A stretch of DNA of 64,000 bases from Clostridia bacterium. Its GTDB lineage: Bacteria; Bacillota; Clostridia; Oscillospirales; CAG-272. Of the stretch, positions 1 to 64,000 are shown one piece after another; position 1 is the first letter of the stretch; every line of letters starts with the position of its first letter. A program made the position numbers and the translations under genes. The stretch lies in assembly GCA_017472255.1 (NCBI GenBank), contig JAFUQU010000014.1, positions 357,845 through 421,844 of the forward strand. Reading direction: 5' to 3'. The notes beneath the pieces are model-generated. The model did no database searches. It had not been told where the DNA came from and worked only from the letters and a program-made list of their open reading frames with translations.

Positions 1-48
1 ACGGCGAAATTTTTGCAATAATTCACTTTGATACTTTCATATTGCCTA

Positions 49-77
49 TTGACATTGTCGGCAAAATGGTGTAAAAT
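49..77 (+). promoter_or_regulatory. sigma-A-type promoter for the glutamate synthase operon
   Basis: TTGACA (49-54), 17-nt spacer, TAAAAT (72-77) with TG directly upstream. Confidence 0.6.
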
Positions 78-124
78 ATAAACATCAGATTTTTTAGTCT
101 GTATTCACTAAAGCATAGATATTA

Positions 125-193
125 ATGAACAAAGACGTTCATCCAAGGTTTCACGCATCCGTGTGTGGCTTTTGATGAGCGTCTTTCTGTTTT
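125..193 (+). promoter_or_regulatory. Leader attenuator: hexaloop hairpin (125-142) overlapping a 13-bp terminator stem (131-143 / 174-186) plus U-tract
   Basis: atgaac-AAAGAC-gttcat hairpin. AAAGACGTTCATC pairs with GATGAGCGTCTTT (one G-U), then CTGTTTTC. RBS AGGGGG 195-200 and ATG 209 follow. Confidence 0.5.
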
Positions 194-208
194 CAGGGGG
201 TAAATATT

Positions 209-1309
209 ATGTTAAAAGAAGGTTTCAACGGATACCGCATCCCTGCCGGATGTGCCATATCCGGCATGATTTCCAAGAGCGGCAGGCGGATTTCCGGCGA
301 GGATATCATCAAGAGCATTGCTGTGATGCACGATCGCTCCAACGGTCTGGGCGGCGGCTTCGCCGGCTACGGCATCTATCCCGAATACAAGGATCTGTAT
401 GCGTTCCATGTGTTTTACAACGATCTTAAATGCCGAGAGGAGTGCGAGCAGTTCCTCGAACGCCATTTCGATATCGTCAACCTGTCTAAGATTCCCACCC
501 GCAAGGTGAAGGAAATCACCGATGAACCGCTGATCTGGCGCTACTTCGTCGATCCGCTGCACACCAAGCTGGTAGAGAGTCAGCTGGAGCCGGATGAGTT
601 CGTTGTACGCTGTGTGATGCGCATTAATACCGAGATCGACGGCGCGTACATATTCTCCAGCGGCAAGAACATGGGTGTCTTCAAGGCTGTCGGTTATCCT
701 GAAGATGTGGGCGCTTTCTACCGTCTGGATGAATACGATGGCTACAGCTGGACAGCCCACGGACGTTATCCCACCAATACACCCGGCTGGTGGGGTGGCG
801 CACATCCCTTCGCCATGCTGGACTACTCCATCGTCCACAACGGCGAAATTTCGTCCTACGACGCAAACCGCCGCTTCATCGAAATGTTCGGCTACAAATG
901 CAACCTGCTCACCGACACCGAGGTCATCACCTATATCATCGATTACCTCTGCCGCAAGGAAAAGCTGTCGCTGGAGGAAATGGCCAGCGTCATCGCCGCT
1001 CCCTTCTGGTCAACCATCGAAACATTGCCCGCAGAGGAGCGGGAACGGCTTACTTATCTGCGCACCGCCTTCTCCAGCCTGCTGATTACCGGTCCGTTTT
1101 CCATTATACTGGGCTTCAACGGCGGTCTGATGGCGCTGAACGACCGACTGAAGCTGCGGTCGATGGTCGTGGGCGAAAAGGATGACATGGTATATCTGGC
1201 CAGCGAGGAATCGGCCATCCGCGTGATCGCGCCGGAGCTTGATAAAATTTGGTCGCCCGAGGGCGGCGAACCGGTCATCGTTACGCTGGACAAGGACGCG
1301 CAGCACTGA
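209..1309 (+). CDS. Glutamate synthase glutamine-amidotransferase subunit (class II Ntn GATase, archaeal-type GltB domain 1)
   Basis: GCAISGM catalytic Cys context after a ~14-aa N-terminal propeptide; GOGAT domain-1 similarity; first gene of a split gltB operon; RBS GGGGG. Confidence 0.8.
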   Translation: MLKEGFNGYRIPAGCAISGMISKSGRRISGEDIIKSIAVMHDRSNGLGGGFAGYGIYPEYKDLYAFHVFYNDLKCREECEQFLERHFDIVNLSKIPTRKVKEITDEPLIWRYFVDPLHTKLVESQLEPDEFVVRCVMRINTEIDGAYIFSSGKNMGVFKAVGYPEDVGAFYRLDEYDGYSWTAHGRYPTNTPGWWGGAHPFAMLDYSIVHNGEISSYDANRRFIEMFGYKCNLLTDTEVITYIIDYLCRKEKLSLEEMASVIAAPFWSTIETLPAEERERLTYLRTAFSSLLITGPFSIILGFNGGLMALNDRLKLRSMVVGEKDDMVYLASEESAIRVIAPELDKIWSPEGGEPVIVTLDKDAQH

Positions 1310-1339
1310 GCTGCTGAATTGATATGGGGGTAAATTAAA

Positions 1340-2845
1340 ATGCCGATAGATTTTCTGTATCCTGATTATGAAGTAATCCGCAACCCGGGTCGCTGCATCA
1401 CCTGCCGCGCCTGCGAACGCCAGTGCGCCAACGAGGTGCATCGCTTCGATCCCGACGCGGGCGTGATGATTTCCGACGAATCGAAGTGCGTCAACTGCCA
1501 CCGCTGCGTGTCGCTCTGCCCGACCCGCGCGCTCAAAATTATCAAAACCGATCATACCTTCAAGGACAACGCAAACTGGAGCGGCGAGGTCATCAAGGAG
1601 GTTTACCGTCAGGCGGGAAGCGGCGGCGTGCTGCTCTCGTCCATGGGCAATCCGAAGCCCTATCCGATCTACTGGGATAAGATTCTCATCAACGCTTCCC
1701 AAGTTACCAACCCGCCCATCGACCCGCTTCGCGAGCCTATGGAGACCCGCGTTTCCCTTGGTCGCAAGCCCGAAGGCATCGAGCGGGACGCCGACGGCAA
1801 GCTGGTGAACAACCTGGCGCCCCAGCTTAATCTGTCACTTCCGGTGATGTTCTCCGCCATGTCCTACGGCTCCATCAGCTACAACGCTCACGAGAGTCTG
1901 GCGCGCGCCGCAACCAAGCTGGGCACCTACTACAACACCGGTGAAGGCGGTCTGCATGAGGATTTCTACAAGTACAGTCCGAACACCATCGTTCAGGTAG
2001 CGTCGGGACGATTCGGCGTCCACAAGGATTATCTGGAAGCCGCAGCCGCCATCGAAATCAAGATGGGTCAGGGTGCAAAGCCCGGTATCGGCGGTCATCT
2101 GCCTGGCGCGAAGATTGTGGGCGATGTTTCCCGCACACGCATGATTCCCGAAGGCTCGGACGCCATCTCTCCCGCACCGCACCACGATATTTATTCCATC
2201 GAGGATCTGCGGCAGCTGGTATTTTCGCTCAAAGAAGCTACCGAATATAAGAAGCCGGTGATCGTGAAGATCGCCGCTGTCCACAACGTGGCCGCCATTG
2301 CGTCGGGTATTGCCCGCAGCGGCGCGGATATTATCGCCATCGACGGCTACCGGGGCGGTACCGGCGCGGCGCCCACTCGCATTCGCGACAACGTGGGTAT
2401 CCCGATTGAGCTTGCGCTGGCCAGCGTGGATCAGCGTCTGCGTGACGAAGGCATTCGCGGGCGGGTATCGCTGGTGGTCGGCGGTTCGATTCGATCCAGC
2501 GCCGATGTGGTGAAAGCCATTGCTTTGGGCGCGGATGCTTGCTACATCGGTACGGCATCGCTGCTGGCACTGGGCTGCCACCTCTGCCGTTCCTGCCACA
2601 GCGGCAAGTGCAACTGGGGGATTGCTACCCAGCGTCCTGACCTGGTTAAGCGTCTGAACCCCGAAATGGGTGCGGCTCGTCTGGTCAACCTGCTGACCGC
2701 GTGGGATCATGAAATCAAGGAAATGATGGGCGGCATGGGCATTAACTCCATTGAAGCCCTGAAAGGCAACCGCCTGATGCTGCGGGGTGTGGGTCTGAAC
2801 GAAAAAGAGCTGGAAATCCTCGGCATCAAGCACGCCGGCGAATAA
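1340..2845 (+). CDS. Glutamate synthase FMN-binding subunit (GltB domain 2) with N-terminal 2x[4Fe-4S] ferredoxin domain
   Basis: CxxCxxCxxxCP twice at N-terminus; FMN/TIM-barrel GOGAT central-domain motifs (GTGAAP, CHLCRSC). Confidence 0.85.
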   Translation: MPIDFLYPDYEVIRNPGRCITCRACERQCANEVHRFDPDAGVMISDESKCVNCHRCVSLCPTRALKIIKTDHTFKDNANWSGEVIKEVYRQAGSGGVLLSSMGNPKPYPIYWDKILINASQVTNPPIDPLREPMETRVSLGRKPEGIERDADGKLVNNLAPQLNLSLPVMFSAMSYGSISYNAHESLARAATKLGTYYNTGEGGLHEDFYKYSPNTIVQVASGRFGVHKDYLEAAAAIEIKMGQGAKPGIGGHLPGAKIVGDVSRTRMIPEGSDAISPAPHHDIYSIEDLRQLVFSLKEATEYKKPVIVKIAAVHNVAAIASGIARSGADIIAIDGYRGGTGAAPTRIRDNVGIPIELALASVDQRLRDEGIRGRVSLVVGGSIRSSADVVKAIALGADACYIGTASLLALGCHLCRSCHSGKCNWGIATQRPDLVKRLNPEMGAARLVNLLTAWDHEIKEMMGGMGINSIEALKGNRLMLRGVGLNEKELEILGIKHAGE

Positions 2846-2870
2846 GCTCTGATAGATTAGGGAGTATAGC

Positions 2871-3299
2871 ATGAAACGAGTATATGTGAATGAAAAATGG
2901 TGTCTGGGTTGTCACCTCTGCGAATATTACTGCGCTTTTGCCAATTCGGGCGAAATCGACATGGTGAAAGCCCTGAAGGGTGTTACCCTCAATCCCCGCA
3001 TCCGGGTGGAGGGAGACAACAACATCAGCTTCGCCGTCAGCTGCCGTCACTGTACCGATCCGCTCTGCGTGAAAAGCTGCATTGCGGGCGCGTTATCGAA
3101 AACGGACGGCGTAATCTGCATCGATCAGACCAAGTGCGTGGGATGTTATACCTGTGTGGCAGCTTGTCCCTATGGTGCGATCATGCCGGGCGATAACGGC
3201 GTGATGCAGAAATGCGCCCTGTGTCTGGACAATGCTTCCGGCAGCCCGGCCTGCGTGAAGGGATGTCCCAACAAAGCCATTGTTTTCGAGGAGAGATGA
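2871..3299 (+). CDS. 4Fe-4S dicluster ferredoxin-domain protein
   Basis: Several CxxCxxCxxxCP motifs in 142 aa; sits inside the GOGAT operon. Confidence 0.75.
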   Translation: MKRVYVNEKWCLGCHLCEYYCAFANSGEIDMVKALKGVTLNPRIRVEGDNNISFAVSCRHCTDPLCVKSCIAGALSKTDGVICIDQTKCVGCYTCVAACPYGAIMPGDNGVMQKCALCLDNASGSPACVKGCPNKAIVFEER

Positions 3300-3302
3300 G
3301 CT

Positions 3303-4538
3303 ATGACCGACCATTATGTTATTATCGGAAATTCGGCGGCCGCTGTGGGCTGCATCGAGGGCATCCGTGCCACGGATAAGCAGGGCAGGATTACGCTGAT
3401 TTCCGACGAACCGTATCATACCTATTCCCGCCCGCTGATCTCCTACCTGCTGTGGGGAAAGACCAGCGAGGAACGCATGAAATACCGCCCGGACGATTTT
3501 TATGAAAAGAATGGTGTCAGGACTTTGCTGGGACATCGTGCTCTGGCCATCGACAACGTGATGAAGCGCGTTACGCTGGACGATGGGGAGCAGATTCCCT
3601 ACGAGAAGCTGCTGGTGGCGACCGGCTCCAAGCCCTTTGTGCCGCCGATGAACGGTCTTGACCTTGTGACAAAGAAGTTCAGCTTCATGAAGCTGGATGA
3701 CGCCCACGCGCTGGCCGATGCGCTGACTGCCGATGCCCGGGTGCTGGTTATCGGCGCAGGTCTGATCGGTCTGAAATGCGTGGAGGGCATCAAGGATCGC
3801 TGCGGTCAGATTACGGTGGTAGACCTCGCGCCCCGTATTCTGCCCAGTATTCTGGATGAAAACGGCTCCGCTCTGGTGCAGAAATTCCTTGAGGGGAAGG
3901 GCATACGCTTTATCCTTTCGGACAGCGTTGACAGCTTTGAAGCCAACGCGGCCACGCTGAAAAGCGGCAGAAAGCTGGATTTCGACGTGCTGGTGCTGGC
4001 AGTGGGCGTCCGCCCGAACACCGAGCTGGTGTCGGCGGCAGGCGGCGAAGTGAATCGCGGCATCGTGACCAACCTGCGCTGCGAGACGACGCTGGACGAT
4101 GTGTATGCCGCCGGTGACTGTGCGCTTTCCCATGATATCACGCTGGATCAGGATCGCATTCTGGCGCTGCTGCCCAACGCTTATATGCAGGGTTACGCGG
4201 CCGGTGTGAACATGGCGGGCGGCGACGCGAAGTGGGATCGCGCCATGGCGATGAATGCCATCGGTTTCTTCGGTCTGCATATTATCACCGCCGGAAGCTA
4301 TACAGGCCATGTTTATGAAAAGAGCACCGAGGACAGCTACAAGAAGCTGTTCTATCAGGACAACAAATTAAAGGGTTTTATTTTGATCGGCGATGTGATG
4401 CGCGCCGGAATTTATACGTCGCTCATCCGTGAGGAGACGCCGCTTGATACGGTGGACTTTGAGCTGATCTGCGAAAAGCCGCAGCTGATGGCATTCACGC
4501 GGCATGAACGTGCGAAACAATTGAGCACGTCGCATTGA
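3303..4538 (+). CDS. FAD/NAD(P)-binding pyridine nucleotide-disulfide oxidoreductase (GltD-like electron donor subunit)
   Basis: N-terminal GNSAAAVG dinucleotide fold and a second Rossmann fold (VIGAGLIGLKC); operon context. Confidence 0.75.
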   Translation: MTDHYVIIGNSAAAVGCIEGIRATDKQGRITLISDEPYHTYSRPLISYLLWGKTSEERMKYRPDDFYEKNGVRTLLGHRALAIDNVMKRVTLDDGEQIPYEKLLVATGSKPFVPPMNGLDLVTKKFSFMKLDDAHALADALTADARVLVIGAGLIGLKCVEGIKDRCGQITVVDLAPRILPSILDENGSALVQKFLEGKGIRFILSDSVDSFEANAATLKSGRKLDFDVLVLAVGVRPNTELVSAAGGEVNRGIVTNLRCETTLDDVYAAGDCALSHDITLDQDRILALLPNAYMQGYAAGVNMAGGDAKWDRAMAMNAIGFFGLHIITAGSYTGHVYEKSTEDSYKKLFYQDNKLKGFILIGDVMRAGIYTSLIREETPLDTVDFELICEKPQLMAFTRHERAKQLSTSH

Positions 4539-4559
4539 ATCATAACGGGGGTAACAAAA

Positions 4560-5288
4560 ATGGCATATACAATCAACGCCGGAACTACATATTATAAAGA
4601 AATCAACGAGGCCGTCCGAAAGTCGGGAGAACAGGAGATTGTCATCGACAACTGTATCGGACAGCGTTACATCGGCTGCTCTCAGAGCGGATGCAAAATC
4701 ACTGTCAACGGCACGCCGGGCAATGCGCTGGGCGCTTACCTGAACGGCGCGACGCTGGTCATCCACGGCAACGCACAGGACGCTACAGGCGATACCATGA
4801 ACGACGGTGCGATTATCATCGACGGTTCGTCGGGTGACGCTACCGGCTACGCCATGCGCGGCGGCGCGATCTATGTCCGCGGCGACGTGGGCTATCGGGC
4901 AGGAATCCACATGAAAGCCTACAAGGAGAAATTACCTGTTCTCGTTGTCGGCGGAAAAGCGGGCAGCTTCCTCGGCGAGTACCAGGCGGGCGGCAAGATT
5001 GTCGTGCTGGGACTGGGCTGCGAGGATGAGGTTCCTGTGGGAGATTTCTGCGGCACGGGTATGCACGGCGGCAAAATGTATCTGCGGGCGAAGAAAGCGC
5101 CCCGCGATCTTCCGCCGCAGGTGGTAGTCACCGAAGCGACTCACGAGGACATGGCTGAGATCATGCCCTATATCGACAGCTACTGCCGTTATTTCGGCGT
5201 TGAACACACCGAGATTCTGCCGCACAAATTCTATGTTCTCACGCCGGATACAAAAAATCCGTACAAACAGCTTTACGTGAACAACTGA
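4560..5288 (+). CDS. Glutamate synthase GXGXG-domain subunit (GltB domain 3)
   Basis: Repeated G-x-G-x-G beta-helix motifs (GDTMNDGAIIIDG, GGAIYVRG, GKIVVLGLG); ~240 aa, typical of archaeal-type GltB C-terminal subunits. Confidence 0.8.
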   Translation: MAYTINAGTTYYKEINEAVRKSGEQEIVIDNCIGQRYIGCSQSGCKITVNGTPGNALGAYLNGATLVIHGNAQDATGDTMNDGAIIIDGSSGDATGYAMRGGAIYVRGDVGYRAGIHMKAYKEKLPVLVVGGKAGSFLGEYQAGGKIVVLGLGCEDEVPVGDFCGTGMHGGKMYLRAKKAPRDLPPQVVVTEATHEDMAEIMPYIDSYCRYFGVEHTEILPHKFYVLTPDTKNPYKQLYVNN

Positions 5289-5291
5289 TTG

Positions 5292-5300
5292 TGGTATAAT
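5292..5300 (+). promoter_or_regulatory. Extended -10 promoter element (TGgTATAAT) just downstream of the gltB-operon stop codon
   Basis: TG-n-TATAAT at 5292-5300; possible glnA promoter. Confidence 0.4.
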
Positions 5301-5302
5301 AT

Positions 5303-5335
5303 AAGCAAGGGAATCCATTTCCCTTGCTTTTCCCA
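5303..5335 (+). terminator. 11-bp stem-loop + short U-tract between GOGAT operon and glnA
   Basis: aagcaagggaa / ttcccttgctt perfect stem, loop tccat, followed by TTTT-CCC. Confidence 0.45.
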
Positions 5336-5362
5336 ATTCACATATACAATGGAGGTTTCCAT

Positions 5363-6643
5363 ATGGATTATACGAAATCAGAAGTTATGAGTTTTGTGTC
5401 GGAGAACGACGTGAAATTCATCCGTCTCGCCTTCTGTGATATTACCGGTGCGCAGAAGAACATTGCCGTCATGGCCAGTGAGCTGCCCCGCGCCTTCGAG
5501 GAAGGCATTATGGTGGACGGCGCCGCTATTCCCGGCTTTGCGGGGGTGGAGCATTCCGATCTGATGCTGCACCCCGATCCGGCTACGCTTGCGGTGCTGC
5601 CATGGCGTCCCTCCCACGGACGTGTGGTGCGTATGTACTGCGACGTGACCTATCCGGACGGACGGCAGTTTGAATGCGACAACCGCCATATCGTCCGAAC
5701 CGCCGAAGCCGCGCTGCTGTCGGCAGGCTATACCTGCAAAATCGGCTCGGAGTGCGAGTTTTATCTTTTCAACACCGACGAGAAGGGTTCGCCCACGCTG
5801 GAGCCTTGCGATCAGGCTGGCTACATGGATGTTGCGCCGCTGGATCGGGGCGAAAACGTTCGCCGCAGTGTCTGTCTGACGCTGGAGGAAATGGGCATCA
5901 AGCCTGAAAGCTCTCATCACGAACAGGGACCGGGACAGAACGAGGTGGACTTTATGTACGCTTCTCCGCTTGTTACCTGCGATAATACCACCACCTTCCG
6001 CGCGGTGGTCAAGACGGCGGCGGCGCAGAACGGATTCTTTGCCAGCTTTCTGCCGAAGCCGCTGCCGGATTTCAGCGGCAGCGGTCAGCATCTGAATATT
6101 TCGGTGTACAAAAACGGCATTGATCTGTTCGGAAACAGCTTTGCCGGGGATCGCAGAATTGCCGACAGCTTTATGGCGGGCATTCTGACGCATATTCGGG
6201 AGCTGACGGTATTCCTCAATCCGATTCCCAATTCCTATGAGCGCTTTGGCGTTTTCGAAGCGCCCCAATACGTGTCCTGGTCGGTAGGCAATCGTTCCCA
6301 GCTGGTGCGCATTCCCGAATGCCGGGGCAATGGAGCGCGGATGGAGCTGCGTTCCGCCGACTGTGCGATGAACCCCTATCTGGGTGTGGCGCTGCTGATT
6401 TACGCCGGATTAGATGGCATCAAGCGGGAGCTTCCCCTGCAGCCTGCGGACAATCGCGATTTGTTCAGCACTGTCGATTCATCGCTGCCCACGCTGCCGA
6501 TGTCCCTGAGCGAAGCCATTGCGGTGGCCGAGGACAGCGAATTTCTGCGCGGCTGTCTGCCCGCAAAGCTGCTGGAGAATTATCTGGCGCTGAAGCGGTC
6601 GGAGACGGCGCTTGATGTGAAGGCCTATTTCCCGAAGATATAA
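5363..6643 (+). CDS. glnA: Glutamine synthetase type I
   Basis: GS beta-grasp N-domain (FIRLAFCDITG) and catalytic domain motifs; RBS GGAGG 8 nt upstream; start moved to ATG 5363 from the longer track ORF. Confidence 0.9.
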   Translation: MDYTKSEVMSFVSENDVKFIRLAFCDITGAQKNIAVMASELPRAFEEGIMVDGAAIPGFAGVEHSDLMLHPDPATLAVLPWRPSHGRVVRMYCDVTYPDGRQFECDNRHIVRTAEAALLSAGYTCKIGSECEFYLFNTDEKGSPTLEPCDQAGYMDVAPLDRGENVRRSVCLTLEEMGIKPESSHHEQGPGQNEVDFMYASPLVTCDNTTTFRAVVKTAAAQNGFFASFLPKPLPDFSGSGQHLNISVYKNGIDLFGNSFAGDRRIADSFMAGILTHIRELTVFLNPIPNSYERFGVFEAPQYVSWSVGNRSQLVRIPECRGNGARMELRSADCAMNPYLGVALLIYAGLDGIKRELPLQPADNRDLFSTVDSSLPTLPMSLSEAIAVAEDSEFLRGCLPAKLLENYLALKRSETALDVKAYFPKI

Positions 6644-6656
6644 TAACGGGGGTTGT

Positions 6657-7226
6657 ATGGACAGAATTCTGATCGCAGCCAGTGGAGACAAGGGTGCGGG
6701 CTATATCAGCGAGCTGCTGGATCCATCGGGCGACGTAATGTACGACATTGCGCGCAGCGGTGGCGAGGCCCGACGGATGCTGGGGGCGGACAATTACGAC
6801 ATTTTGATTGTGAATGCGCCCCTGTCTGATGAATTTGGCAATGATCTGGCTGCTGACACGGCGGATACATACGGTGTAGGTGTGATTATACTGGTAAAGG
6901 CGGAAATAGCGGACGAGGTGGCTGACAGGCTGGAGCCTTACGGTGTTTTCGTAGTACAGAAGCCGCTGAGCCGGGCGCTGTTCTATCAGGCGCTGAAGCT
7001 GCTTCATGCTTCCAGACGGCGGATTCTGGGATTGAAAACCGAGAATCTGAATCTTCAGGCAAAGATGGAGGAGGTACGCTTGATTTCCCGCGCCAAGTGT
7101 GCGTTGATACAGTACCTGAACATGACTGAACCGCAGGCGCATCGTTACATTGAGAAGCAGGCGATGGATATGCGTGTGACCCGTCGCGAAATCGCCGAGG
7201 GAATTATCAAAACCTACGAAACGTAG
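6657..7226 (+). CDS. ANTAR-domain antiterminator with pseudo-receiver domain (AmiR/NasT family)
   Basis: C-terminal ANTAR helix pattern (RLISRAKCALIQYLNMTEPQAHRYIEKQAMDMRV); N-terminal receiver-like fold lacking the acidic pocket; directly downstream of glnA. Confidence 0.75.
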   Translation: MDRILIAASGDKGAGYISELLDPSGDVMYDIARSGGEARRMLGADNYDILIVNAPLSDEFGNDLAADTADTYGVGVIILVKAEIADEVADRLEPYGVFVVQKPLSRALFYQALKLLHASRRRILGLKTENLNLQAKMEEVRLISRAKCALIQYLNMTEPQAHRYIEKQAMDMRVTRREIAEGIIKTYET

Positions 7227-7287
7227 AAGGAGCTGCTGCACCTCCGTGCAGCAGCTCGCTCTGTCAATGAAAAGAATGGATATCCGC

Positions 7288-8619
7288 TTATCGCAGCAGG
7301 AGCGCGGCGGCAAGCTGAACGGCTTCGGCGCGGGTCAGGGGCGCGTAGGCGTTGAGAACGCCGTCGGAACCGCGCATAATGCCCGCTTCCATCAGACCGA
7401 ACATTGCGGAGCGTGCCCATGCGGGGATGCTTTCCGCGTCCGCGGGGGCGCTGACGCTCAGAGTATCCGAACCGCGGATGCCGGTGATTCTGGAGAGGAT
7501 GACGGCTGCTTCACAGCGGGTGATCTGATTGTTGGGATAGAAGCGCAGACCGTCCTCCGCCTCCACGCCGCTGATGATGCCGATGGCGTCGGCAGCGGCT
7601 ACGCTGCCTTTATAGGCTTCGGGGATATCGGCGTCATCAGCGAAGCCGGTATTCAATGTGGAGAAGCCGGTATATCCGGCGGCGTTCATGACCAGCGACA
7701 GGAATTCAGCCCGGCTGATACCCTCGTTTGGGTAGAAGTTGGCTGTGCCCTCCACGCCGCCTGCTGTTTCGACGGTCAGCGCCATGCCGGCTTGTTCCAG
7801 CACGCCACTGCGCAGGCAGGTAATCAAAGCGCTTTCTGCCCAGTGACCGTCCATATCGGCGATAACCTCGCCAGCTTCGGGCATATCCACGCGCAGACGG
7901 ACTTTCAGCGTATTGGAGCGTCCGCCGTAAAAGTCAACGGCGCGCACCTCAAAGCTGTCAACGCCCTCGTAATCGTCGAGGGGCGTGTAAACGTAGTAGC
8001 CGCGCTCACGGTCGGTGAGGGTTACGCTGCCGTGGGCAGGCTGAGAAACCAGCTCAAAGCGCACGCTGTCGCCGTCCGGGTCTGCCATTTCGATGCTGCC
8101 CGAGCAGGCTACGCCCGAGTAAGCAAAGACTTCTGCGGCTGATTGGGTGAGGATGGGGGCGCTGTTCACGTAAGTCAGGGCATACAGCGCACATTCATAG
8201 CTGACGCCGCTGCCGGTGGTGAAGCCGAAGGAAGTATCCAGCTCGTCACTGCCGTAGGGGACGAAGCGCAGGGAGGACAGGTTCTTTTTATTGATGGTCT
8301 GTCCTACGGCTACGTCCTGGCTGCCGAGGCGGAGCACGCCCAGCTCACGGTCGGGCAGGGAAGTGATTGTGATTCTGCTCACCGATTCCACGCCCAGCGC
8401 TTCGGCGAAATCGTCGGCGGTAAAGCTGATATCGGTGTTGGCGAGACCGGTTTTGACCATCGGTTCGTCGGCGGCGATGATGGCCAGCGCGGGTGAAAGG
8501 GGAGCGTCCGCTGCCAGTGCCGGGATGGTGAGTGATACAGCCAGCAGGGCGGCGGTAATGGGGATTATGTGTTTCATTGAAGTTACCTCCGTTTGGGATA
8601 TAGGATGATGCTGCACCAC
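7288..8619 (-). CDS. Cell-surface protein with signal peptide, Ig/cadherin-like region and three C-terminal SLH domains
   Basis: N-terminal signal peptide (AALLAVSLTIPALA); three SLH repeats (FYPNEGISRAEF, FYPNNQITRCEAAVIL, LTRAEAVQLAA). Confidence 0.75.
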   Translation of the reverse strand: MVQHHPISQTEVTSMKHIIPITAALLAVSLTIPALAADAPLSPALAIIAADEPMVKTGLANTDISFTADDFAEALGVESVSRITITSLPDRELGVLRLGSQDVAVGQTINKKNLSSLRFVPYGSDELDTSFGFTTGSGVSYECALYALTYVNSAPILTQSAAEVFAYSGVACSGSIEMADPDGDSVRFELVSQPAHGSVTLTDRERGYYVYTPLDDYEGVDSFEVRAVDFYGGRSNTLKVRLRVDMPEAGEVIADMDGHWAESALITCLRSGVLEQAGMALTVETAGGVEGTANFYPNEGISRAEFLSLVMNAAGYTGFSTLNTGFADDADIPEAYKGSVAAADAIGIISGVEAEDGLRFYPNNQITRCEAAVILSRITGIRGSDTLSVSAPADAESIPAWARSAMFGLMEAGIMRGSDGVLNAYAPLTRAEAVQLAAALLLR

Positions 8620-8699
8620 TATTTTTTTCCGCCCCGGGCATGATTATGCACCGGCGTTGAATATTTTTTGGAACCCGCGAATTTTTTTGCCCGAAGCTA

Positions 8700-8728
8700 T
8701 TGAAATTTTAACATATTAGTGTTATAAT
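8700..8728 (+). promoter_or_regulatory. Promoter of ilvE (TTGAAA-17-TATAAT with TG extension)
   Basis: TTGAAA 8700-8705; TGT-TATAAT 8720-8728. Confidence 0.6.
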
Positions 8729-8765
8729 AATCTTTATAGAAAACATATTTCGGAGGTATACCGAC

Positions 8766-9836
8766 ATGATTGATATCAAAATTGAAAGAACGACTGCGCC
8801 TAAGGTTAAGCCCGATCCGGACAAGCTGGGCTTCGGCAACTATTTTACCGACCACATGTTCCTGATGAACTACACCGAGGGTCAGGGCTGGCATGACGCA
8901 CGCATTGTGCCCTACCAGAACTTCTCGCTGGATCCCGCGTCGATGGTATTCCATTACGCACAGGAAATTTTCGAAGGTCTGAAGGCTTACAGAACGCCTG
9001 ACGGACACGTTCAGCTTTTCCGTCCCCAGAAGAACATTCAGCGTATGAACCGCACCAACGATCGTATGTGCATCCCGCGGGTGGACGAGGAAGACGTCCT
9101 CACCGCCCTCAAGACGCTGGTTGAAGTGGACAAGGATTGGGTTCCCAGCAAGGAAGGCACGTCCCTGTACATCCGTCCCTTCATCTTTGCCACCGACGCG
9201 CATCTGGGCGTTCACGTGGCTAAGACCTACATATTCTGCATTATTCTTTCCCCCGTTGGTTCCTACTACGCAGCCGGCATCAACCCGGTGAAGATCTTCG
9301 TGGAGACCGAGTATGTGCGCGCTGTCAAGGGCGGCACCGGCTTCACCAAGTGCGGCGGCAACTACGCGGCATCCCTCATTGGTCAGAAGAAGGCTGAGGA
9401 ACTGGGCTATGCGCAGGTGCTCTGGCTGGATGGCATCGAGCACAAGTACATCGATGAAGTGGGCGCGATGAACGTCTTCTTCGTCATCGACGGTGAGGTA
9501 ATTACACCTACGCTTGAGGCTGGTTCGATTCTGCCGGGCGTTACCCGTATGTCCTGCATCGAGCTGCTCCAGAGCTGGGGTTACAAGGTTACTGAGCGCC
9601 GCCTTGCCATCGCCGAGGTGATTGAGGCTGCCAAGTCCGGTCGCCTGAACGAAGCCTTTGGCACTGGCACCGCAGCTGTTATCAGCCCCATCGGCGAGCT
9701 GAACGACAACGGCGACAAGATGATTGTAAACAATGGCGAGATCGGTCCGATCTCCCAGAAGCTGTACGACAATCTGACCGGCATCCAGTGGGGTCGCATC
9801 CCGGATGACAAGGGCTGGACTGTTCGCGTAGACTGA
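8766..9836 (+). CDS. ilvE: Branched-chain amino acid aminotransferase
   Basis: Class IV aminotransferase motifs (FGNYFTDHMF, EIFEGLKAYR, GGTGFTKCGGNYAASL); 356 aa. Confidence 0.9.
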   Translation: MIDIKIERTTAPKVKPDPDKLGFGNYFTDHMFLMNYTEGQGWHDARIVPYQNFSLDPASMVFHYAQEIFEGLKAYRTPDGHVQLFRPQKNIQRMNRTNDRMCIPRVDEEDVLTALKTLVEVDKDWVPSKEGTSLYIRPFIFATDAHLGVHVAKTYIFCIILSPVGSYYAAGINPVKIFVETEYVRAVKGGTGFTKCGGNYAASLIGQKKAEELGYAQVLWLDGIEHKYIDEVGAMNVFFVIDGEVITPTLEAGSILPGVTRMSCIELLQSWGYKVTERRLAIAEVIEAAKSGRLNEAFGTGTAAVISPIGELNDNGDKMIVNNGEIGPISQKLYDNLTGIQWGRIPDDKGWTVRVD

Positions 9837-9851
9837 GGTTAATTGAATAAA

Positions 9852-9880
9852 CGGCGGCAGTCACTGACTGCCGCCGTTTT
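9852..9880 (+). terminator. Rho-independent terminator of ilvE
   Basis: cggcggcag-tcactga-ctgccgccg followed by TTTT. Confidence 0.8.
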
Positions 9881-9937
9881 GGCAAGGGGGCACTATGGAA
9901 GCGAAGCCTTTGAGCGGGCTGTAAATACATAATAAAT

Positions 9938-10345
9938 ATGGAAACAATCATTGCTGTAGTGGCATATCTGTTTGTTATCTTTGGGTTCCTGTTTATCCCT
10001 TCATTCATTGCATTCGTTTTATGCTATTGTTTTGAGTGGAAGTTCAAACGTGCTGTTCGGGTGCTGCTGGCTGCGTTGGCTATAGAGACAGGGATGATTG
10101 TGTATCTGTCCCAGCATCCGATTTTCATTTGCCCCGGAGAATATCAGGATTATGTGGAGCGTAATGGCGCGCCCACAAGGAGAGGAATATATTCATCGCA
10201 AATTCCGCTCTTTGTGATAGCGAATCAGGTAGAGTATGCTGGAGATGGTGAAGTTCATGTGCGGACATGGTATTTCCCACTTGGCGCTGTGACCATGGGC
10301 GTCGGCAGAGATGGATATTTTCAACTTGAAGGTTTATTTGAATAG
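9938..10345 (+). CDS. Hypothetical small membrane protein (2 predicted TM helices)
   Basis: ORF in a locally AT-richer stretch; hydrophobic N-terminus; no recognisable domain. Confidence 0.35.
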   Translation: METIIAVVAYLFVIFGFLFIPSFIAFVLCYCFEWKFKRAVRVLLAALAIETGMIVYLSQHPIFICPGEYQDYVERNGAPTRRGIYSSQIPLFVIANQVEYAGDGEVHVRTWYFPLGAVTMGVGRDGYFQLEGLFE

Positions 10346-10379
10346 CGAAAAGGACGCGCATCGCGCGTCCTTTTCGTAT

Positions 10380-11090
10380 TTACTCCAGTGCCTGACCGGC
10401 TCTTGCCGGGTCGTAGCCGCAGACCTCCGCCATCAGATCGATCAGCGTCCGTCCATCCTCTGCCAGCGCGTCGAGGGTAGTATCCGCGCGCAGCTTGCCC
10501 CGGTGAAGAATCACTGCCCGATCGAGAAAACCCGAGATTTCGCTGATTTCGTGGGTGGCGATGAGCAGTGTCTCGCCGTCCAGCATGGATGCCGCCAGCT
10601 TCAGAAAATCCCGGCGGGTGAAGATGTCCTTGCCCAGAAAAGGCTCATCCATCAGCAGATATTTCGCTCCCTTGGAGAAGCCGATGACTGTTTCCAGCTT
10701 GGCACGCTGTCCCTTGGACATGGCATAGGCTTTTTTGTCTAGCGGCAGATCAAAGAACTTCATCAGCCGGCAGAATCGCTCGCCGTCAAAGCGGGGATAG
10801 AATTTTTCCAGAAACCGCATATGTCCCCGCCCGTCCAGCGACGGAAACCAGCTGCCCGCTTCCGAGATATAGGCGATATCCGCCAGCATCTTTTCGGGCG
10901 GCTGACCGTCGATGGTGACGCTGCCGTTGGTGGGAGCGATCAGCCCGGCGATAATCCGCAGCAGCGTGGATTTGCCCGCGCCGTTGACGCCCAGCACACC
11001 TACTACTTCGCCGTCCGGGATGGTCAGCTTGATGCCCTCCAAGCCGATGGATTCCTTATAATATTTGTCAAGCGCATGACAGATGATCAT
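10380..11090 (-). CDS. ABC transporter ATP-binding protein (YtrB-like, ABC-2 subfamily)
   Basis: Walker A GVNGAGKST, signature MSKGQRAKL, Walker B LLMDEP; start overlaps the stop of the upstream paralog (ATGA). Confidence 0.85.
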   Translation of the reverse strand: MIICHALDKYYKESIGLEGIKLTIPDGEVVGVLGVNGAGKSTLLRIIAGLIAPTNGSVTIDGQPPEKMLADIAYISEAGSWFPSLDGRGHMRFLEKFYPRFDGERFCRLMKFFDLPLDKKAYAMSKGQRAKLETVIGFSKGAKYLLMDEPFLGKDIFTRRDFLKLAASMLDGETLLIATHEISEISGFLDRAVILHRGKLRADTTLDALAEDGRTLIDLMAEVCGYDPARAGQALE

Positions 11091-12595
11091 GGTTCCTTGC
11101 TCCTTTCAAGAAAAAGCTGCACATATTGATAGTCTCCGCTGCCGCCGGAAAAGCTGGCGGTGAAGGGATGAAGATTCATAGCCACCCCGCCGTTTTTGTC
11201 CATAACCGAAACCGAGACCACGTAACCGATGGCGCCGCCTCCGTACTCGGTCAGCAGTCCGGCGTAGGTTTCGCCGGAGACGCCTCCGGCATCCACACGA
11301 AGCCAGGTCTTATAATCGGACAAATCCAGCACATACAACCGTTCGCCGTCCCACAGCGCGTCCCAGGAGGGGCGCAGGTATTCGACCAGCCGATAGTCGG
11401 TGTAAACACCGATTGGATATTCCCACGCCGTATCGCCGTATGCCAGCAGCTTGCCTGTGTCCGGTGAAAGGGCGGCGTAATACGCATGGTCGGCGGTCAG
11501 CACGCGGAAGACGGCGGCGTTATCGTCGGCCATGATGGCGGAGGTGTCCAAGATTTCGTCGTCAAGCGTCCACGTCATGCCCGGCTTGCCCGATAATCCC
11601 TCGGCGAGGACGGACAGGTGCAGGCTGTCCCCGTCCCGGATTGCGCAGAGGGCTCGTCCGTGGTCGGCGCTGAACCACTCCAGCGTTCCGGCGGTGTCCT
11701 CGGGGAAGGTATAGATACGTTTGGTGCCGATATAGTCGTCCGTTGTATCAATTTCCGTGACCCAGACCGCCGCGCCTCCAATCCGGTCGGCACACAGCAG
11801 GTCAACGCTGGTCAGCCGATAACTGCGGCTTCCGGTTCTCTCCGACCAGAGAAAGTCTGTCGGATCGATTTCCTCACCGTTGATGGTGATGTAGACGGTT
11901 GTCGTATAATCATACGCCAGCGGATCGGGTTCTTCGAGAAAGTTGTCGGTACGCTGGGGCGGGAACCATACCCGGATATCGCCGTATTCCTCAGCAGTGA
12001 TGGTGCGCGGCTCACCCAGCGGGGTGGCATTTTTGTAACCGTAGGATGCCAGTTCGCCCAGCGAATGAAACCCATGCAGCGCAAGCTGAACGTTCACCTT
12101 GTCGATGGTGTAGCATTCCGTCCAGTAGGTACCGGCAACACCGTCGATGACACCTTCCAGAATGGGGTAGTCCGGGTTGAGATCGCCGACTCGCGTCATT
12201 TTTGCATCCTCCGGAATGAATGCGATGATGAATGGCTTCTGACCGATAGCATAGCCACGGATGTTGTTGAATAAGCTCCAGACACCCTCTGTCAGATGTC
12301 CGCAGTAATCTGCGGCCGCTTGCCCGCCCAGCTGACGGACGATGACGGTTTCGCCGCCGGTGACGCGGAATTCACAGCCCCAATCGTTGCCGGTGTCGCT
12401 ATCCCGGCTGTATGGGTCATAGTAGTATGGGTCATAGAAGCTGCCCCGGATGGCGATGCTGTCCAGCAGTCCGCCGCAGTCATCCAGCGTGAGGGTAGTG
12501 AAGCTGCGATAACCCGCACCGAACAGTCCGCACACCAGCCCCAACACAATTGCAATTGCAATCAGCGGGAGAAAAGCCTGAATATTTTGTCTCAT
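11087..12595 (-). CDS. Exported or membrane-anchored protein of unknown family, paralog 1 of 3
   Basis: N-terminal TM anchor, DDCGGLLD motif, conserved LGEPRTITAEEYG, GKLLAYG, DALWDGERLYVLD, and C-terminal YGGGAIGYVVSVSVMDKNGGVAMNLHP motifs shared with the two upstream genes. Confidence 0.6.
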   Translation of the reverse strand: MRQNIQAFLPLIAIAIVLGLVCGLFGAGYRSFTTLTLDDCGGLLDSIAIRGSFYDPYYYDPYSRDSDTGNDWGCEFRVTGGETVIVRQLGGQAAADYCGHLTEGVWSLFNNIRGYAIGQKPFIIAFIPEDAKMTRVGDLNPDYPILEGVIDGVAGTYWTECYTIDKVNVQLALHGFHSLGELASYGYKNATPLGEPRTITAEEYGDIRVWFPPQRTDNFLEEPDPLAYDYTTTVYITINGEEIDPTDFLWSERTGSRSYRLTSVDLLCADRIGGAAVWVTEIDTTDDYIGTKRIYTFPEDTAGTLEWFSADHGRALCAIRDGDSLHLSVLAEGLSGKPGMTWTLDDEILDTSAIMADDNAAVFRVLTADHAYYAALSPDTGKLLAYGDTAWEYPIGVYTDYRLVEYLRPSWDALWDGERLYVLDLSDYKTWLRVDAGGVSGETYAGLLTEYGGGAIGYVVSVSVMDKNGGVAMNLHPFTASFSGGSGDYQYVQLFLERSKEP

Positions 12596-14055
12596 GATTC
12601 GTTTTCTACCTCAAAATATAGCTGCACATATTGACCGCTGCCGCTGGAGCCGGAAAAATTGGCGGTGATGGGGTGCAGTCCCATGGCGATTTCGCCGTCC
12701 TTATCCATGACCGAAATCGAAACCGCATGACCAATGACGCCGCCGCCATAAAGCGCCAATCGTTCCTGATTATCGGTGTTTGTTGAATAAAGCTGGCATT
12801 CATAGTCCGAGCGGTCGAGGACATACAGCCGCTCGCCGTCCCAGAGGGCGTCGAAGCCGGGGACGCTGCTGTTGTAGTTCAGCAATCGGCTGTCGAATGC
12901 AAAGGGTGTGCTTCCGTATGCCAGCAGCTTGCCGGAGGCGGGGTCAACGGCGGCGTAGGTGACGGTGTCGTAGTTGGTGGATATCCGCATACAGACCGCG
13001 CCGTTTGAGACGAGAGAGGCGACGGATGCGTCTTCAACGCCGTACAGGGTCAGAACCCTGACCGGGCTTTTCCCGCAGGACAGGGCGCGCAGCTCCAGCA
13101 TATCGCCGTCCCGAACCGCACAGACGGCGGCGTTTTCTCCGTTGGTGTAAATCCCCGCCAGCGACAGCTTTTCGTTATCCTCAAAGGCGGCAATCCGTTC
13201 GGTGGATATGACCTTCCTGTCCGCATCCAGCGTCGTGACCCACACCGACGCGCTGCCGATATTGTCCGTGGTCAGCGCGTCCACATGGGTGACGGCATAG
13301 CCGCCCTTCGTTTTCTCGGCAAAGACTGCGCCATGCGGCAGCTCGCTGATGTCGCCGATTGAGAACCACGCCGTCCATTCGGTGTTATAGGAGACGTAGG
13401 GGTAGCCGCTCTTCGGCACGGTTTTGCTGTAGTCGAAGTATGGAGCCATCCAGACAGTCAGCTTGCCGTATTCCTCGGCGGTGACGGTGCGCGGCTCGCC
13501 CAGCAGAATCAGATCAAGCTGCTCGGGGGTGTATTCGATCAGGTTTTCCAGCGAACCACGGGACAGGGCGTATTGATACGTCAGCTTGTCGGCGGTGTAG
13601 CCCTTGGCGCGGAAGCCGTCGAGGACGGTTTCGCCGTCCCTGTCCACGCTGCCGTAGCAATAGGGCAGATCGGGGTAAACATTGTCGATGGGGGTCAGCG
13701 TGGCGTCGTCCGGAACGGTAACGACGGCGATAAGACTGCGATTAAGGATGTCGCGGACGGTGGAACTGCTCCAGATGGCAGAATTCATGCCGTAATAGGA
13801 TTTCAGCTCCTTCCACTGCACATGAGTTTCTGCTTTAACCGTCTCCCCGGCGTTCAGCTTGAAGCTGCATCCGTAACTGCCGGACTGGTAAAATCGTCCG
13901 CTGACGGCGAGACCGTCCAACAGCCCGCCGCAGTCATCGAAGGCAACGGTAAAGGCGTAGTCACTGTAGCCCACTGCCAGCAGACTTACGGTCAACACCA
14001 TGACCAGAATCAGGGCAAGAATCGGAAAAAGTGCGTGAAGCCAGTATTTTTTCAT
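12592..14055 (-). CDS. Exported or membrane-anchored protein of unknown family, paralog 2 of 3
   Basis: Same architecture and motifs as 11087-12595; start chosen at MKKYW (RBS AAGGAGA upstream); alternative ATG at 14061. Confidence 0.6.
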   Translation of the reverse strand: MKKYWLHALFPILALILVMVLTVSLLAVGYSDYAFTVAFDDCGGLLDGLAVSGRFYQSGSYGCSFKLNAGETVKAETHVQWKELKSYYGMNSAIWSSSTVRDILNRSLIAVVTVPDDATLTPIDNVYPDLPYCYGSVDRDGETVLDGFRAKGYTADKLTYQYALSRGSLENLIEYTPEQLDLILLGEPRTVTAEEYGKLTVWMAPYFDYSKTVPKSGYPYVSYNTEWTAWFSIGDISELPHGAVFAEKTKGGYAVTHVDALTTDNIGSASVWVTTLDADRKVISTERIAAFEDNEKLSLAGIYTNGENAAVCAVRDGDMLELRALSCGKSPVRVLTLYGVEDASVASLVSNGAVCMRISTNYDTVTYAAVDPASGKLLAYGSTPFAFDSRLLNYNSSVPGFDALWDGERLYVLDRSDYECQLYSTNTDNQERLALYGGGVIGHAVSISVMDKDGEIAMGLHPITANFSGSSGSGQYVQLYFEVENES

Positions 14056-14066
14056 GAACATTCTCC

Positions 14067-15486
14067 TTAATCGGCGAAGCGGACGATGAACCGCTGGGCT
14101 GAGCCGTTATTGCCCGAATAGAGGGTGTTGAGCGGATGGAGGTTCATGGACACTTCGCCGTCGGCGTCCATCACCGACAAAGTGACGAAGTATCCGGTCA
14201 TGCCGCCGCCGTATCGTGTGAGCATATCCTGATCGCTCCATTCGGGAGTGGAGGGGTAATCATACTGCAGGGCGGTGGAGAAGTGGTATTCGGCGTTGTC
14301 GAGGACGTAGAGCCTGTCATGAAGCCACAGCGCGTCGAAATCCTGTTCCGTTCCGGTCAGCGTGTAGCCCCGGTGGTAAACGTTGGTCAGCTCGGTTTTG
14401 CCGTGAGCCAGCAGGCTGCCGTCGGTCATGGACAGGGCGAAATACTGCGCCTCCTCCTCGTAGGACACGCCGCCGTACATCCGCCGGACACGGAAGCAGG
14501 CCGCGCCGTTTGAGAGGACCGCACGAACCGTGGGGGCGTAATACTCCTCGACGGCGGTGGGAATGTTGTACGGCTCACAGGGCTGACCGTCGGCAAAGAT
14601 TTGCAGGATGATAGCGTTGTCCGAACGGACGGCGGTGAGCAGATTCTTGCCTTCAGCGCTGAACCAGAGTAAGGTTTGCGGGCTGTCGTAGTTGATTTCG
14701 GTCAGCAGCCAGCTGCCGACCGGTGTGGTTCCCACGATATCGGTGACGCGCACATCGGCGTGCAGGCAGTCGTGGCTGTCCCAGAGGTAGCAGCGCATAC
14801 CGCTGCCGGTGTATTCGATGTAGGCGATGCGGTCTTCAAAGGAGGTATCATCGGTGTAAAAAGGCTTTCCTGCGGCAAAGCTCTGAATCTTGCTGTAATC
14901 GACGGCAACAGTGTGACCGCCGCCCTCCCAATCCGGGAGTATATCCAGCGCGTAGCGGATGTACAGCGGCTGTCCCTCATCATCCTCGGTGAGTGTACGT
15001 GGTTCGGCGAGAGGGATTTCCTTCTTTTTTGTACTGTCTGTCAGATAGTATTGATATGTGACGGCAGACACCTGATAATAGTCATCATAGTAGAGATTTC
15101 CCTCATAGGAAAAAGCTATAGGCAGATTGTACGCGGCGGGATCGATCTGCGTCAGCTCTGCACCCTCCGGCAGAGTGATGCGGCATTCCAGAAACCAGCC
15201 GGAAGCGCCGTTTGCTGACAGCACGCCGTCGGTGTAGAACTTCGATTCGTCGGACATGACTGCGGCGTGGGCGCTGCCGCCGAAGGAAACAGTGGTGTCA
15301 TAGCGCAGCTTGTCGAAGCTGTCGTAATATTCCAGCTCCAGGGACACATTCTCCAGTCCATCCACGGCGGTGAGATAAGCGGGGAAGGCGTAGCTTGTGT
15401 AGCCGACAGTTATGCAGCCGATAAACAGCGCCAGAGTCAGCGCCGCTGTCAGAATCGGCAGGGACGCGGTGAACAGATGCTTCATG
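14067..15486 (-). CDS. Exported or membrane-anchored protein of unknown family, paralog 3 of 3 (most divergent)
   Basis: Signal/anchor MKHLFTASLPILTAALTLALFIGC; shares LAEPRTLTEDDEG, DALWLHDRLYVLD, YGGGMTGYFVTLSVMDADGEVSMNLHP; track ORF trimmed by 101 codons to the first plausible start. Confidence 0.55.
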
Positions 15487-15496
15487 GCGGTAAGCC

Positions 15497-16264
15497 TCAC
15501 AGGGTATCGCCGCGGCGGATAAGGCTGCAGGCTTTCCATCCGGCGATGGCTGCTAAAACAAGCGCGGCGAAGATCAGTACGGGAATCACATCCGCCGTTC
15601 CCAAAGCGCAGAGCAGGATGAAGCCTGCGGCAAGAGCAAGTCCCGACCAGCGGCGGGCCATCACGGACAGGGCGGCACAGAGGGTGACGGCGGGTGCGCC
15701 AAGGTGGACGGTCAGCATAAAGAGCCATTCTCCGGCGGTGCGGGGAAGGACGAAGTGCAGGAATTCGTCCCGCAGGAATGCCAGCCATACGGCGTTCGGT
15801 TCCACATAGACGGTGTAAGTCACCCTCTCACGCAGGGAGGTCAGCGCGGCGTAAAGCTGCTCATAAGCCAGCCGGACGCTGATATGCTGTGCGGCACTCA
15901 GCAGCAGAAGGGTCATCACGCCGCCGACGAGATAAGCGATGAACACCCAAACCCGGCTCACCGGAACCGTGTACAGGCTGAGCACCGATCGGGAGATCAG
16001 ATAGCGGCGAAGCACTGACGCGGTCAACAGCGCCATCAGCAGCACGACGGCGGCGACATAGACGCCCGCGAAGCCGCTTTGATCGATCATTGTGGAAAAG
16101 AGGACATAGCGCAGTTCCAGCGAACCTGCGCTGTCGAGCTGCAAGGCAAACATGAGCTGCTGTACGACAATCAGCGCGGCGGAGACGGCGAGCCCGGCGA
16201 TCAGCAGATCGCGCATAAGAAATTCGCAGAGCAGGAGCGGACGCTTGATGGTTTCGTTTTTCAT
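15497..16264 (-). CDS. Polytopic membrane protein (about 6 TM; possible ABC-2-type permease partner)
   Basis: Hydrophobic segments throughout; lies between the GntR regulator and the paralog triplet; start at MKNETIKRP. Confidence 0.5.
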   Translation of the reverse strand: MKNETIKRPLLLCEFLMRDLLIAGLAVSAALIVVQQLMFALQLDSAGSLELRYVLFSTMIDQSGFAGVYVAAVVLLMALLTASVLRRYLISRSVLSLYTVPVSRVWVFIAYLVGGVMTLLLLSAAQHISVRLAYEQLYAALTSLRERVTYTVYVEPNAVWLAFLRDEFLHFVLPRTAGEWLFMLTVHLGAPAVTLCAALSVMARRWSGLALAAGFILLCALGTADVIPVLIFAALVLAAIAGWKACSLIRRGDTL

Positions 16265-16326
16265 GGTAATTTCCAGCCTTTCGTGGGTAAAGTGTGTGGT
16301 TTGATTCATACGGTGTGTCGGCGGAT

Positions 16327-16707
16327 TCAATCCTTCCAGTTGTCGCCCAGCAGCTGTACCGCCGAGCGGAAGTCCAGCCCCAGGTCGCGCAGACGGTTGA
16401 CATAAATCTGCGCCGCCTCATGCGCCAGTCCTTCGCGGATGGCGTCCACCGTTTCATCGGACGCGCAGAGGACGCTGCCCGAGCCTGGCTGACTGGCGAG
16501 AATGCCCTCATCCTCTAATATTTTATATGCTTTCTGAACGGTGTTTGGGTTGATTTCCAGCTGAACCGCCAGCTCCCGCCTGCTGGGCAGGGGATCGCCC
16601 CGGTGCAGCTGACCAGCTGCCAGCCGTGATTTTACCTGCCGCACGATGGACAGGTAGACCGGCTCACTGCCGTCCGGACGCTCGAATTCAATGCCGCTGT
16701 GTGCCAT
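16327..16707 (-). CDS. GntR-family transcriptional regulator (YtrA-like, short)
   Basis: Winged HTH: LPSRRELAVQLEINPNTVQKAYKILEDEGIL; 126 aa; first gene of the minus-strand operon. Confidence 0.8.
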   Translation of the reverse strand: MAHSGIEFERPDGSEPVYLSIVRQVKSRLAAGQLHRGDPLPSRRELAVQLEINPNTVQKAYKILEDEGILASQPGSGSVLCASDETVDAIREGLAHEAAQIYVNRLRDLGLDFRSAVQLLGDNWKD

Positions 16708-16805
16708 GCGCTCACCTCTCTTGTAACTGTATTATATCAGCAATACGGTTCCTTGTCAATAGGTTTGCAGAATTTTTCTAAGGAAATTTTTTCTGCGCAA
16801 CGGTG

Positions 16806-16834
16806 TTGACAAGACGAATGAAGCGTGATATACT
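16806..16834 (+). promoter_or_regulatory. Promoter of the SGNH hydrolase gene (TTGACA-17-TATACT)
   Basis: TTGACA 16806-16811; TATACT 16829-16834; RBS AAAGGAG before ATG 16865. Confidence 0.55.
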
Positions 16835-16864
16835 ATTAAAAAATCACATGAAAGGAGCAGCTTC

Positions 16865-17983
16865 ATGTTCAAAAAATATGTTTCCAACACGGCTGCCGGT
16901 ACCGGCACCAACTTCATTCTGCTTTATGACAAGCCCACACGTCTGCGCGCGCGGATTTACTTCCGACCGGAGGTCTTCGGCGATTTTAACTGGCGCTTTT
17001 ACTACGTCAATTCGGTGAACAGCACCTTCGGCGATGGAGATGTTGCGCAGCGCAATCGCAGCGGCGGAAGCTGGCGCATTCTGTCTGCGGCGATTGCCGA
17101 CGGCGGCGTCATCGATGGTCCGGAGGTTGTTCCCGGCGAGCTGGAGCTGTTGCCGGTTACATACGACGGCAGCACATCCCGGAACGTTCAGCCTGATGAG
17201 GCGTTCTGGAGCGATCCGGTGAAGCTGAATATCCCCGACGGACACTACATCGCCTTTGAATGGGAGCTGGAGGGCGATGCAATCCCCTGCACGCCGGACA
17301 GTCGTACCGCCGCGTTCATCGATATGGGCGGAGGCTGGACAACCGGTGATCACTTCGACTGCCCCATGCCGGCGCTGATCGGCTGCGACAGACCGTACAA
17401 AAAGCGTGTCGCCTTTGTGGGCGATTCGATCACCCAGGGCTGCGGCACGCGCAAGAATTATTATGAGAACTGGGTTCATCGTATTGCCGCCATGCTCCAG
17501 CCCGATTATGCCGTTTGGAATCTGGGGCTGGGATTTGCGCGCTGTGATGACGCGGCGACCGACGGCTGTTGGCTGAATAAGGTGAAGCAGAGCGATGTGG
17601 TGGTTGTCACCTGCGGCACCAACGATCTGCTGCGGGGTCCGCTGGGATTGGGGCGTCCTTCCACTGCGGGCGAGCTGTGCGCCAATTTGCAGAAAATCGT
17701 AAAGGCGTTGAAAGAAGCGGGGGCAGAGGTTATTCTGTCCATCATTCCACCCTTCTCCTACAGTGAAAAATCTGTGCTGGAATGGCGGGCATTCAATCTG
17801 GCGATTCCGTCCATCGCGGCTCAATACGGCTGCCGCGTGTTCGATCTGGACGGCGCCATCGAGGGAGACAGCAATCTGGACTGCCGCTATCCCTACGGCG
17901 CTCATCCGGATGGCGAGGGCGGACGGGTCATTGCGGAAAAATTCTATGAGACTTTCCATATTGACAGCGGATGGAATCTGTAA
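16865..17983 (+). CDS. SGNH/GDSL hydrolase (carbohydrate esterase-like) with N-terminal beta-sandwich domain
   Basis: Block I VAFVGDSITQG, block III CGTNDL, catalytic DxxH near C-terminus (HPDGEGG). Confidence 0.7.
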   Translation: MFKKYVSNTAAGTGTNFILLYDKPTRLRARIYFRPEVFGDFNWRFYYVNSVNSTFGDGDVAQRNRSGGSWRILSAAIADGGVIDGPEVVPGELELLPVTYDGSTSRNVQPDEAFWSDPVKLNIPDGHYIAFEWELEGDAIPCTPDSRTAAFIDMGGGWTTGDHFDCPMPALIGCDRPYKKRVAFVGDSITQGCGTRKNYYENWVHRIAAMLQPDYAVWNLGLGFARCDDAATDGCWLNKVKQSDVVVVTCGTNDLLRGPLGLGRPSTAGELCANLQKIVKALKEAGAEVILSIIPPFSYSEKSVLEWRAFNLAIPSIAAQYGCRVFDLDGAIEGDSNLDCRYPYGAHPDGEGGRVIAEKFYETFHIDSGWNL

Positions 17984-17995
17984 GGGGGAATTTCT

Positions 17996-18613
17996 ATGGT
18001 ATACTATATCGATTTTCAGCCGAAGACCACCTCACGCGTCCACGAGGCAACCGAGTGGTCGATCACTTATACATACAACGCGCCCGACACAACACTGCCC
18101 CGTGTGCTGCTCATTGGCGATTCAATCTGCAACGCCTATCAGGCGCGGGTGAGAGACAAACTGGACGGGAAGGTGAACGTTTCCTTCTGGGCAAGCTCCA
18201 AGTGCGTCACCGACCGGGAGTATTTCCGGGAGCTGGATTTCATGCTGGGCGCGTATCAATATGACGTTGTGACCTTCAACAACGGTCTGCACAGCCTTGG
18301 AACCAACCGCGCCGAGTGGGAAGCCGCGTACACCGCTGTATTGCGCTTCATCCGCGCAAAGCTGCCCGACGCGAAGCTGCTGCTGGTTTCCACCACGCCG
18401 CTGAAGGATTCACGGCTGACCGCCGTCTCCGCCGAGCTGGCTGATTATGCGAAGAAGACCGCCGTCTCACAGGGGCTGGGCTTTATCAATCTGTTTGCCG
18501 CCTTCATGCCGCTGGATCGGGAGCTGTACTGGTCGGACACCTACCACTTCAAGCCCTCCGCGGTGAATATGCAGGCGGAGATCATTGCCGGACGGGTCAG
18601 GGAAGCGTTGTAA
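17996..18613 (+). CDS. SGNH/GDSL hydrolase
   Basis: VLLIGDSICNAY block I; GNGLHSL block; DTYHF catalytic His. Confidence 0.7.
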   Translation: MVYYIDFQPKTTSRVHEATEWSITYTYNAPDTTLPRVLLIGDSICNAYQARVRDKLDGKVNVSFWASSKCVTDREYFRELDFMLGAYQYDVVTFNNGLHSLGTNRAEWEAAYTAVLRFIRAKLPDAKLLLVSTTPLKDSRLTAVSAELADYAKKTAVSQGLGFINLFAAFMPLDRELYWSDTYHFKPSAVNMQAEIIAGRVREAL

Positions 18614-18630
18614 GAAAAACTGCATAAAAA

Positions 18631-18672
18631 CAATCAGCTTCAGCCGCGCTTATGCGCGGCTGAAGCTGATTG
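18631..18672. terminator. Bidirectional terminator, 19-bp perfect stem (shares a 22-nt core with the hairpin at 63401-63422)
   Basis: caatcagcttcagccgcgc-ttat-gcgcggctgaagctgattg; T-rich flank on the minus strand. Confidence 0.7.
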
Positions 18673-18687
18673 TGTGATGTGTGCGTT

Positions 18688-20256
18688 TTATTTCACTCTG
18701 CGGAACCAGAGCAGCTTCTCAAGCGGTGAGGCCAGCTTTACGGTCTGGCGTCCGTCGTAAACATTGCCGTCGCTGTCAGCCCAGCGTCCGGCGGGGAAGG
18801 TGACATCCTTTGTGAAGGTGCCCTTCGTGACAATCGGGCAGACCAGTATATCCTCGCCCAACATGAATTCGTCCGTAATCCGTGCATAACCCTGATGCGG
18901 ATCGTTGTATTCAAGGGCGCGGAGAATCGGCTCGCCGGTGCGCTCGGCATCTCCGACCAGCGCGATAATCTCGTCTGCCAGCTCCTTGTGCAGCTGACCA
19001 GCCTCGGCGACGATTTTGTAGGATTCCTCCGACAGCGCGCGCCAGGGCGCCCAGGAGAACTGCATCATCGGACAGAGCGCCGATGCCTGCGCCATCCGGA
19101 TGAACAGTTCTTCGTCGATTTTGAAGCCGGGCTTCAGGTTGAAGCTCCACTCGCCGCCGCCAATCATGTCCGGGCAGATGAAGGGATGTCCCATCAGCCC
19201 CTGCATGATCGAGCAGGGAATAACCGTGTTGATGCCGTCGTTGTCCCAACGGTGCCCGCGGTCGCAGAGACGCTGGATGGTAGCCTTGCCGCCGCCCTTG
19301 TAGGTGTCCTTGTACTCGTGGAATTTATAACGGGCGCCGAACTCATTCCATGCCAGATTCAGCGCGGCGGGGTCGTGATCGTCGGCAGGCTCGCCGTTTG
19401 CCATGTTGGCGGGGTGATACATCCCATAGGAGCCGCCGTCAAACTTGAAGCCGTCCACGCCATATTCGCTCATCAGGTGTTTTAGCTTGGAATCGAGAAA
19501 TTCCCGGTCGCAGTCCTTGCGGAAGTCCAGAATGGCGGAATAGCCGTTCCACCAGTTGACCAGCGCCACCTGTCCGGTCTTGTTGCGCAGGAAGAGGCGG
19601 TTCCAGCTGTCCGGGTTGAAATCGGGACGGGTGTTCATGCTGAACTCTTGACCGTCCGCTGTGACCAGCGGCGTGACCCAGAGCATGACGATGAACCCCA
19701 GCTTGTGCAGCTCGTCAATCATAGCCTTGGGATCGGGGAACTTGTGCAGATCGAACTGCCACAGACCATAGCGGGTGTGCCAGCCCTCGTCGATGATTAA
19801 AATGCCCGGTTCAAAGCCGTGATCAATGATGGCGTGAGCGTAATCGAGAACGCCCTGCTGGGTGGGATGGTAGGTAAATTCCATCCATGTGTTGTATTGC
19901 GCGGTACGGAAAAATTCCCGGGGAAGCTGCTTGCCGTTTTTGCGGGTTTCGGTGAAGGGAAAATGAGCGTTCATCGCTGCCAGATAGGCGTCGCGCAGGC
20001 AGTCTCCGGCTTCGACGCATTCGAACCCGCCGCCCTCGAAGCAAAGCTCGTCGCCATCCACCCATGCGCGGAAGGTGTCCTCGCTCCAGATATAGCGACC
20101 CTTGCTGGACAGGAACAGGGGCATGAACTGATTGACCGGACGGCGGCGCATATCCCGTGACCAGGTACAGCCTGCGGCGATGGGCATCTCTGTGCCGTTG
20201 ACGGTGGGACCTCCCCAGAACAGCTCGCCGGGGAGAAATTTTACGCGGTATTCCAT
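18688..20256 (-). CDS. TIM-barrel glycoside hydrolase (clan GH-D-like, alpha-glycosidase superfamily)
   Basis: ILIIDEGWH and GVDGFKFDGG blocks typical of GH27/31/36-type (beta/alpha)8 glycosidases; start set at MEYRVKF with a strong RBS AAGGAGGAT; the 731-aa track ORF is an upstream over-extension. Confidence 0.55.
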   Translation of the reverse strand: MEYRVKFLPGELFWGGPTVNGTEMPIAAGCTWSRDMRRRPVNQFMPLFLSSKGRYIWSEDTFRAWVDGDELCFEGGGFECVEAGDCLRDAYLAAMNAHFPFTETRKNGKQLPREFFRTAQYNTWMEFTYHPTQQGVLDYAHAIIDHGFEPGILIIDEGWHTRYGLWQFDLHKFPDPKAMIDELHKLGFIVMLWVTPLVTADGQEFSMNTRPDFNPDSWNRLFLRNKTGQVALVNWWNGYSAILDFRKDCDREFLDSKLKHLMSEYGVDGFKFDGGSYGMYHPANMANGEPADDHDPAALNLAWNEFGARYKFHEYKDTYKGGGKATIQRLCDRGHRWDNDGINTVIPCSIMQGLMGHPFICPDMIGGGEWSFNLKPGFKIDEELFIRMAQASALCPMMQFSWAPWRALSEESYKIVAEAGQLHKELADEIIALVGDAERTGEPILRALEYNDPHQGYARITDEFMLGEDILVCPIVTKGTFTKDVTFPAGRWADSDGNVYDGRQTVKLASPLEKLLWFRRVK

Positions 20257-20370
20257 GATAATCCTCCTTGAAGGGTTGATTTTTGTCTCTGATTCTATTA
20301 TAATTATATATACGGGCTTGTAAATAGGAAAACAGCCAAAATATTTTAGATTTTGGGCATAGGAGGGCAT

Positions 20371-21162
20371 ATGACGGTTGATTGCTTTGAAAAATGCTAT
20401 CACTACCGCAAGGACAGCAGCTATGTGTTTGAGGGACACCGCCATTCCGGGCGGAACGGCTACGAGGTGAATATCGTGCTGGCGGGCTGTCTGGAGGTGA
20501 CTTGTGGAGCGTCGGTTTTCCGGCTGAGGGCGGGAGAGCTGGGCGTCTGGCACACCGACTGCTTCCACTGCAACCGGACGGCGGCGGAGGGAATGACCGA
20601 ATTCCTGTCCATCCATTTCGATTCCGCCGACCGGGGTCAGGCGGAGGAACCGGCGGTCTACCATCTGTCGGATAGCAGCCGGACATTGGTGGGGCTGATC
20701 GACGAGGAGGCGGGCGGCAATGCCGTGGACGGAAACTCCGGGAAAATCAACCGTGCGGCGCTGGATCTTTTGGAAGCGCTGCTGCTGCGTTTGGAAGGAA
20801 TGGGCAGCGTTCCCGAGCGGACGATGACCGGCAATCCGGCGATTTACCATCGGGCGGTGACGGTGATGGGCGATCATCTTCACGAGCCGCTGACTGTGCC
20901 GATGATCGCCAGACAGTGCGGCGTCTGCGTCACGGCGCTGAAAAACGCCTTTGCCGAATGTGCTGGCAAGGGCGTGAAGGCTTATTTTGTGGAGATGAAG
21001 ATGGAAGCTGCCAGACAGATGCTGCTCGATGGCGCGGGAGTGGACGAGATTGCGGCGAAGCTGGGCTTTTCGTCGGCGTCCTATTTCTCCCAGTGCTTCC
21101 GCCGGCTCAACGGCTGCACAGCCAGTGAATACAGGTCGAACGCCGGACGCGTGCGACCATGA
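20371..21162 (+). CDS. AraC-family transcriptional regulator (cupin + HTH)
   Basis: C-terminal AraC HTH (IAAKLGFSSASYFSQCFRRLNGCTASEYR); RBS AGGAGGG before ATG 20371. Confidence 0.75.
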   Translation: MTVDCFEKCYHYRKDSSYVFEGHRHSGRNGYEVNIVLAGCLEVTCGASVFRLRAGELGVWHTDCFHCNRTAAEGMTEFLSIHFDSADRGQAEEPAVYHLSDSSRTLVGLIDEEAGGNAVDGNSGKINRAALDLLEALLLRLEGMGSVPERTMTGNPAIYHRAVTVMGDHLHEPLTVPMIARQCGVCVTALKNAFAECAGKGVKAYFVEMKMEAARQMLLDGAGVDEIAAKLGFSSASYFSQCFRRLNGCTASEYRSNAGRVRP

Positions 21163-21202
21163 CGAAAATACGGGGCAGGTGAAATCACCCGCCCCGTTTA
21201 TT

Positions 21203-22042
21203 TTATGCCAGATAAGGTTTGCAGCGTCCGCCGTAGAAATAATGGAAGCAGTTCGGTCTGTCGATCATCTCCCGGGCAAAGATCAGCAGCGCGGGGAAGG
21301 ACGGCGACGGCTGGAAGGTGTAAACCTCCTGCGGCTCATCATCCATTTCCACCGTGGTGATGTGTACGAGCTGATATTTTTTCAGCTTTTCCAGCATCTC
21401 CTTTGCGGCGTCAGCGGAAAGCCCCAGATTCTTCACCAGCAGATTGGGGGTGAAGGCCTTGTTGTGGTCGCGCCGGTTCAGATAGACCAGTGTGTCGAAG
21501 AAGGTTCTGTCTGCCAGATCGGCGAAAAGGGTGGGATAATCAATGCCGTCAAGCAGCGCTTTCCCCATATCGGCGATCTCCGGGACGAGCAGAAAATAGG
21601 ACAGACGCCTGCCCAGCCCCATTTCGGTGTAACCGTTGTCGCGGCGGATGCTGGAGTAGCGCTGCTGACCTTCGTCGATTCCGCTGCACACGTTTGCAAG
21701 CGTATCCTCCGGACGGAGGGGCTGGTCGTACATGGCGCGCTCAATTGTCCAGCACAGCTCAAAGGCGGTGTTGATTCGCTCCTCATGGGGAACGTCCGCC
21801 AGCTTTTTTGCCAGCGCCGTCTCCACGTCGCTGTAGTCGGCGATGCTCCGACCGAACAGGGTGTCGATGGAAACGCCAAAAAAATCGGCGATGCGGGGCA
21901 GCAGCTCGGTATCGGGCAGACCGCCGTTCTCCCATTTGGAGACGGCCTGTGCGGATACGCCCACGAAATTGGCAAGCTCCTCCTGTTTTGTGCCTTTTTC
22001 TTTTCGCAGAGATGCGATGTTGGTTCCGATGTTGTTTGTCAT
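21203..22042 (-). CDS. XRE-family HTH regulator with uncharacterised C-terminal domain
   Basis: N-terminal Cro/C1 HTH (LRKEKGTKQEELANFVGVSAQAVSKWENG). Confidence 0.7.
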   Translation of the reverse strand: MTNNIGTNIASLRKEKGTKQEELANFVGVSAQAVSKWENGGLPDTELLPRIADFFGVSIDTLFGRSIADYSDVETALAKKLADVPHEERINTAFELCWTIERAMYDQPLRPEDTLANVCSGIDEGQQRYSSIRRDNGYTEMGLGRRLSYFLLVPEIADMGKALLDGIDYPTLFADLADRTFFDTLVYLNRRDHNKAFTPNLLVKNLGLSADAAKEMLEKLKKYQLVHITTVEMDDEPQEVYTFQPSPSFPALLIFAREMIDRPNCFHYFYGGRCKPYLA

Positions 22043-22182
22043 GGTTTTACCTCCGGATTTTTTTCTGAACGGTCTTTCAGTGTCTCTATTATATCACAAT
22101 CTCCGGTTGTCTGCAAGGGAGGCGTTTTTGACAAAATCAACTTTAGATTGATGAATAAAACATCAATCAACCCGGAGTTGCA

Positions 22183-23136
22183 TCAGAAGTGCAGACCGCG
22201 GATGGTGCGGATAAGATTATCCGCGTAGTATTTGTGTCCCAGCAGATTGGGATGCACCTTGTCCTCATGCAGCAGCTCCGGCAGATTGGGCATCAGCGTG
22301 AAGCCGTTCACAATCGCGATGTTGGGATATTTCGCGCAGATTTGGCGCACCTTCTCAAGGTTTCCGGGGAGGAAGGCACAGGCATCGTCCGCCCGCCAGA
22401 TGGGGGAAATCACCAGCGTGGGGATGCCGGAATAAAGCCGGTTCAGCGCGGCATAGAAGCGTTCGGCGCGGTCGGCGAAGTCAGCCCCGCCGCAGCCGTT
22501 GGTGCCCAGCGAGACAATAATCTTGTTCGGCGTATAGCCTTCCAGCGGGAGCATATAGCCGTCGTCGTACATCAGTCCGCCAATGGCCTGATCCAGCGAA
22601 TCATAGCCCAGCGTCCGGGTGGTCAGGTTCACGTAACTGCCGCTGGACATCATGGAACCGACATTTTGAGAACCCGCCCCCTGCGTGATGGAATCGCCCA
22701 GCCAGAGCACCTTTGTGCGGCGGCGGGTCGGTGTGAAGCTGCCGTTCAGCGTGAAATTGCGCAGCATAAGGCGGCAGTAGTTGGGAAAGTAAATCTGTAC
22801 CGTTTTCATTCCCGCGGGCAGCTTGCAGGAAAAGTGCCCCTCGGTTATGTCGCCCATGGGGAAGACATGGCAGGGAACGCCGTCCACGCAGACGTCGATG
22901 CTGCCTGTCGAGACGATGTAGTCCAGCTTGTAATCGAAACCGATTTCCGTGGCGTTGGTGCGCAGGTCGGCGTGAACCGCGCCGGTGTGATGGGCGCGGA
23001 CATAGAAAATTTCGACGCTTTTGTAATATTCCATCTGCGCGTCGGTAACGCGGCAGCAGACGGTATAGCCGTCCTCGTCCTTAAACTGATACGCGCCGTG
23101 GATGATGCTTTTCAGCTGCTTGGGTGTGAGAATCAT
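22183..23136 (-). CDS. SGNH/GDSL hydrolase (carbohydrate esterase-like) with N-terminal beta-sandwich
   Basis: KVLWLGDSITQGAG block I; SLGTNG block III; DKVHP catalytic His. Confidence 0.7.
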   Translation of the reverse strand: MILTPKQLKSIIHGAYQFKDEDGYTVCCRVTDAQMEYYKSVEIFYVRAHHTGAVHADLRTNATEIGFDYKLDYIVSTGSIDVCVDGVPCHVFPMGDITEGHFSCKLPAGMKTVQIYFPNYCRLMLRNFTLNGSFTPTRRRTKVLWLGDSITQGAGSQNVGSMMSSGSYVNLTTRTLGYDSLDQAIGGLMYDDGYMLPLEGYTPNKIIVSLGTNGCGGADFADRAERFYAALNRLYSGIPTLVISPIWRADDACAFLPGNLEKVRQICAKYPNIAIVNGFTLMPNLPELLHEDKVHPNLLGHKYYADNLIRTIRGLHF

Positions 23137-23179
23137 GACAATTCGCTCCTTTAAGTATAATTTTCAAAAATAGTTTACT

Positions 23180-24001
23180 TTATGAATTTTCCCGCTGCCG
23201 GCGATAGGCGGTCAGATCATCCTTGGGAGACAGACCGAACAGGCTCCGGTACTGCCGCCAGAAGGAGGAATAATCGGAGAAGCCGCTGCCCGTGAATCCG
23301 GCGCTGACGCTCCCGCCGAGGAACATATTCTGTCTGGCGGCGATGAGACGCTTTTTCGTGGTGTAATCCCAGATTGTCGTACCCACTGTCGCCCGGAACC
23401 GGCGGTTCAGATAGGATTTGTCCCGGTAGAGCGCCGATGCCAGCGTGTCCAGATCCCAGTGATCGCCCAGATGGGTGTTGACATAACGGATGATCTCGCC
23501 CACCAGCGGATCGCCGCCGTCCTCATCGGGCGGGAGCGTGTCCGCGTCGGAAAGATGGTGCAGGATGGCTCCCAGCGAAACGAGAACGGCACAGCGGCGG
23601 TTTTCCACCGGTGTGTGGAAAATCTGCGTCAGACAGGTGCGGATGAAGCCGTCGTCATCGCGGCAAAGGGCGCGTTGACGGTTCCGCAGGCTGTCGCCCA
23701 GCGGGGACAGCTCGCCGGTGAAGATGGTGTCCCGAAAGAGCAGCGCCATCCGTTCGTAGGGCATACTGGCGTCCACGTGCATGGCGTGGGTTTCGCCGGG
23801 GCAGAGCAGCAGACAGCGTCCCGGCTCCATGCGGGTTGACACGCCCTCCACCGCCATGCTTCCGCTGCCGCCGATGAAATAGTACAGCTCAAAGCGGTCA
23901 TGGAAATGGGCGGAGTAGGATATACTTCCGGCGTCCGGCTCCGGGCTGATCGAGTGATGCAGATAGATGTCCGCGTCACGGTATTCATCGCATTTCTCCA
24001 T
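23180..24001 (-). CDS. AraC-family transcriptional regulator
   Basis: C-terminal AraC HTH (GFTGSGFSDYSSFWRQYRSLFGLSP); start set at MEKCDEY with RBS AGGAGGG. Confidence 0.7.
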   Translation of the reverse strand: MEKCDEYRDADIYLHHSISPEPDAGSISYSAHFHDRFELYYFIGGSGSMAVEGVSTRMEPGRCLLLCPGETHAMHVDASMPYERMALLFRDTIFTGELSPLGDSLRNRQRALCRDDDGFIRTCLTQIFHTPVENRRCAVLVSLGAILHHLSDADTLPPDEDGGDPLVGEIIRYVNTHLGDHWDLDTLASALYRDKSYLNRRFRATVGTTIWDYTTKKRLIAARQNMFLGGSVSAGFTGSGFSDYSSFWRQYRSLFGLSPKDDLTAYRRQRENS

Positions 24002-24144
24002 GAACAGCCCTCCTTTCGTCCGATCATAAAAACAGTATAACACAAGATGTCGATATTTGCAATAGTTTTTGCGATAATCGCAATTGCATTGAAGAAAAAT
24101 ATGCGTTATAATGGTATCATCAAATTCATATAAGGAGAATGTAA

Positions 24145-24915
24145 ATGGAACTGTTAAAAGAGCTTCTCTGCGATAAGCTGACCATCCGCGTTTGGAACAA
24201 CCGCCGTTCGGCAGGAGCTGCCGCCGCATCGGACGGCGCTGCTATCCTGAAAAAGCTGCTGACCGAGCAGGATCATGTCAACGTGATTTTCGCCGCCGCA
24301 CCGTCGCAGGACGATACGCTGTCCGCGCTCTGCGCACAGCCGGGCATCGACTGGAAGCGGGTTCACGCCTACCACATGGATGAATATGTGGGCTTCGACC
24401 GGGAGCATCCCCAGAGCTTCGGCAGGTATCTGGACAACCATATCTTCGGTCTTGTTCCCTTCGGAAAGGTCTGCTACATCGGACGCGCCGACGCGGACGG
24501 CGAAACGGTCTGCGCCGATTACGCCAAACTGCTGCATGACAATCCGCCGGATGTGGTGTTCCTCGGTATCGGCGAGAACGCGCATATCGCGTTCAACGAC
24601 CCGTGGGTGGCGGATTTCAATGACCCGAAGCTGGTCAAAACCGTGCCGCTGGACGAAACCTGCCGCAATCAGCAGGTTCACGACGGATGCTTCCCGACCC
24701 TCGCCGATGTGCCGACCCACGCATACACGCTGACCATCCCCGCGCTGACCTCGGCGAAAGCGCTGATCTGCACCGTTCCCTGCACCACCAAGGCGGAGGC
24801 GGTGTACAATACGGCATCAAAGCCGATCAGCCCCGATTATCCTGCCACCATCATGCGCCGTCACCCGAACGCGGTCATGTACTGCGACCCGGACAGCGGT
24901 GCGAAGCTTCTCTGA
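24145..24915 (+). CDS. nagB: Glucosamine-6-phosphate deaminase
   Basis: NagB/6-phosphogluconolactonase fold; MDEYVG motif; 256 aa. Confidence 0.8.
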   Translation: MELLKELLCDKLTIRVWNNRRSAGAAAASDGAAILKKLLTEQDHVNVIFAAAPSQDDTLSALCAQPGIDWKRVHAYHMDEYVGFDREHPQSFGRYLDNHIFGLVPFGKVCYIGRADADGETVCADYAKLLHDNPPDVVFLGIGENAHIAFNDPWVADFNDPKLVKTVPLDETCRNQQVHDGCFPTLADVPTHAYTLTIPALTSAKALICTVPCTTKAEAVYNTASKPISPDYPATIMRRHPNAVMYCDPDSGAKLL

Positions 24916-24930
24916 TTGGAGGAAATGAAC

Positions 24931-25998
24931 ATGAAACAAATGAGAATTGCCATCATCGGGCAGGGACGTTCCGGTCGTGACATCCACGGCGCGTTCTTGC
25001 TGAACGACAAAAGCGAGCGCTACAAGGTCGTCGCCGTCTGCGACTGGAAGGCTGACCGCCGGGAGCGTGCCGCAAAGGACTTCGGCTGCGACGTTTACGA
25101 GGATTACCGCGAATTATTCAAGCGGGACGATATCGATCTGGTTGTCAACTCCACCTTTTCCTATGAGCATTGTCCCGTAACCCTCGATCTGCTGTCCCAC
25201 GGCTTCAACGTGCTGGTGGAAAAGCCCTTCGCCATGACCGAGGCTGACTGCAAAAAGATGATTGACACGGCTTACGAGAACAACGTGAAGCTGTTCGTTT
25301 TCCAGCAGTCCAGATTCGCGCCCTACTACACCAAAATCCGCGAAATTGTGGACAGCGGCGTTCTGGGGAAGATCGAGCAGATTTCCATCAGCTTCAGCGG
25401 ATTTGCCCGCCGCTGGGACTGGCAGTGCTCCCAGCGATTCGGCGGCGGCGGACTTTACAACACCGGACCCCATCCGCTGGATCAGGCGCTGGATCTGCTG
25501 GATTTCGATCCGCAGACAACGCTGCTTTACTCGCGGCTGGATACGCTTAACACCTACGGCGACGCGGACGATTACGCCAAACTGCTGATTACCGCGCCGG
25601 GCAAGCCGCTGATCGATTTAGAGGTCAGCAGTGCCAACGGCTATTTTAAGGATAACTATGTGATTCACGCGAAAAACGGCTCTCTGCGCGCTACGCTTCG
25701 GGAGATTCAGTACAAGTATTTCGTTCCCTTGGAGAATGTTGACCACACGCTGATTCTGGAGCCGCTCTGCCATGAAAACGGCTATCCCGCCTACTGCTCG
25801 GAAAAGCTGAACTGGCACGAGGAAACCATCAGTCTGGACGGTTCCGCCTTCGATGTGGGAACCAGCCGCTATTACGACATGGTTTACCGCTGCCTGTTCG
25901 AAGGACGCCGTCCCGAGATTGAGCCGTGGCAGTCGATGATGCAGATTCAGATTTCCGAGCAGGTTCACCGGGACAATCCGCTGACCATCAAATATTGA
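24931..25998 (+). CDS. Gfo/Idh/MocA-family NAD(P)-dependent oxidoreductase
   Basis: N-terminal Rossmann MRIAIIGQGRSGRD; EKP motif (VLVEKPFAMT); C-terminal alpha/beta domain. Confidence 0.8.
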   Translation: MKQMRIAIIGQGRSGRDIHGAFLLNDKSERYKVVAVCDWKADRRERAAKDFGCDVYEDYRELFKRDDIDLVVNSTFSYEHCPVTLDLLSHGFNVLVEKPFAMTEADCKKMIDTAYENNVKLFVFQQSRFAPYYTKIREIVDSGVLGKIEQISISFSGFARRWDWQCSQRFGGGGLYNTGPHPLDQALDLLDFDPQTTLLYSRLDTLNTYGDADDYAKLLITAPGKPLIDLEVSSANGYFKDNYVIHAKNGSLRATLREIQYKYFVPLENVDHTLILEPLCHENGYPAYCSEKLNWHEETISLDGSAFDVGTSRYYDMVYRCLFEGRRPEIEPWQSMMQIQISEQVHRDNPLTIKY

Positions 25999-25999
25999 T

Positions 26000-27151
26000 A
26001 TGACGACGAAAATCATCAACGCCCGCGTTGTGGACGGCGGCGAGGTGCGGCAGGGGGAGCTTTGCTTTGGCGAGCGCATTCTGCCGCCCGGCACGCCCTG
26101 CGAGCGGGTGATCGATGCAGGCGGACGCTATGTCAGCGCCGGATTTATCGATATTCACGTCCATGGCGGCGGCGGGTACGATTTCATGGACGGGGACGAG
26201 GAATCCTTTATCGGCGCGGCGGCGTTTCACGCAAAGCATGGCACGACGGCTCTGTGTCCGACCACGCTGTCCGGCGAATTTAAGGAAACGTTGCGGGTAT
26301 TCGACACCTATCGCCGGGTGAAGGCGATGCGGCGGGACGGTGCGGATTTCATCGGACTGCATCTGGAAGGCCCCTATTTCGCCCTGTCCCAGAAGGGCGC
26401 GCAGGATGAAAAGTACGTTCACCCGCCGGTGCGGGAAGAGTATATGCGCGTGCTGGAGGCGGCGGGCGGCGATATTGTCCGCTGGAGCGCCGCGCCGGAG
26501 CTGGACGCGGGCTATGAATTCGCCGCCGAGCTGCAAAGACGGGGCATATTGGTCAGCGCCGGGCATACGGATGCCAACTGCCGCCAGATGCTGGATGCGG
26601 CAAAGAACGGCTACAGCCATATGACCCATTTTTACTCCTGTATGAAGGGCGTTGAGCGGGTGAACGGCATCCGCATCGCCGGTGCGATTGAAGCGGGATA
26701 TCTGGACGATTCGATCACGGTGGAGGTAATCGCTGACGGGATGCACATTCCCCATGAGCTGCTGGCGCTGGTCTATAAGTGGAAGGGCGCGGACAAAACT
26801 GCGCTCATCACCGACGCCATGCGGGGCGCAGGTTTACCCGAGGGCAGCGAAAGTCTGCTGGGCAGCCGAAAAAACGGGCAGCCGGTCTATATCGAACGAG
26901 GTGTGGCATGGCTGCCGTCGGGGCAGGCCTTCGCGGGAAGCGTGGCGACCACCGATCGTCTGGTGCGCAATATGCTGGAAGCGGGCGTACCGCTTGCCGA
27001 CGCGGTGAAGATGGCGTCCGAGACGCCGGCGAAGCTGGTGGGCTGCCAATCCAAGGGGCGGCTGACTACAGGCTGCGACGCGGATATTGTGATCTTCGAC
27101 GAAAATGTGAATGTCAGCCGTGTTATCATCGGCGGACGCACGATTGTATGA
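26000..27151 (+). CDS. nagA: N-acetylglucosamine-6-phosphate deacetylase
   Basis: Amidohydrolase metal ligands (FIDIHVHGGGGYDFMDG; HLEGPYF; GHTDA). Confidence 0.85.
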   Translation: MTTKIINARVVDGGEVRQGELCFGERILPPGTPCERVIDAGGRYVSAGFIDIHVHGGGGYDFMDGDEESFIGAAAFHAKHGTTALCPTTLSGEFKETLRVFDTYRRVKAMRRDGADFIGLHLEGPYFALSQKGAQDEKYVHPPVREEYMRVLEAAGGDIVRWSAAPELDAGYEFAAELQRRGILVSAGHTDANCRQMLDAAKNGYSHMTHFYSCMKGVERVNGIRIAGAIEAGYLDDSITVEVIADGMHIPHELLALVYKWKGADKTALITDAMRGAGLPEGSESLLGSRKNGQPVYIERGVAWLPSGQAFAGSVATTDRLVRNMLEAGVPLADAVKMASETPAKLVGCQSKGRLTTGCDADIVIFDENVNVSRVIIGGRTIV

Positions 27152-27163
27152 GGTATAACTATG

Positions 27164-27619
27164 TATAAAATAGCGGTTCTCGGCTCGAGAATTCCCATGC
27201 TGACAGCTTTCTTACGATGATTGCCGACGGCAGCTTCCCGGATGTGGCGGTCGCTGGCATCTACAGCAATGAACCGGAAGCGGCGGAATTCATGCGTGAA
27301 GCGGGTCAATGCGGAGGTTCGGGACGATAAGCTCTATTTCCTCGCTGATTACGGCGGGTACGAGGTCACGGCATCCTACGCAAAACAAAAGGGCTACTTC
27401 CATGTGTCGGTGTTCGGCACAAAGGGCGCGAAGGCAGATTTTCTCTCGCTGGATGGCGCCGCCCATCGTGAGATGGAGCATATGCACGATCTTCTGTGCG
27501 GTGAGCCGATGAAGGTGGATTATGATCGCTTCATCGCTCCGGTATTTGTTATGAACGCCATCGAGCGCTCGTCCAAGTCCGGAACGTGGGCGGACGTTCA
27601 AGCTGTCACGATCGATTAA
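27164..27619 (+). pseudogene. Decayed Gfo/Idh/MocA oxidoreductase remnant (N-terminal about 50 aa fused to C-terminal about 100 aa; frameshifts; internal deletion)
   Basis: Three short frames: MYKIAVLGSRIPMLTAFLR* / MIADGSFPDVAVAGIYSNEPEAAEFMREAGQ.. / ..C-terminal domain ending AVTID*; the central catalytic region is missing. Confidence 0.6.
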
Positions 27620-27687
27620 ATCTTTGAATCACATTTTCTGTTTTGGAGACACTATGAGCAAATCCAAAACAGAAAGTGTGATTTTTT

Positions 27688-28683
27688 ATGAGTATCCGTT
27701 TTGCCTTTTTTGACGCCAAGCCCTACGACATCGCCGCCTTTGAGCCGCATATCGGGCAGGACATTCGGTTCAAATTTTTCGAGACCAAGCTGAACGCCGA
27801 CACCGCCGAGCTGGCTCACGGCTTCGACGGCGTGTGCATCTTTGTCAACGATACCGCTGACGCCGAGGTCATCGATCATCTCTGTGAGGCCGGGGTGAAG
27901 CTGATTGCCCTGCGCTGCGCGGGCTTCAATAATGTCGATTTGAAGCACGCCGCCGGGAAGCTGACGGTAGTGCGCGTTCCCGCTTATTCGCCCCACGCGG
28001 TGGCTGAGCACGCCATGGCCATGCTGCTCTGCGTGCTGCGTAAGGTTCACCGCGCCTATATCCGCACCCGCGACTTCAATTTCAGCCTGAACGGTCTCAC
28101 CGGCTTCGAGCTGCACGGACGCACCATGGGTGTTGTCGGTACGGGGCGCATCGGCCGGGAGTTTATCCGAATCTGCAAGGGCTTCGGCATGAAGATTCTC
28201 GCCTATGACAAATTCCCCGCCAAAGACGCGGATTTCGATTATGTGCCCTTGAACGAGCTGCTGGCAGGCAGCGATATCATTTCGCTTCACTGCCCGCTGA
28301 CCGACGACACCTACCATATTATCGACGCTGATGCCATCGCCCGCATGAAAAAGGGCGTGGTGCTGATCAACACTTCCCGGGGCGCGCTGGTGGACGCCGA
28401 CGCGCTGCTGGAGGGCATTAAAGCCCGTCAGGTGGGCGCTGCCTGTCTGGATGTGTACGAGGAGGAGTCGGACATCTTCTTCGAAGATTATTCGGGGCAT
28501 ATCGTTCAGGATGACACGCTGGCGCGGCTGATCTATATGCCGAATGTGATTGTCACGTCCCATCAGGCATTCCTGACCGATGAGGCGCTGTCCGCCATCG
28601 CGGCTACCACGATTTCAAATATCCGGGAATTTTTCGCCGACGGGAAGTGCCAAAACGAAATCAGCTATAAGAAGCAGGGGTAA
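27688..28683 (+). CDS. ldhA: D-isomer-specific 2-hydroxyacid dehydrogenase (D-lactate dehydrogenase)
   Basis: N-terminal substrate domain and NAD-binding GVVGTGRIGREF; catalytic His near C-terminus; strong full-length similarity to D-LDH. Confidence 0.8.
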   Translation: MSIRFAFFDAKPYDIAAFEPHIGQDIRFKFFETKLNADTAELAHGFDGVCIFVNDTADAEVIDHLCEAGVKLIALRCAGFNNVDLKHAAGKLTVVRVPAYSPHAVAEHAMAMLLCVLRKVHRAYIRTRDFNFSLNGLTGFELHGRTMGVVGTGRIGREFIRICKGFGMKILAYDKFPAKDADFDYVPLNELLAGSDIISLHCPLTDDTYHIIDADAIARMKKGVVLINTSRGALVDADALLEGIKARQVGAACLDVYEEESDIFFEDYSGHIVQDDTLARLIYMPNVIVTSHQAFLTDEALSAIAATTISNIREFFADGKCQNEISYKKQG

Positions 28684-28761
28684 AAACTCTTTACAACCGG
28701 GTTGGGGTATGGTATAATAGTATCATACCCCGATCGATTTTTATACAGGAGATATACAGCC

Positions 28762-30117
28762 ATGAACATACTGATTCTCAACGGCAGCCCCAAGGGACAG
28801 TACAGCATCACGCTCCAGACGGTGAATTACCTGATGCTTCTGCATCCCAAGCACAGGTGGGAGGTGCTGCACGTTGGACGCCGCATCAAATCGCTGGCGA
28901 AGGATTTCACCCCTGCGGTCGAAGCGGTGAAGCGGGCGGATCTGCTGCTGTTCGCCTATCCGGTTTACACCTTCCTCGCGCCCAGTCAGCTGCACCGCTT
29001 CATTGAACTGCTGAAAGCGGCGGGCGTTTCGGCGGAGGGCAAGTTTGCCACGCAGATCACCACCTCCAAGCATTTCTATGATGTGACCGCCCATCGATAC
29101 ATACAGGATAACTGTCAGGACATGGGAATGAAATTCATCCGCGGTCTGTCGGCGGATATGGATGATCTGCTCACCGATAAGGGTCAGGGCGAAGCGTCCG
29201 CTTTCTTTGATCATGTGCTGTGGAGCATGAAGCGGGATATTTACGAGTCTGCGCCCACTCCTCAGCCCGCCGGGGAACGTATTCCTGCCGTTGTGCCCCC
29301 GTCGGCGGAGAAAACAAAGGGCGATGTGGTCATTGTTACCGACTGCGCGCCCGAAGATGCCCAGCTTTCAGGGATGATCGAACGCTTCCGCGCTGTAATG
29401 CCCCTGAAAACCCGGGTGGTGAATCTGCGCGAATATCCCTTTGCGGGCGGATGTCTGGGCTGCTTCAACTGCGCGGTGTCCGGCGAGTGCGTGTATAAGG
29501 ATGGGTTTGATGAGTTCCTGCGGGGCAGCATCCAGACGGCGCAGGCTATCGTCTATGCCTTTACAATCCGCGATCATTCCATGGGCGCGCTGTTCAAACT
29601 CTACGACGACCGCCAGTTCTGCAACGGACACCGCACCGTCACCATGGATATGCCGGTGGGGTATCTGATCTCGGGCGATTATTCGCGGGAGTTCAACCTG
29701 CAAATGGTTGTCGAAGCTCGGGCGCAGGTGGGCGGCAACCATCTGGCGGGTGTGGCGACCGATGAGCAGAATACGGACGCTGCCGTCAACAATCTGGCGC
29801 GCAGCCTCTGCTACGCGCTGAAAAATAAATACACCCAGCCTCAGAATTTCTGGGGTGTGGGCGGCATGAAGATTTTCCGCGACCTGATCTGGGTGATGCA
29901 GGGCATGATGAAGGCGGATCACAAATTCTACAAGGAGCACGATCAATACGACTTTCCGCAGAAGCAGAAGGGAACCATCCGCAAGATGTATCTGGTGGGC
30001 GCGCTGCTGTCGGTTCCGGCGGTGAAAAAGAAGCTGGGCAACAAAATGAACGAGGGTATGCTGGCGCCCTACAAAAAGGTGCTGGACGCTGCGGAGAAAA
30101 AGCAGAATGAGCCTTGA
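28762..30117 (+). CDS. Flavodoxin-like NAD(P)H-dependent oxidoreductase with Cys-rich C-terminal domain
   Basis: N-terminal NADPH-dependent FMN reductase fold (ILILNGSPKGQYS); CLGCFNCAVSGEC motif in the middle. Confidence 0.6.
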   Translation: MNILILNGSPKGQYSITLQTVNYLMLLHPKHRWEVLHVGRRIKSLAKDFTPAVEAVKRADLLLFAYPVYTFLAPSQLHRFIELLKAAGVSAEGKFATQITTSKHFYDVTAHRYIQDNCQDMGMKFIRGLSADMDDLLTDKGQGEASAFFDHVLWSMKRDIYESAPTPQPAGERIPAVVPPSAEKTKGDVVIVTDCAPEDAQLSGMIERFRAVMPLKTRVVNLREYPFAGGCLGCFNCAVSGECVYKDGFDEFLRGSIQTAQAIVYAFTIRDHSMGALFKLYDDRQFCNGHRTVTMDMPVGYLISGDYSREFNLQMVVEARAQVGGNHLAGVATDEQNTDAAVNNLARSLCYALKNKYTQPQNFWGVGGMKIFRDLIWVMQGMMKADHKFYKEHDQYDFPQKQKGTIRKMYLVGALLSVPAVKKKLGNKMNEGMLAPYKKVLDAAEKKQNEP

Positions 30118-30142
30118 CAAATCCGCCGCCGTGTGATACAAT
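30114..30142 (+). promoter_or_regulatory. Promoter overlapping the stop codon of the preceding gene (TTGACA-17-TACAAT)
   Basis: TTGACA 30114-30119; TACAAT 30137-30142. Confidence 0.5.
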
Positions 30143-30159
30143 AATACAAACAAATACAT

Positions 30160-30237
30160 AGCCCCTGCCACCGGGTAGGGGATGAAAGCATCCGCGCACA
30201 TCGTTAGGTCTTTGAAGATGTGCGGCGGGTGCTTTTT
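30160..30237 (+). ncRNA. Candidate riboswitch-like leader (small hairpin + intrinsic terminator) upstream of a pnuC-like gene
   Basis: Hairpin cccct-gccaccgggt-agggg (30162-30180). Terminator ccgcgcacatc..gatgtgcggcgg then GTGCTTTTT (30192-30237). The gene starts at 30258. Confidence 0.4.
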
Positions 30238-30257
30238 GGCTGAAAGGGGATATTACC

Positions 30258-30938
30258 ATGCTGCAATCCATCCGTGATCTGACGCGCGGCGAGCGGCTGC
30301 TCTGGATTTGTTCCGCCGCCGCTGTAACCGCTTCCTTCCTGCTTTTCGGCAGGGAAGACTGGCTGACGCTCATTGGCTCGCTCATCGGCGTGACGGCGCT
30401 GATTTTTGTCGCCAGGGGCTATGTTCTGGGGCAGGTGCTGACCGTGGCGTTCAGCCTGTTTTACGGCGTGATTTCCTTTGGTCAGCGCTATTACGGCGAG
30501 ATGATCACCTACCTCGGCATGACCTCGCCCATTGCCATTCTGACGGTAATTTCATGGCTGCGGCATCCCTACGCGGGAACGCGGGAGGTGGAGGTGAAGC
30601 GTCTGTCCATACGGGGATGGCTGCTTCTTCTGTTGGCGGCGGGAGTGGTGACGTGGGGGTTCTACTACATCCTCGATTTCTTTGGCAACGCGAATATGCT
30701 GTTCAGCACCATATCGATTACCACCAGCTTTCTCGCCTCGGCGCTGACCCTGCTGCGCAGTCCATGGTACGCAGCGGCTTACGCTGCCAACGACCTTGTT
30801 TTGATCGTGCTGTGGATTATGGCATCGACCGGCGATACATCCTGCCTGCCCATGGTGGTTTGCTTTGCCGCATTCTTCTTCAACGATGTGTACGGCTTCA
30901 TCAGCTGGCGGCGGATGGCGGCAAGACAAAGGCGGTGA
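30258..30938 (+). CDS. PnuC-family nicotinamide riboside transporter (putative)
   Basis: 7-TM profile with Trp-rich loops resembling PnuC; 226 aa. Confidence 0.5.
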   Translation: MLQSIRDLTRGERLLWICSAAAVTASFLLFGREDWLTLIGSLIGVTALIFVARGYVLGQVLTVAFSLFYGVISFGQRYYGEMITYLGMTSPIAILTVISWLRHPYAGTREVEVKRLSIRGWLLLLLAAGVVTWGFYYILDFFGNANMLFSTISITTSFLASALTLLRSPWYAAAYAANDLVLIVLWIMASTGDTSCLPMVVCFAAFFFNDVYGFISWRRMAARQRR

Positions 30939-30973
30939 TTTTATAGGAAAATTCGGTTTCAGCACTTTTTTCT

Positions 30974-31002
30974 CTTGTCAAACCGACGCGGATGGTGTAT
31001 AA
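30974..31002 (+). promoter_or_regulatory. Near-consensus promoter (TTGTCA-17-TATAAT)
   Basis: TTGTCA 30974-30979; TATAAT 30997-31002; predicted TSS about 31009. Confidence 0.55.
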
Positions 31003-31008
31003 TATTGT

Positions 31009-31105
31009 CATGGGTATGATTCCGTGGGCGTGCAGTTGCCCTCGGCTGCGTTCGGTGTACCAAAACGCATGGAAATACCCTAATCGCGGGTTCGAATCCC
31101 GCCGA
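31009..31105 (+). ncRNA. Structured RNA element of unknown class at the 5' end of a ~430-nt leader
   Basis: P1 helix GGGUAU(GAU)UUCC 31011-31023 pairs with GGAAAUACCC 31071-31080 and encloses GC-rich hairpins. Followed by a tRNA-T-arm-like hairpin GCGGG-UUCGAAU-CCCGC 31086-31102. No terminator U-tract. Confidence 0.3.
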
Positions 31106-31445
31106 AGTCATGCACCGCGTCGTCGCTTCTGACGGTCATACGCGGCAGGCAGGCTTCGCCAGTGGTTTGGAGCTTTTGAAAAGTATTGAAAGGTTTTACA
31201 ACCACTATAATCAGTTCTGTTCCCCGTGTCCGCGCACGGGTCTGTTTCACGTCAGTGAGGCAGACTTGTGTATACCGGCAGCGCTCTGCCGGCGGGAGGA
31301 TACCGCGCCGTCAAAGCCCGGTCAGGACAACCGTTTCAGACGGCTGTCTCCGCCGTGCGGCGGCTGCGCTCAATCCCGCCGCCGCGCCATCGGTATGGAC
31401 CGGGAACGGACGTCAATTCCACTTCCAAAGGAGGTTTACCATATA

Positions 31446-32557
31446 TGAAAGAGATTATCCTTGAAAACGAACGCGGCATCCTGATTAAAAACGGACGCTA
31501 CGCCGGGCTGCTGGAGCCGGGAAAATATCGCTTTTTCGGCGATGTTACCGTGCAGAAGCTGCCCGCCGCCGGTCAGATTCTGCCGTCCCAGTGTACGCTG
31601 GAGACTCTGCTGTCCGACCCGAAGGCCGCCGTTTTTGCCGAGCCGGTGACGGTGGAGGACGGACATCTGGCGCTCCACTTTGTTGACGGCGTCTTCCGCG
31701 ATGTGCTGCGTCCCGGACGCTACGCCTTCTGGAAGATCAGCGAATCCCACAGCTTCACGATCGTCGATACCACGGAGCCGGAGATTACCGGAATTCCCGC
31801 CGGTGTGCTTGTCCGGATGCCCAGCGATCTTTACCTGCGCGTCAACGTGTTTGAATACCAGAAAGCCCGGCTGTACTACGATAACAGGCTTGTGCGGATT
31901 CTGGACGGCGGCGTTTACTATTTCTGGCGGGGCGGCGTGGATGTGGCGGCGGACATCGTGGACACCCGCGTAACCCGCATGACTGTCACCGGGCAGGAAC
32001 TGCTCACCGCCGATAAGGTAGCGCTGCGCGTGACCTTTGTCTGCAATTACCGCATCACCGATTGCGTGAAGGTGCTTACTGAAATCGATGATTTCCGGGA
32101 GCAGATTCATGTCACCGCTCAGCTGGCGCTGCGCGATTACATCGGGCGCCGCAGCCTGGACGATATTCTTGAGAATAAGGAGGAGCTTTCGGCTTATGTG
32201 GGCGGGAAGCTGTCCGAGAAAGCGCCGTCGCTTTACGTGGAAATCAGCGACGCCGGCGTGCGTGACATCATTCTTCCCGGTGAAATCCGCAGCATCATGA
32301 ACACTGTGCTGGTGGCCGAGAAGAAGGCGCAGGCCAACGTGATCACCCGCCGCGAGGAGGTGGCGTCCACCCGCTCCCTGCTGAACACCGCCAAGCTGAT
32401 GGATGAAAACAAGACCCTCTACCGTCTCAAGGAGATGGAGTACATCGAAAAGCTCTGCGAAAAGGTGGGCAACATCAATCTGAGCGGGCAGGGCGATATT
32501 CTGTCCCAGCTGGCGTCGGTGATGGGCTCGCAGAAGAAGCAGGATGATTGGATATAA
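31446..32557 (+). CDS. SPFH/band-7 (stomatin/prohibitin-like) domain protein
   Basis: C-terminal SPFH core plus coiled-coil (IRSIMNTVLVAEKKAQANVITRREEVASTRSL); RBS AAAGGAGG before ATG 31446; the upstream track ORF extension is leader. Confidence 0.65.
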
Positions 32558-32563
32558 GCAAAC

Positions 32564-32596
32564 AAATCCGACAGGGCGCGCCCTGTCGGATTTGAT
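32564..32596. terminator. Bidirectional terminator (15-bp perfect palindrome) between convergent genes
   Basis: aaatccgacagggcg|cgccctgtcggattt with T-rich flanks on both strands. Confidence 0.75.
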
Positions 32597-32600
32597 ATAT

Positions 32601-33290
32601 TCAGATAACCACCGCGCCGCCGTGGTCGGTGAGCGCGCCGTGCAGTTCGATCACTTCGCAGCCGCTTTCCGCGCAGAAGGTGCGGATGGCATCGCCGTCC
32701 GGATGACCGTTCAAACGACCATAGAAGATGATTCGCTCTCCATCCACGAAGGACGCGCCGCCGATAAAGCCGTAGGGAATACCATTCAGCAGGATGCCGT
32801 CGGGCGAAATCCGAAGCACCTGCACGCCCCGCGCTTCCATGGCGTCGGCGATGCCTCGGTCGGCGGTGACGGCACGATTGGCGTGGGGCAGCGCCAGCAC
32901 CGAGCAGCGGGTGTACCCCTGCCGCACATTTACCAGCTCCAATCCGGATTCTTCCGCCAGTCTGCGCACAGTGTCGGACAGGGCGGGGAGGTAAGCGTAC
33001 AGGCAGTCCCCGAAGAACAGCGCGTTCAGCCGCACGTCGTCCGGATAATCACCGTGCGGAGGGTCGGGGATGACCACCAGCCGCGATAACAGCGGGGCGG
33101 ACAGAACATGAACCAGCGCGCCGCTGCCGTACAGACGACCGTTCCACGGGAAAACGCAGGTGTCGGCATGGGTGCAGACCATCCGGTTCAGGCTTTCGTC
33201 CGGCGGCAGCGCACACAGATCATACCCCAGCGCCTCCAGCTCACGACCATATTCCCACGCGGCCTGTATCGATAGAATCAGATTGCGCAT
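32601..33290 (-). CDS. Hypothetical protein (no recognised domain)
   Basis: 229-aa ORF with coding-like codon usage; RBS GGAGGAG upstream of the start. Confidence 0.45.
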   Translation of the reverse strand: MRNLILSIQAAWEYGRELEALGYDLCALPPDESLNRMVCTHADTCVFPWNGRLYGSGALVHVLSAPLLSRLVVIPDPPHGDYPDDVRLNALFFGDCLYAYLPALSDTVRRLAEESGLELVNVRQGYTRCSVLALPHANRAVTADRGIADAMEARGVQVLRISPDGILLNGIPYGFIGGASFVDGERIIFYGRLNGHPDGDAIRTFCAESGCEVIELHGALTDHGGAVVI

Positions 33291-33365
33291 AAACTCCTCC
33301 TGAATACGAAAAAAGAGCCTATGTCCGGCAGACGCCGACAGGCTCTTTGTTCATGCTTGAAAGAC

Positions 33366-33554
33366 TCAGACAGTTCTGGTTACTTTGCCGGAGCGCAGGC
33401 AGCGGGAGCATACGTTGACGGTCTTGGGAGTACCGTTGACGATAGCCTTGACTCTTCTGATGTTGGGCTTCCAGGTTCTGTTGGTCTTGCGATTGGAGTG
33501 CGAGACAGCCAGACCGAAAGTCACTGCTTTGCCGCAGATTGCACACTTTGCCAT
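33366..33554 (-). CDS. rpmB: 50S ribosomal protein L28
   Basis: MAKCAICGKAVTFGLAVSHSNRKTNRTWKPNIRRVKAIVNGTPKTVNVCSRCLRSGKVTRTV; RBS AGGAGGTA; the 116-aa track ORF is an over-extension. Confidence 0.9.
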   Translation of the reverse strand: MAKCAICGKAVTFGLAVSHSNRKTNRTWKPNIRRVKAIVNGTPKTVNVCSRCLRSGKVTRTV

Positions 33555-33920
33555 TTTTCTTACCTCCTGAAAAAGCCGCGCCTGGAAAGGGGGCGTCCCG
33601 TCAGGGACTGTATACCGATTCCGTCGGACGGCGATACTGATTTCATAACTAACAACAGCTATTATACCACAAATCAATCGAAATTGCAAGATGTCCGGGC
33701 AAAAAAGTTTGCACAAATTCGTATTTTTTTCGCTTTCACCGCTTCATGCGCGTTTGCCCGGATGCTGTTTGTGAAAAAAGCATAAAAATCCCGCCCGGTT
33801 TGGGAGATAATTTCTCCGGCCGCCTGAGAAAATTTGTCGGATAATGCTTGCAAAGATCATGATTTTGTAGTAAGATATTATTATCGGAAAAATTTTATAT
33901 TTAGATAAGGAGTTATCATC

Positions 33921-35261
33921 ATGACACTTTCCATCAACGATAAATATATCAGCGACTTTCTCGCTGCCGAGGATCTGAAGGGAATCGCTCCCGCTGTCAA
34001 AATGGCGATGGGCGAGGTTCGCGCGAGAAACGGTCTGGGCAACGACTTCCTGGGCTGGGTTGACCTGCCCGTGGACTACGATAAGGAAGAGTTCGCACGC
34101 ATCAAGGTCGCTGCCGAGAAGATTCAGAAGACCTGCGACATTCTCGTGGTTATCGGTATCGGCGGTTCCTATCTGGGCGCGCGCGCTGCCATCGAGTTCG
34201 TCAAGTCCCCCTTGTACAACGAGCTGAAGAAAGACACCCCCTCCGTTTACTTCGCAGGCAACAACATCTGCTCCTCCGCGCTGGCTGAGCTGCTGGCACT
34301 CTGCGAGGGCAAGGATGTCTGCGTGAACGTTATTTCCAAGTCCGGCACCACCACCGAGCCTGCCGTCGCCTTCCGCATCTTCCGCGAGCTGCTGGAGAAG
34401 AAGTACGGCGAGGACGGCGCCCGCGAGCGTATCTTCGTCACCACCGACAAGGCGCGCGGCACCCTTAAAAAGTTCGCTACCGACAAGGGCTATGAGACCT
34501 TCGTCGTGCCGGACGATGTGGGCGGACGTTATTCCGTGCTTACCGCTGTCGGTCTGCTGCCCATCGCTGCTGCCGGCTGCGACATTGACAAGATGATGGC
34601 TGGTGCCGCTGCCGCTCGCGAGGCTTACGCTTCCGACGATCTGAACGCCAACGACGCCGCAAAGTATGCCGCTCTGCGCAACCTGATGTACAGAAAGGGC
34701 AAGACCACCGAAATTCTTGTCTCCTACGAAAGCGCCATGCTGATGATGAACGAGTGGTGGAAGCAGCTCTACGGCGAGTCCGAGGGCAAGGACAATATGG
34801 GTATTTTCCCGGCTTCCGTCATCAACTCTACCGACCTGCACTCCCTGGGTCAGTACATTCAGGAAGGTCGCCGCAACCTGTTTGAGACGGTTATCAACAT
34901 CGAAAAGTCCAACGACACCGTTGTTATCCCCAACGATCCGGCCAACATCGACGGTTTGAACTTCCTCTCCGGCGAGGAGCTGCACTCGGTCAATCAGGCT
35001 GCCATGAAGGCTACCCTGCTGGCTCATGTGGACGGCGGCGTGCCGAACATCGTGCTCAACCTGGCTGACCGCAGCGAATATTCCTTCGGCTGGCTGGTAT
35101 ACTTCTTCGAGCTGGCCTGCGCCGTTTCCGGCTACATTCTCGGCGTGAACCCCTTCAACCAGCCCGGCGTTGAGGCTTACAAGAAGAATATGTACGCGCT
35201 TCTGGGCAAGCCCGGCTATGAGGCGGAGAAGGCTGCGCTGGAAGAGCGTATGTCCAAGTAA
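33921..35261 (+). CDS. pgi: Glucose-6-phosphate isomerase
   Basis: PGI family motifs ([34 protein letters not shown]); 446 aa. Confidence 0.9.
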
Positions 35262-35334
35262 GCCAACATTATCACGCAGATTTGTACAAGATGTAAAAAC
35301 TTTGTGCAATCATGCCGTTTGTTTAGAAAACCTC

Positions 35335-35363
35335 TTGAAATTTTCCGCGTTTTAGTGTAAAAT
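35335..35363 (+). promoter_or_regulatory. Promoter (TTGAAA-17-TAAAAT)
   Basis: TTGAAA 35335-35340; TAAAAT 35358-35363. Confidence 0.5.
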
Positions 35364-35412
35364 ATAATCAGAGCAATTCCAAAACTCTATTATATCTCAG
35401 GAGGAGTTCACT

Positions 35413-35820
35413 ATGTTAAAGTTAATTATCGGCGTCAAGGGTACTGGCAAGACCAAGCAGCTCATCGAGATGGTCAACACCGCTTCCGAACAGAGCAACG
35501 GTTCCGTTGTCTGCATCGAAAAGGGCACCAAGCTCACCTACGACATCAAGCACACCGCGCGCCTGATTGATACAGAACAGTACGGCATCTGCGATGCACA
35601 GTCGCTGTTCGGCTTCATCGCCGGCATCATCGCCAGCAACCACGACATCACCAACATCTACATCGACTCGGCTCTCAAAATCTGCGATAACGATGTCGCC
35701 AGCTTCGACAAATTGGCTGACGAGGTCAACGCACTGGCCGAAAAGCATGGTCTGCAGTGTGTTATGACCCTGTCGCTGGCTGCTGATAAGGCAACCGACA
35801 CGATCAAGAAGTATCTTTGA
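35413..35820 (+). CDS. Small P-loop (Walker A GVKGTGKT) protein, function unknown
   Basis: IIGVKGTGKTKQ Walker A; hhhhD Walker-B-like IYIDSA; 135 aa. Confidence 0.45.
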   Translation: MLKLIIGVKGTGKTKQLIEMVNTASEQSNGSVVCIEKGTKLTYDIKHTARLIDTEQYGICDAQSLFGFIAGIIASNHDITNIYIDSALKICDNDVASFDKLADEVNALAEKHGLQCVMTLSLAADKATDTIKKYL

Positions 35821-35911
35821 TCGACTGTTTCCATAACCTGAAATTACACTGGAAATGCACTTGATGAAAGTGCATTTTCGGTGTAATTAGCATTGAAAGG
35901 ATTTGTCAAGT

Positions 35912-36607
35912 ATGACAAATGATGCGTATATTCCCGAGGTGCGCGGGCACCTGAAAAAGAATATCATTAAGCTCCCCGACGCGATTTCCATGGCCAGCGG
36001 CGTGAAAATTAACGGACGCATCCTGCGCTCCTTCATTTTTACCACCGATGTGGCTACCATCCGCAACAACAACGCGGACGCGGTCATCGCAATCTATCCC
36101 TTCGTTCCTCAGCCGATCATCACACAGGCGATTGTATCGGTGGCGGACGTGCCGGTCTTCTGCGGAATCGGCAGCGGCGCGGGTGCGGGCGGCATCAAGC
36201 GCGTGGTCAATCCGGCCAAGCACGCCGAATATCAGGGCGCGCAGGGCGTGGTTGTCAGCGCAAACATTTCCAATGAGGCGGTGGCGGAGACCGCTTCGGC
36301 GATTGATATCCCGGTGATTCTGACGGTTATTTCCGAGAATACGGATTTCAAAGCCAGACTGGAGGCGGGCGTGTCCATACTCAACGTATCGGGCGCGGCA
36401 AATACCCCGGCTATTATCCGCAAGATCCGCAGCGAATACCCCTATGTGCCGATTATTGCCACCGGCGGTCCCAGCGATGAAACCATCCGCCAGACCATTG
36501 AAGCCGGCGCCAATGCCATCACCTACACGCCTCCCACCAGCGGCATTCTGTCCGCTGAAAAGATTAGCAAATCCCGTGAGCTGGAAACCCGCCGCAGCGG
36601 CGAGTGA
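35912..36607 (+). CDS. TIM-barrel-like protein of unknown function (Gly-rich phosphate-binding loops)
   Basis: Alternating beta/alpha pattern; GIGSGAGAGG and IIATGGPSD loops; ATG 35912 with RBS GAAAGGA. Confidence 0.4.
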   Translation: MTNDAYIPEVRGHLKKNIIKLPDAISMASGVKINGRILRSFIFTTDVATIRNNNADAVIAIYPFVPQPIITQAIVSVADVPVFCGIGSGAGAGGIKRVVNPAKHAEYQGAQGVVVSANISNEAVAETASAIDIPVILTVISENTDFKARLEAGVSILNVSGAANTPAIIRKIRSEYPYVPIIATGGPSDETIRQTIEAGANAITYTPPTSGILSAEKISKSRELETRRSGE

Positions 36608-36700
36608 CCGCTGCTCCACCGTTATGGCGGACAGATGAGGGTTTCGCGGCAGACCGGCCATGACGGGATCGGAAATATTAAAAAATTCTGGATTTAAGCA

Positions 36701-37375
36701 ATGAAAACGATGAGAAAAATCGCAGCGCTGACGGCGGCGCTCTGCCTTGCGTCCTCGCTGCTGTGCGGATGCCGCAGCGAAAAGCAGCTGACCGAGGACT
36801 TTGAGGTGCCGAAGCAGGGCTGTGAAAATGCGATTGCGCTGGAATCGGGCGAGATTATGATCTACGCATCGGTGAAGGCGGAGAAGGATGTTCCGGTGTA
36901 TGCTACCAACAGCTCCACCGAGACCTACATCAAGTTTGTCCAGGGCGAAGCACTGGAATATGATCTGACGGCAAACACCACGATCACCTCCACCGGCGAA
37001 ACCTCCACCTTTGAGGCGACGCAGGAGATGGGCGAGCTGGTACAGCTTCAGGACGGCGTGGTGATATCGGCGGAGGAGCCGGATATTTTTGAGGGCTTCC
37101 GCATCAATTATACGACAGCCGACATTGAAAGCATCGAGGTTGTGTCTACCGGTGATGGGCTGACGCTTTACGCGGTGACTATGACCGGCGCATATGCCGA
37201 CACCTTCGATCTGGAGGCGGACGGCGTGAAGTCGGACTGCACGAAGGTACTTTACAATTATTATGTGGATGCTTCCGGTGTGACACGTACCGTGCTCAGC
37301 GAGTTTACCCGCACCGTCACCAGCGACGGCGAGTCGCAGTCGGTGACTGAGTTCACACAGACAAAAATCAACTGA
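36701..37375 (+). CDS. Lipoprotein (lipobox LLCGC)
   Basis: Signal peptide MKTMRKIAALTAALCLASSLLCGC; no known domain. Confidence 0.6.
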   Translation: MKTMRKIAALTAALCLASSLLCGCRSEKQLTEDFEVPKQGCENAIALESGEIMIYASVKAEKDVPVYATNSSTETYIKFVQGEALEYDLTANTTITSTGETSTFEATQEMGELVQLQDGVVISAEEPDIFEGFRINYTTADIESIEVVSTGDGLTLYAVTMTGAYADTFDLEADGVKSDCTKVLYNYYVDASGVTRTVLSEFTRTVTSDGESQSVTEFTQTKIN

Positions 37376-37536
37376 TTATGAGCGATGCTGTATAAGCCGT
37401 GAATACGGTCGCAGTGTCGCTTTTTCATTTATTATGGATGGTTTGCCAGAGCGTGAATTCGACAGGCATTTCCTGTGTCGAAATGTGAATCAATCTGCAT
37501 GATAATGTTGGCAGGATGTTAAATTTTCTGCACGTG

Positions 37537-37565
37537 TTGACAAATATATTTTAATATGCTATAAT
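37537..37565 (+). promoter_or_regulatory. Consensus promoter (TTGACA-17-TATAAT)
   Basis: TTGACA 37537-37542; TATAAT 37560-37565. Confidence 0.6.
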
Positions 37566-37717
37566 AAAATATGTGAGGGAGAGTTCAGCGTTTTCCACTC
37601 GCGCTTCTTTCCGAGCACGTAGGGTGTCCGTTTATGATATGAACCGACTGCATCCTCATCGGCGTTTTGACAATGGAACAGCAGGATTGTTCGTATCGCA
37701 GCCAATGGATGAGAGGT

Positions 37718-38053
37718 ATGACACGGCATATGAAAACCAATGTACCGCATAATGTTCTGACCATTTCGGAAATGACAAAACGACCCAACAAGATTTGTGC
37801 AGAGATGATCGACATCGACAATCTTGTGCTGACCGACGAACTGATCAAAAAGCTGCGCGCCAGCAAAAGTATGTTCAACAAAACTACATATGTGCAGATT
37901 CTCTGCGGCGGCATTCGCTACAACGTGGAGGGTGTGGACCGCATGAAGAACGGAAAGTACCGAATCACACTGATCTCACCGCAGTTCTATGCAACGCTCT
38001 ACGGTCTGATGAATCAGAGCGTGCATCTTGCAAAGCTGCAGGCAATATCATGA
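37718..38053 (+). CDS. Hypothetical small protein upstream of an ABC transporter pair
   Basis: RBS GAGAGG then ATG 37718; the track ORF begins with a TTG alternative start at 37667. Confidence 0.4.
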   Translation: MTRHMKTNVPHNVLTISEMTKRPNKICAEMIDIDNLVLTDELIKKLRASKSMFNKTTYVQILCGGIRYNVEGVDRMKNGKYRITLISPQFYATLYGLMNQSVHLAKLQAIS

Positions 38054-38110
38054 AATACAGGAGGTGTCGTTGTTTCGGCACCTCCTTTTCACAAAAAGGA
38101 GATTAAGCAA

Positions 38111-38827
38111 ATGGACGATATGACAAACGAGCTTCCACTGCTGGAGTTCCGTAATGTTGTGAAAAACTACGGCTCAAAGCGGGTGCTCGATGACATCAGC
38201 TTTACCATTGGACGGGGCGGCATTGTGGGACTGCTCGGCCCCAACGGCAGCGGCAAAACCACAATCATCAAGCTGATCAACGGTCTGCTGGTGCCCAATA
38301 TGGGAGAAATTCTCATCAATGGTATGCCGCCTTCAAAGGATACGGCGGTCATTGTCTCCTATCTGCCCGAGCGCAATTATCTGCCTGATGCCAGCCGGGT
38401 CTGCGATCTGGTGGACTTTTTCGCCGACTTCTACCGGGATTTCGACCGGGTAAAGGCGAGTGAAATGCTGACCCGCCTGCACATCAATCCCAAGGATCGG
38501 ATGCGCACGCTGTCCAAGGGTACGAAGGAAAAGGTGCAGCTGATTCTGGTTATGAGCCGGCGGGCGCTGCTCTATGTGCTGGACGAACCCATCGGCGGCG
38601 TGGATCCCGCCGCGCGGGACTATATTCTGGAGACGATTTTGCAGAATTACAACGAGAGCGGCTCCATCCTTATCTCCACCCACCTGATCAACGATATCGA
38701 GAAGGTGCTGGATGACGTAATCTTCCTGTCGGAGGGCAAAGCGGCGCTCTGCGCGTCGGTGGCGTCCATCCGCGAGAAGCACAACATGACGGTGGATGAG
38801 CTGTTCCGGGAGGTGTACAGATGTTAG
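38111..38827 (+). CDS. ABC transporter ATP-binding protein (ABC-2 subfamily; paralogous to 10380-11090)
   Basis: Walker A GPNGSGKTT, signature LSKGTKEKV, Walker B LYVLDEP. Confidence 0.85.
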   Translation: MDDMTNELPLLEFRNVVKNYGSKRVLDDISFTIGRGGIVGLLGPNGSGKTTIIKLINGLLVPNMGEILINGMPPSKDTAVIVSYLPERNYLPDASRVCDLVDFFADFYRDFDRVKASEMLTRLHINPKDRMRTLSKGTKEKVQLILVMSRRALLYVLDEPIGGVDPAARDYILETILQNYNESGSILISTHLINDIEKVLDDVIFLSEGKAALCASVASIREKHNMTVDELFREVYRC

Positions 38828-39654
38828 GAAAACTGATCAAGCACGAATTCCGCGCCACGGGAGCGTGGGTGGCGCTGCTCTGTGCTGGCGTTATCGTATT
38901 TGCCGGACTGACCCGGCTGTTCATGCTGTTGGCAGACATGATGGAGCTGTTTGCCATTCCGATGGGAATCTCCATGTTCTTCTATGTGCTGCTGATGATC
39001 GCCTCCGTCGTGGTTGTCGTGGTGCTGAACATCCGCCGCTTCTATAAGAATGTCTACGGCGACGAAGGCTATCTGACCTTGACCCTGCCGGTGAGCCGCT
39101 GGAAGATCATCGTCTCCAAGCTGTTGGTGGGCGTAACGTGGTCGCTGCTGTCCGGGCTGTGCGCGCTGCTGTCGCTGCTGATCATCGCGTCCTCCCAGAC
39201 GCTTTGGCAGACCCTTGGGGAAGTGATGTATTATCTCGGATATGCTTTCGATGAAATCCTTTATATCCTGCGGATGCCCGCGCCGCTGTTGATCGTGGAA
39301 ATTGTTCTTATGGCGGTTATCAGCCTGTTCAGCGGTCTGCTCATGTGCTACGCATCCATCTCTCTGGGACAGCTGTTCACGGGACATCGGCTGCTCGGCT
39401 CTGTGATCGGCTACATAGGGCTGAACACTGTGGTGCAAATCATCACCTCCGCGTTCTCCTTCGCGCTGACCCTGACGCAGGGCGTGGTGCTGGATTTTGA
39501 GGAACTGCTTCAGTACAGCAGGCAGATTGACGGCTTTACCGCCTTCAATCTACAGGTCAACATCGTGCTGGCGATCATCCTTCAGCTTTTCCTGATGGCG
39601 GGCTATTTCACCATCAGCAACGCTATTATGAAAAAATCGGTTAATCTGCAATGA
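38821..39654 (+). CDS. ABC-2-type transporter permease
   Basis: 6 hydrophobic segments; start overlaps the ATPase stop. Confidence 0.7.
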   Translation: MLGKLIKHEFRATGAWVALLCAGVIVFAGLTRLFMLLADMMELFAIPMGISMFFYVLLMIASVVVVVVLNIRRFYKNVYGDEGYLTLTLPVSRWKIIVSKLLVGVTWSLLSGLCALLSLLIIASSQTLWQTLGEVMYYLGYAFDEILYILRMPAPLLIVEIVLMAVISLFSGLLMCYASISLGQLFTGHRLLGSVIGYIGLNTVVQIITSAFSFALTLTQGVVLDFEELLQYSRQIDGFTAFNLQVNIVLAIILQLFLMAGYFTISNAIMKKSVNLQ

Positions 39655-39778
39655 CATAAAAAGTATCTGCTGTAACTCTCGGCAGATACTTTTTTATCCT
39701 CACCATGTATAAGCGGCGTGACGCCGGTCAACAATATTACCAAACCGCATGGAAATCAGAAAGGTTGGTAATAAATAC

Positions 39779-40567
39779 ATGGAAAACAAAGTAAAAAGAA
39801 AATCCATCAACTCGGTTATTTATCTTCTGCTGGCAGGTATGCTGCTCTGCGTGATCTTCGTCTCGGTCTACACCGTCGCGTCCCGTCGGAACAAACCCAC
39901 TCCTGTCGAGGGAGACGACACCTCGGCTGTCACGTCCGACACCACCGGTTCAGGCACATCCACCACCAAGCCCGTCGATACCTCGGCTTCTGGCACAACG
40001 GCTCCTGCCGATACGACGGCGCGTTCTGCCGAATCCACCGCCCCCGCATCAGTGACCAAGTCTCCCGATGAGGTTCCCGTAGCCATCAACGACGGTGAAG
40101 AACTGCCTACGTCCATTGATATCCGCTATTTTGTGATGCCGGTGGCAGGCACAATGGGCAAGGCGTTTGAGATCGATATTCCCGTCTGGTCGCAGACGAT
40201 GAACGACTATCGCGCTCATACGGGCGTGGACATCGCGGCGCCGTTGGGCAGTGAGGTAGTTTCATCCTCCAGCGGCGTGGTCTGCAAGATCTGGAACGAC
40301 CCGATGATGGGACGCTGCGTCACCATTGACCACGGCGATGACATCTACACCACCTATATGAATCTGGCGCCCGATCTGGCCCAAACAATGGCTGTGGGAG
40401 CGAAGGTCTCCATGGGACAGGTGATCGGCGCGGTGGGTGAAAGCTCACTGGTGGAGATTGCCGAGGAACCGCACCTTCACATGGAGATGAAGGTGTCCGG
40501 CTCGTATGTGAATCCGCTGGATTACTTTGAGCTGTCCTCGTCCGACAACGCGGTTTACGAGGACTGA
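39779..40567 (+). CDS. M23-family metallopeptidase with N-terminal TM anchor and Thr/Ser-rich linker
   Basis: HTGVDIAAPLGSEV and HLHMEM M23 motifs; low-complexity T/S linker. Confidence 0.8.
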   Translation: MENKVKRKSINSVIYLLLAGMLLCVIFVSVYTVASRRNKPTPVEGDDTSAVTSDTTGSGTSTTKPVDTSASGTTAPADTTARSAESTAPASVTKSPDEVPVAINDGEELPTSIDIRYFVMPVAGTMGKAFEIDIPVWSQTMNDYRAHTGVDIAAPLGSEVVSSSSGVVCKIWNDPMMGRCVTIDHGDDIYTTYMNLAPDLAQTMAVGAKVSMGQVIGAVGESSLVEIAEEPHLHMEMKVSGSYVNPLDYFELSSSDNAVYED

Positions 40568-40614
40568 CGAGAAAGGGATGCACCCGGCCAATATCCGGGG
40601 CATCCCTTTCCTTA

Positions 40615-41115
40615 TTAAAACACATCCAGCAATTCCAGAATCTTCGACAAAGTGTCTTCCACGCTGCCATGACAGTTAAAAAACATATCCGCCCAGCGCT
40701 GATAGAGGGGCTGACGCTCCTCGTATACATCCCGCAGGGTTTTGCCGGGGGCGAGGACAATGCCGCGGGTAGTGATATTTTGAATTCGCCGCTCGATTTC
40801 CTCATAGGGCAGGGACAGCCAGACTATGGTGCCGTTCTCGCGCAGATGCTTCATGGCGGCATCGCAATAGACGGCGCTGCCTCCGGTGGCGATGATCGTG
40901 TGAGACACATTTATGCCGCAGAGGGCGCGTTCCTCCGCCTGCTCGAAGTAAGCAAGTCCGTCCTCGTCAATGATCTGTTGGAGCAGCTTGCCCTCCTGAC
41001 GCTGGAGCACCAGATCGGTGTCGAGAAATTCATAGCCGAGCGCTTTGGCCATCAGCACGCCGAGCGTGCTTTTGCCGCATCCAGGCATACCGATCAGGAC
41101 GATATTTGATTTCAT
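40615..41115 (-). CDS. aroK: Shikimate kinase
   Basis: LIGMPGCGKSTLG Walker A; FLDTD; 166 aa. Confidence 0.85.
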   Translation of the reverse strand: MKSNIVLIGMPGCGKSTLGVLMAKALGYEFLDTDLVLQRQEGKLLQQIIDEDGLAYFEQAEERALCGINVSHTIIATGGSAVYCDAAMKHLRENGTIVWLSLPYEEIERRIQNITTRGIVLAPGKTLRDVYEERQPLYQRWADMFFNCHGSVEDTLSKILELLDVF

Positions 41116-41149
41116 AGGGATTCCTCATTTCTATGGTTTGGAGTTTAAT

Positions 41150-42028
41150 ATGCAGCTTGCAAAATTAAAGAAAAAGCATATGGGATTGATGCAGGACGCC
41201 GTATCGGTAGCCGTCGGCGCGCTGCTGTTCGCGGTATCGATGAATATGTTCCTGCTGCCCGCAGGAATTGTGCTGGGCGGCATGACCGGCGTGGCTACAG
41301 TGATCAACCTGTTCTGGGGATTGCCCATCGGATTGATGATTCTGCTGCTCAACGTGCCGCTGCTCATTGTCAACACGAAGCGTTACGGCATGGGTTTCAC
41401 CGTTCGGACATTGATCGGGCTGGTGTCCACCTCTACCGCCGTTGACCTGCTGAAAATCTTCCCGGTGACGGTCACTGACCCGTTGTTATGCGCGATTTTC
41501 GGCGGGCTGACCATGGGCGCGTCGGTGGGAACACTGGTCGCACGAGGCTTTACCACAGGCGGTACCGATCTGATCGCCAGCCTGCTCAAAGCGAAGTGGC
41601 CGAAGATTTCTACCGGAAGCCTGGTGATGATGGCCGATCTGGTGATCATCGTAGGCGCGGCGCTGCTGACCGGCGATTACAACGGTATTTTTTACTCGGT
41701 GATCTGCATCTTCGCTTCGGGTAAGCTGATGGATCACTTCATCTCGGGTGCGTCCCGGGGCGGATTGGCGCTGGTGGTATCCTCGAAGCCGGAGACGGTA
41801 GCGTCCGCTATCCTGCGGGAGCTGAACCGGGGCGTGACCTTGCTGCAAGGGCGCGGCGGCTGGTCGGGCGAGGAAAAACAGGTGGTAATGTGCGTGGTCA
41901 GCCGCCGGGAGGTGTTCTTCCTCAAGCAGACGGTGATTGGCTGCGACCCGGGGGCGTTCATCATAATCGGCGACGCTGCCGAGGTGATGGGGCAGGGCTT
42001 TGCACGGAAGAATCATCTTGCCGGATGA
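41150..42028 (+). CDS. YitT-family membrane protein (DUF161 + DUF2179)
   Basis: 4-5 TM N-domain plus C-terminal DUF2179-like domain; start at MQLAKL with RBS GGAG. Confidence 0.7.
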   Translation: MQLAKLKKKHMGLMQDAVSVAVGALLFAVSMNMFLLPAGIVLGGMTGVATVINLFWGLPIGLMILLLNVPLLIVNTKRYGMGFTVRTLIGLVSTSTAVDLLKIFPVTVTDPLLCAIFGGLTMGASVGTLVARGFTTGGTDLIASLLKAKWPKISTGSLVMMADLVIIVGAALLTGDYNGIFYSVICIFASGKLMDHFISGASRGGLALVVSSKPETVASAILRELNRGVTLLQGRGGWSGEEKQVVMCVVSRREVFFLKQTVIGCDPGAFIIIGDAAEVMGQGFARKNHLAG

Positions 42029-42155
42029 TATCATTATACCGCATATCGTACTTTTTGTCAATCCATAATTAAAATTAACAAAATGGTACTTGTTATCCCG
42101 CGCGGGACGTAGTATAATTAAAATAATTGTGAATTCGCAGAAAGGATCCAACAAC

Positions 42156-43343
42156 ATGATTATTGAACCTCGTACCCGCGGCTTTATCTGCACCACAGCC
42201 CATCCCACCGGCTGCGATGAAAATGTGCGCCGCATGATCAAATACGTCCTCGAAAATAAGAACACCTCTGCCGATGCGCCGAAAAACGTGCTGGTAATCG
42301 GCAGCTCCACCGGCTATGGTTTGGCAAGCCGGGTTGCTGCCGCTTTCGGTTACGGCGCAAAGACGGTGGGCGTGGCTTTTGAAAAGCCCTCGGTGAACGG
42401 TCGCCCCGCTTCCACCGGCTGGTACAATACCGCCGCCTTTGACAAATACGCTTCCGCCGCCGGACTTTATGCCGCCAACGTGATGGGAGACGCCTATTCG
42501 GACGCCGCCAAAGACGCGGTATGCGACATCATCCGCCGCGATTTGGGTAAGATCGATTTGCTGGTTTATTCGCTGGCAGCCCCCCGCCGCACCATGCCCG
42601 ACGGTGAGACCGTCTCGTCGGTGCTCAAGCCGGTGGGTGAACCTTACACCAGCATGAGCATTGATCTGCGCACCCATACCCTCAGCGAGATTTCGCTCCA
42701 GCCCGCCACCGACGCCGAAATCGCCGACACCATCAAGGTTATGGGCGGCGACGACTGGAAGCGCTGGATGAAGCGTTTGTCCGACGAAGGACTGCTGGCT
42801 GACAACTTCACAACGGTCGCTTACAGCTACATTGGTCCCGAGCTGACCCACGCCATCTATACCAACGGCACCATCGGTCAGGCCAAGCGCGATCTGGCTG
42901 AATCCGCGAAAGCCATCGCCGACGCATACGGCGTTCGCGCGCTGGTATCGGTGAACAAGGCGCTGGTTACGCAGTCCAGCGCGGCAATTCCCGTCGTGCC
43001 GTTGTACATTTCGATTCTCTTTGCCGAGATGAAGAAGCGGGGCACCCATGAAGGCGTCATTGAGCAGATGCACCGCATGATGGGCAAGCTCTACGGCGAT
43101 ACCCCCTGCGAGCTGGATGGCGAGGGGCGTCTGCGCATGGATGATTGGGAAATGGAGCCTGAGCTTCAGAATCGCATCAGCGAAATCTGGGGCAGCCTGA
43201 CCAACGAAAATCTGAGCGAATACGCTGATTTTGCCGAGTACGACAGCGAATTTTTGAAGCTGTTCGGCTTCGGCGTGGAGGGCGTGGATTACGCCGCCGA
43301 TGTGGAGCCGGATCTGCCGGTGGGACATTTGACCACGCTGTAA
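42156..43343 (+). CDS. fabV: Trans-2-enoyl-CoA/ACP reductase (NADH), FabV/Ter family
   Basis: MIIEPRTRGFICTTAHPTGC N-terminus and GSSTGYGLASR dinucleotide-binding motif, typical of FabV. Confidence 0.85.
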   Translation: MIIEPRTRGFICTTAHPTGCDENVRRMIKYVLENKNTSADAPKNVLVIGSSTGYGLASRVAAAFGYGAKTVGVAFEKPSVNGRPASTGWYNTAAFDKYASAAGLYAANVMGDAYSDAAKDAVCDIIRRDLGKIDLLVYSLAAPRRTMPDGETVSSVLKPVGEPYTSMSIDLRTHTLSEISLQPATDAEIADTIKVMGGDDWKRWMKRLSDEGLLADNFTTVAYSYIGPELTHAIYTNGTIGQAKRDLAESAKAIADAYGVRALVSVNKALVTQSSAAIPVVPLYISILFAEMKKRGTHEGVIEQMHRMMGKLYGDTPCELDGEGRLRMDDWEMEPELQNRISEIWGSLTNENLSEYADFAEYDSEFLKLFGFGVEGVDYAADVEPDLPVGHLTTL

Positions 43344-43373
43344 CATAAAACGATAAAGAGGGGAGGGAGCACT

Positions 43374-44819
43374 ATGGTCAAGGATGCCAGACGGCGCGCC
43401 CACAACTATCTTGATGAAACTTACTGGGACGGGCTTGATAACGCCGCCAAGCTCTTTCCCGCCATATCCAATACCCGCTCCTCCAATGTATTCCGCATGA
43501 CGGCAGTGCTGTTCGAGGAGGTTCGTCCGGATATTCTGAAACAGGCGGTGGAACGCGCGCTGGAGGTGATGCCCGCCTTCGCGGTTAAGCTGCATACCGG
43601 ACTGTTCTGGTACTATTTCGAACCGAATTACGAGAAGCCGACGGTGCGGGAGGATTACCGTTATCCCTGTACGCACTTCCTGCGCTATTATGAAAACGGC
43701 TATCTTTTCCGGGTTACTTATTATCACAGGCGAATCAATCTGGAGGTCTTCCATGCCCTGACCGACGGTATGGGCGCCACCAGCTTTCTGCACTGCCTGC
43801 TTTATTATTACTTCAACCTGATGGATGGCGACGCGGTTCCGGAGGATGTAATCCGCCGCATTGCCGACACCTCGTCGGTGGAATTCGACGAGGACAGCTT
43901 TGTCCGAAATACGGTTCGGGACGATGAACAGTCCCGGCAGAGCATATCCGCGCAGGTTTCCGAGCCGCCAGAGGCTTACCATATCAACGGCTACAAATAC
44001 GACGGCGATCGTTTGGGTGCGCTGATGGCCATTCTGCCCACCGATAAGCTGCTGGCATTGGCGCACGAGAAGGGCGTTACCCTGTCCGAGTATATGTGCG
44101 GACTGCTGATCTGGTCGATCTACAACACCACCTATCGCCGTTCCAAGCGCAGCAAGCCCATTGTGATCAGCGTGCCTGTGAATCTGCGGGGATTGTTCGG
44201 TTCAAACACCATGCGCAATTTCTTCGGTCATCTGAGCATCGCCGTTTCTGGCGAGGGGCTGACCTTCGACGATGTGCTGAAAACGACGGCGGAGCAGCTG
44301 AAAAATTGCCTGACCAAGGGCTATTTTGAGCGTCAGATTGCCGCTCATGTTCGCATTGAGCAGATTCCCATCGTTCGATTTGTGCCTATCTGGCTGAAGA
44401 ATCTGATTCTGCGCCAGCAGTATATGCGCACGCAGCGAACCTATACCTGCACCTTCTCCAATGTGGGGCGGATGCAGCTTCCCGAAGCCATCGCCGACCG
44501 GGTGGAGCGCTTTGAACTGCTGCTCAGCGGCTCTCAGACCCATCCGAAGAAGGTTTCGTTGATATCCTATAGAAATAATCTGGTGCTGGGCTTTGCCTCA
44601 ACCATCGACGATAACTCGATTGAGCGGTTTATGATCAGCTTTCTGGTGTCCGAGGGGCTGGATGTGACCATCTCCTCCAATGAGACGCCCGCGCCGTCCC
44701 GTTCCTCCAAGGAGGAGCCGTCCCGGCTCTCCAAAGAAAAAGCGAAAGCGGAAAAAGCGGAGCGCAAAGCCATCAAAAAAGCTGCCAAACGGGAGAAGAA
44801 GGAGCGTGAGCGTCAATGA
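43374..44819 (+). CDS. HxxxDG-motif acyltransferase (condensation / WS-DGAT / alcohol acetyltransferase superfamily) with Lys-rich C-terminal tail
   Basis: FHALTDGMG catalytic motif at about residue 130; C-terminal KEKAKAEKAERKAIKKAAKREKKERE. Confidence 0.55.
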   Translation: MVKDARRRAHNYLDETYWDGLDNAAKLFPAISNTRSSNVFRMTAVLFEEVRPDILKQAVERALEVMPAFAVKLHTGLFWYYFEPNYEKPTVREDYRYPCTHFLRYYENGYLFRVTYYHRRINLEVFHALTDGMGATSFLHCLLYYYFNLMDGDAVPEDVIRRIADTSSVEFDEDSFVRNTVRDDEQSRQSISAQVSEPPEAYHINGYKYDGDRLGALMAILPTDKLLALAHEKGVTLSEYMCGLLIWSIYNTTYRRSKRSKPIVISVPVNLRGLFGSNTMRNFFGHLSIAVSGEGLTFDDVLKTTAEQLKNCLTKGYFERQIAAHVRIEQIPIVRFVPIWLKNLILRQQYMRTQRTYTCTFSNVGRMQLPEAIADRVERFELLLSGSQTHPKKVSLISYRNNLVLGFASTIDDNSIERFMISFLVSEGLDVTISSNETPAPSRSSKEEPSRLSKEKAKAEKAERKAIKKAAKREKKERERQ

Positions 44820-45478
44820 ACTACTGCCGTCACTGCGGCGTGAAGCTGTCCAACGATCTGCCTTACTGTCCCCTGTGCGATATGGAAACGGTTAAGCTGG
44901 ACGATCATTACGATCTGGATTATCCCTATATCAAAAGCCGTTTTTCCCGTGGATTGATGATTCGTATCGTTACCTTTTTAGCGGTGGTGTTCGCAGCGGT
45001 GAGCCTGCTGATCAACCATCTGGTTCCCACGGACAATCCATGGGCATTCATCACGGCGGCGGCTATTGTTTATGTGTGGTTCAATCTGCTGAACATTATC
45101 CGCAACACACGCAATCCCGGTATGCTGCTGCTGTGTCAGCTGCTGAGCGTCAGCGGCCTGCTGTTCCTCATTGATTATCTCACCGGCTGGCATCGCTGGT
45201 CGGTGAACTATGCAATCCCCGGTCTGGTTGTGGCGGCAGCGGTGGCGATTGTGCTGATGATTGTCATCAAGCCGGTGAAGTACCGGGCGTATACCATTTA
45301 TCTGCTGGTGAACGCGGTGCTGGGGGTGCTGTCGGTGCTGCTTTGGATATCGGGCGCCGCCACGGTGGAATGGCCGGTGGTGACAGCTTGTGGAACGGCG
45401 CTGCTCTGCTTTCTGGCGATGCTGGTTTTTGCCGACCGGCGTACACGCAACGAGCTGCACAAGCGATTCCACTTTTAG
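44816..45478 (+). CDS. Zinc-ribbon + polytopic membrane protein, translationally coupled (ATGA overlap) to the acyltransferase
   Basis: CRHCGVKLSNDLPYCPLC zinc ribbon followed by about 5 TM segments. Confidence 0.55.
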   Translation: MNYCRHCGVKLSNDLPYCPLCDMETVKLDDHYDLDYPYIKSRFSRGLMIRIVTFLAVVFAAVSLLINHLVPTDNPWAFITAAAIVYVWFNLLNIIRNTRNPGMLLLCQLLSVSGLLFLIDYLTGWHRWSVNYAIPGLVVAAAVAIVLMIVIKPVKYRAYTIYLLVNAVLGVLSVLLWISGAATVEWPVVTACGTALLCFLAMLVFADRRTRNELHKRFHF

Positions 45479-45544
45479 AAACTGTCAATATGCGCGCCGT
45501 ATGACGGTGCGCGAAAATATATGATTTTACAAGGAGATTTAACC

Positions 45545-46024
45545 ATGGTACAGATTGAAATGGAAGACGGCGGCATCATTAAGCTGCAGCTTTACCCGGC
45601 GGTTGCGCCGATTACGGTGGCCAACTTTGAAAAGCTGGTCAAGGAGGGCTTCTATGACGGCCTGATTTTCCACCGAGTGATCAACGGCTTTATGATTCAG
45701 GGCGGCGATCCTACCGGTACCGGCATGGGCGGCTCCCCCGACACCATCAAGGGCGAGTTCAAGTCCAACGGCGTTACGAACAACCTGAGCCACACCCGCG
45801 GCACCATCTCCATGGCGCGCACGCAGGTTAAGGACAGCGCATCGTCCCAGTTCTTCATCTGCCACGAGGATGCTACCTATCTGGACGGCGAATACGCCGC
45901 GTTCGGATGCGTTACCGAGGGCATGGATGTCGTTGACCGCATTGCCGCAGTAGACACCAACTACATGGACAAGCCGCTCAAGGATGTTGTCATGAAGAAG
46001 GTCACACTGATCGCTGACAAGTAA
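45545..46024 (+). CDS. ppiB: Peptidyl-prolyl cis-trans isomerase, cyclophilin type
   Basis: FHRVINGFMIQGGDPTGTGMGG cyclophilin signature. Confidence 0.9.
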   Translation: MVQIEMEDGGIIKLQLYPAVAPITVANFEKLVKEGFYDGLIFHRVINGFMIQGGDPTGTGMGGSPDTIKGEFKSNGVTNNLSHTRGTISMARTQVKDSASSQFFICHEDATYLDGEYAAFGCVTEGMDVVDRIAAVDTNYMDKPLKDVVMKKVTLIADK

Positions 46025-46036
46025 AAAATGCTGCAC

Positions 46037-46069
46037 AAAAGTGCTGCACGTTCTGTGCAGCACTTTTTC
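46037..46069. terminator. Bidirectional terminator between ppiB and the convergent thrE-family genes
   Basis: aaaagtgctgcac-gttct-gtgcagcactttt. Confidence 0.8.
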
Positions 46070-46080
46070 ATGCAGCAATA

Positions 46081-46542
46081 TCATTTTTCTCGCATCTTCC
46101 GCAGCGCTCCCGCCGCTTGAAGCACCCCGCCGATGATAATGGAAGCCACGCTCACACCGACAGCCATGCCCAGTACAATGCTTGCCGTGCTTTTTGCGTT
46201 GCGGACAAACTCCGCTTCATTCCAGAACAGCAAATTGTAGACGGTGTAGTAAAGCCCGCCGCCGGGTACAATCGGAATCGCGCAGGGAAAGAGAAAGATA
46301 ATCGTTGGGGCGTGCAGAATCCGCGCGAGGGCTTCCGAGTAAAGCGCCATAAACAGCGAGGATGCGAAGGCGGAGATCAGCGGGTCGCCCAGCAGCTGCC
46401 AGAACAGCTCATAAACCGCGTAGGTGAGCAGTCCGCCCAGCGCCGCCCATGGAAGCCTGCTGCGGCTGACACGAAACATGATGGCAAAGCCCAGCGTACC
46501 GAGCAACGCGGTGATCAATCTGACAATGATATCTGTCATCAC
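46081..46542 (-). CDS. ThrE-family exporter small subunit (YjjB/DUF3815-like)
   Basis: 4-TM 153-aa protein; overlaps the upstream DUF1212-like gene. Confidence 0.65.
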   Translation of the reverse strand: MMTDIIVRLITALLGTLGFAIMFRVSRSRLPWAALGGLLTYAVYELFWQLLGDPLISAFASSLFMALYSEALARILHAPTIIFLFPCAIPIVPGGGLYYTVYNLLFWNEAEFVRNAKSTASIVLGMAVGVSVASIIIGGVLQAAGALRKMREK

Positions 46543-47387
46543 AGACCACCTCCCGCGACCAGCAGCGCCAGCGCGTAGCCCAATGCCATCATTATCGCGG
46601 TGATGATGGCCTGTACTGTTTTAAGCGTACCCGTCAGCGTGTCGCCGCTGAGCAGGTCGCGCATGGCGTTCCCCAGCGATAGACCGGGGATGAGCAGCAT
46701 AATCGTGCCGATGATGATCATGTCGAGGTTTTCGCCCAGCCCGATATGTACCGCGAGGCAGGATAACAGCCCCGCTGCGAAGGAGATGAGCATGGTTTTG
46801 ACCATTTTGTTGATCTGATCAATTTTTACGCGGTCGAGAAACGCCATCACCACGCCGATGAGGGCGGCGGTGATACCGTCGCGCAGCGAGCCGCCGAAAA
46901 AGACGGCGAAGCTGCCCGCCGCCAGCGCATGGGCGAGGACGATCAGGTAAAACGGATAGGCGCGCTCCTTTTTGATTTCGCGTATTTCCTCGTCAACGCG
47001 GGCAATGGAAAGCGTCTCCTCGCAGATTCTGCGGGAGAGGGAATTGTACAGCTCCAGACGGGATAGATTATTGGAGGTTTCATAAATACGCCGGGACTGG
47101 GTGGAATGGGAGCCGTCGGGCATATAGGCCGCGGCCAGAATCAACGAGTGTATCGTGAACACATCGATATGCGCGGCGCCGTAGGTGCGGCAGATTTTCT
47201 CTATTGCGACTTCGACGCGGTGAACCTCCGCACCGCAGGTCAGCATTCCCTCGCCGACATCGAGAGCGATGCGCAGGATATTGTCCGCGAGCGTTCCGGT
47301 ATAGGGGGTCAGCTCGGGCAGAGCAGTGGTATTTGTCAAATTAGGACTCCTTTGCAGTAGGTCTATGTTATACAGTAAGTATATCAC
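46539..47387 (-). CDS. ThrE-family exporter large subunit (YjjP/DUF1212-like)
   Basis: ALDVGEGMLTCGAEVHRVE motif typical of DUF1212/ThrE N-domain; exact start uncertain. Confidence 0.65.
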   Translation of the reverse strand: MIYLLYNIDLLQRSPNLTNTTALPELTPYTGTLADNILRIALDVGEGMLTCGAEVHRVEVAIEKICRTYGAAHIDVFTIHSLILAAAYMPDGSHSTQSRRIYETSNNLSRLELYNSLSRRICEETLSIARVDEEIREIKKERAYPFYLIVLAHALAAGSFAVFFGGSLRDGITAALIGVVMAFLDRVKIDQINKMVKTMLISFAAGLLSCLAVHIGLGENLDMIIIGTIMLLIPGLSLGNAMRDLLSGDTLTGTLKTVQAIITAIMMALGYALALLVAGGGL

Positions 47388-47494
47388 ATTCCCGGAGGCA
47401 AGTCAATCCAATCGGAAAGTACGATGATTTTTTCTGAAAAAGCGCGAACTTTCCGCATATTTTTCCGACATCGTAAGTGAAAGGAGGTCATCCC

Positions 47495-49123
47495 GTGACC
47501 GAAAACGAATTAACACAATATTATGCGGAGCTGCTCGATTATGCCTGCCGCCGCTGCCGGACGATGCGCGAAGCGGAGGAGGTGGCGTCCGATACGATTC
47601 TTGCCGTTCTCACCGATATCAGAATGGGGAAGGTCATTGATCATCCAATTGCCTATATGCGGGGCGTATTTGCCAACAAACACAATGAATGGCTGCGCCG
47701 CAGGTACCAGGATTCGATCGTGGTTTGGGACGACGGTACTATGCTGTCCCGGGTACGCGAATCGCACATCGACGCCAGGGAAATGGCGCAGCGTGAGTTC
47801 GACGAGGCGAAGGTACGTCGGGAGCTTGGACGGCTCACCGCCATCTATCGGGAAGTGATGGTGCGTTATTACATGAAGGGCGAGAGGGTGGACGCAATTG
47901 CTGCTGCGCTGGGTATTCCGGTGGGAACGGTGAAGCGTCGGCTGGCAGCGGGCAGGGAGCAGGTGCGGGATGGAATTGTTATGCAGGAAAAGCGTTATTC
48001 GAATTTGAGCTATGCGCCTAAGTCGCTGCACATCGGTATCTGGGGGAACAGCAGTACAAGAAATGAGCCGTTCAGTCTGGTGTACCCGTCAAAAATCGCG
48101 CAGAATCTGCTGATTCTTGCCTACGAGAAGCCGACTTCCCCAAAGGTACTGGCAGACGCGCTGGGAATTCCACTGCCCTACATTGAACCGGAGCTTGATA
48201 AGTTGGTTCAGGGGGAACTGATGGGGAAGACGTCCGGCGGACTGTACTACACGAGGATATATCTGTGCGATTACAACGACAGCTATGGCGACATTCCTGC
48301 ACAGGAGGCGCTGGCGGAGGAGGTTTGCGAGGCTCTGTGGACGGTGTTCCGTGAGGGTATCGCACCGGTGTTCGAATGGGATGAATACCGGGCGATGAGT
48401 GAAAAGCAGCGTTCAACGCTGCTGCTGTACTGTCTGATGGTGCAGATTGACGGCTGTGTGAAATATATACTGGAGCAGTTGACCACTCTGCCGGAGAGTA
48501 TACCCGAACGTCCCAACGGCGGAAGCTGGCTGGCGGCCGGAAGCTGGCGGGATGAGGGAACACCGGTGCATCGGTATGATTCATCGGGGCCGGTTTGGGT
48601 CAGCACTGCCCGCCCGGATGGCAGCGGCATCGACTGCATGATGCGGGATTATCAGTCCTGCTTCGGCGATACACATTGGGTGTACGGCGGGCTAAAATAC
48701 AGCTTTACATTGCGGGAGATTCTGAAATTTTACGTCTCCTTTGTTACCGACCGTGTAACGCCGGATGATCCGCGTATCTACGAGCTGGCGCCTGATTTCA
48801 AGCGGCTGCATATCCTGCGTCAGGATGGAGACAAAATGGCGCTGGATATTCCGGCGCTGCCTTGGGTACGGCATAATGAATGTGGAAGGCTGCTGGGAAA
48901 AATGAACGCGGCCTTTGACCATATCCTTGGCGAGCGGCTGAAAGCGTTGATTCTCGTTCATGACAACAAGCTGCCTGCCCACGTGGATGCACCGGAATAT
49001 TATCGGCATTACGGCGCAGCCAGAGCGTTGCCGTTGGCAGTTCTGCTGGCGGTTGTCCGTCGGGGGCTGCTGCCGCATCCGGTGGTGGTTGGTGAAACGC
49101 CTATTATCTATGTAGCGTACTGA
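47495..49123 (+). CDS. ECF sigma-70 factor (regions 2 and 4) fused to a ~370-aa C-terminal extension of unknown function
   Basis: Sigma-2 (YYAELLDYACRRCRTMREAEEVASD) and sigma-4 HTH (LGIPVGTVKRRLAAGR); GTG start at 47495 preceded by RBS AAGGAGG; the track ATG at 47477 lies inside the RBS. Confidence 0.7.
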   Translation: MTENELTQYYAELLDYACRRCRTMREAEEVASDTILAVLTDIRMGKVIDHPIAYMRGVFANKHNEWLRRRYQDSIVVWDDGTMLSRVRESHIDAREMAQREFDEAKVRRELGRLTAIYREVMVRYYMKGERVDAIAAALGIPVGTVKRRLAAGREQVRDGIVMQEKRYSNLSYAPKSLHIGIWGNSSTRNEPFSLVYPSKIAQNLLILAYEKPTSPKVLADALGIPLPYIEPELDKLVQGELMGKTSGGLYYTRIYLCDYNDSYGDIPAQEALAEEVCEALWTVFREGIAPVFEWDEYRAMSEKQRSTLLLYCLMVQIDGCVKYILEQLTTLPESIPERPNGGSWLAAGSWRDEGTPVHRYDSSGPVWVSTARPDGSGIDCMMRDYQSCFGDTHWVYGGLKYSFTLREILKFYVSFVTDRVTPDDPRIYELAPDFKRLHILRQDGDKMALDIPALPWVRHNECGRLLGKMNAAFDHILGERLKALILVHDNKLPAHVDAPEYYRHYGAARALPLAVLLAVVRRGLLPHPVVVGETPIIYVAY

Positions 49124-49127
49124 TGAT

Positions 49128-49166
49128 AAGCATCCCCCGCAGAGCTTCGCTCTGCGGGGGATGCTT
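49128..49166. terminator. Bidirectional terminator, 18-bp stem
   Basis: aagcatcccccgcagagc-ttc-gctctgcgggggatgctt. Confidence 0.8.
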
Positions 49167-49171
49167 AATTC

Positions 49172-49453
49172 CTATTTCTTAGCCAGTTCGGTTTCGAGCC
49201 AGATTATGCCGTAGTCGAAAGCTTCCTGCAAGCCGTTTTTGATTCCTGATTTCACAACCGTTTTATCCTCGCCGGTTCGCTGAATCATAATCATAATCTG
49301 ATCGGGAAGCTCCTTGTTTCCCACCTTCTTTGTGGACATAATGCCAAGCACCAATACATATTTGTCATTCATATTACCGTAGCAGAGCTGCTGTCCCTCG
49401 CGAACCAGCGGCTTGCCCCGATACATCATATATTTACCATTTACCGTACTCAT
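49172..49453 (-). CDS. Hypothetical small protein (93 aa)
   Basis: ORF with RBS; convergent with the ECF sigma gene; no known domain. Confidence 0.45.
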   Translation of the reverse strand: MSTVNGKYMMYRGKPLVREGQQLCYGNMNDKYVLVLGIMSTKKVGNKELPDQIMIMIQRTGEDKTVVKSGIKNGLQEAFDYGIIWLETELAKK

Positions 49454-49590
49454 CGGTCAGCCTCCTGTTATATCAATTTTAATATATTCATTTTAACATA
49501 TGAGGCGCGTAAATTCTACATACAAATTGTAAACTATATAAAAAGGCGGAAAAAGGATTCGACAAGTCGGTGTTTGTTGGCGAATTATGA

Positions 49591-49619
49591 TTGACAAGCG
49601 GCGATTTTTATACTATAAT
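49591..49619 (+). promoter_or_regulatory. Consensus promoter (TTGACA-17-TATAAT)
   Basis: TTGACA 49591-49596; TATAAT 49614-49619. Confidence 0.6.
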
Positions 49620-49692
49620 ATAATGGTATACAATTGCAGTCACCATAAAAATACGGCGCGTTTGCATATAGACGTGCCGATGGAGGATGAAT

Positions 49693-50895
49693 ATGTTCGC
49701 ATTCAGTAAACATCGCAATTTCCGTATCCTGCTGGCAGCATTGCTTGCCGCACTCAGCGTTTTTGCTGCATCCTGCGGTACCATGCAGACACCTGTCGAT
49801 TCCACCGACGATTCCACTGCCGCCGAAACCACCGCGCCCGATACAACGGAAGCGCTCACTACCGAAGAAACTACCGCTGATACCACTGCCGAAACCACCG
49901 CCGAAACTACAGCCGAGACTACCGAGGAAGTTACCACCCTGCCTGTCCCGGTCGAGCCTGATAGGCTCAACCCGCTGACCGGATTGGAGGCTGCCGAGGA
50001 TCTGCGCAGTGTTCGTCCGGTGGCAATTATGATCAACAACATCAAGGTTGCCACGCCTCAGGAGGGCATTTCCTACGCCGACATCATGTATGAATGCGTG
50101 GTGGAAGGCTATCAGACCCGCTTGATGATGCTGACCTGCGATTATGCCAATCTGCCCGTGGTCGGCTCGGTACGCTCGTCCAGAGAGTATTTCCTGGACT
50201 TTGCCGCCAATCATGACGCCATTTACATCCACGCGGGCGGCAGCGATCAGGCTTATGTCGAGATCAAGTCGAGGGACGTGGACAATCTGGACGGCGTGAA
50301 TATGTACATACCCAATATGTTCTACCGCGATTCCTGGCGGCAGAAGAATATGGGTCTGGAGCACAGCCTGATGACCACCGGCGAAAAAATCGCGGACGGC
50401 ATCGCTTACATGAAATACCGCACCGAGATCGATGAAAAGCTTGATTCGCCGCTGGATTTCGTGGACTACGGCACCACCCGCCTGCCCGCCAAGGGAGATG
50501 CTTCCTATCTGAAGGTGAAGTATTCCGGTTCGCATCAGCCCTACTTCGAATTCAACGAGGACGAGGGCGTTTACTACCGCTGGCAGTTCCTCGGGGACAA
50601 GCATATGGACAACACGGCGAACGTACAGCTCTCCTTCGAAAATATTATCGTGCTCTACCTGCCCAGCGTCAACACCAAGGATTCCTACAATCACATGGAT
50701 GTGACCACCACCGGCAGCGGCGATGGATATTACCTTTACGGCGGAAAATACGAGGAAATCACCTGGAAGAAGTCGGACGAGGACTCGCCGGTGAAGCTCT
50801 ACAACGAAGCCGGTGAGGAGCTGCTGATCAACCGCGGCAAGACCTTCTTCCAGATCTGCACCACCGCTATGAAAGAGACGACGGAGATCAGATAA
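49693..50895 (+). CDS. Lipoprotein with Thr/Glu/Ala-rich linker and DUF3048 (YerB-like) domain
   Basis: Lipobox FAASC; (TAET)n linker; RPVAIMINN motif characteristic of DUF3048. Confidence 0.7.
   Translation: MFAFSKHRNFRILLAALLAALSVFAASCGTMQTPVDSTDDSTAAETTAPDTTEALTTEETTADTTAETTAETTAETTEEVTTLPVPVEPDRLNPLTGLEAAEDLRSVRPVAIMINNIKVATPQEGISYADIMYECVVEGYQTRLMMLTCDYANLPVVGSVRSSREYFLDFAANHDAIYIHAGGSDQAYVEIKSRDVDNLDGVNMYIPNMFYRDSWRQKNMGLEHSLMTTGEKIADGIAYMKYRTEIDEKLDSPLDFVDYGTTRLPAKGDASYLKVKYSGSHQPYFEFNEDEGVYYRWQFLGDKHMDNTANVQLSFENIIVLYLPSVNTKDSYNHMDVTTTGSGDGYYLYGGKYEEITWKKSDEDSPVKLYNEAGEELLINRGKTFFQICTTAMKETTEIR
49840..49925 (+). repeat. Short imperfect coding tandem repeat encoding (T-A-E-T)n linker
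   Basis: Repeated accgc(c/t)ga(a/t)ac(c/t)ac units. Confidence 0.5.
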
Positions 50896-50902
50896 CACCT
50901 TG

Positions 50903-52324
50903 TCAATTGCTTTTCGTTTTTAATTTTTCCCGCACAACCAGCCGCTTCAGCGCCTTTCCGTTAAAGGGAATCAGCGGATAAAGATAATTGCGCTTGCCGT
51001 TTACCGTTTTGTTGGTGGCGGCGAAGGTAAGATTCAGCACCAGCCCGCCGATATAGCCCCACAGTCCGAACAGCGCCGTTGTGGCCAGCAGAAGCATTCG
51101 CATGAGCTTGAACGCATAGCCCAGCTCGTAGCTGGACTGGGAAAAGTTCGCGATGGCGACGAAGGCCATGTAGACGATGACCTCCGGCACGAACCAGCCG
51201 ATCTGCACCGCGAAATCGCCCAGAATCAAACCGCCTACCACGCCGAAAGTATTGTTCAGCGAATTCGGCGTGTTCATGGACGCCAGCTTCAGCCCATCCA
51301 GCGCAAATTCGATGATGAACAGCTGGACGATGATGGGAAGATTGCATTCCGAATCCACGAAGATGAAATTCAGCCAATCGGGAACCCAGTTCGGATGGGT
51401 AATCAGCAGATACCACGTGGGAGTCAGCAGCATGGTCATCAGGAAGACGGCGTAGCGCAGCAGCCGCAGATAGGAGCCGATCAGCGGCGGAAAGTAATAA
51501 TCATCGGTTTCCTGCATGAAATCGAAGATGCAGGTGGGCAGAATCATCGCTTCCGGCGACGTGTCGCAGAGGATGATGACGCCGCCCTCCAGCAGATGAG
51601 CCGCCGCTGAATCCGGACGCTCGGTATAGCGGAATTTGGGAAAGGGATTGTACCACCGCCGTTTGATTAGACATTCGGCAAGGCTCTGCTGTCCCAGCGT
51701 CAGGGCGTCCACCTTGATCGCTTTGATTTTGGACAGCAGGGTCTGCACATACTCCTTGTCAGCTTTGCCGTCGATGTAGGCCACGACCACATCGTTTTTT
51801 GCCGTCTCGCCAACGACAATTCGTTCGAAGGTGAGCCGAGGATCGCGGATGCGGCGGCGAATGAGGGTGGAGTTCTGCTTGATTGTTTCCACGAAGCTGT
51901 CGTGGGCGCCCCGAAGAACCCGGTCGTTTTCCGACTGCTGGATGCCCCGTGTGGGATAGCTGCGCACATCGATGATGATGCCCGCGGCGCCCAGCGAATC
52001 CATGATTACGCCCATGGTGCCCGACATGACGGCGTAAACGAACTGATCGAAATCCGTAACTACCGAAACCTCGGTGTAGGGCAGATGGCGGGCGGCAAAC
52101 TGCTTTGCGTCCTGCGCGTTTTCCACCGTCTCAAGCTGTGCCAGATAGATGAACAGCCGCTCCAGAACGTCGCTTTTGACAAAGCTGTCGATGTAGTAGA
52201 AGTGCGCCGAGTGACCGCCGAAAATCTGCTCGCGGCTGATGAAATCGTAATTTTTTCCGATACCAAAAAGGGTATCGAGGGTTTTTATGTTTTTCTGATA
52301 GCTTTCGCTGAATGTCTGCGACAT
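50903..52324 (-). CDS. GerA-family spore germination protein (GerAA / SpoVAF-like), orphan
   Basis: GerA family N-terminal domain and C-terminal 4-5 TM domain; no adjacent GerAB/GerAC genes; alternative start at 52339. Confidence 0.7.
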   Translation of the reverse strand: MSQTFSESYQKNIKTLDTLFGIGKNYDFISREQIFGGHSAHFYYIDSFVKSDVLERLFIYLAQLETVENAQDAKQFAARHLPYTEVSVVTDFDQFVYAVMSGTMGVIMDSLGAAGIIIDVRSYPTRGIQQSENDRVLRGAHDSFVETIKQNSTLIRRRIRDPRLTFERIVVGETAKNDVVVAYIDGKADKEYVQTLLSKIKAIKVDALTLGQQSLAECLIKRRWYNPFPKFRYTERPDSAAAHLLEGGVIILCDTSPEAMILPTCIFDFMQETDDYYFPPLIGSYLRLLRYAVFLMTMLLTPTWYLLITHPNWVPDWLNFIFVDSECNLPIIVQLFIIEFALDGLKLASMNTPNSLNNTFGVVGGLILGDFAVQIGWFVPEVIVYMAFVAIANFSQSSYELGYAFKLMRMLLLATTALFGLWGYIGGLVLNLTFAATNKTVNGKRNYLYPLIPFNGKALKRLVVREKLKTKSN

Positions 52325-52382
52325 AGGATTACCTGCCAATCTTGGTTGATGTCCATAGTATCGGCAGAATTTGCAGAAATTA

Positions 52383-52946
52383 TTACAATCCGAAAAATTG
52401 CAGGATGCCGTTGTAAATGCCCAGCGCGAACAAATCAGGCTCCCCGGACATCAGCGCCGCGTCGCCGGGATTGGTGATGTAGCCCATTTCAATGAGGGTG
52501 GCGGGCATATTCGTCCTCCGCAGGACATAAAGCGACGGGCGGGCGAAGGTGCCGCGATTTTCAAGACCGGTGATCAGGCTCAGCTGATCGACGATGTTTT
52601 CGCCCAGCCGGAAGCCCTCGGTTCCGGTGCGGTAAGCGTAGGCTTCCACGCCGGACGCGGAGGGATTGGAGAAGGCGTTGGTGTGCAGGCTGATGAAATA
52701 GTCCGCGCCCCATTCGTTGGCGGCGTTGACCCGGGCGGCAAGGCTGGATGCATTGGACGTTCCCAGCTGCTCGGTGGGCGAATTGCGGGAGAGCATGACC
52801 TCAAAGTTTCCGTTGGCGCGCAGCAGATCGGCAAGAATAACACCTATATTGTAGGTGATGTCCTGTTCGCGCAGACCGTTGCCCTCGGCGCCCGCGTTGG
52901 GATTGGTGGGATTGTGCCCCTGATCGATGAAAATTTTAATTGCCAT
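52383..52946 (-). CDS. N-acetylmuramoyl-L-alanine amidase, Amidase_3 family (CwlD-like)
   Basis: IFIDQGHNP ... GADYFISLHTNA ... metal-binding motifs; 187 aa, catalytic domain only. Confidence 0.75.
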   Translation of the reverse strand: MAIKIFIDQGHNPTNPNAGAEGNGLREQDITYNIGVILADLLRANGNFEVMLSRNSPTEQLGTSNASSLAARVNAANEWGADYFISLHTNAFSNPSASGVEAYAYRTGTEGFRLGENIVDQLSLITGLENRGTFARPSLYVLRRTNMPATLIEMGYITNPGDAALMSGEPDLFALGIYNGILQFFGL

Positions 52947-53021
52947 GTGTGTACCTCCGAAATATCATCATGGTACAGCATATGAAAAAACGGCGATAAT
53001 GCCACAGAATGGACTTAAATC

Positions 53022-53774
53022 ATGAAAGAAATCAAAAGAATTCTCAGTTTTACCCGCCGTGCCGTGGACGATTACGAGATGATCGACGACGGCGACCGTA
53101 TCGCCGTGGGCATTTCCGGCGGCAAGGATTCGCTGACGCTGCTTTACGCGCTGGCAGAGCTGCGGCGGTTTTATCCGAAAAAATTTGAGCTGGAGGCTAT
53201 TACAATCGACATGGGCTTTTCCACGCCGGTGGATTTCACGCCGGTGGCCGATTTATGCCGGGAGCTGGATGTGCCCTACACCATCGTACCTACGCAGATT
53301 GCTCATATCGTTTTTGACGTGCGCAAGGAGAAAAATCCCTGCGGACTTTGCGCGAAAATGCGGCGGGGTGCGCTGCATGACGCCTGCAAGCTGCGTGGCT
53401 GCAATAAGCTGGCGCTGGGACATCATTTCGACGATGTGGTGGATACCTTCATGCTCAATCTGTTCTACGAGGGACGGCTTGGCTCCTTCTCGCCCGTGAC
53501 CTATCTTTCCCGAAAGGATCTGACCATGATCCGCCCGCTGCTCTATGCACAGGAGAAGGATGTGCGCTATTTCATCAACCACCATCCGCTGCCGGTAATT
53601 ACCTCTCCCTGTCCGGCGGACAAGCATACCGAGCGGGAGTCCATGAAGCAGCTGCTGGCCTCTCTGGAGCGGAACAATAAAGGCTTGCGCCACCGTATTT
53701 TCGGCGCGCTCCAGAAGGCGGGAATCGACGGCTACAAGGAAGGAAAGCTGGTCGTCTTCCCGGATGATGAATAA
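53022..53774 (+). CDS. PP-loop ATPase of the TtcA/TilS superfamily (tRNA thiolation-type)
   Basis: SGGKDS PP-loop; CGLCAKMRRG and later Cys motifs. Confidence 0.7.
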   Translation: MKEIKRILSFTRRAVDDYEMIDDGDRIAVGISGGKDSLTLLYALAELRRFYPKKFELEAITIDMGFSTPVDFTPVADLCRELDVPYTIVPTQIAHIVFDVRKEKNPCGLCAKMRRGALHDACKLRGCNKLALGHHFDDVVDTFMLNLFYEGRLGSFSPVTYLSRKDLTMIRPLLYAQEKDVRYFINHHPLPVITSPCPADKHTERESMKQLLASLERNNKGLRHRIFGALQKAGIDGYKEGKLVVFPDDE

Positions 53775-53869
53775 TTTCCCTGCATTTCATAAAAACTTTC
53801 GCAAAAGCCTTTATTTTGGGGGACTTTTGTGATATAATATAATGTAACGAACTTTTTTGGAGATTTACT

Positions 53870-55702
53870 ATGTGTGGATTTGTCGGCTTCACCGGGAAGC
53901 TGGAAAAGCAAAAGGAAATCCTGAATAACATGATGGCGCGGATTGTCCATCGCGGCCCTGATTCGGCGGGAGAATTCCTCGGCGAGGATGTGGCGCTGGG
54001 CTTCCGGCGTCTGAGCATCATCGACCTTGACGGCGGCTCGCAGCCCATGTACAATGAGGACGGCAGCGTAGTCATCGTTTTCAACGGTGAGATATACAAT
54101 TTTATGTCCCTTCGCGAGGAGCTTTCGGCGGCGGGACATACCTTCAGAACCCGGTCGGACACCGAAACGCTGGTGCATGGCTGGGAAGAATGGGGCGAAA
54201 AGCTCGCATCGAAGCTGCGCGGGATGTTCGCCTTCCTGCTTTACGATAAAAAGAGCGGCGTCCTTTACGGCGCCCGGGATTACTTCGGCATCAAGCCGTA
54301 CTACTACTACCGCACCGCAGAGGGAAACTACCTTTTCGGCTCGGAAATCAAGTCCTTCCTCGAGCATCCGGGCTTTGACAAGCGGCTCAACAAAAAGGCG
54401 CTGCGCCCCTATCTGACCTTCCAGTATTCGTCGCTGGACGAGACCTTCTTCGAGGGCGTGTTCAAGCTGCCTCCGGCGCATTATTTCACGCTGAAGGACG
54501 GAGCGATGACAGTCACTCGTTACTGGGACGCCGACTTCACCGAGAAGCCGGGCGACTTCGACGCATATGTCAACGACATCGACAAAACGGTCAATGAGTC
54601 CGTGGCGGCGCATAAGATCAGCGATGTGAAGGTGGGTGCGTTTCTTTCGGGCGGCGTGGATTCGTCCTATATCACCGCCTGCCTGATGCCCGACAAGACC
54701 TTCTCCGTGGGCTTCGATTACCATAAATTTAACGAAACCAACTACGCAAAGGAACTGTCTGACCGTCTGGGCATCGAAAATTACCGCAAGCTGATTACCG
54801 CCGACGAATGCTTTGACGCTTTTGCTGACATTCAGTATCATATGGACGAGCCGCAGTCCAACCCCTCCAGCGTACCGCTCTATTTTCTCGCAAAGCTTGC
54901 CAGAGAGCAGGTTACAGTGGTGCTGTCCGGCGAGGGCGCGGATGAAATCTATGCCGGCTACGAGTGGTACGACGAGACGCCCATGATGCAGAAATACAAG
55001 AAAATCCCGCAGCCCCTGCGTATCGCGGCGGCGGGTGTGGCAAAGCGGCTGCCCTACTTTAAGGGACACGATTTCATCATCAAGTCCAGCGGACGCCCGG
55101 AGGATTACTTCATCGGTCAGGCTATGGTCTGGGCGGAGAAGGACGCGCTTCGGGTGCTCAAGCCCGCGTTTCGCTGCGGACCTTCCACGAAGGAGGTCAC
55201 GGCGCCGATTTATGCCCGGGTGAAGGACAAATCGGAGCTTGACAAGAAGCAGTACCTCGACCTGAATCTCTGGCTGCCGGGGGATATTCTGCTCAAAGCC
55301 GACAAAATGAGCATGGCAAGCTCGCTGGAGCTTCGCGTGCCCTTCCTCGACCGTGTGGTCATGGAACAGGCGCAGGCGCTGCCTCACGAGTACAAGATCA
55401 ACGGCAAAAATACCAAGTACATCTTCCGCAAGGCCGCCAACAAAACCCTCCCCGACGAGTGGGCTGACCGCAAGAAGATGGGCTTCCCCGTGCCCATCCG
55501 CTACTGGCTGAAGGAAGAAAAATATTACAACATCGTCAAAGGCTATTTCACCAGCGACTATGCCGCCGAGTTCTTTGACACCGACGCGCTCGTCGCCCTG
55601 CTTGACGAGCACCGCGCCGACAAGGCCAACAACGGACGCCGCATCTGGACGGTTTTCACCTTCCTTGTCTGGTACAAACGATTCTTCATCGACGAAACAT
55701 AA
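53870..55702 (+). CDS. Asparagine synthase (glutamine-hydrolysing) family amidotransferase (AsnB / AsnH-like)
   Basis: N-terminal MCGFVGF Ntn-GATase; SGGVDSS PP-loop; 610 aa. Confidence 0.85.
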   Translation: MCGFVGFTGKLEKQKEILNNMMARIVHRGPDSAGEFLGEDVALGFRRLSIIDLDGGSQPMYNEDGSVVIVFNGEIYNFMSLREELSAAGHTFRTRSDTETLVHGWEEWGEKLASKLRGMFAFLLYDKKSGVLYGARDYFGIKPYYYYRTAEGNYLFGSEIKSFLEHPGFDKRLNKKALRPYLTFQYSSLDETFFEGVFKLPPAHYFTLKDGAMTVTRYWDADFTEKPGDFDAYVNDIDKTVNESVAAHKISDVKVGAFLSGGVDSSYITACLMPDKTFSVGFDYHKFNETNYAKELSDRLGIENYRKLITADECFDAFADIQYHMDEPQSNPSSVPLYFLAKLAREQVTVVLSGEGADEIYAGYEWYDETPMMQKYKKIPQPLRIAAAGVAKRLPYFKGHDFIIKSSGRPEDYFIGQAMVWAEKDALRVLKPAFRCGPSTKEVTAPIYARVKDKSELDKKQYLDLNLWLPGDILLKADKMSMASSLELRVPFLDRVVMEQAQALPHEYKINGKNTKYIFRKAANKTLPDEWADRKKMGFPVPIRYWLKEEKYYNIVKGYFTSDYAAEFFDTDALVALLDEHRADKANNGRRIWTVFTFLVWYKRFFIDET

Positions 55703-55744
55703 TATCGTCGTTTTTCTCATAAAATCAACTGGAGAGATCAAATC

Positions 55745-56980
55745 ATGGAAAAACGCAACATCATCCCGGTTCTGCTGGGCGCTGACCTGAACTGCTACAG
55801 TGTGGCGCGCGCCTTTCACGAACAGTACGGGGTAAAATCCTATGCGTTCGGACGCTATGCCATCGGCGCGTCCAAATATACACGAATTCTGAAATTCAAC
55901 GTGGTCGAAAAGCTGGACGATCCCGACGTGATGGTTGAGACGCTGCTTGACTTCGCGGCAAAGCATGAGGGCGCGTCCCTTATTGCCTTTGGCTGCACCG
56001 ACGATTACGCCGCCATGCTCATCCATAACGGCGACCGCCTCCGTCCCCGCTATATCGTGCCCTACATCGGACCGGAGCTGTTCGAGCGGCTGGCGTACAA
56101 GGCCAGCTTCTACGAGGACTGCGACCGCTGCGGCATTCTCTATCCCAAAACGGTGGTTGTCACCCCCGAAACCAATCTGGACGAGACGCTGGATGAGGCG
56201 GCGCTGGGCTTCTCCTATCCGATCATCGTCAAGCCCTCGGCCAGCGCGGTTTACTGGAAGTATCCCTTCGACGGCATGAAGAAGGTCTACACCGCCGCGT
56301 CCAAGGGCGAAGCCGAGATCATTATCCGCCGCATCTATGGCTCGGGCTACCCGGAGAAGATTATTCTTCAGGATATGATTCCCGGCGACGATTCCAGAAT
56401 GCGGGTGCTCACCGCCTATTCCGATCAGAACGGCAAGGTGAAGATGATGTGCCTCGGTCATGTGCTGCTGGAGGAACACACGCCCAAGGGTCTGGGCAAT
56501 CACTGTGCCATCATTACCGAGCAGGATCGCCCGCTGATGGAGAAGTTCAAGGCTTATTTGGAGGGGCTGCATTTTGTGGGCTACTCCAATTTCGACATCA
56601 AGTATGACGAGCGTGACAATACCTTCCGCGCCTTTGAAATCAATCTGCGGCTGGGACGAAGCAACAACTATGTGACCTCTGCGGGCTGCAACGTGGCGCG
56701 CTATATTGTGGAGGACTTTCTTGGCGAAGGCTTGCCGGAGGAGACCTATTTCTGCGACAATGAGATACTCTGGCACAGCGTGCCTAAAAAGGTGGTCTAC
56801 GAATACTGCCGCGACAAGGCTATGGCTGATCGAGCAAAAGAACTGGCGAAGACCGGCAAGGCGCATCCGGCGCTGTGGTATAGCCCGGACACCTTCTTCA
56901 ACCCCATGCGCACCTTCTTCCTGACCATGCACGGCTACAACCATTTCGGAAAATTCAAGAAGTATTATGGCAAAGAGTAA
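55745..56980 (+). CDS. ATP-grasp family ligase (candidate D-aspartate ligase, Aslfm/AslA-like)
   Basis: PreATP-grasp + ATP-grasp fold; 3' end overlaps an aspartate racemase gene, with AsnB-family and murE genes flanking. Confidence 0.55.
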   Translation: MEKRNIIPVLLGADLNCYSVARAFHEQYGVKSYAFGRYAIGASKYTRILKFNVVEKLDDPDVMVETLLDFAAKHEGASLIAFGCTDDYAAMLIHNGDRLRPRYIVPYIGPELFERLAYKASFYEDCDRCGILYPKTVVVTPETNLDETLDEAALGFSYPIIVKPSASAVYWKYPFDGMKKVYTAASKGEAEIIIRRIYGSGYPEKIILQDMIPGDDSRMRVLTAYSDQNGKVKMMCLGHVLLEEHTPKGLGNHCAIITEQDRPLMEKFKAYLEGLHFVGYSNFDIKYDERDNTFRAFEINLRLGRSNNYVTSAGCNVARYIVEDFLGEGLPEETYFCDNEILWHSVPKKVVYEYCRDKAMADRAKELAKTGKAHPALWYSPDTFFNPMRTFFLTMHGYNHFGKFKKYYGKE

Positions 56981-57674
56981 AACGCTTGGCATTCTGGGCG
57001 GTCTGGGACCGATGTCCACCGTCTACTTCTACGAGCTGCTGACCTCGCTGACCCGCGCGTCGTGCGATCAGGAGCATATCGATATCGTCATCTCCAGCCG
57101 CGCCACCACTCCCGACCGCACCCGCTATATTTTAGGGCAGTCGGATGAAAATCCGCTGGACGCCATGATTCCCGACGCGAAGCGTTTGATCGCCTTCGGC
57201 GCGGAACTGATCGCCATTCCCTGCAATACGGCGCACTATTTCTATGACGCGCTGGCCGCCGAAGTGGACGTTCCCATTCTCAACATCATCGAGGAAGCGG
57301 TGCGGACGATGAAAGGAGACGGCGTGTCCCGGTTCGGACTGCTGGCGACCGACGGTACCGTGCGCTCCGAAACCTATCAGCGCTACTGCTCCACCCACGG
57401 CATCGAATGCGTCGTTCCCGACGACGCCAGACAGGCTCGGGTGATGGACATTATCTACGGCTCCATCAAGCAGAACAAGCCGGTGGACACCGAGAGCTTC
57501 TATGAAATCGCCCACACGATGCGCTCCTGGGGCTGTGAGCGGCTGGTGCTGGGCTGCACCGAGCTGTCGCTTATCAAGAAAAACGAGGGGCTTGGCGCTT
57601 ATTACGTGGATCCGCTGGAGTGTCTGGCGCTGTCGTCCATCCACGCCTGCGGAAAGCAGTCAATATTTGACTGA
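56967..57674 (+). CDS. Aspartate racemase (Asp/Glu/hydantoin racemase family)
   Basis: Two conserved Cys regions (ASCDQEH..., IPCNTAHYF, LGCTELS); 235 aa. Confidence 0.8.
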   Translation: MAKSKTLGILGGLGPMSTVYFYELLTSLTRASCDQEHIDIVISSRATTPDRTRYILGQSDENPLDAMIPDAKRLIAFGAELIAIPCNTAHYFYDALAAEVDVPILNIIEEAVRTMKGDGVSRFGLLATDGTVRSETYQRYCSTHGIECVVPDDARQARVMDIIYGSIKQNKPVDTESFYEIAHTMRSWGCERLVLGCTELSLIKKNEGLGAYYVDPLECLALSSIHACGKQSIFD

Positions 57675-57701
57675 AATCATTCAAAAGGAGTCAACGCTTT
57701 T

Positions 57702-59195
57702 ATGCTGCTGACACACATTCTCGCCGATCTGAACTATACATCCGATACCCCTGCCGAAAAGCTGGGACGTATCAATATTGCCGACATCGTTTATGATTCC
57801 CGCAAAGCGGTGCCCGGGACGATGTTCATCTGCCTCATCGGCGCGGTGTCCGACGGACACAATTACGCAGAGGGCGCTTATCAGAGCGGCTGCCGGGTCT
57901 TTCTGGTGCAGCGAAAGCTGGAACTGCCCGCCGACGCGGTGCAGATTCTGGTGGAAGATACCCGCACGTCCATGGCATTGGCATCGGCGGCGCTGTTTGA
58001 ATATCCGGCGCGCTCGCTGCTCATCATCGGCGTTACCGGCACCAAGGGAAAAACCACCGTTGCGTCGCTGGTTGCCGATATTCTCAGCGAGGGCGGCATC
58101 AACACCGCTTACATCGGTACTACCGGCATCCTGATCAACGGCGTGCGCACACCTACGGTGAACACCACCCCCGAAAGCTACGAACTGCACAAAGCCTTCC
58201 GCAAAATGGTGGAATCGGGCGTGTCCTGCTGCGTCATGGAGGTGTCCAGTCAGGCGGTCTATATGCGCCGCATCACCGGCATTCACTTTCACATCGGCGT
58301 GTTCACTAACCTCTCCCCCGATCACATCGGCGGTGTGGAGCATCCCACCTTCGAGCATTATATGAGCTGCAAGGCGGAACTGTTCAAACAGTGCCGCTAC
58401 GGTATTTTCAACGCGGACGATTCGCATTTCACCGATATGGTGAAAAACGCCCGGTCGATCAACACCACCTTCGGGCTGGAAGCAAACGGTGTCCGCGATA
58501 TCAGTGCCCGGGATATGCGCCCGTGGAAGCGAGGAAATCTGCTGGGAGAACGGTTTATCTGCAAATCCGTGCTGGGCGAAAGCGAAATCGAGCTGCGTAT
58601 GCCCGGCGAGTTTAACGTTTACAACGCGCTGGCAGCCATTGCCGTGGCGCAGCGGATGGGCATCCGGGAGAGCGTGATCAAAAGTGCCCTTGCCAAAGCT
58701 ACGGTGCGCGGACGCTTCGAAATCGTGGACGCGCTGCCCGACGCGGTGACGATTATCGATTACGCCCACAATGCCGTCTCCATGCGTGCCGCGCTGGAGA
58801 CGATTCGCAAGTACCAGCCCAAACGGCTGGTGGTGCTTTTTGGCTCGGTGGGCGGACGAACCCAGCTGCGCCGGGGCGAGCTGGGGGAAATCGCCGCCAC
58901 TATGGCGGATTTCTGCATCATCACCAGCGATAACCCCAATTTTGAGCCGCCGGAGGACATTATTCACGACATCGAGGAAAGCGTGGCCGCCACCTCCTGT
59001 CCCTATGTTACCTTTGTCGATCGCCGGGAGGCTGTACGTTATGCAATCGGTCACGCGCTGGCGGGCGACTGCATCCTGTTCGCCGGAAAGGGGCATGAGC
59101 AGTATCAGCTGATCGAGGGCGAATACTGCCATTACGACGAGCGGGAGGAAATTCTCGCGGCTGCGGCTGCGGTTCGCGCGGCGGTCAATCAATAA
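57702..59195 (+). CDS. murE: UDP-N-acetylmuramoyl-L-alanyl-D-glutamate ligase, Lys-type signature (DNPN instead of DNPR)
   Basis: Mur ligase domains (GVTGTKGKTT P-loop); DNPN at residues 410-413 (nt 58929-58940). Confidence 0.8.
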   Translation: MLLTHILADLNYTSDTPAEKLGRINIADIVYDSRKAVPGTMFICLIGAVSDGHNYAEGAYQSGCRVFLVQRKLELPADAVQILVEDTRTSMALASAALFEYPARSLLIIGVTGTKGKTTVASLVADILSEGGINTAYIGTTGILINGVRTPTVNTTPESYELHKAFRKMVESGVSCCVMEVSSQAVYMRRITGIHFHIGVFTNLSPDHIGGVEHPTFEHYMSCKAELFKQCRYGIFNADDSHFTDMVKNARSINTTFGLEANGVRDISARDMRPWKRGNLLGERFICKSVLGESEIELRMPGEFNVYNALAAIAVAQRMGIRESVIKSALAKATVRGRFEIVDALPDAVTIIDYAHNAVSMRAALETIRKYQPKRLVVLFGSVGGRTQLRRGELGEIAATMADFCIITSDNPNFEPPEDIIHDIEESVAATSCPYVTFVDRREAVRYAIGHALAGDCILFAGKGHEQYQLIEGEYCHYDEREEILAAAAAVRAAVNQ

Positions 59196-59218
59196 GTTCA
59201 AAACGGAGAACGTAAAAA

Positions 59219-60694
59219 ATGAAGAAACGGCTTCTCTCCCTGCTTCTTGCATCGCTCCTTGCTCTCACAGCCTGCGGTGGGTCGGCTTCGCCCGATGAAA
59301 CGCAGGAAAGCAGAACCTACACCCACGACGAGCGCATGGAAATCCTTGACGATACCGCGTTAAAGCTGCCTGTAGATTTCTACGAAACGGAGGCGAAGGC
59401 TCGCTATTTCGAAACGCTGGATATTATCCGGCAGGAATATTTTGAGCCGATGTCCGTAGCCGATCAGTGCTTTACCGATTTTCTGGAGGCGAAAGCGGCG
59501 CTGACCTGCTCCTATCGCAGCGACTATCCGGTGATCGTCATCACCGCCCCGAACAATCTGGGCAAAACCTACGCAGACGGGTATGTGACGGTCATTGAAG
59601 ACGGCGAGATCATCGAGAGCGATGTGACCATCAAGGTTCGCGGCAACAGCACCGCCGGTGCGCCCAAGAAGCCGTACAACATTAAATTCCCCGAATCGGT
59701 GTCCCTGCTGGGCATGGAGGAGGGCAAAAAGTGGTCGCTGCTGGCGAATATGTTCGACAAAACCATGCTGCGCAATAAGCTGGCGCTGGATTTTGCCGGA
59801 GAGATGGGGCTGGCGCACACCTCCCAGTCGGAGTTCTGCGAGGTCTGGTTCAACGGAAAGTATCAGGGCAACTACCTGCTCTGCGAGCCGGTTTCGGACG
59901 GCAAGAACCGCTTGGATCTGGACACGTCGGGTAACGAGTTTATTCTGGAGATCACGCCCTTCGGCGGCTGGAGCTTCAAGTCGGGCGCTGGGGTGGAGAT
60001 TCTCTACGATTCGCCCGAAGATCCCACCGAGGCTCAGAAGACATATCTGAACAAACTGCTGGATTTGGCTGAGGCTGCCATGGAAAGCGGCGATTTGAAG
60101 GAATGTGCGAAGTATATCGATGTGCAGTCGTTCATCGATCTCTACTGCATGATGGAGCTGTTCAAGGATGTGGACGGCTACTGGAAATCGCTCTATTTCT
60201 ACGTGAAAGACGATAAGCTTTGCGCCGGACCTGCGTGGGATTTTGACCTGTCCTGCGGCAACGTGAGCAAAACCTACGTGGAGGATAATTACTTCAACTA
60301 CCACAATTCCAACGGTTACGGCGATAAGTCCAACGACAGCACCCATGGTTTACGCATGGCTCACGGCTGGTGGGCGATTCTGCTGGAATCGGAGGAGTTC
60401 GCGTCGATGGTGCGTGAGCGGTATCTGGAATTGCAGTCGCTGATTGTCAATCTGTACGAGGACAACGAGCTGGGCGGAAACCGCATCGATGCGCTGATCG
60501 AGGAAAACGGCGCGTCCTTTAACCGGGAGTATACGAAGGACGACGGCTCGGGCTATGGCGCGGGTTGGAGCATCAGCGAGATCTATTCGATCTATGCGGG
60601 CGAGTCTATGGGCGATTATGAGGATAACGTGGAGTTTCTTCGGGAGTGGCTGCGTGACCGCAACGCCTGGCTTCTTGAAAATATAGGAAAATAA
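59219..60694 (+). CDS. CotH-family lipoprotein
   Basis: Lipobox LTACGG; CotH kinase-fold motifs (NIKFPESVSLLG..., VWFNGKYQGNYLLCEPV). Confidence 0.65.
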   Translation: MKKRLLSLLLASLLALTACGGSASPDETQESRTYTHDERMEILDDTALKLPVDFYETEAKARYFETLDIIRQEYFEPMSVADQCFTDFLEAKAALTCSYRSDYPVIVITAPNNLGKTYADGYVTVIEDGEIIESDVTIKVRGNSTAGAPKKPYNIKFPESVSLLGMEEGKKWSLLANMFDKTMLRNKLALDFAGEMGLAHTSQSEFCEVWFNGKYQGNYLLCEPVSDGKNRLDLDTSGNEFILEITPFGGWSFKSGAGVEILYDSPEDPTEAQKTYLNKLLDLAEAAMESGDLKECAKYIDVQSFIDLYCMMELFKDVDGYWKSLYFYVKDDKLCAGPAWDFDLSCGNVSKTYVEDNYFNYHNSNGYGDKSNDSTHGLRMAHGWWAILLESEEFASMVRERYLELQSLIVNLYEDNELGGNRIDALIEENGASFNREYTKDDGSGYGAGWSISEIYSIYAGESMGDYEDNVEFLREWLRDRNAWLLENIGK

Positions 60695-60721
60695 AATCTG
60701 GCAAATAAAGAGGGTTTGAAT

Positions 60722-61567
60722 ATGAAAATACTCATCTGCGGTTTAGGTCTGATCGGCGGCTCCATGGCGCGGGCGCTGAAATATTTCACCGAGCACACGG
60801 TGGTTGGCTACGATCCCGACGAGGAATCGGCGCGCAAGGCGGTGCTTGTGGGCGCGTGCGATGATGCGTCCACCGAGATACCCGATGTGTCCGGCTTTGA
60901 TGTGATTCTGCTGGCGGCATACCCCAACGCATCCAAGGCGTTTCTGGAGCAATATGCCGATCGTATCAGCCCAAACGCTCATGTGTTCGATCTGGGCGGC
61001 ACCAAGCGTATGGTCTGCGAAGCGGGCTTCACGGCGGCGAAACGGGTGGGCTTTTCCTTCATCGGCGGACATCCTATGGCGGGCACCCAGTTCTCCGGCT
61101 TCACGGCGTCCAAGGAATCGCTGTACAAGAATGCCACCATGCTGCTGGTTCCGCCGGCTGATGTTGACGCGGCGGATATGGATTTTGCGGTGAGCTTCTT
61201 CAAGGAGGTTGGCTTTGCTGCGGTGCGTATCACCACGGCGGAGGAGCACGACGAGATTATTGCCTACACCTCGCAGCTGGCACACGTGCTGTCGAATGCT
61301 TACGTCAAAAGTCCCACATCTCGCCGTCACAAGGGATTCAGTGCGGGCAGCTTCCGCGACCTGACTCGGGTGGCGCATCTGAATCCGCAGATGTGGAGCG
61401 AGCTGTTTATGGAGAACAAGGACAACCTGATTCCCGAGGTGGAGCGCCTCGCCGCCGAGCTGATGGCGTATGCCGACGCCATGCGCGACGGGGATGGGGA
61501 GCGTCTGACCCAGCTGTTGGCTGACGGAAGCCGGATCAACGACGAGATCAAAGAAGGTAACTTCTGA
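60722..61567 (+). CDS. tyrA: Prephenate dehydrogenase
   Basis: N-terminal Rossmann ICGLGLIGGSMA; PDH C-terminal domain; RBS AGAGGG. Confidence 0.8.
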   Translation: MKILICGLGLIGGSMARALKYFTEHTVVGYDPDEESARKAVLVGACDDASTEIPDVSGFDVILLAAYPNASKAFLEQYADRISPNAHVFDLGGTKRMVCEAGFTAAKRVGFSFIGGHPMAGTQFSGFTASKESLYKNATMLLVPPADVDAADMDFAVSFFKEVGFAAVRITTAEEHDEIIAYTSQLAHVLSNAYVKSPTSRRHKGFSAGSFRDLTRVAHLNPQMWSELFMENKDNLIPEVERLAAELMAYADAMRDGDGERLTQLLADGSRINDEIKEGNF

Positions 61568-61577
61568 TACATAGGGA

Positions 61578-61610
61578 AGGAGCCGACATCGTGGGATGTC
61601 GGCTCCTTTT
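61578..61610 (+). terminator. Rho-independent terminator after tyrA
   Basis: aggagccgacatc-gtggg-atgtcggctcct + TTTT. Confidence 0.8.
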
Positions 61611-61642
61611 GTAACGATTCTGTGAACATATGCGATTTCCCC

Positions 61643-61700
61643 TTGACAAATCTGGTTGGTAGTTGTAGACTATAGATACAGGTCGGTAATAACCAACCAA
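61643..61700 (+). promoter_or_regulatory. Promoter (TTGACA-17-TAGACT) overlapping an inverted repeat GGTTGGT..ACCAACC (candidate BlaI-type operator)
   Basis: TTGACA 61643-61648; TAGACT 61666-71; GGTTGGT 61654-60 and ACCAACC about 61692-98. Confidence 0.4.
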
Positions 61701-61720
61701 ATCGAACAAGGGGGATAACA

Positions 61721-62083
61721 ATGGAAAACCTGAAACTCTGTGAAAGCGATTACCGCTTCATGTGCGTGATCTGGGACAACGAGCCGCTGACGTCCCGGCG
61801 TCTGGTGGAACTGTGCGCCGGACGTCTTGGCTGGAAGAAGCCCACCACCTACACCACGCTGAAAAAGCTCTGCGACAAAGGGTTCGCGCAGAACGTGGAC
61901 ACCATCGTCACTTCGCTGATACCACGGGAACGGGTGCAGGCTTACGAAAGCGAGCGCTTTGTGGAACGCGCCTTCGACGGTTCGCTGCCCGGATTTTTAG
62001 CGTCCTTCCTCGGCGGCAAGACGATTTCCGACGAGGAAGCCGAAGCGCTGAAGGCGCTGATCGACGCGCATCGGGAGGATTGA
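61721..62083 (+). CDS. BlaI/MecI/CopY-family transcriptional repressor
   Basis: Winged-helix N-terminus (RFMCVIWDNEPLTSRRLVE..KPTTYTTLKKLCDKGF) plus dimerisation C-terminus; 120 aa. Confidence 0.8.
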   Translation: MENLKLCESDYRFMCVIWDNEPLTSRRLVELCAGRLGWKKPTTYTTLKKLCDKGFAQNVDTIVTSLIPRERVQAYESERFVERAFDGSLPGFLASFLGGKTISDEEAEALKALIDAHRED

Positions 62084-62084
62084 C

Positions 62085-63392
62085 ATGGAAGGGGGATTTG
62101 TGACGATTCTCAACATGAGCATCGCCGCGTCATGGGTGATATTGGCGATACTGGCGGTGCGGCTGGCGCTTGCGCGAGCGCCGAAGAAGTTTTCCTATTG
62201 GCTGTGGATTGCGGCGGGCTTCCGGCTCTGCTGCCCGGTGGGAGTGAAGCTGCCGTTCAGCTTGTTCAACCTGCTTCGTACCGATGATATGACTTTCGTG
62301 CCTGCCGACCTCGGCATGATGGCAGAACCGCAGGTTTCCACCGGCTCTTTGGCGGCGGATTCGCTGATCAACCCGCTGCTTCCGGCGGCGACGCCGCAGT
62401 ACAGTGCCAATCCGATGCAGATTTGGCTATTCGCCGGCGCAATCATCTGGATTGCCGGTGCGGCGGCGATATTGCTTTACGGCGTGATTTCTTACGGGTT
62501 GACGGCTTATCGGATGCGGACTGCGGTAAAGCTGGAGGGAAATGTCTGGCAGTCCGATCGGGTGCGATCACCCTTTGTCATGGGGATATGGAAGCCGCGC
62601 ATTTTTGTTCCGTTTGGGCTGAATGACGAGACGATGCGCTATGTGCTGGCGCATGAACGGTTCCACATCCGGCATGGCGACCATGCTGTTCGGCTGTTTT
62701 CCTACGGATTGTTGGCGCTCCACTGGTTCAATCCCCTCTGCTGGCTGGCGTATAGGCTGATGGGGTGGGACATGGAGCTGCGCTGCGACGAGGCGGTTCT
62801 GGCATCTGGCGAAAGCAGGACGGCATACAGCGAGACGCTGCTGGCACTGGCGGCGAATTCACGGCGGTTTATGCCGGGGCTGTCCGGTTTTGGTGAGACG
62901 GGCGTTCGGGCGCGGATAAAGAACGCGCTGCGCTGGCGTGAGCCGAAGCGCTGGGTCAACGCGGCGGCAGCCGTCGCGGTGGTTGCCGTGGTGACGGCGT
63001 GCGCATCCGACCCGGCGGTGGAGGCGCTGGAGACGTTGGATTCCTGCTTTGTCCATATCGAGGGGCGGAGCTTCACCGCGCAGGCGGCGAAGGATTTTAA
63101 CTTCGACTACGATAAGCTGCCCGACTTGATTGTTGACGGCGAAGGGACGCTGGTTATCAATGTCTCCGTTTCCGGCGATACGCTGACTGTGGGCGAGGAC
63201 TACTATCAGGCGTTGGGGACGAATGGCACTACGATCAAGAGGGAGACCTTTACGCTGAATCGGGACGATGACGGTCTGTTCCGGCTTCCTGTGAAGCGGC
63301 GAGGTACGTCATCGGAGGATGAGTACGCGGTTTATTACATCGTGGGCGACGACGGAAAATACTCGGTTCGGGTGCTGTTTCCCGCTTCATAA
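62085..63392 (+). CDS. BlaR1-like M56-family membrane metalloprotease with non-PBP extracellular C-terminal domain
   Basis: 4-TM N-domain; HEXXH (AHERFHIRHGDH); C-terminal about 150 aa unlike the penicillin-binding sensor domain. Confidence 0.7.
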   Translation: MEGGFVTILNMSIAASWVILAILAVRLALARAPKKFSYWLWIAAGFRLCCPVGVKLPFSLFNLLRTDDMTFVPADLGMMAEPQVSTGSLAADSLINPLLPAATPQYSANPMQIWLFAGAIIWIAGAAAILLYGVISYGLTAYRMRTAVKLEGNVWQSDRVRSPFVMGIWKPRIFVPFGLNDETMRYVLAHERFHIRHGDHAVRLFSYGLLALHWFNPLCWLAYRLMGWDMELRCDEAVLASGESRTAYSETLLALAANSRRFMPGLSGFGETGVRARIKNALRWREPKRWVNAAAAVAVVAVVTACASDPAVEALETLDSCFVHIEGRSFTAQAAKDFNFDYDKLPDLIVDGEGTLVINVSVSGDTLTVGEDYYQALGTNGTTIKRETFTLNRDDDGLFRLPVKRRGTSSEDEYAVYYIVGDDGKYSVRVLFPAS

Positions 63393-63399
63393 AAGCAAG

Positions 63400-63440
63400 C
63401 CAGCCGCGCTTATGCGCGGCTGGTGTTGTGTTTATTCTTT
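63400..63440. terminator. Bidirectional terminator sharing a 22-nt core with the hairpin at 18641-18662
   Basis: ccagccgcgc-ttat-gcgcggctgg followed by a T-rich tract. Confidence 0.7.
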
Positions 63441-64000
63441 GTCCAGCACAAGCTGTACCATGCGGTAGTCGCCGGGAACACGGACGTCGATGCCGTCGGC
63501 GTCGATGTCCGAGCCTGCGAGCAGCTGCTCGCCCATGCGATAGTTGGCGTCGGTATCTAGCACCGGGCAGACAGTGATGGCGCTCTGGCGGTTCTTCCAC
63601 GAGAAAACCAGCAGCTCAATGTGCTCAAAGGCGGTGTCGCTGAATTCCAGTACCAGCATGGTCGGCGTGTCAGTGAGAATGCGGCAGACAGCCTTTTTCC
63701 AGAATTCCTCCTTCGCCTTATGTGCGGCGATGAAGTCGCGCAGCATGGCGCGGGTTTCAGGGGAGAGACGGTTCAGATCGCAGCTGAAGCCCATGGCGCC
63801 TCCGGTGAGAAAGCCCCGTAGAAAGCTGCCGTCCACGCTGACTACCCTTGTCCAGATGGCGTCGTCGGTGGCGAGAATCTTCTCCGTGGTTCCGCCGGTG
63901 CCGTAGACCGGTTCAAACCCAGTCAGCGATGTGATGGTCGCCCACTTCTCAATGGCGCAGGGAGGCATACGGAGCAGGGTATCCTTGAAGATGCGGATGC
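63432..64000 (-). CDS. C-terminal part of a glycoside-hydrolase-like protein (possibly GH36-type), partial: start lies beyond the window end
   Basis: Open frame running into the window edge; beta-sandwich-like C-terminal region. Confidence 0.3.
   Translation of the reverse strand, partial: IRIFKDTLLRMPPCAIEKWATITSLTGFEPVYGTGGTTEKILATDDAIWTRVVSVDGSFLRGFLTGGAMGFSCDLNRLSPETRAMLRDFIAAHKAKEEFWKKAVCRILTDTPTMLVLEFSDTAFEHIELLVFSWKNRQSAITVCPVLDTDANYRMGEQLLAGSDIDADGIDVRVPGDYRMVQLVLDKE

Follow-up and report, generated by a model that had tools for sequence, protein, structure and literature searches.

Cross-bridges of D-Asp or D-iso-Asn in A4alpha peptidoglycan are made by the Aslfm-Racfm pathway of Enterococcus faecium and by RacD, AslA and AsnH in Lactococcus lactis, and a racD-aslA operon and the AsnH step have been published (PMC4155827; PMC13631041). 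Bifidobacterium adolescentis has also been reported to carry beta-Asp/beta-isoAsn bridges together with homologues of Aslfm and AsnH. In Lactobacillus plantarum, aslA is absent, and an asnB-family gene is co-localised with murE; its product AsnB1 amidates the free carboxyl of mDAP (PMC4155827). We studied a 64,000-nucleotide stretch (hereafter the window) from a metagenome-assembled genome of an uncultured, spore-forming member of the gut Clostridia, which encodes the same three enzyme types as E. faecium and L. lactis and adds a dedicated MurE paralogue within one predicted operon, while the ligases of Lactobacillales are only 35-38% identical to its own. The adjacency of racemase and ligase is shared with L. 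lactis racD-aslA, but in the window the ligase gene comes first and overlaps the racemase gene. The proximity of asnB and murE resembles that in L. plantarum, but here the ligase and racemase genes lie between them and the MurE lacks the mDAP-binding Arg. We consider it likely that this module builds a branched peptidoglycan precursor with a D-Asp cross-bridge on a Lys or Orn stem.

Table 1. Positions of the module genes and the putative promoter in the window
Feature	Position	Strand	Details
Putative housekeeping-type promoter	53809..53838	+	Read from sequence
AsnB-family glutamine-dependent amidotransferase (AsnH-like)	53870..55702	+	610 aa; GATase_7 + Asn_synthase; TIGR01536, 532 bits
ATP-grasp ligase, putative D-aspartate ligase	55745..56980	+	411 aa; ATP-grasp fold
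PLP-independent two-cysteine aspartate racemase (RacD-like), predicted	56967..57674	+	235 aa; Asp_Glu_race; TIGR00035, 213 bits
MurE paralogue, predicted non-mDAP type	57702..59195	+	497 aa; Mur_ligase, Mur_ligase_M, Mur_ligase_C; TIGR01085, 384 bits

The initial annotation had described a co-directional block of asnB, ATP-grasp, racemase and murE genes, and we recovered all four open reading frames on the + strand between 53870 and 59195. The 14-nt overlap that it had noted between ligase and racemase (56967-56980) proved genuine; the racemase ATG at 56967 preserves a GILGGLGP motif at the N terminus, and the alignment with the Pyrococcus aspartate racemase starts at residue 2 of the latter. 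A later racemase start at 57012, proposed by one metagenome gene-caller, would remove this motif. The four genes are spaced by 42, -14 and 27 nt and most likely form one operon. A GGAG Shine-Dalgarno sequence precedes the three non-overlapping genes (asnB-family, ATP-grasp and murE), and the racemase start, located within the ligase gene, has only a weak purine-rich AAGAAG ahead of it. Upstream of the asnB-family gene, a weak -35-like TTTATT (53810-53815) is separated by a 17-nt spacer from an extended -10 element, TGATATAAT (53830-53838). The CTTTATTTT and TGATATAATAT blocks were kept in two Ca. Flemingiibacterium species, while the rest of the intergenic region had diverged, and we infer that the module would be expressed from a housekeeping-type promoter. 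Downstream, genes for CotH and prephenate dehydrogenase are spaced as tightly as the module genes and are unrelated to them. These two and BlaI/BlaR1 were rejected as module members; CotH is a lineage-specific insertion outside the module and occurs in none of 80 related loci, so that tight spacing alone is not the argument for the module. Antisense open reading frames of 1095 and 523 aa were dismissed as shadow ORFs. No second murE or dcw cluster was found within the 64-kb window.

The ATP-grasp ligase carries the ATP- and Mg-binding residues of its fold and shows full-length homology, at 33-39% identity, to the D-aspartate ligase family found in Lactobacillaceae, Vagococcus, Periweissella and Bifidobacterium. 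By tblastn, it matched L. curvatus (36.7% over 98% of the query, E 3e-84), L. crispatus (38.2% over 99%) and L. fermentum (35.1% over 91%), and it matched the representatives of clusters that include proteins from Vagococcus fluvialis, Periweissella and Bifidobacterium, with scores of 218-293 bits. The representatives closest to the Lactobacillaceae ligases came from Vagococcus, Periweissella, Bifidobacterium and Bombilactobacillus and bear the IMG or UniProt name 'D-aspartate ligase'. The L. curvatus gene order is aspS-racemase-ligase-aspartate aminotransferase/decarboxylase, and in L. crispatus an asnB gene lies 21 nt upstream of the ligase gene. These similarities support assignment to the D-aspartate ligase family (Aslfm/AslA, EC 6.3.1.12), a link that runs through uncharacterised orthologues from species of known wall type. 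The ligase was matched by no curated Pfam or NCBIfam model, and a PDB search with its profile gave no significant match, indicating that the family has no solved structure. A split cyanophycin synthetase (ATP-grasp plus Mur-ligase) was also considered and rejected, as the MurE is a full three-domain enzyme.

The best solved relative of the racemase was the P. horikoshii aspartate racemase 1JFL (E 1.8e-44). Its catalytic Cys82, a position marked by the C82A mutant structure 2dx7, and Cys194 align with PCNTAH and GCTE of the window protein, which scored 138 bits against PF01177 and is 37.6% identical to the L. curvatus racemase adjoining that species' ligase. The protein also exceeded the cut-off of the CuyB cysteate-racemase model (203 bits against 190), as did the genuine Pyrococcus aspartate racemase (248 bits), which shows that this model does not discriminate, and a CuyB identity is disfavoured; scores against glutamate racemase models fell well short of the respective thresholds. 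The gene neighbourhood makes aspartate the more probable substrate.

The AsnB-family protein has an intact N-terminal Cys2 and SGGVDSS PP-loop and shares 46% identity with the AsnB encoded beside the L. crispatus ligase. If position 3 is occupied by Lys or Orn, the only free carboxyls would be the alpha-carboxyl of the bridge D-Asp and that of D-Glu, which points to D-Asp as the amidation target; the known enzyme for the D-Glu carboxyl is MurT/GatD (PMC4155827). The bridge D-Asp is also a likelier target than mDAP, because the MurE lacks the Arg and the ligase and racemase genes lie between asnB and murE. The predicted reaction is amidation of the alpha-carboxyl of D-Asp with glutamine and ATP, giving D-iso-Asn.

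The MurE paralogue contains the P-loop GTKGKT, D410 and the Glu of GKGHE in its three Mur-ligase domains, and its TIGR01085 score lies well above the cut-off of 257. At the DNPR position, however, it has DNPN and lacks the Arg that binds mDAP. DNPR was the motif of every mDAP anchor (E. coli, Bacillus, Listeria, Monoglobus and the dcw enzyme of Subdoligranulum), and anchors from Lys-wall organisms carried other motifs (S. aureus DNPA, E. faecalis DDPA, L. curvatus DDPG). DNPN agrees with D(D,N)P(N,A), the consensus reported for Lys-adding MurE. The best solved match was the S. aureus L-Lys MurE 4c12 (E 5e-73, ~33% identity), in which DNPA aligns with DNPN, so that a small or polar residue replaces the Arg in both; they also share the motif Asp and the GKGHE Glu that bind the epsilon-amino group of Lys. 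The free carboxylate of mDAP is bound by the Asn and Arg of DNPR, the pocket of Lys enzymes is acidic, and S. aureus MurE A409R gains no mDAP activity (PMC3829189). Together with the Thermotoga MurE, which adds Lys despite a DDPR motif, the A409R result indicates that the motif at this position is necessary, not sufficient. By NCBIfam, the window MurE passed the mDAP-ligase equivalog NF001126 (434 against 373) and fell below the cut-off of the L-Lys equivalog NF010628 (356.6 against 536), which presumably represents the Bacilli Lys clade. These equivalog results counted for little in our assessment: L. curvatus is a Lys-D-Asp species, and NCBIfam/GenBank apply the mDAP-ligase name to its DDPG MurE too. 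We predict that the window MurE is of the non-mDAP type and adds L-Lys or L-Orn at stem position 3.

We further surveyed the linkage of these genes in 80 species-level loci of ligase relatives (45-81% identity). The order AsnB-ligase-racemase-MurE was found in 29, ligase-racemase-MurE in 24 and AsnB-ligase-MurE in 8 of the 80; most remaining loci had at least the ligase with a racemase or MurE, and the flanking genes differed between loci. Overall, the ligase was linked to MurE in 69 loci, to the racemase in 62 and to AsnB in 51, the last including Slackia and the rearranged Subdoligranulum locus, where the order is ligase-racemase-AsnB. Since AsnB is absent from 29 loci, amidation does not seem obligatory. 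In Subdoligranulum variabile, the sole MurE found in the records examined was the dcw-cluster DNPR enzyme. In Slackia, a member of Actinomycetota, ligase and AsnB are 50-53% and 60-65% identical to the window proteins, which suggests that they were acquired by joint transfer. A dicarboxylate (Asp/Glu-type) symporter gene lies inside the Romboutsia cluster. Collinsella, like L. plantarum, has an asnB gene next to murE.

DNPR occurred in none of the 59 readable module MurEs from these 80 loci. The 60 module-embedded enzymes carried DNPD (44), DNPN (4), DNPG (3), DNPA (2), DDPD (1), EDPG (4) and EDAG (1), and one was truncated. A single clade (bootstrap 95/100), distinct from the Lys enzymes of S. 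aureus and E. faecalis, contained the 59 module MurEs with a DNP/DDP motif, whose fourth residue is D, N, G or A; the window MurE belongs to this clade. The five EDPG/EDAG enzymes grouped apart, with those of E. faecalis, Vescimonas and Slackia. Clostridia DNPR enzymes are closer relatives of the clade than the S. aureus enzyme is, so the Arg was apparently lost independently. Most clade members have DNPD, which is not among the characterised Lys motifs and has no biochemically characterised example among the anchors used. Three relatives, from Romboutsia, Coprococcus and Bariatricus, encode a further MurE, of the DNPR type, at most a few kb away from the ligase gene; in all three, a separate non-Arg MurE adjoins the ligase-racemase pair, with the Romboutsia copy truncated before the motif.

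An alignment-based scan of 185,579 species genomes detected ligase relatives in at least 598, and the spore-formers Intestinibacter and Terrisporobacter were among the genera represented; the initial view that such a wall would be unexpected for a spore-former was thus overstated. The literature searched yielded nothing usable on Lys-D-Asp walls in Clostridia, Peptostreptococcus, Terrisporobacter or Slackia.

From these gene identities we infer the following substrates and order of steps. The MurE paralogue would add a diamino acid without a distal carboxylate, most likely L-Lys and possibly L-Orn, to UDP-MurNAc-L-Ala-D-Glu, while the racemase would turn L-Asp into D-Asp. The ligase would then turn the D-Asp beta-carboxyl into an activated acyl-phosphate and join it to the side-chain amino group of the position-3 diamino acid in the nucleotide precursor, and the AsnB-family enzyme would amidate the alpha-carboxyl left free on the bridge. 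These steps would yield a wall of the A4alpha (or A4beta) type, like that of Enterococcus faecium, Lactococcus lactis and numerous lactobacilli. The initial annotation had predicted an L-Lys-D-Asp(Asn) peptidoglycan. Its D-Asp bridge is supported by the ligase family, the Cys pair of the racemase and the MurE without Arg, but its L-Lys is not separable from L-Orn; L-Orn-D-Asp walls have been reported in Bacillus (PMC9781867).

We weighed this pathway against three other explanations. The co-location could be incidental, with a housekeeping asparagine synthetase AsnB, a normal MurE and two unrelated neighbours, given that TIGR01536 is generic and does not tell AsnH from biosynthetic AsnB, and that the unrelated CotH and prephenate dehydrogenase genes are spaced equally tightly. 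However, recurrence of the four-gene order in 29 of 80 species-level loci with unrelated flanks excludes a chance arrangement, the cluster survives rearrangement, the Slackia genes suggest joint transfer, CotH recurs nowhere, and the 45-81% identity range argues against an artefact of near-identical genomes; we regard this explanation as extremely unlikely. It is also very unlikely that the ligase substrate is D-Glu, cysteate or some other D-amino acid, or that the ligase makes a product outside peptidoglycan, such as a small peptide or polymer, with a racemase substrate other than aspartate. Such a role would be in line with the lack of a curated HMM for the ligase, the functional diversity of ATP-grasp families, the CuyB score of the racemase, and a frameshifted ligase-racemase pair on a Bacillus mycoides megaplasmid, in an organism whose wall is expected to be of the mDAP type. 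Against it, the CuyB model also accepts the structurally characterised Pyrococcus enzyme, the linkage of ligase to MurE in 69 of 80 loci indicates that the ligase product is a peptidoglycan precursor, the nearest named ligase relatives come from D-Asp-bridged taxa, and the Romboutsia cluster includes the dicarboxylate symporter. To our knowledge, MurI supplies D-Glu in all bacteria, so that a dedicated racemase would be needless for D-Glu.

Alternatively, D-Asp might be added to an mDAP stem, giving an A4gamma-like wall in which the linked MurE is a second mDAP-adding enzyme. mDAP-D-Asp bridges exist in some actinobacteria, the window MurE exceeds the NCBIfam mDAP-ligase cut-off, Subdoligranulum pairs the ligase trio with a DNPR dcw MurE, and a DNPR MurE is found near the ligase in the three Lachnospiraceae or Romboutsia loci. 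We nevertheless judge this very unlikely: no readable module MurE has the Arg, and most have an Asp that would repel the mDAP carboxylate; the ligase-racemase pair of those three loci is adjoined by its own non-Arg enzyme; and the mDAP-ligase name is shared by the DDPG MurE of L. curvatus. The Lys or Orn stem with a D-Asp bridge thus remains our preferred reading.

The second DNPR MurE in three relatives and the DNPR dcw enzyme of Subdoligranulum suggest that these bacteria may have an mDAP peptidoglycan alongside the D-Asp one. As a tentative and rather doubtful extension, module-bearing Clostridia, possibly including this organism, could use two MurEs to make two peptidoglycans per cell, with mDAP peptidoglycan from the dcw DNPR enzyme and Lys/Orn-D-Asx peptidoglycan from the operon, kept apart in different compartments or life stages, such as the vegetative wall on the one hand and the spore cortex or germ-cell wall on the other. 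The module MurE clade would then be an independent Clostridial non-mDAP invention, perhaps using a diamino acid other than L-Lys. Lysinibacillus sphaericus, a spore-former with an L-Lys-D-Asp vegetative wall, an mDAP spore cortex and separate adding enzymes, is a possible precedent for two MurE activities, comparable to the paired MurE genes of the Romboutsia, Coprococcus and Bariatricus loci, but it belongs to Bacilli and not Clostridia; on its cortex, nothing usable was found in the literature searched.

The D-Asp bridge pathway is already known from lactic acid bacteria, and the window most likely contributes a further member, with a module seen in many gut Clostridia. The survey also points to an annotation gap, in that neither Pfam nor NCBIfam offers a model for D-aspartate ligase, MurE names cannot be trusted for specificity and the CuyB 'cysteate racemase' model picks up genuine aspartate racemases. 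The four-gene operon together with a MurE lacking the DNPR Arg could serve as a genome marker for predicting wall chemotype. If the prediction is true, a large, mostly uncultured share of gut and rumen Clostridia (Oscillospiraceae, Peptostreptococcaceae and Lachnospiraceae) would have Lys/Orn-D-Asx walls and not the assumed mDAP type. NOD1 senses mDAP-type and not Lys-type fragments, and wall type would therefore affect which muropeptides reach the host. It would also bear on how readily lysins, lysozyme and cationic peptides act on these bacteria, and on how their beta-lactam and L,D-transpeptidase biology is read.

The initial annotation had described four ORFs encoding an AsnB-family amidotransferase, an ATP-grasp ligase, a racemase and MurE, and all four were recovered on the plus strand with identical coordinates. 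The identities of three of the four proteins were supported by both Pfam and NCBIfam. The genes are separated by 42, -14 and 27 nt, and a GGAG Shine-Dalgarno sequence was found 5′ of the three non-overlapping genes; the racemase starts within the ligase gene, where just a weak purine-rich AAGAAG lies upstream. The 14-nt overlap between ligase and racemase also proved real, because the ATG at 56967 retains the GILGGLGP motif; alignment of this motif with the Pyrococcus aspartate racemase begins at residue 2 of the latter. A later start at 57012, called by one gene caller, would cost this motif and was rejected. Upstream of the AsnB gene we identified a putative extended -10 element with a weak -35 element 17 nt further upstream, and both blocks were kept in two Candidatus Flemingiibacterium species, in which the spacer has otherwise diverged. 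Two antisense ORFs opposite the AsnB, ligase and MurE genes were dismissed as in-phase shadow ORFs; those three genes carry no TTA, CTA or TCA codons, which are rare across the genes of the window (0-7 per gene).

Coordinates of the module, its surroundings and the MurE loci used for comparison (window positions unless a record is named)
Feature	Position	Strand	Size	Remark
AsnB-family amidotransferase	53870-55702	+	610 aa	
ATP-grasp protein (ligase)	55745-56980	+	411 aa	
Asp/Glu-type racemase	56967-57674	+	235 aa	
MurE	57702-59195	+	497 aa	
Putative extended -10, TGATATAAT	53830-53838	+		in 95-nt gap 5′ of AsnB gene
CotH-family kinase gene	59219-60694	+		23 nt after MurE, 21 nt before prephenate dehydrogenase gene
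BlaI-type repressor and BlaR1/M56 sensor-protease	61721-63392	+		2.5 kb downstream of MurE
Shadow ORF	53732-57019	-	1095 aa	
Shadow ORF	57681-59252	-	523 aa	
Four consecutive ORFs	11087-16511	-	502, 489, 573, 216 aa	
ABC-transporter ATPase gene	10380-11090	-		
Romboutsia two-MurE locus (L063)	7077-12962			
Coprococcus two-MurE locus (L087)	10001-15972			
Bariatricus massiliensis two-MurE locus (L089)	10001-17900			
L. curvatus MurE (L103, CP117684.1)	320914-322455			DDPG

The ATP-grasp protein reached no cut-off of the curated Pfam or NCBIfam models, and neither Pfam-A nor NCBIfam includes a model that detects D-aspartate ligases; orthologues from Lactobacillaceae likewise give only sub-threshold 'carbamoyl phosphate synthase-like' matches. 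The missing models explain why these ligases are named 'hypothetical protein', 'carboxylate--amine ligase' or 'ATP-grasp domain-containing protein'. An AlphaFold model built from 44 homologues was confident (pLDDT 93.4, pTM 0.90), and an exhaustive search returned 370 clusters at E <1e-30, across which K119, K163, D284, E298-x-N300 and R302 are conserved. Large chromosomal records within the plasmid collection made it possible to compare the window ligase with those of named lactobacilli. The L. curvatus ligase (36.7% identity over 98%, E 3e-84) lies in the order aspS - amino acid racemase - ligase - aspartate aminotransferase/decarboxylase, which is the published racD-aslA layout (PMC4155827; PMC13631041). 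The L. crispatus ligase (38.2%) has asnB 21 nt upstream, and that of L. fermentum (35%) has neither racemase nor asnB adjacent. The representatives nearest the Lactobacillaceae ligases come from Vagococcus fluvialis, Periweissella, Bifidobacterium, Bombilactobacillus and Eggerthellaceae, and several carry the IMG/UniProt name 'D-aspartate ligase'; for B. adolescentis, beta-Asp/beta-isoAsn bridges have been reported together with Aslfm and AsnH homologues. Sequence comparison thus places the window ligase in the D-aspartate ligase family, at the level of the family rather than against the type enzymes Aslfm and AslA. A homologue with 36.8% identity was also seen on the conjugative 546-kb Bacillus mycoides megaplasmid pl546 (L105, CP067054.1), in two ORFs and apparently frameshifted, directly followed by an 'amino acid racemase' gene with an 8-nt overlap.

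Among solved structures, the window racemase is closest to that of P. horikoshii aspartate racemase (E 1.8e-44), with which it aligns at both catalytic cysteines. The window racemase also scored above the cut-off of the NCBIfam 'cysteate racemase CuyB' model (NF052483; 203 vs 190). This match is no argument against aspartate, because the structurally characterised P. horikoshii enzyme itself scores 248 bits on this model; the Subdoligranulum racemase scores 222 and L. curvatus RacD 185. Automated annotation based on CuyB may mislabel aspartate racemases.

We then considered the amino acid added by MurE. The window MurE scored above the NCBIfam equivalog cut-off for mDAP ligases and below that for L-Lys ligases. 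At the DNPR position, the motif of mDAP-adding enzymes, it carries DNPN. Of the solved enzymes, the L-Lys-adding MurE of S. aureus (DNPA) matches it best; the aligned mDAP enzymes have DNPR. Among the anchors, the enzymes of E. coli, B. velezensis, Listeria, Monoglobus and Subdoligranulum (dcw cluster) carry DNPR, and those of S. aureus, E. faecalis and L. curvatus carry DNPA, DDPA and DDPG, respectively. The free carboxylate of mDAP accepts hydrogen bonds from Asn and Arg of DNPR, an acidic pocket underlies Lys selection, and A409R by itself confers no mDAP activity (PMC3829189, Ruane et al.). Since this substitution alone is insufficient, the motif is best read as a necessary signature and not a complete determinant. 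Specificity names in databases proved unreliable, as L. curvatus has a Lys-D-Asp wall and yet its MurE is labelled 'UDP-MurNAc-L-Ala-D-Glu--2,6-diaminopimelate ligase'; this MurE lies ~11 kb away from the racemase-ligase pair. In Collinsella aerofaciens (L104, NZ_OY725717.1), asnB lies immediately 5′ of a MurE with EDPA at this position, a further asnB-murE pair with a non-mDAP-type enzyme.

The ligase-racemase-MurE order was kept in four sampled relatives (ligase identity 59%, 55%, 41% and 40%), three of which also carry AsnB, and the flanking genes of all four were unrelated. When each species was represented by a single genome, the scan returned at least 598 relatives, and the best 80 loci were analysed. 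The order AsnB-ligase-racemase-MurE was found in 29 of these 80 loci, ligase-racemase-MurE in 24, AsnB-ligase-MurE in 8, a Slackia-type ligase-AsnB-MurE order in 6 and other or truncated architectures in 13. Within this set, AsnB was linked to the ligase in at least 51, the racemase in at least 62 and MurE in at least 69 loci; these counts are lower bounds because contigs often end within the locus. The initial annotation had called the predicted L-Lys-D-Asp(Asn)-type peptidoglycan unexpected for a spore-forming Clostridia-like organism, which was overstated given this broad distribution of the module in gut and rumen Clostridia.

None of the 60 in-module MurEs, one of them truncated, carries DNPR; the motifs were DNPD (44), DNPN (4), EDPG (4), DNPG (3), DNPA (2), DDPD (1) and EDAG (1). 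Within the genus nearest the window, the fourth position is N in one locus (L016) and D in another (L015), so that N and D look interchangeable. Neighbour joining placed the 59 DNP/DDP-type module MurEs in one clade (bootstrap 95/100), with the dcw-type DNPR anchors outside it in 99/100 replicates. The five EDPG/EDAG enzymes fell outside the main clade and grouped with those of E. faecalis, Vescimonas and Slackia. In six loci of Slackia spp. (Actinomycetota; L055, L067, L069, L071, L073, L074), ligase (50-53%) and AsnB (60-65% to the window proteins) have a divergent MurE (DDPG or EDPA) in their neighbourhood but no racemase. Such high similarity suggests that ligase and AsnB were transferred between phyla as a unit. 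The wall of Atopobium parvulum, of the same class as Slackia, is on record as A4alpha L-Lys-D-Asp.

In three loci, two MurE genes lie a few kb apart. The Romboutsia locus reads MurE(DNPR) - sodium:dicarboxylate symporter - ligase - racemase - MurE′, where MurE′ is the module-adjacent paralogue, truncated before the motif; the loci of Coprococcus and Bariatricus massiliensis read ligase - racemase - MurE′(EDPG), and their MurE(DNPR) follows after a further 1-3 kb. In Subdoligranulum variabile TSDC17.2-1.1 (L004, L013), the shuffled order ligase-racemase-AsnB (identities 55%, 62% and 68%) indicates that the cluster survives rearrangement. No MurE lies within 8 kb of it, and the sole MurE found among the records searched carries DNPR and belongs to a genuine dcw cluster, where a PBP with PASTA domains is followed by MurE, MurF and MraY. 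The whole assembly of this strain is filed as 'plasmids' in PLSDB. Other Subdoligranulum and Gemmiger genomes (L046, L049, L050, L052) have AsnB-ligase-MurE(DNPD) and no racemase. The two-MurE loci and S. variabile show that module-bearing Clostridia can retain an mDAP-type MurE, which raises the possibility that a single organism makes walls of two chemistries. The classical case of such a combination is Lysinibacillus sphaericus. No second Mur ligase was found within the window.

The source is a Clostridia MAG whose nearest species-level relatives are Ca. Flemingiibacterium (ligase identity 80-81%); GerA and CotH, both encoded in the window, mark it as a spore-former. CotH was absent from all 80 related loci, and in the closest relative (L015) prephenate dehydrogenase directly follows MurE; CotH thus looks like a lineage-specific insertion at the 3′ end of the operon. 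The remaining flanking genes are conserved within Flemingiibacterium only, and the BlaI/BlaR1 pair, with 1 nt between its genes, was conserved in none of the related loci. The predicted functional unit is the four module genes. Elsewhere in the window, four consecutive ORFs upstream of an ABC-transporter ATPase gene gave no Pfam match at E <1e-5.

The best-supported scheme, with all substrates inferred, is a D-Asp bridge pathway. MurE would add L-Lys or L-Orn, the racemase would supply D-Asp, and the ligase would join the D-Asp beta-carboxyl to the side-chain amine. AsnB would then amidate the remaining alpha-carboxyl to yield D-iso-Asn. We propose this target because a precursor whose third residue is Lys or Orn has only one other free carboxyl, that of D-Glu, for which MurT/GatD is the known amidating enzyme (PMC4155827), and because AsnB linkage is conserved. 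AsnB is missing from 29 loci, so amidation is probably an optional step in this family.

The initial annotation had correctly recognised the D-Asp cross-bridge pathway from sequence alone. The D-Asp/D-iso-Asn pathway itself is already known; in the literature searched, Lys-D-Asp walls were not described for any Clostridia. New in this analysis are the packaging of the three bridge genes with a dedicated MurE paralogue as one putative operon, a separate clade of MurEs in which DNPD, an uncharacterised motif, predominates, and the broad occurrence of the predicted module in gut and rumen Clostridia.

What the first reader, a model, noticed from the sequence alone, without database searches (positions are those of the whole stretch)
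58929..58940. MurE carries DNPN instead of the DAP-specific DNPR motif
DAP-adding MurE enzymes conserve DNPR, where the Arg contacts the distal carboxylate of mDAP. Lys-adding enzymes show D(D/N)P(N/A). This MurE reads S-D-N-P-N-F at residues 409-414. This points to L-Lys at position 3 of the stem peptide, which is the acceptor needed for a D-Asp cross-bridge. It independently supports the locus interpretation above.
Basis: partly seen in the sequence, partly recalled or inferred. Interest (0 to 1): 0.55.

Follow-up and report, generated by a model that had tools for sequence, protein, structure and literature searches.

The report
Lysine-type MurE in D-aspartate cassette
This uncultured gut clostridium has a cell-wall enzyme (MurE) that lacks the arginine needed to grip diaminopimelate and sits in one operon with the enzymes that make a D-aspartate cross-bridge, so its wall is probably the ordinary lysine–D-aspartate type, although public databases name the enzyme a diaminopimelate ligase.

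Summary
Bases 58929-58940 encode D410-N411-P412-N413 of a 497-aa MurE (57702-59195, +). This tetrad aligns column for column with DNPR of DAP-adding MurEs and with DNPA of the S. aureus lysine ligase.

All other ligand-contact residues are kept; only the Arg that binds the distal carboxylate of mDAP is replaced.

In 82 related MurE genes:
- 36 of 48 non-Arg genes lie directly downstream of an ATP-grasp ligase and aspartate racemase, against 0 of 34 Arg-type genes.
- 18 of 34 Arg-type genes lie directly downstream of dapF, against 0 of 48 non-Arg genes.

The ATP-grasp protein is a full-length homologue (37-38% identity) of lactobacillal ligases that sit beside a racemase or asnB.

Best reading: asnB-asl-racD-murE is one cassette that builds an L-Lys stem peptide carrying a D-Asp/D-isoAsn branch.

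Caveats:
- The motif marks specificity but does not prove it.
- It cannot separate L-Lys from L-Orn.
- A second DAP-type murE elsewhere in this spore-former's genome could not be tested. One relative carries both types side by side.

This is a new member of a known kind. NCBI names this protein a DAP ligase, which is probably wrong. Interest is modest.

The parts
57702..59195 (+). [quoted passage not shown]
   Evidence: It scores 384 bits on TIGR01085 and matches the Pfam Mur_ligase M, C and N-terminal domains. The best solved relative is the S. aureus Lys ligase 4C12, E = 5e-73. NCBI holds the identical protein as MBQ8509260.1, named DAP ligase.
58929..58940 (+). DNPN tetrad (D410-N413), the finding itself. 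It is the position of DNPR in DAP ligases, with Arg replaced by Asn.
   Evidence: Searches give the sequence. Searches give the column-for-column alignment to DNPR, DNPA, DDPA and DDPG.
58842..58862 (+). GSVGGRT loop (residues 381-387). It holds the conserved Arg386 (E. coli R389, S. aureus R383 by my count on the alignment). It also carries a second signature of the non-Arg clade: V/I383 instead of G, and G385 instead of N/D.
   Evidence: Column 383 is G in 34 of 34 Arg-type genes and V/I in 48 of 48 non-Arg genes. The same co-variation holds in the 148 nearest cluster representatives: 75 G+Arg, 65 V/I+non-Arg and 8 exceptions.
59085..59099 (+). GKGHE (residues 462-466). E466 aligns with S. 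aureus E460 and E. coli E468, which together with D410 bind the side-chain amino group.
   Evidence: The alignment is. The roles of the residues are from PMC3829189.
58029..58058 (+). ATP-binding P-loop GVTGTKGKTT (residues 110-119).
   Evidence: The consensus TGTXGKT is described in PMC3829189.
56967..57674 (+). Aspartate/amino-acid racemase (RacD-like), 235 aa. It overlaps the end of the ATP-grasp gene by 14 nt and ends 28 nt before murE.
   Evidence: It scores 213 bits on TIGR00035 asp_race (cut-off 93) and matches Pfam Asp_Glu_race. It is conserved directly upstream of murE in 36 loci.
55745..56980 (+). ATP-grasp carboxylate-amine ligase, 411 aa, predicted D-aspartate ligase (Asl/AslA-like).
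   Evidence: No curated family hit is above cut-off. It is 36.7% identical over 98% of its length to the L. curvatus ligase that sits beside a racemase. It is 38.2% identical to the L. crispatus protein beside asnB, and 35.1% to the L. fermentum protein. JGI names a 55% identical homologue 'D-aspartate ligase'.
53870..55702 (+). Glutamine-dependent asparagine-synthase-family amidotransferase, 610 aa, predicted AsnH-like amidation of the D-Asp branch.
   Evidence: It scores 532 bits on TIGR01536 and matches Pfam GATase_7 and Asn_synthase. It is 46% identical to the L. crispatus asnB that lies directly upstream of the Asl homologue. It is conserved in synteny in 22 related loci. The function of AsnH is from PMC4155827.
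59219..60694 (+). CotH-family protein with a lipoprotein signal (LTAC), 24 nt downstream of murE. It is probably co-transcribed, and its role in this system is unknown.
   Evidence: Pfam CotH 148 bits. No terminator-like site lies between the genes. It is conserved downstream of murE in only a few relatives (L005, L016, L027).

Best explanation
The gene is a functional MurE. [quoted passage not shown]

It is the last biosynthetic gene of a four-gene cassette, asnB-asl-racD-murE:
- The racemase makes D-Asp.
- The AsnB-type amidotransferase converts part or all of the branch to D-isoAsn.

The predicted wall is the A4-alpha L-Lys-D-Asp(Asn) chemotype known from Lactococcus, Enterococcus faecium and many lactobacilli.

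Shown here: the sequence, the homology of the tetrad, retention of all other contact residues, gene order, and the context statistics.
Inferred: the substrate of each enzyme and the wall chemistry.
For: DNPN aligns with DNPR and DNPA. D410, N411, R386 and E466 are kept, and only the carboxylate-binding Arg is lost.

The best solved relative is the S. aureus L-Lys ligase.

Reference genes read here give DNPR for mDAP, LL-DAP and lanthionine organisms. They give DNPA, DDPA and DDPG for Lys organisms.

Context: 36 of 48 non-Arg murE lie less than 1.5 kb downstream of ATP-grasp/racemase, against 0 of 34 Arg-type (Fisher p = 3e-13, not corrected for phylogeny). 18 of 34 Arg-type murE lie directly downstream of dapF, against 0 of 48 non-Arg.

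Another non-Arg murE (L043, DNPD) is followed by a FemAB-family branch-peptide transferase.

The ATP-grasp protein is a full-length homologue of lactobacillal ligases that sit beside a racemase or asnB. That is the aslA-racD and asnH arrangement described in PMC4155827.

The genes are 22-43 nt apart or overlapping, with no terminator between them.

Peptostreptococcus species carry asl-racD-murE with DNPD. From memory, the type species has an L-Lys-D-Asp wall.
Against: No enzyme of this clade has been assayed.

The motif is not sufficient to set specificity. S. aureus A409R gained no mDAP activity, and its Lys selectivity rests on pocket charge and on the cytoplasmic Lys pool.

The curated Lys-ligase model NF010628 is not reached (356 bits, cut-off 536). 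The DAP-ligase equivalog NF001126 is exceeded (434 bits, cut-off 373).

All non-Arg genes form one clade, so the context counts are not independent events.

A Subdoligranulum-labelled assembly has the ATP-grasp/racemase/asnB cluster, but only a DNPR murE was found for it. The ligase cluster is therefore not strictly tied to a non-Arg MurE.
Confidence: 0.7

Rival explanations
1. The enzyme adds L-ornithine rather than L-lysine, giving an A4-beta L-Orn-D-Asp wall (as in Limosilactobacillus fermentum). Alternatively it accepts both.
For: The loss of Arg only says that the substrate has no distal carboxylate.

Collinsella aerofaciens MurE reads EDPA and has asnB directly upstream. From memory, its wall is Orn-D-Asp.

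L. fermentum, named as an L-Orn species in PMC4155827, has a 35% identical homologue of the ATP-grasp ligase.

B. adolescentis mixes Lys and Orn under a beta-Asp/isoAsn bridge.

S. aureus MurE accepts Orn weakly.
Against: Lys is by far the commoner partner of D-Asp bridges.

The Orn enzymes read here (Deinococcus, Collinsella) diverge from DNPx at the first or second position (EADH, EDPA). The window keeps D-N-P as S. aureus does.

Peptostreptococcus, in the same MurE clade, is recalled to be Lys-type.
Confidence: 0.12
2. The Lys-type murE is an accessory copy. A DAP-type murE elsewhere in the genome makes a second kind of peptidoglycan, for example spore cortex with mDAP and a vegetative wall with Lys-D-Asp. 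From memory, this is reported for Lysinibacillus sphaericus. This reading does not contradict the predicted Lys specificity. It would mean that position 3 is not uniformly Lys.
For: The organism looks like a spore former. It has a GerA germination protein (455 bits) and a small amidase whose best match is CwlD, though below cut-off.

Locus L033, a Peptostreptococcaceae MAG, carries both types within 6 kb. The order is DNPR murE (660 bits on NF001126), a DctA/GltP-type transporter, ATP-grasp, racemase, then DNPD murE.

murE here lies outside any dcw cluster, and the window holds no murF, mraY or murD.
Against: No second Mur ligase is present in the 64-kb window, nor within 8 kb of murE in 27 Flemingiibacterium-like loci.

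No genome among the 80 loci contributed both a non-Arg and an Arg-type locus, apart from L033. This is weak evidence, because the scan used peptides specific to the query.
Confidence: 0.35
3. The database name is right: the enzyme adds meso-DAP despite lacking the Arg, and the neighbouring AsnB amidates mDAP, as AsnB1 does in L. plantarum.
For: NF001126, a DAP-ligase equivalog, is exceeded, and NCBI names the protein accordingly.

In L. plantarum, asnB1 co-localises with a DAP-type murE.

The motif alone does not dictate specificity.
Against: Every authenticated DAP enzyme has DNPR, and the Arg binds the D-centre carboxylate.

The same NCBI name is also given to the MurE of L. curvatus, whose motif is DDPG. 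From memory, L. curvatus is a Lys-D-Asp species, so the name is not discriminating.

dapF linkage is confined to Arg-type genes.

A racemase and an Asl homologue lie between asnB and murE.
Confidence: 0.05

Closest known systems
Staphylococcus aureus MurE, L-lysine ligase (EC 6.3.2.7; PDB 4C12/4C13)
   Same: It is the best solved relative (E = 5e-73). It has the same three-domain Mur ligase architecture. The Asp of the tetrad and the Glu of KG(H/R)E that bind the epsilon-amino group are kept. The fourth residue is not Arg: DNPA there, DNPN here.
   Different: Identity is only about 33%. In the NJ tree it falls outside the clostridial non-Arg clade. The window protein does not reach the curated Lys-ligase model NF010628 (356 bits, cut-off 536). 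The loop before the conserved Arg reads GSVGGRT here and GMAGERD there.
meso-DAP-adding MurE (E. coli 1E8C, M. tuberculosis 2WTZ; NCBIfam NF001126)
   Same: Overall sequence and all catalytic motifs match. D, N and P of the tetrad, the Arg aligned with E. coli R389 and the Glu aligned with E468 are kept. The score is above the NF001126 cut-off.
   Different: The Arg that binds the distal carboxylate of mDAP is replaced by Asn. It is never linked to dapF, unlike 18 of the 34 Arg-type relatives.
AslA/Aslfm-RacD-AsnH D-aspartate cross-bridge pathway of Lactococcus lactis, Enterococcus faecium and lactobacilli
   Same: An ATP-grasp ligase, an aspartate racemase and an AsnB-family amidotransferase are all present. 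The ligase and racemase are adjacent, as in L. lactis and L. curvatus. asnB is adjacent to the ligase, as in L. crispatus.
   Different: Here murE itself belongs to the operon. In L. curvatus it lies 11 kb away. The ligase is only 35-38% identical to the lactobacillal ones. The host is an uncultured spore-forming clostridium, not a lactic acid bacterium.
Thermotoga maritima MurE (PDB 4BUB), L/D-lysine ligase with a DDPR motif
   Same: It is a homologous enzyme that adds lysine (molecule name).
   Different: It keeps the Arg. This shows that the motif rule is asymmetric: presence of Arg does not prove DAP, whereas no characterised DAP enzyme lacks it.
Lysinibacillus sphaericus two-enzyme system: Lys-adding enzyme in vegetative cells, mDAP-adding enzyme during sporulation (recalled from memory; Tipper and co-workers, 1970s)
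   Same: It is a spore former predicted to have a Lys-D-Asp vegetative wall. A relative (L033) carries both MurE types.
   Different: A second murE has not been shown for this genome.

Membership tests
MurE (UDP-MurNAc-tripeptide synthetase, TIGR01085) | Three Mur ligase domains and a score above the family cut-off. | tested here: met
   TIGR01085 scores 384 bits (cut-off 257). Pfam Mur_ligase, Mur_ligase_M and Mur_ligase_C all match.
MurE (UDP-MurNAc-tripeptide synthetase, TIGR01085) | Catalytic motifs: P-loop, the conserved His of DH, the carbamylated Lys, and DYAH. | tested here: met
   GVTGTKGKTT 110-119, DH 207-208, K224 aligned with S. aureus K219, and DYAH 353-356.
meso-DAP-adding MurE (EC 6.3.2.13) | DNPR tetrad, whose Arg binds the D-centre carboxylate of mDAP. 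| tested here: not met
   DNPN at the homologous column. The role of the Arg is from PMC3829189 and PMC3681970.
meso-DAP-adding MurE (EC 6.3.2.13) | Score above the NCBIfam DAP-ligase equivalog cut-off. | tested here: met
   NF001126 scores 434 bits against a cut-off of 373. The model is not discriminating, because the DNPD copy in L033 also passes at 472 bits.
meso-DAP-adding MurE (EC 6.3.2.13) | mDAP-adding activity in vitro, or mDAP in the wall. | not testable with these tools
   This needs an enzyme assay or muropeptide analysis.
L-lysine-adding MurE (EC 6.3.2.7) | The fourth residue of the tetrad is not Arg. The published pattern is D(D/N)P(N/A). | tested here: met
   DNPN here, compared with S. 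aureus DNPA, E. faecalis DDPA and L. curvatus DDPG.
L-lysine-adding MurE (EC 6.3.2.7) | The Asp of the tetrad and the Glu of the KGxE loop are available for the epsilon-amino group. | tested here: met
   D410 and E466 align with S. aureus D406 and E460.
L-lysine-adding MurE (EC 6.3.2.7) | Membership of the curated Lys-ligase equivalog NF010628 (Bacilli type). | tested here: not met
   356.6 bits against a cut-off of 536. The S. aureus enzyme lies outside the clade in the tree. The protein works like a Lys ligase but is not a member of that sequence family.
L-lysine-adding MurE (EC 6.3.2.7) | L-Lys preferred over L-Orn and mDAP in vitro. | not testable with these tools
   No enzyme of this clade has been assayed. 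Sequence does not separate Lys from Orn.
D-aspartate cross-bridge system (Asl/RacD/AsnH) | An ATP-grasp ligase homologous to AslA/Aslfm. | tested here: inconclusive
   It is a full-length homologue, 35-38% identical, of lactobacillal ligases that sit beside a racemase or asnB. JGI names a 55% identical homologue 'D-aspartate ligase'. The sequences of the characterised L. lactis and E. faecium enzymes were not available for direct comparison, and no curated model exists.
D-aspartate cross-bridge system (Asl/RacD/AsnH) | An aspartate racemase encoded next to the ligase. | tested here: met
   TIGR00035 scores 213 bits. The gene overlaps the ligase gene by 14 nt.
D-aspartate cross-bridge system (Asl/RacD/AsnH) | An AsnB-family amidotransferase for the D-Asp alpha-carboxyl. 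| tested here: inconclusive
   A gene of the family is present and adjacent (TIGR01536, 532 bits). It is 46% identical to the L. crispatus asnB beside the Asl homologue. Sequence does not separate AsnH from AsnB1-type mDAP amidases.
L-ornithine-adding MurE | No agreed sequence signature. The comparators read here are EDPA (Collinsella) and EADH (Deinococcus). | tested here: inconclusive
   The window keeps D-N-P, unlike both comparators. The chemotypes of those organisms are recalled from memory and were not verified here.

The most novel reading that the evidence does not exclude
asnB-asl-racD-murE (or its core, asl-racD-murE) may be a portable 'chemotype-switch' cassette. It would carry its own stem-peptide ligase together with the branch-forming enzymes, and would have spread horizontally among Clostridia (Flemingiibacterium-like Oscillospirales, Peptostreptococcaceae). 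In spore formers it would coexist with a DAP-type MurE, so that one cell makes two chemically different peptidoglycans: a Lys-D-Asp vegetative wall and an mDAP cortex. L033, with both murE types flanking the cassette, would be the intermediate or dual state.
Probability: 0.3. Interest if true: 0.55.

Novelty: new member of a known kind. Interest (0 to 1): 0.3.

Why it matters
If the prediction holds, a widespread group of uncultured gut clostridia has a Lys-D-Asp/isoAsn wall rather than the mDAP wall usually assumed for this part of the Clostridia. The group comprises Flemingiibacterium-like MAGs from ruminants, chickens and humans.

Wall type decides three things:
- which innate immune sensor the host uses (NOD1 senses DAP-type muropeptides);
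- which endolysins and lytic enzymes act on these bacteria;
- what muropeptides they release in the gut.

It also exposes a systematic annotation error. The NCBIfam DAP-ligase equivalog accepts this clade, so this protein (MBQ8509260.1) is named a DAP ligase. About half of the 148 nearest cluster representatives also lack the Arg (70 of 148). Chemotype predictions made from product names alone would therefore be wrong for this clade.

The contrast in gene context gives a simple genomic rule for predicting position 3 in Clostridia: dapF-murE for Arg-type genes, and racD/asl-murE for non-Arg genes.

Tried and rejected
1. Second murE. tblastn of the window found no other Mur ligase. Gene calls for the whole window and about 5 kb beyond its end show no dcw genes. 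The question stays open.

2. Literature on wall chemistry. Searches for the Peptostreptococcus peptidoglycan type, for the L. sphaericus cortex and vegetative-wall precedent, and for Collinsella found nothing usable. Schleifer & Kandler 1972 is not held. Those chemotypes are therefore marked as recalled from memory.

3. L. fermentum MurE. I looked for an Orn-D-Asp comparator in L. fermentum, but its murE is not on the fragment present in the plasmid collection.

4. Curated families for the ATP-grasp protein. NCBIfam and Pfam gave only sub-threshold hits, so identity rests on homology to lactobacillal genes and on context.

5. Operon boundaries. The promoter and terminator scan gave nothing convincing inside the cluster. 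Co-transcription is inferred from spacing only.

6. Independent gains. I considered treating the context association as many independent events. I rejected this because the NJ tree puts all non-Arg MurEs in one clade. The Fisher p-value is therefore descriptive only.

7. Structure prediction. I considered it and did not run it, because the tools return no residue-level pocket geometry that would add to the alignment.
Full report
**Observation.** The + strand ORF 57702-59195 encodes a 497-aa protein. Bases 58929-58940 read GAT AAC CCC AAT, which is D410 N411 P412 N413, flanked by S409 and F414.

The protein is a genuine MurE. It scores 384 bits on TIGR01085 (cut-off 257) and matches the Pfam Mur_ligase, Mur_ligase_M and Mur_ligase_C domains. 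It has an intact P-loop, the DH motif, the Lys that aligns with the carbamylated Lys of S. aureus, and DYAH. A ribosome-binding site, AAAGGAG, precedes the ATG.

**Homology of the tetrad.** In phmmer alignments to solved structures, DNPN falls in the same column as:
- DNPA of the S. aureus L-Lys ligase (4C12, the best hit, E = 5e-73);
- DNPR of M. tuberculosis (2WTZ) and of 8G6P;
- DDPR of T. maritima (4BUB);
- DNPR of the fusion protein 8F5D.

I also read real genes from organisms of known wall type. They are present in the plasmid collection as mis-filed chromosome fragments.

| Organism | Tetrad |
|---|---|
| E. coli, B. velezensis, a Streptomyces, Fusobacterium vincentii, Subdoligranulum dcw-cluster murE | DNPR |
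| S. aureus | DNPA |
| E. faecalis | DDPA |
| Latilactobacillus curvatus | DDPG |
| Vescimonas | DDPD |
| Collinsella aerofaciens | EDPA |
| Two Deinococcus species | divergent (EADH) |

**What the literature says about the motif.** Ruane et al. [quoted passage not shown] The Asp, together with Glu468, binds the amino group.
- In S. aureus only Asp406 and Glu460 touch the Lys, and Ala409 makes no contact.
- The A409R mutant gained no mDAP activity.
- Lys selectivity is attributed to an acidic pocket and a high cytoplasmic Lys pool.
- Orn is accepted with 400-fold lower specificity.

PMC3681970 states that DNPR is conserved in authenticated DAP enzymes. In the window protein, D410, N411, E466 and the Arg of the GGR loop (R386) are all kept, and the only changed contact residue is the Arg. 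The motif is thus a good negative marker: without the Arg there is no grip on a distal carboxylate. It is not a proven positive determinant for Lys.

**Surroundings.** Upstream on the same strand lie three genes:
- an AsnB-family amidotransferase (53870-55702);
- an ATP-grasp protein (55745-56980);
- an aspartate racemase (56967-57674), which overlaps the ATP-grasp gene by 14 nt and ends 28 nt before murE.

Downstream lie a CotH-family lipoprotein and a prephenate dehydrogenase. The gaps there are 22-24 nt and there is no terminator-like site between the genes.

The ATP-grasp protein hits no curated family. It is a full-length homologue of three lactobacillal proteins:
- the L. curvatus 'carboxylate-amine ligase', which sits beside an amino-acid racemase (36.7% identity);
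- the L. crispatus protein directly downstream of asnB (38.2%);
- the L. fermentum protein (35.1%).

This is the aslA-racD and asnH arrangement reviewed in PMC4155827. A 55% identical homologue is named 'D-aspartate ligase' by JGI.

**Relatives.** The exact protein occurs in a ruminant-gut MAG: ENA ERZ28654512 scaffold_23, and NCBI MBQ8509260.1. The nearest genomes, at 67-79% identity, are Candidatus Flemingiibacterium MAGs.

Across 82 MurE genes in the fetched loci, 48 lack the Arg (DNPD 31, DNPN 10, DNPG 2, DNPA 1, EDPG 3, DDPG 1) and 34 have it (DNPR 27, DNSR 7). The window's Asn is a minority variant. Asp, a charge reversal relative to Arg, is the commonest residue.

In a neighbour-joining tree all non-Arg genes form one clade, and S. 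aureus, M. tuberculosis and T. maritima fall outside it. The clade has a second signature in the loop before the conserved Arg: V/I383 instead of Gly, and G385 instead of Asn.

Of the 148 nearest 50%-identity cluster representatives in 1.8 billion proteins, 70 lack the Arg (D 36, G 22, N 7, others 5). The clade is therefore large and diverse.

**Context test.**
- 36 of 48 non-Arg murE genes lie within 1.5 kb downstream of the ATP-grasp/racemase pair, against 0 of 34 Arg-type genes.
- 18 of 34 Arg-type genes lie directly downstream of dapF, the epimerase that makes meso-DAP, against 0 of 48 non-Arg genes.
- One non-Arg gene without the ligase (L043) is followed by a FemAB-family transferase, another enzyme that builds branches on Lys-type precursors.
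- Peptostreptococcus species carry asl-racD-murE with DNPD. From memory, the type species has an L-Lys-D-Asp wall, but I could not retrieve a source.

Because the non-Arg genes are one clade, these counts describe a lineage rather than many independent events. The mutually exclusive partners (a D-Asp supply versus an mDAP supply) are nevertheless what the substrate assignment predicts.

**Mechanism proposed.**
1. [quoted passage not shown]
2. The racemase supplies D-Asp.
3. The ATP-grasp ligase activates D-Asp as beta-aspartyl phosphate and links it to the epsilon-amino group of Lys in the nucleotide precursor.
4. The AsnB homologue amidates the alpha-carboxyl to give D-isoAsn.

These steps follow PMC4155827. 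The sequence, gene order and homology are shown here; every substrate is inferred.

**Limits and rivals.**

*L-Orn cannot be excluded.* The rule only says that the substrate has no distal carboxylate. Collinsella (EDPA, with asnB directly upstream of murE) is, from memory, an Orn-D-Asp organism. L. fermentum is named as an L-Orn species in PMC4155827. B. adolescentis mixes Lys and Orn under a beta-Asp/isoAsn bridge.

*A second DAP-type murE remains possible.* There is none in the window, nor within 8 kb of murE in 27 related loci. The organism looks like a spore former (GerA, 455 bits; a CwlD-like amidase below cut-off). murE lies outside any dcw cluster. Locus L033 from a Peptostreptococcaceae MAG carries, in order, a DNPR murE, a DctA/GltP-type transporter, the ATP-grasp ligase, the racemase and a DNPD murE. 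From memory, Lysinibacillus sphaericus uses a Lys enzyme for vegetative walls and an mDAP enzyme for cortex. I could not reach the rest of this MAG with the tools.

*The database name is unlikely to be right.* The NCBIfam equivalog NF001126 is exceeded (434 bits, cut-off 373), while the Lys-ligase model NF010628 is not reached (356 bits, cut-off 536). The model is not discriminating, however: the DNPD copy in L033 also passes it. The DDPG MurE of L. curvatus, from memory a Lys-D-Asp species, is also annotated as a DAP ligase in GenBank.

*The ligase cluster is not strictly tied to a non-Arg MurE.* A Subdoligranulum-labelled assembly has ATP-grasp/racemase/asnB without murE beside it, and only a DNPR murE followed by murF was found for it.

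**Comparison and verdict.** Functionally the gene behaves like a Lys-type MurE feeding an Asl/RacD/AsnH pathway. By sequence it is not a member of the Bacilli Lys-ligase family. It belongs to a separate clostridial non-Arg clade that is sister to dapF-linked DAP-type genes.

This is a new member of a known kind of system in an uncultured lineage, and the inclusion of murE in the cassette is a minor variation. Interest is modest (0.3). The practical value lies in correcting an annotation and in the dapF-versus-racD context rule.

Noticed in passing
window 57702-59195; L091 16915-18456: NCBI names this exact protein (MBQ8509260.1) a 2,6-diaminopimelate ligase. The NCBIfam DAP equivalog NF001126 accepts it (434 bits, cut-off 373). 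The DDPG MurE of L. curvatus, from memory a Lys-D-Asp species, carries the same name. Product names are therefore not a reliable guide to position 3 for these genes.
   Followed up: yes
L033 3273-9506: A Peptostreptococcaceae MAG (labelled Romboutsia) has two murE genes 3.3 kb apart. A DNPR copy (660 bits on NF001126) and a DNPD copy flank a DctA/GltP-type dicarboxylate/aspartate transporter, the ATP-grasp ligase and the racemase.
   Followed up: partly
L046, L059 and 16 other loci, about 7100-8000 (gene directly upstream of murE): In 18 of 34 Arg-type (DNPR/DNSR) relatives, murE is immediately preceded by dapF (diaminopimelate epimerase). This is never seen for the 48 non-Arg genes. It is a simple context rule for predicting DAP versus non-DAP walls.
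   Followed up: yes
L088 12001-15875 and L101 8001-10561: An assembly labelled Subdoligranulum variabile has an ATP-grasp (55% identity) - racemase (62%) - asnB (68%) cluster with no murE beside it. The only murE found for that assembly is DNPR and is followed by murF. Either D-Asp is attached to an mDAP-type stem there, or the assembly or its labelling is incomplete.
   Followed up: partly
L043 7866-10803: A DNPD murE in a Clostridia MAG is directly followed by a FemAB-family aminoacyl-tRNA-dependent transferase. This suggests that the non-Arg clade is combined with different kinds of cross-bridge.
   Followed up: partly
window 58842-58862 (residues 381-387): A second clade signature accompanies the loss of Arg. 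The loop reads G-S-V-G-G-R-T, where Arg-type relatives have G-x-G-G-N-R-D. V/I383 tracks a non-Arg fourth residue in 48 of 48 loci and in 65 of 70 non-Arg representatives. Its structural meaning is unknown.
   Followed up: partly
L018 and L021 (murE tetrad region): Two Flemingiibacterium MAGs read DNPD-R, with an Arg one position after the tetrad. Whether this shifted Arg can reach the substrate is unknown.
   Followed up: no
window 59219-60694: A CotH-family protein with a lipoprotein signal peptide (LTAC lipobox) lies 24 nt downstream of murE. It is conserved there in only a few relatives, and its link to wall synthesis is unexplained.
   Followed up: no
window 61721-63392: A BlaI/MecI-type repressor (Penicillinase_R, 120 aa) and a BlaR1-type sensor (Peptidase_M56, 435 aa) lie just downstream of the cassette, behind a promoter-like site at 61643-61671.
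   Followed up: no
window 50903-52946 (- strand); L042 3797-7836; L031 5950-7359: Spore genes lie close to non-Arg murE genes in several genomes. The window has a GerA-family protein and a CwlD-like amidase. L042 has a gerA-gerC-gerB operon directly upstream of murE. L031 has YpeB upstream. This may be coincidence, or a hint of a link with sporulation.
   Followed up: no
L102 1-1858: In Collinsella aerofaciens an asnB gene lies directly upstream of a murE with an EDPA tetrad. This is another asnB-murE pairing outside the Bacillota.
   Followed up: partly
L056 versus L059: A contig labelled Thermoguttaceae (a planctomycete family) carries a murE locus that pairs on zero-length branches with that of Roseburia amylophila in the tree. 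The record is probably contaminated or mislabelled.
   Followed up: no
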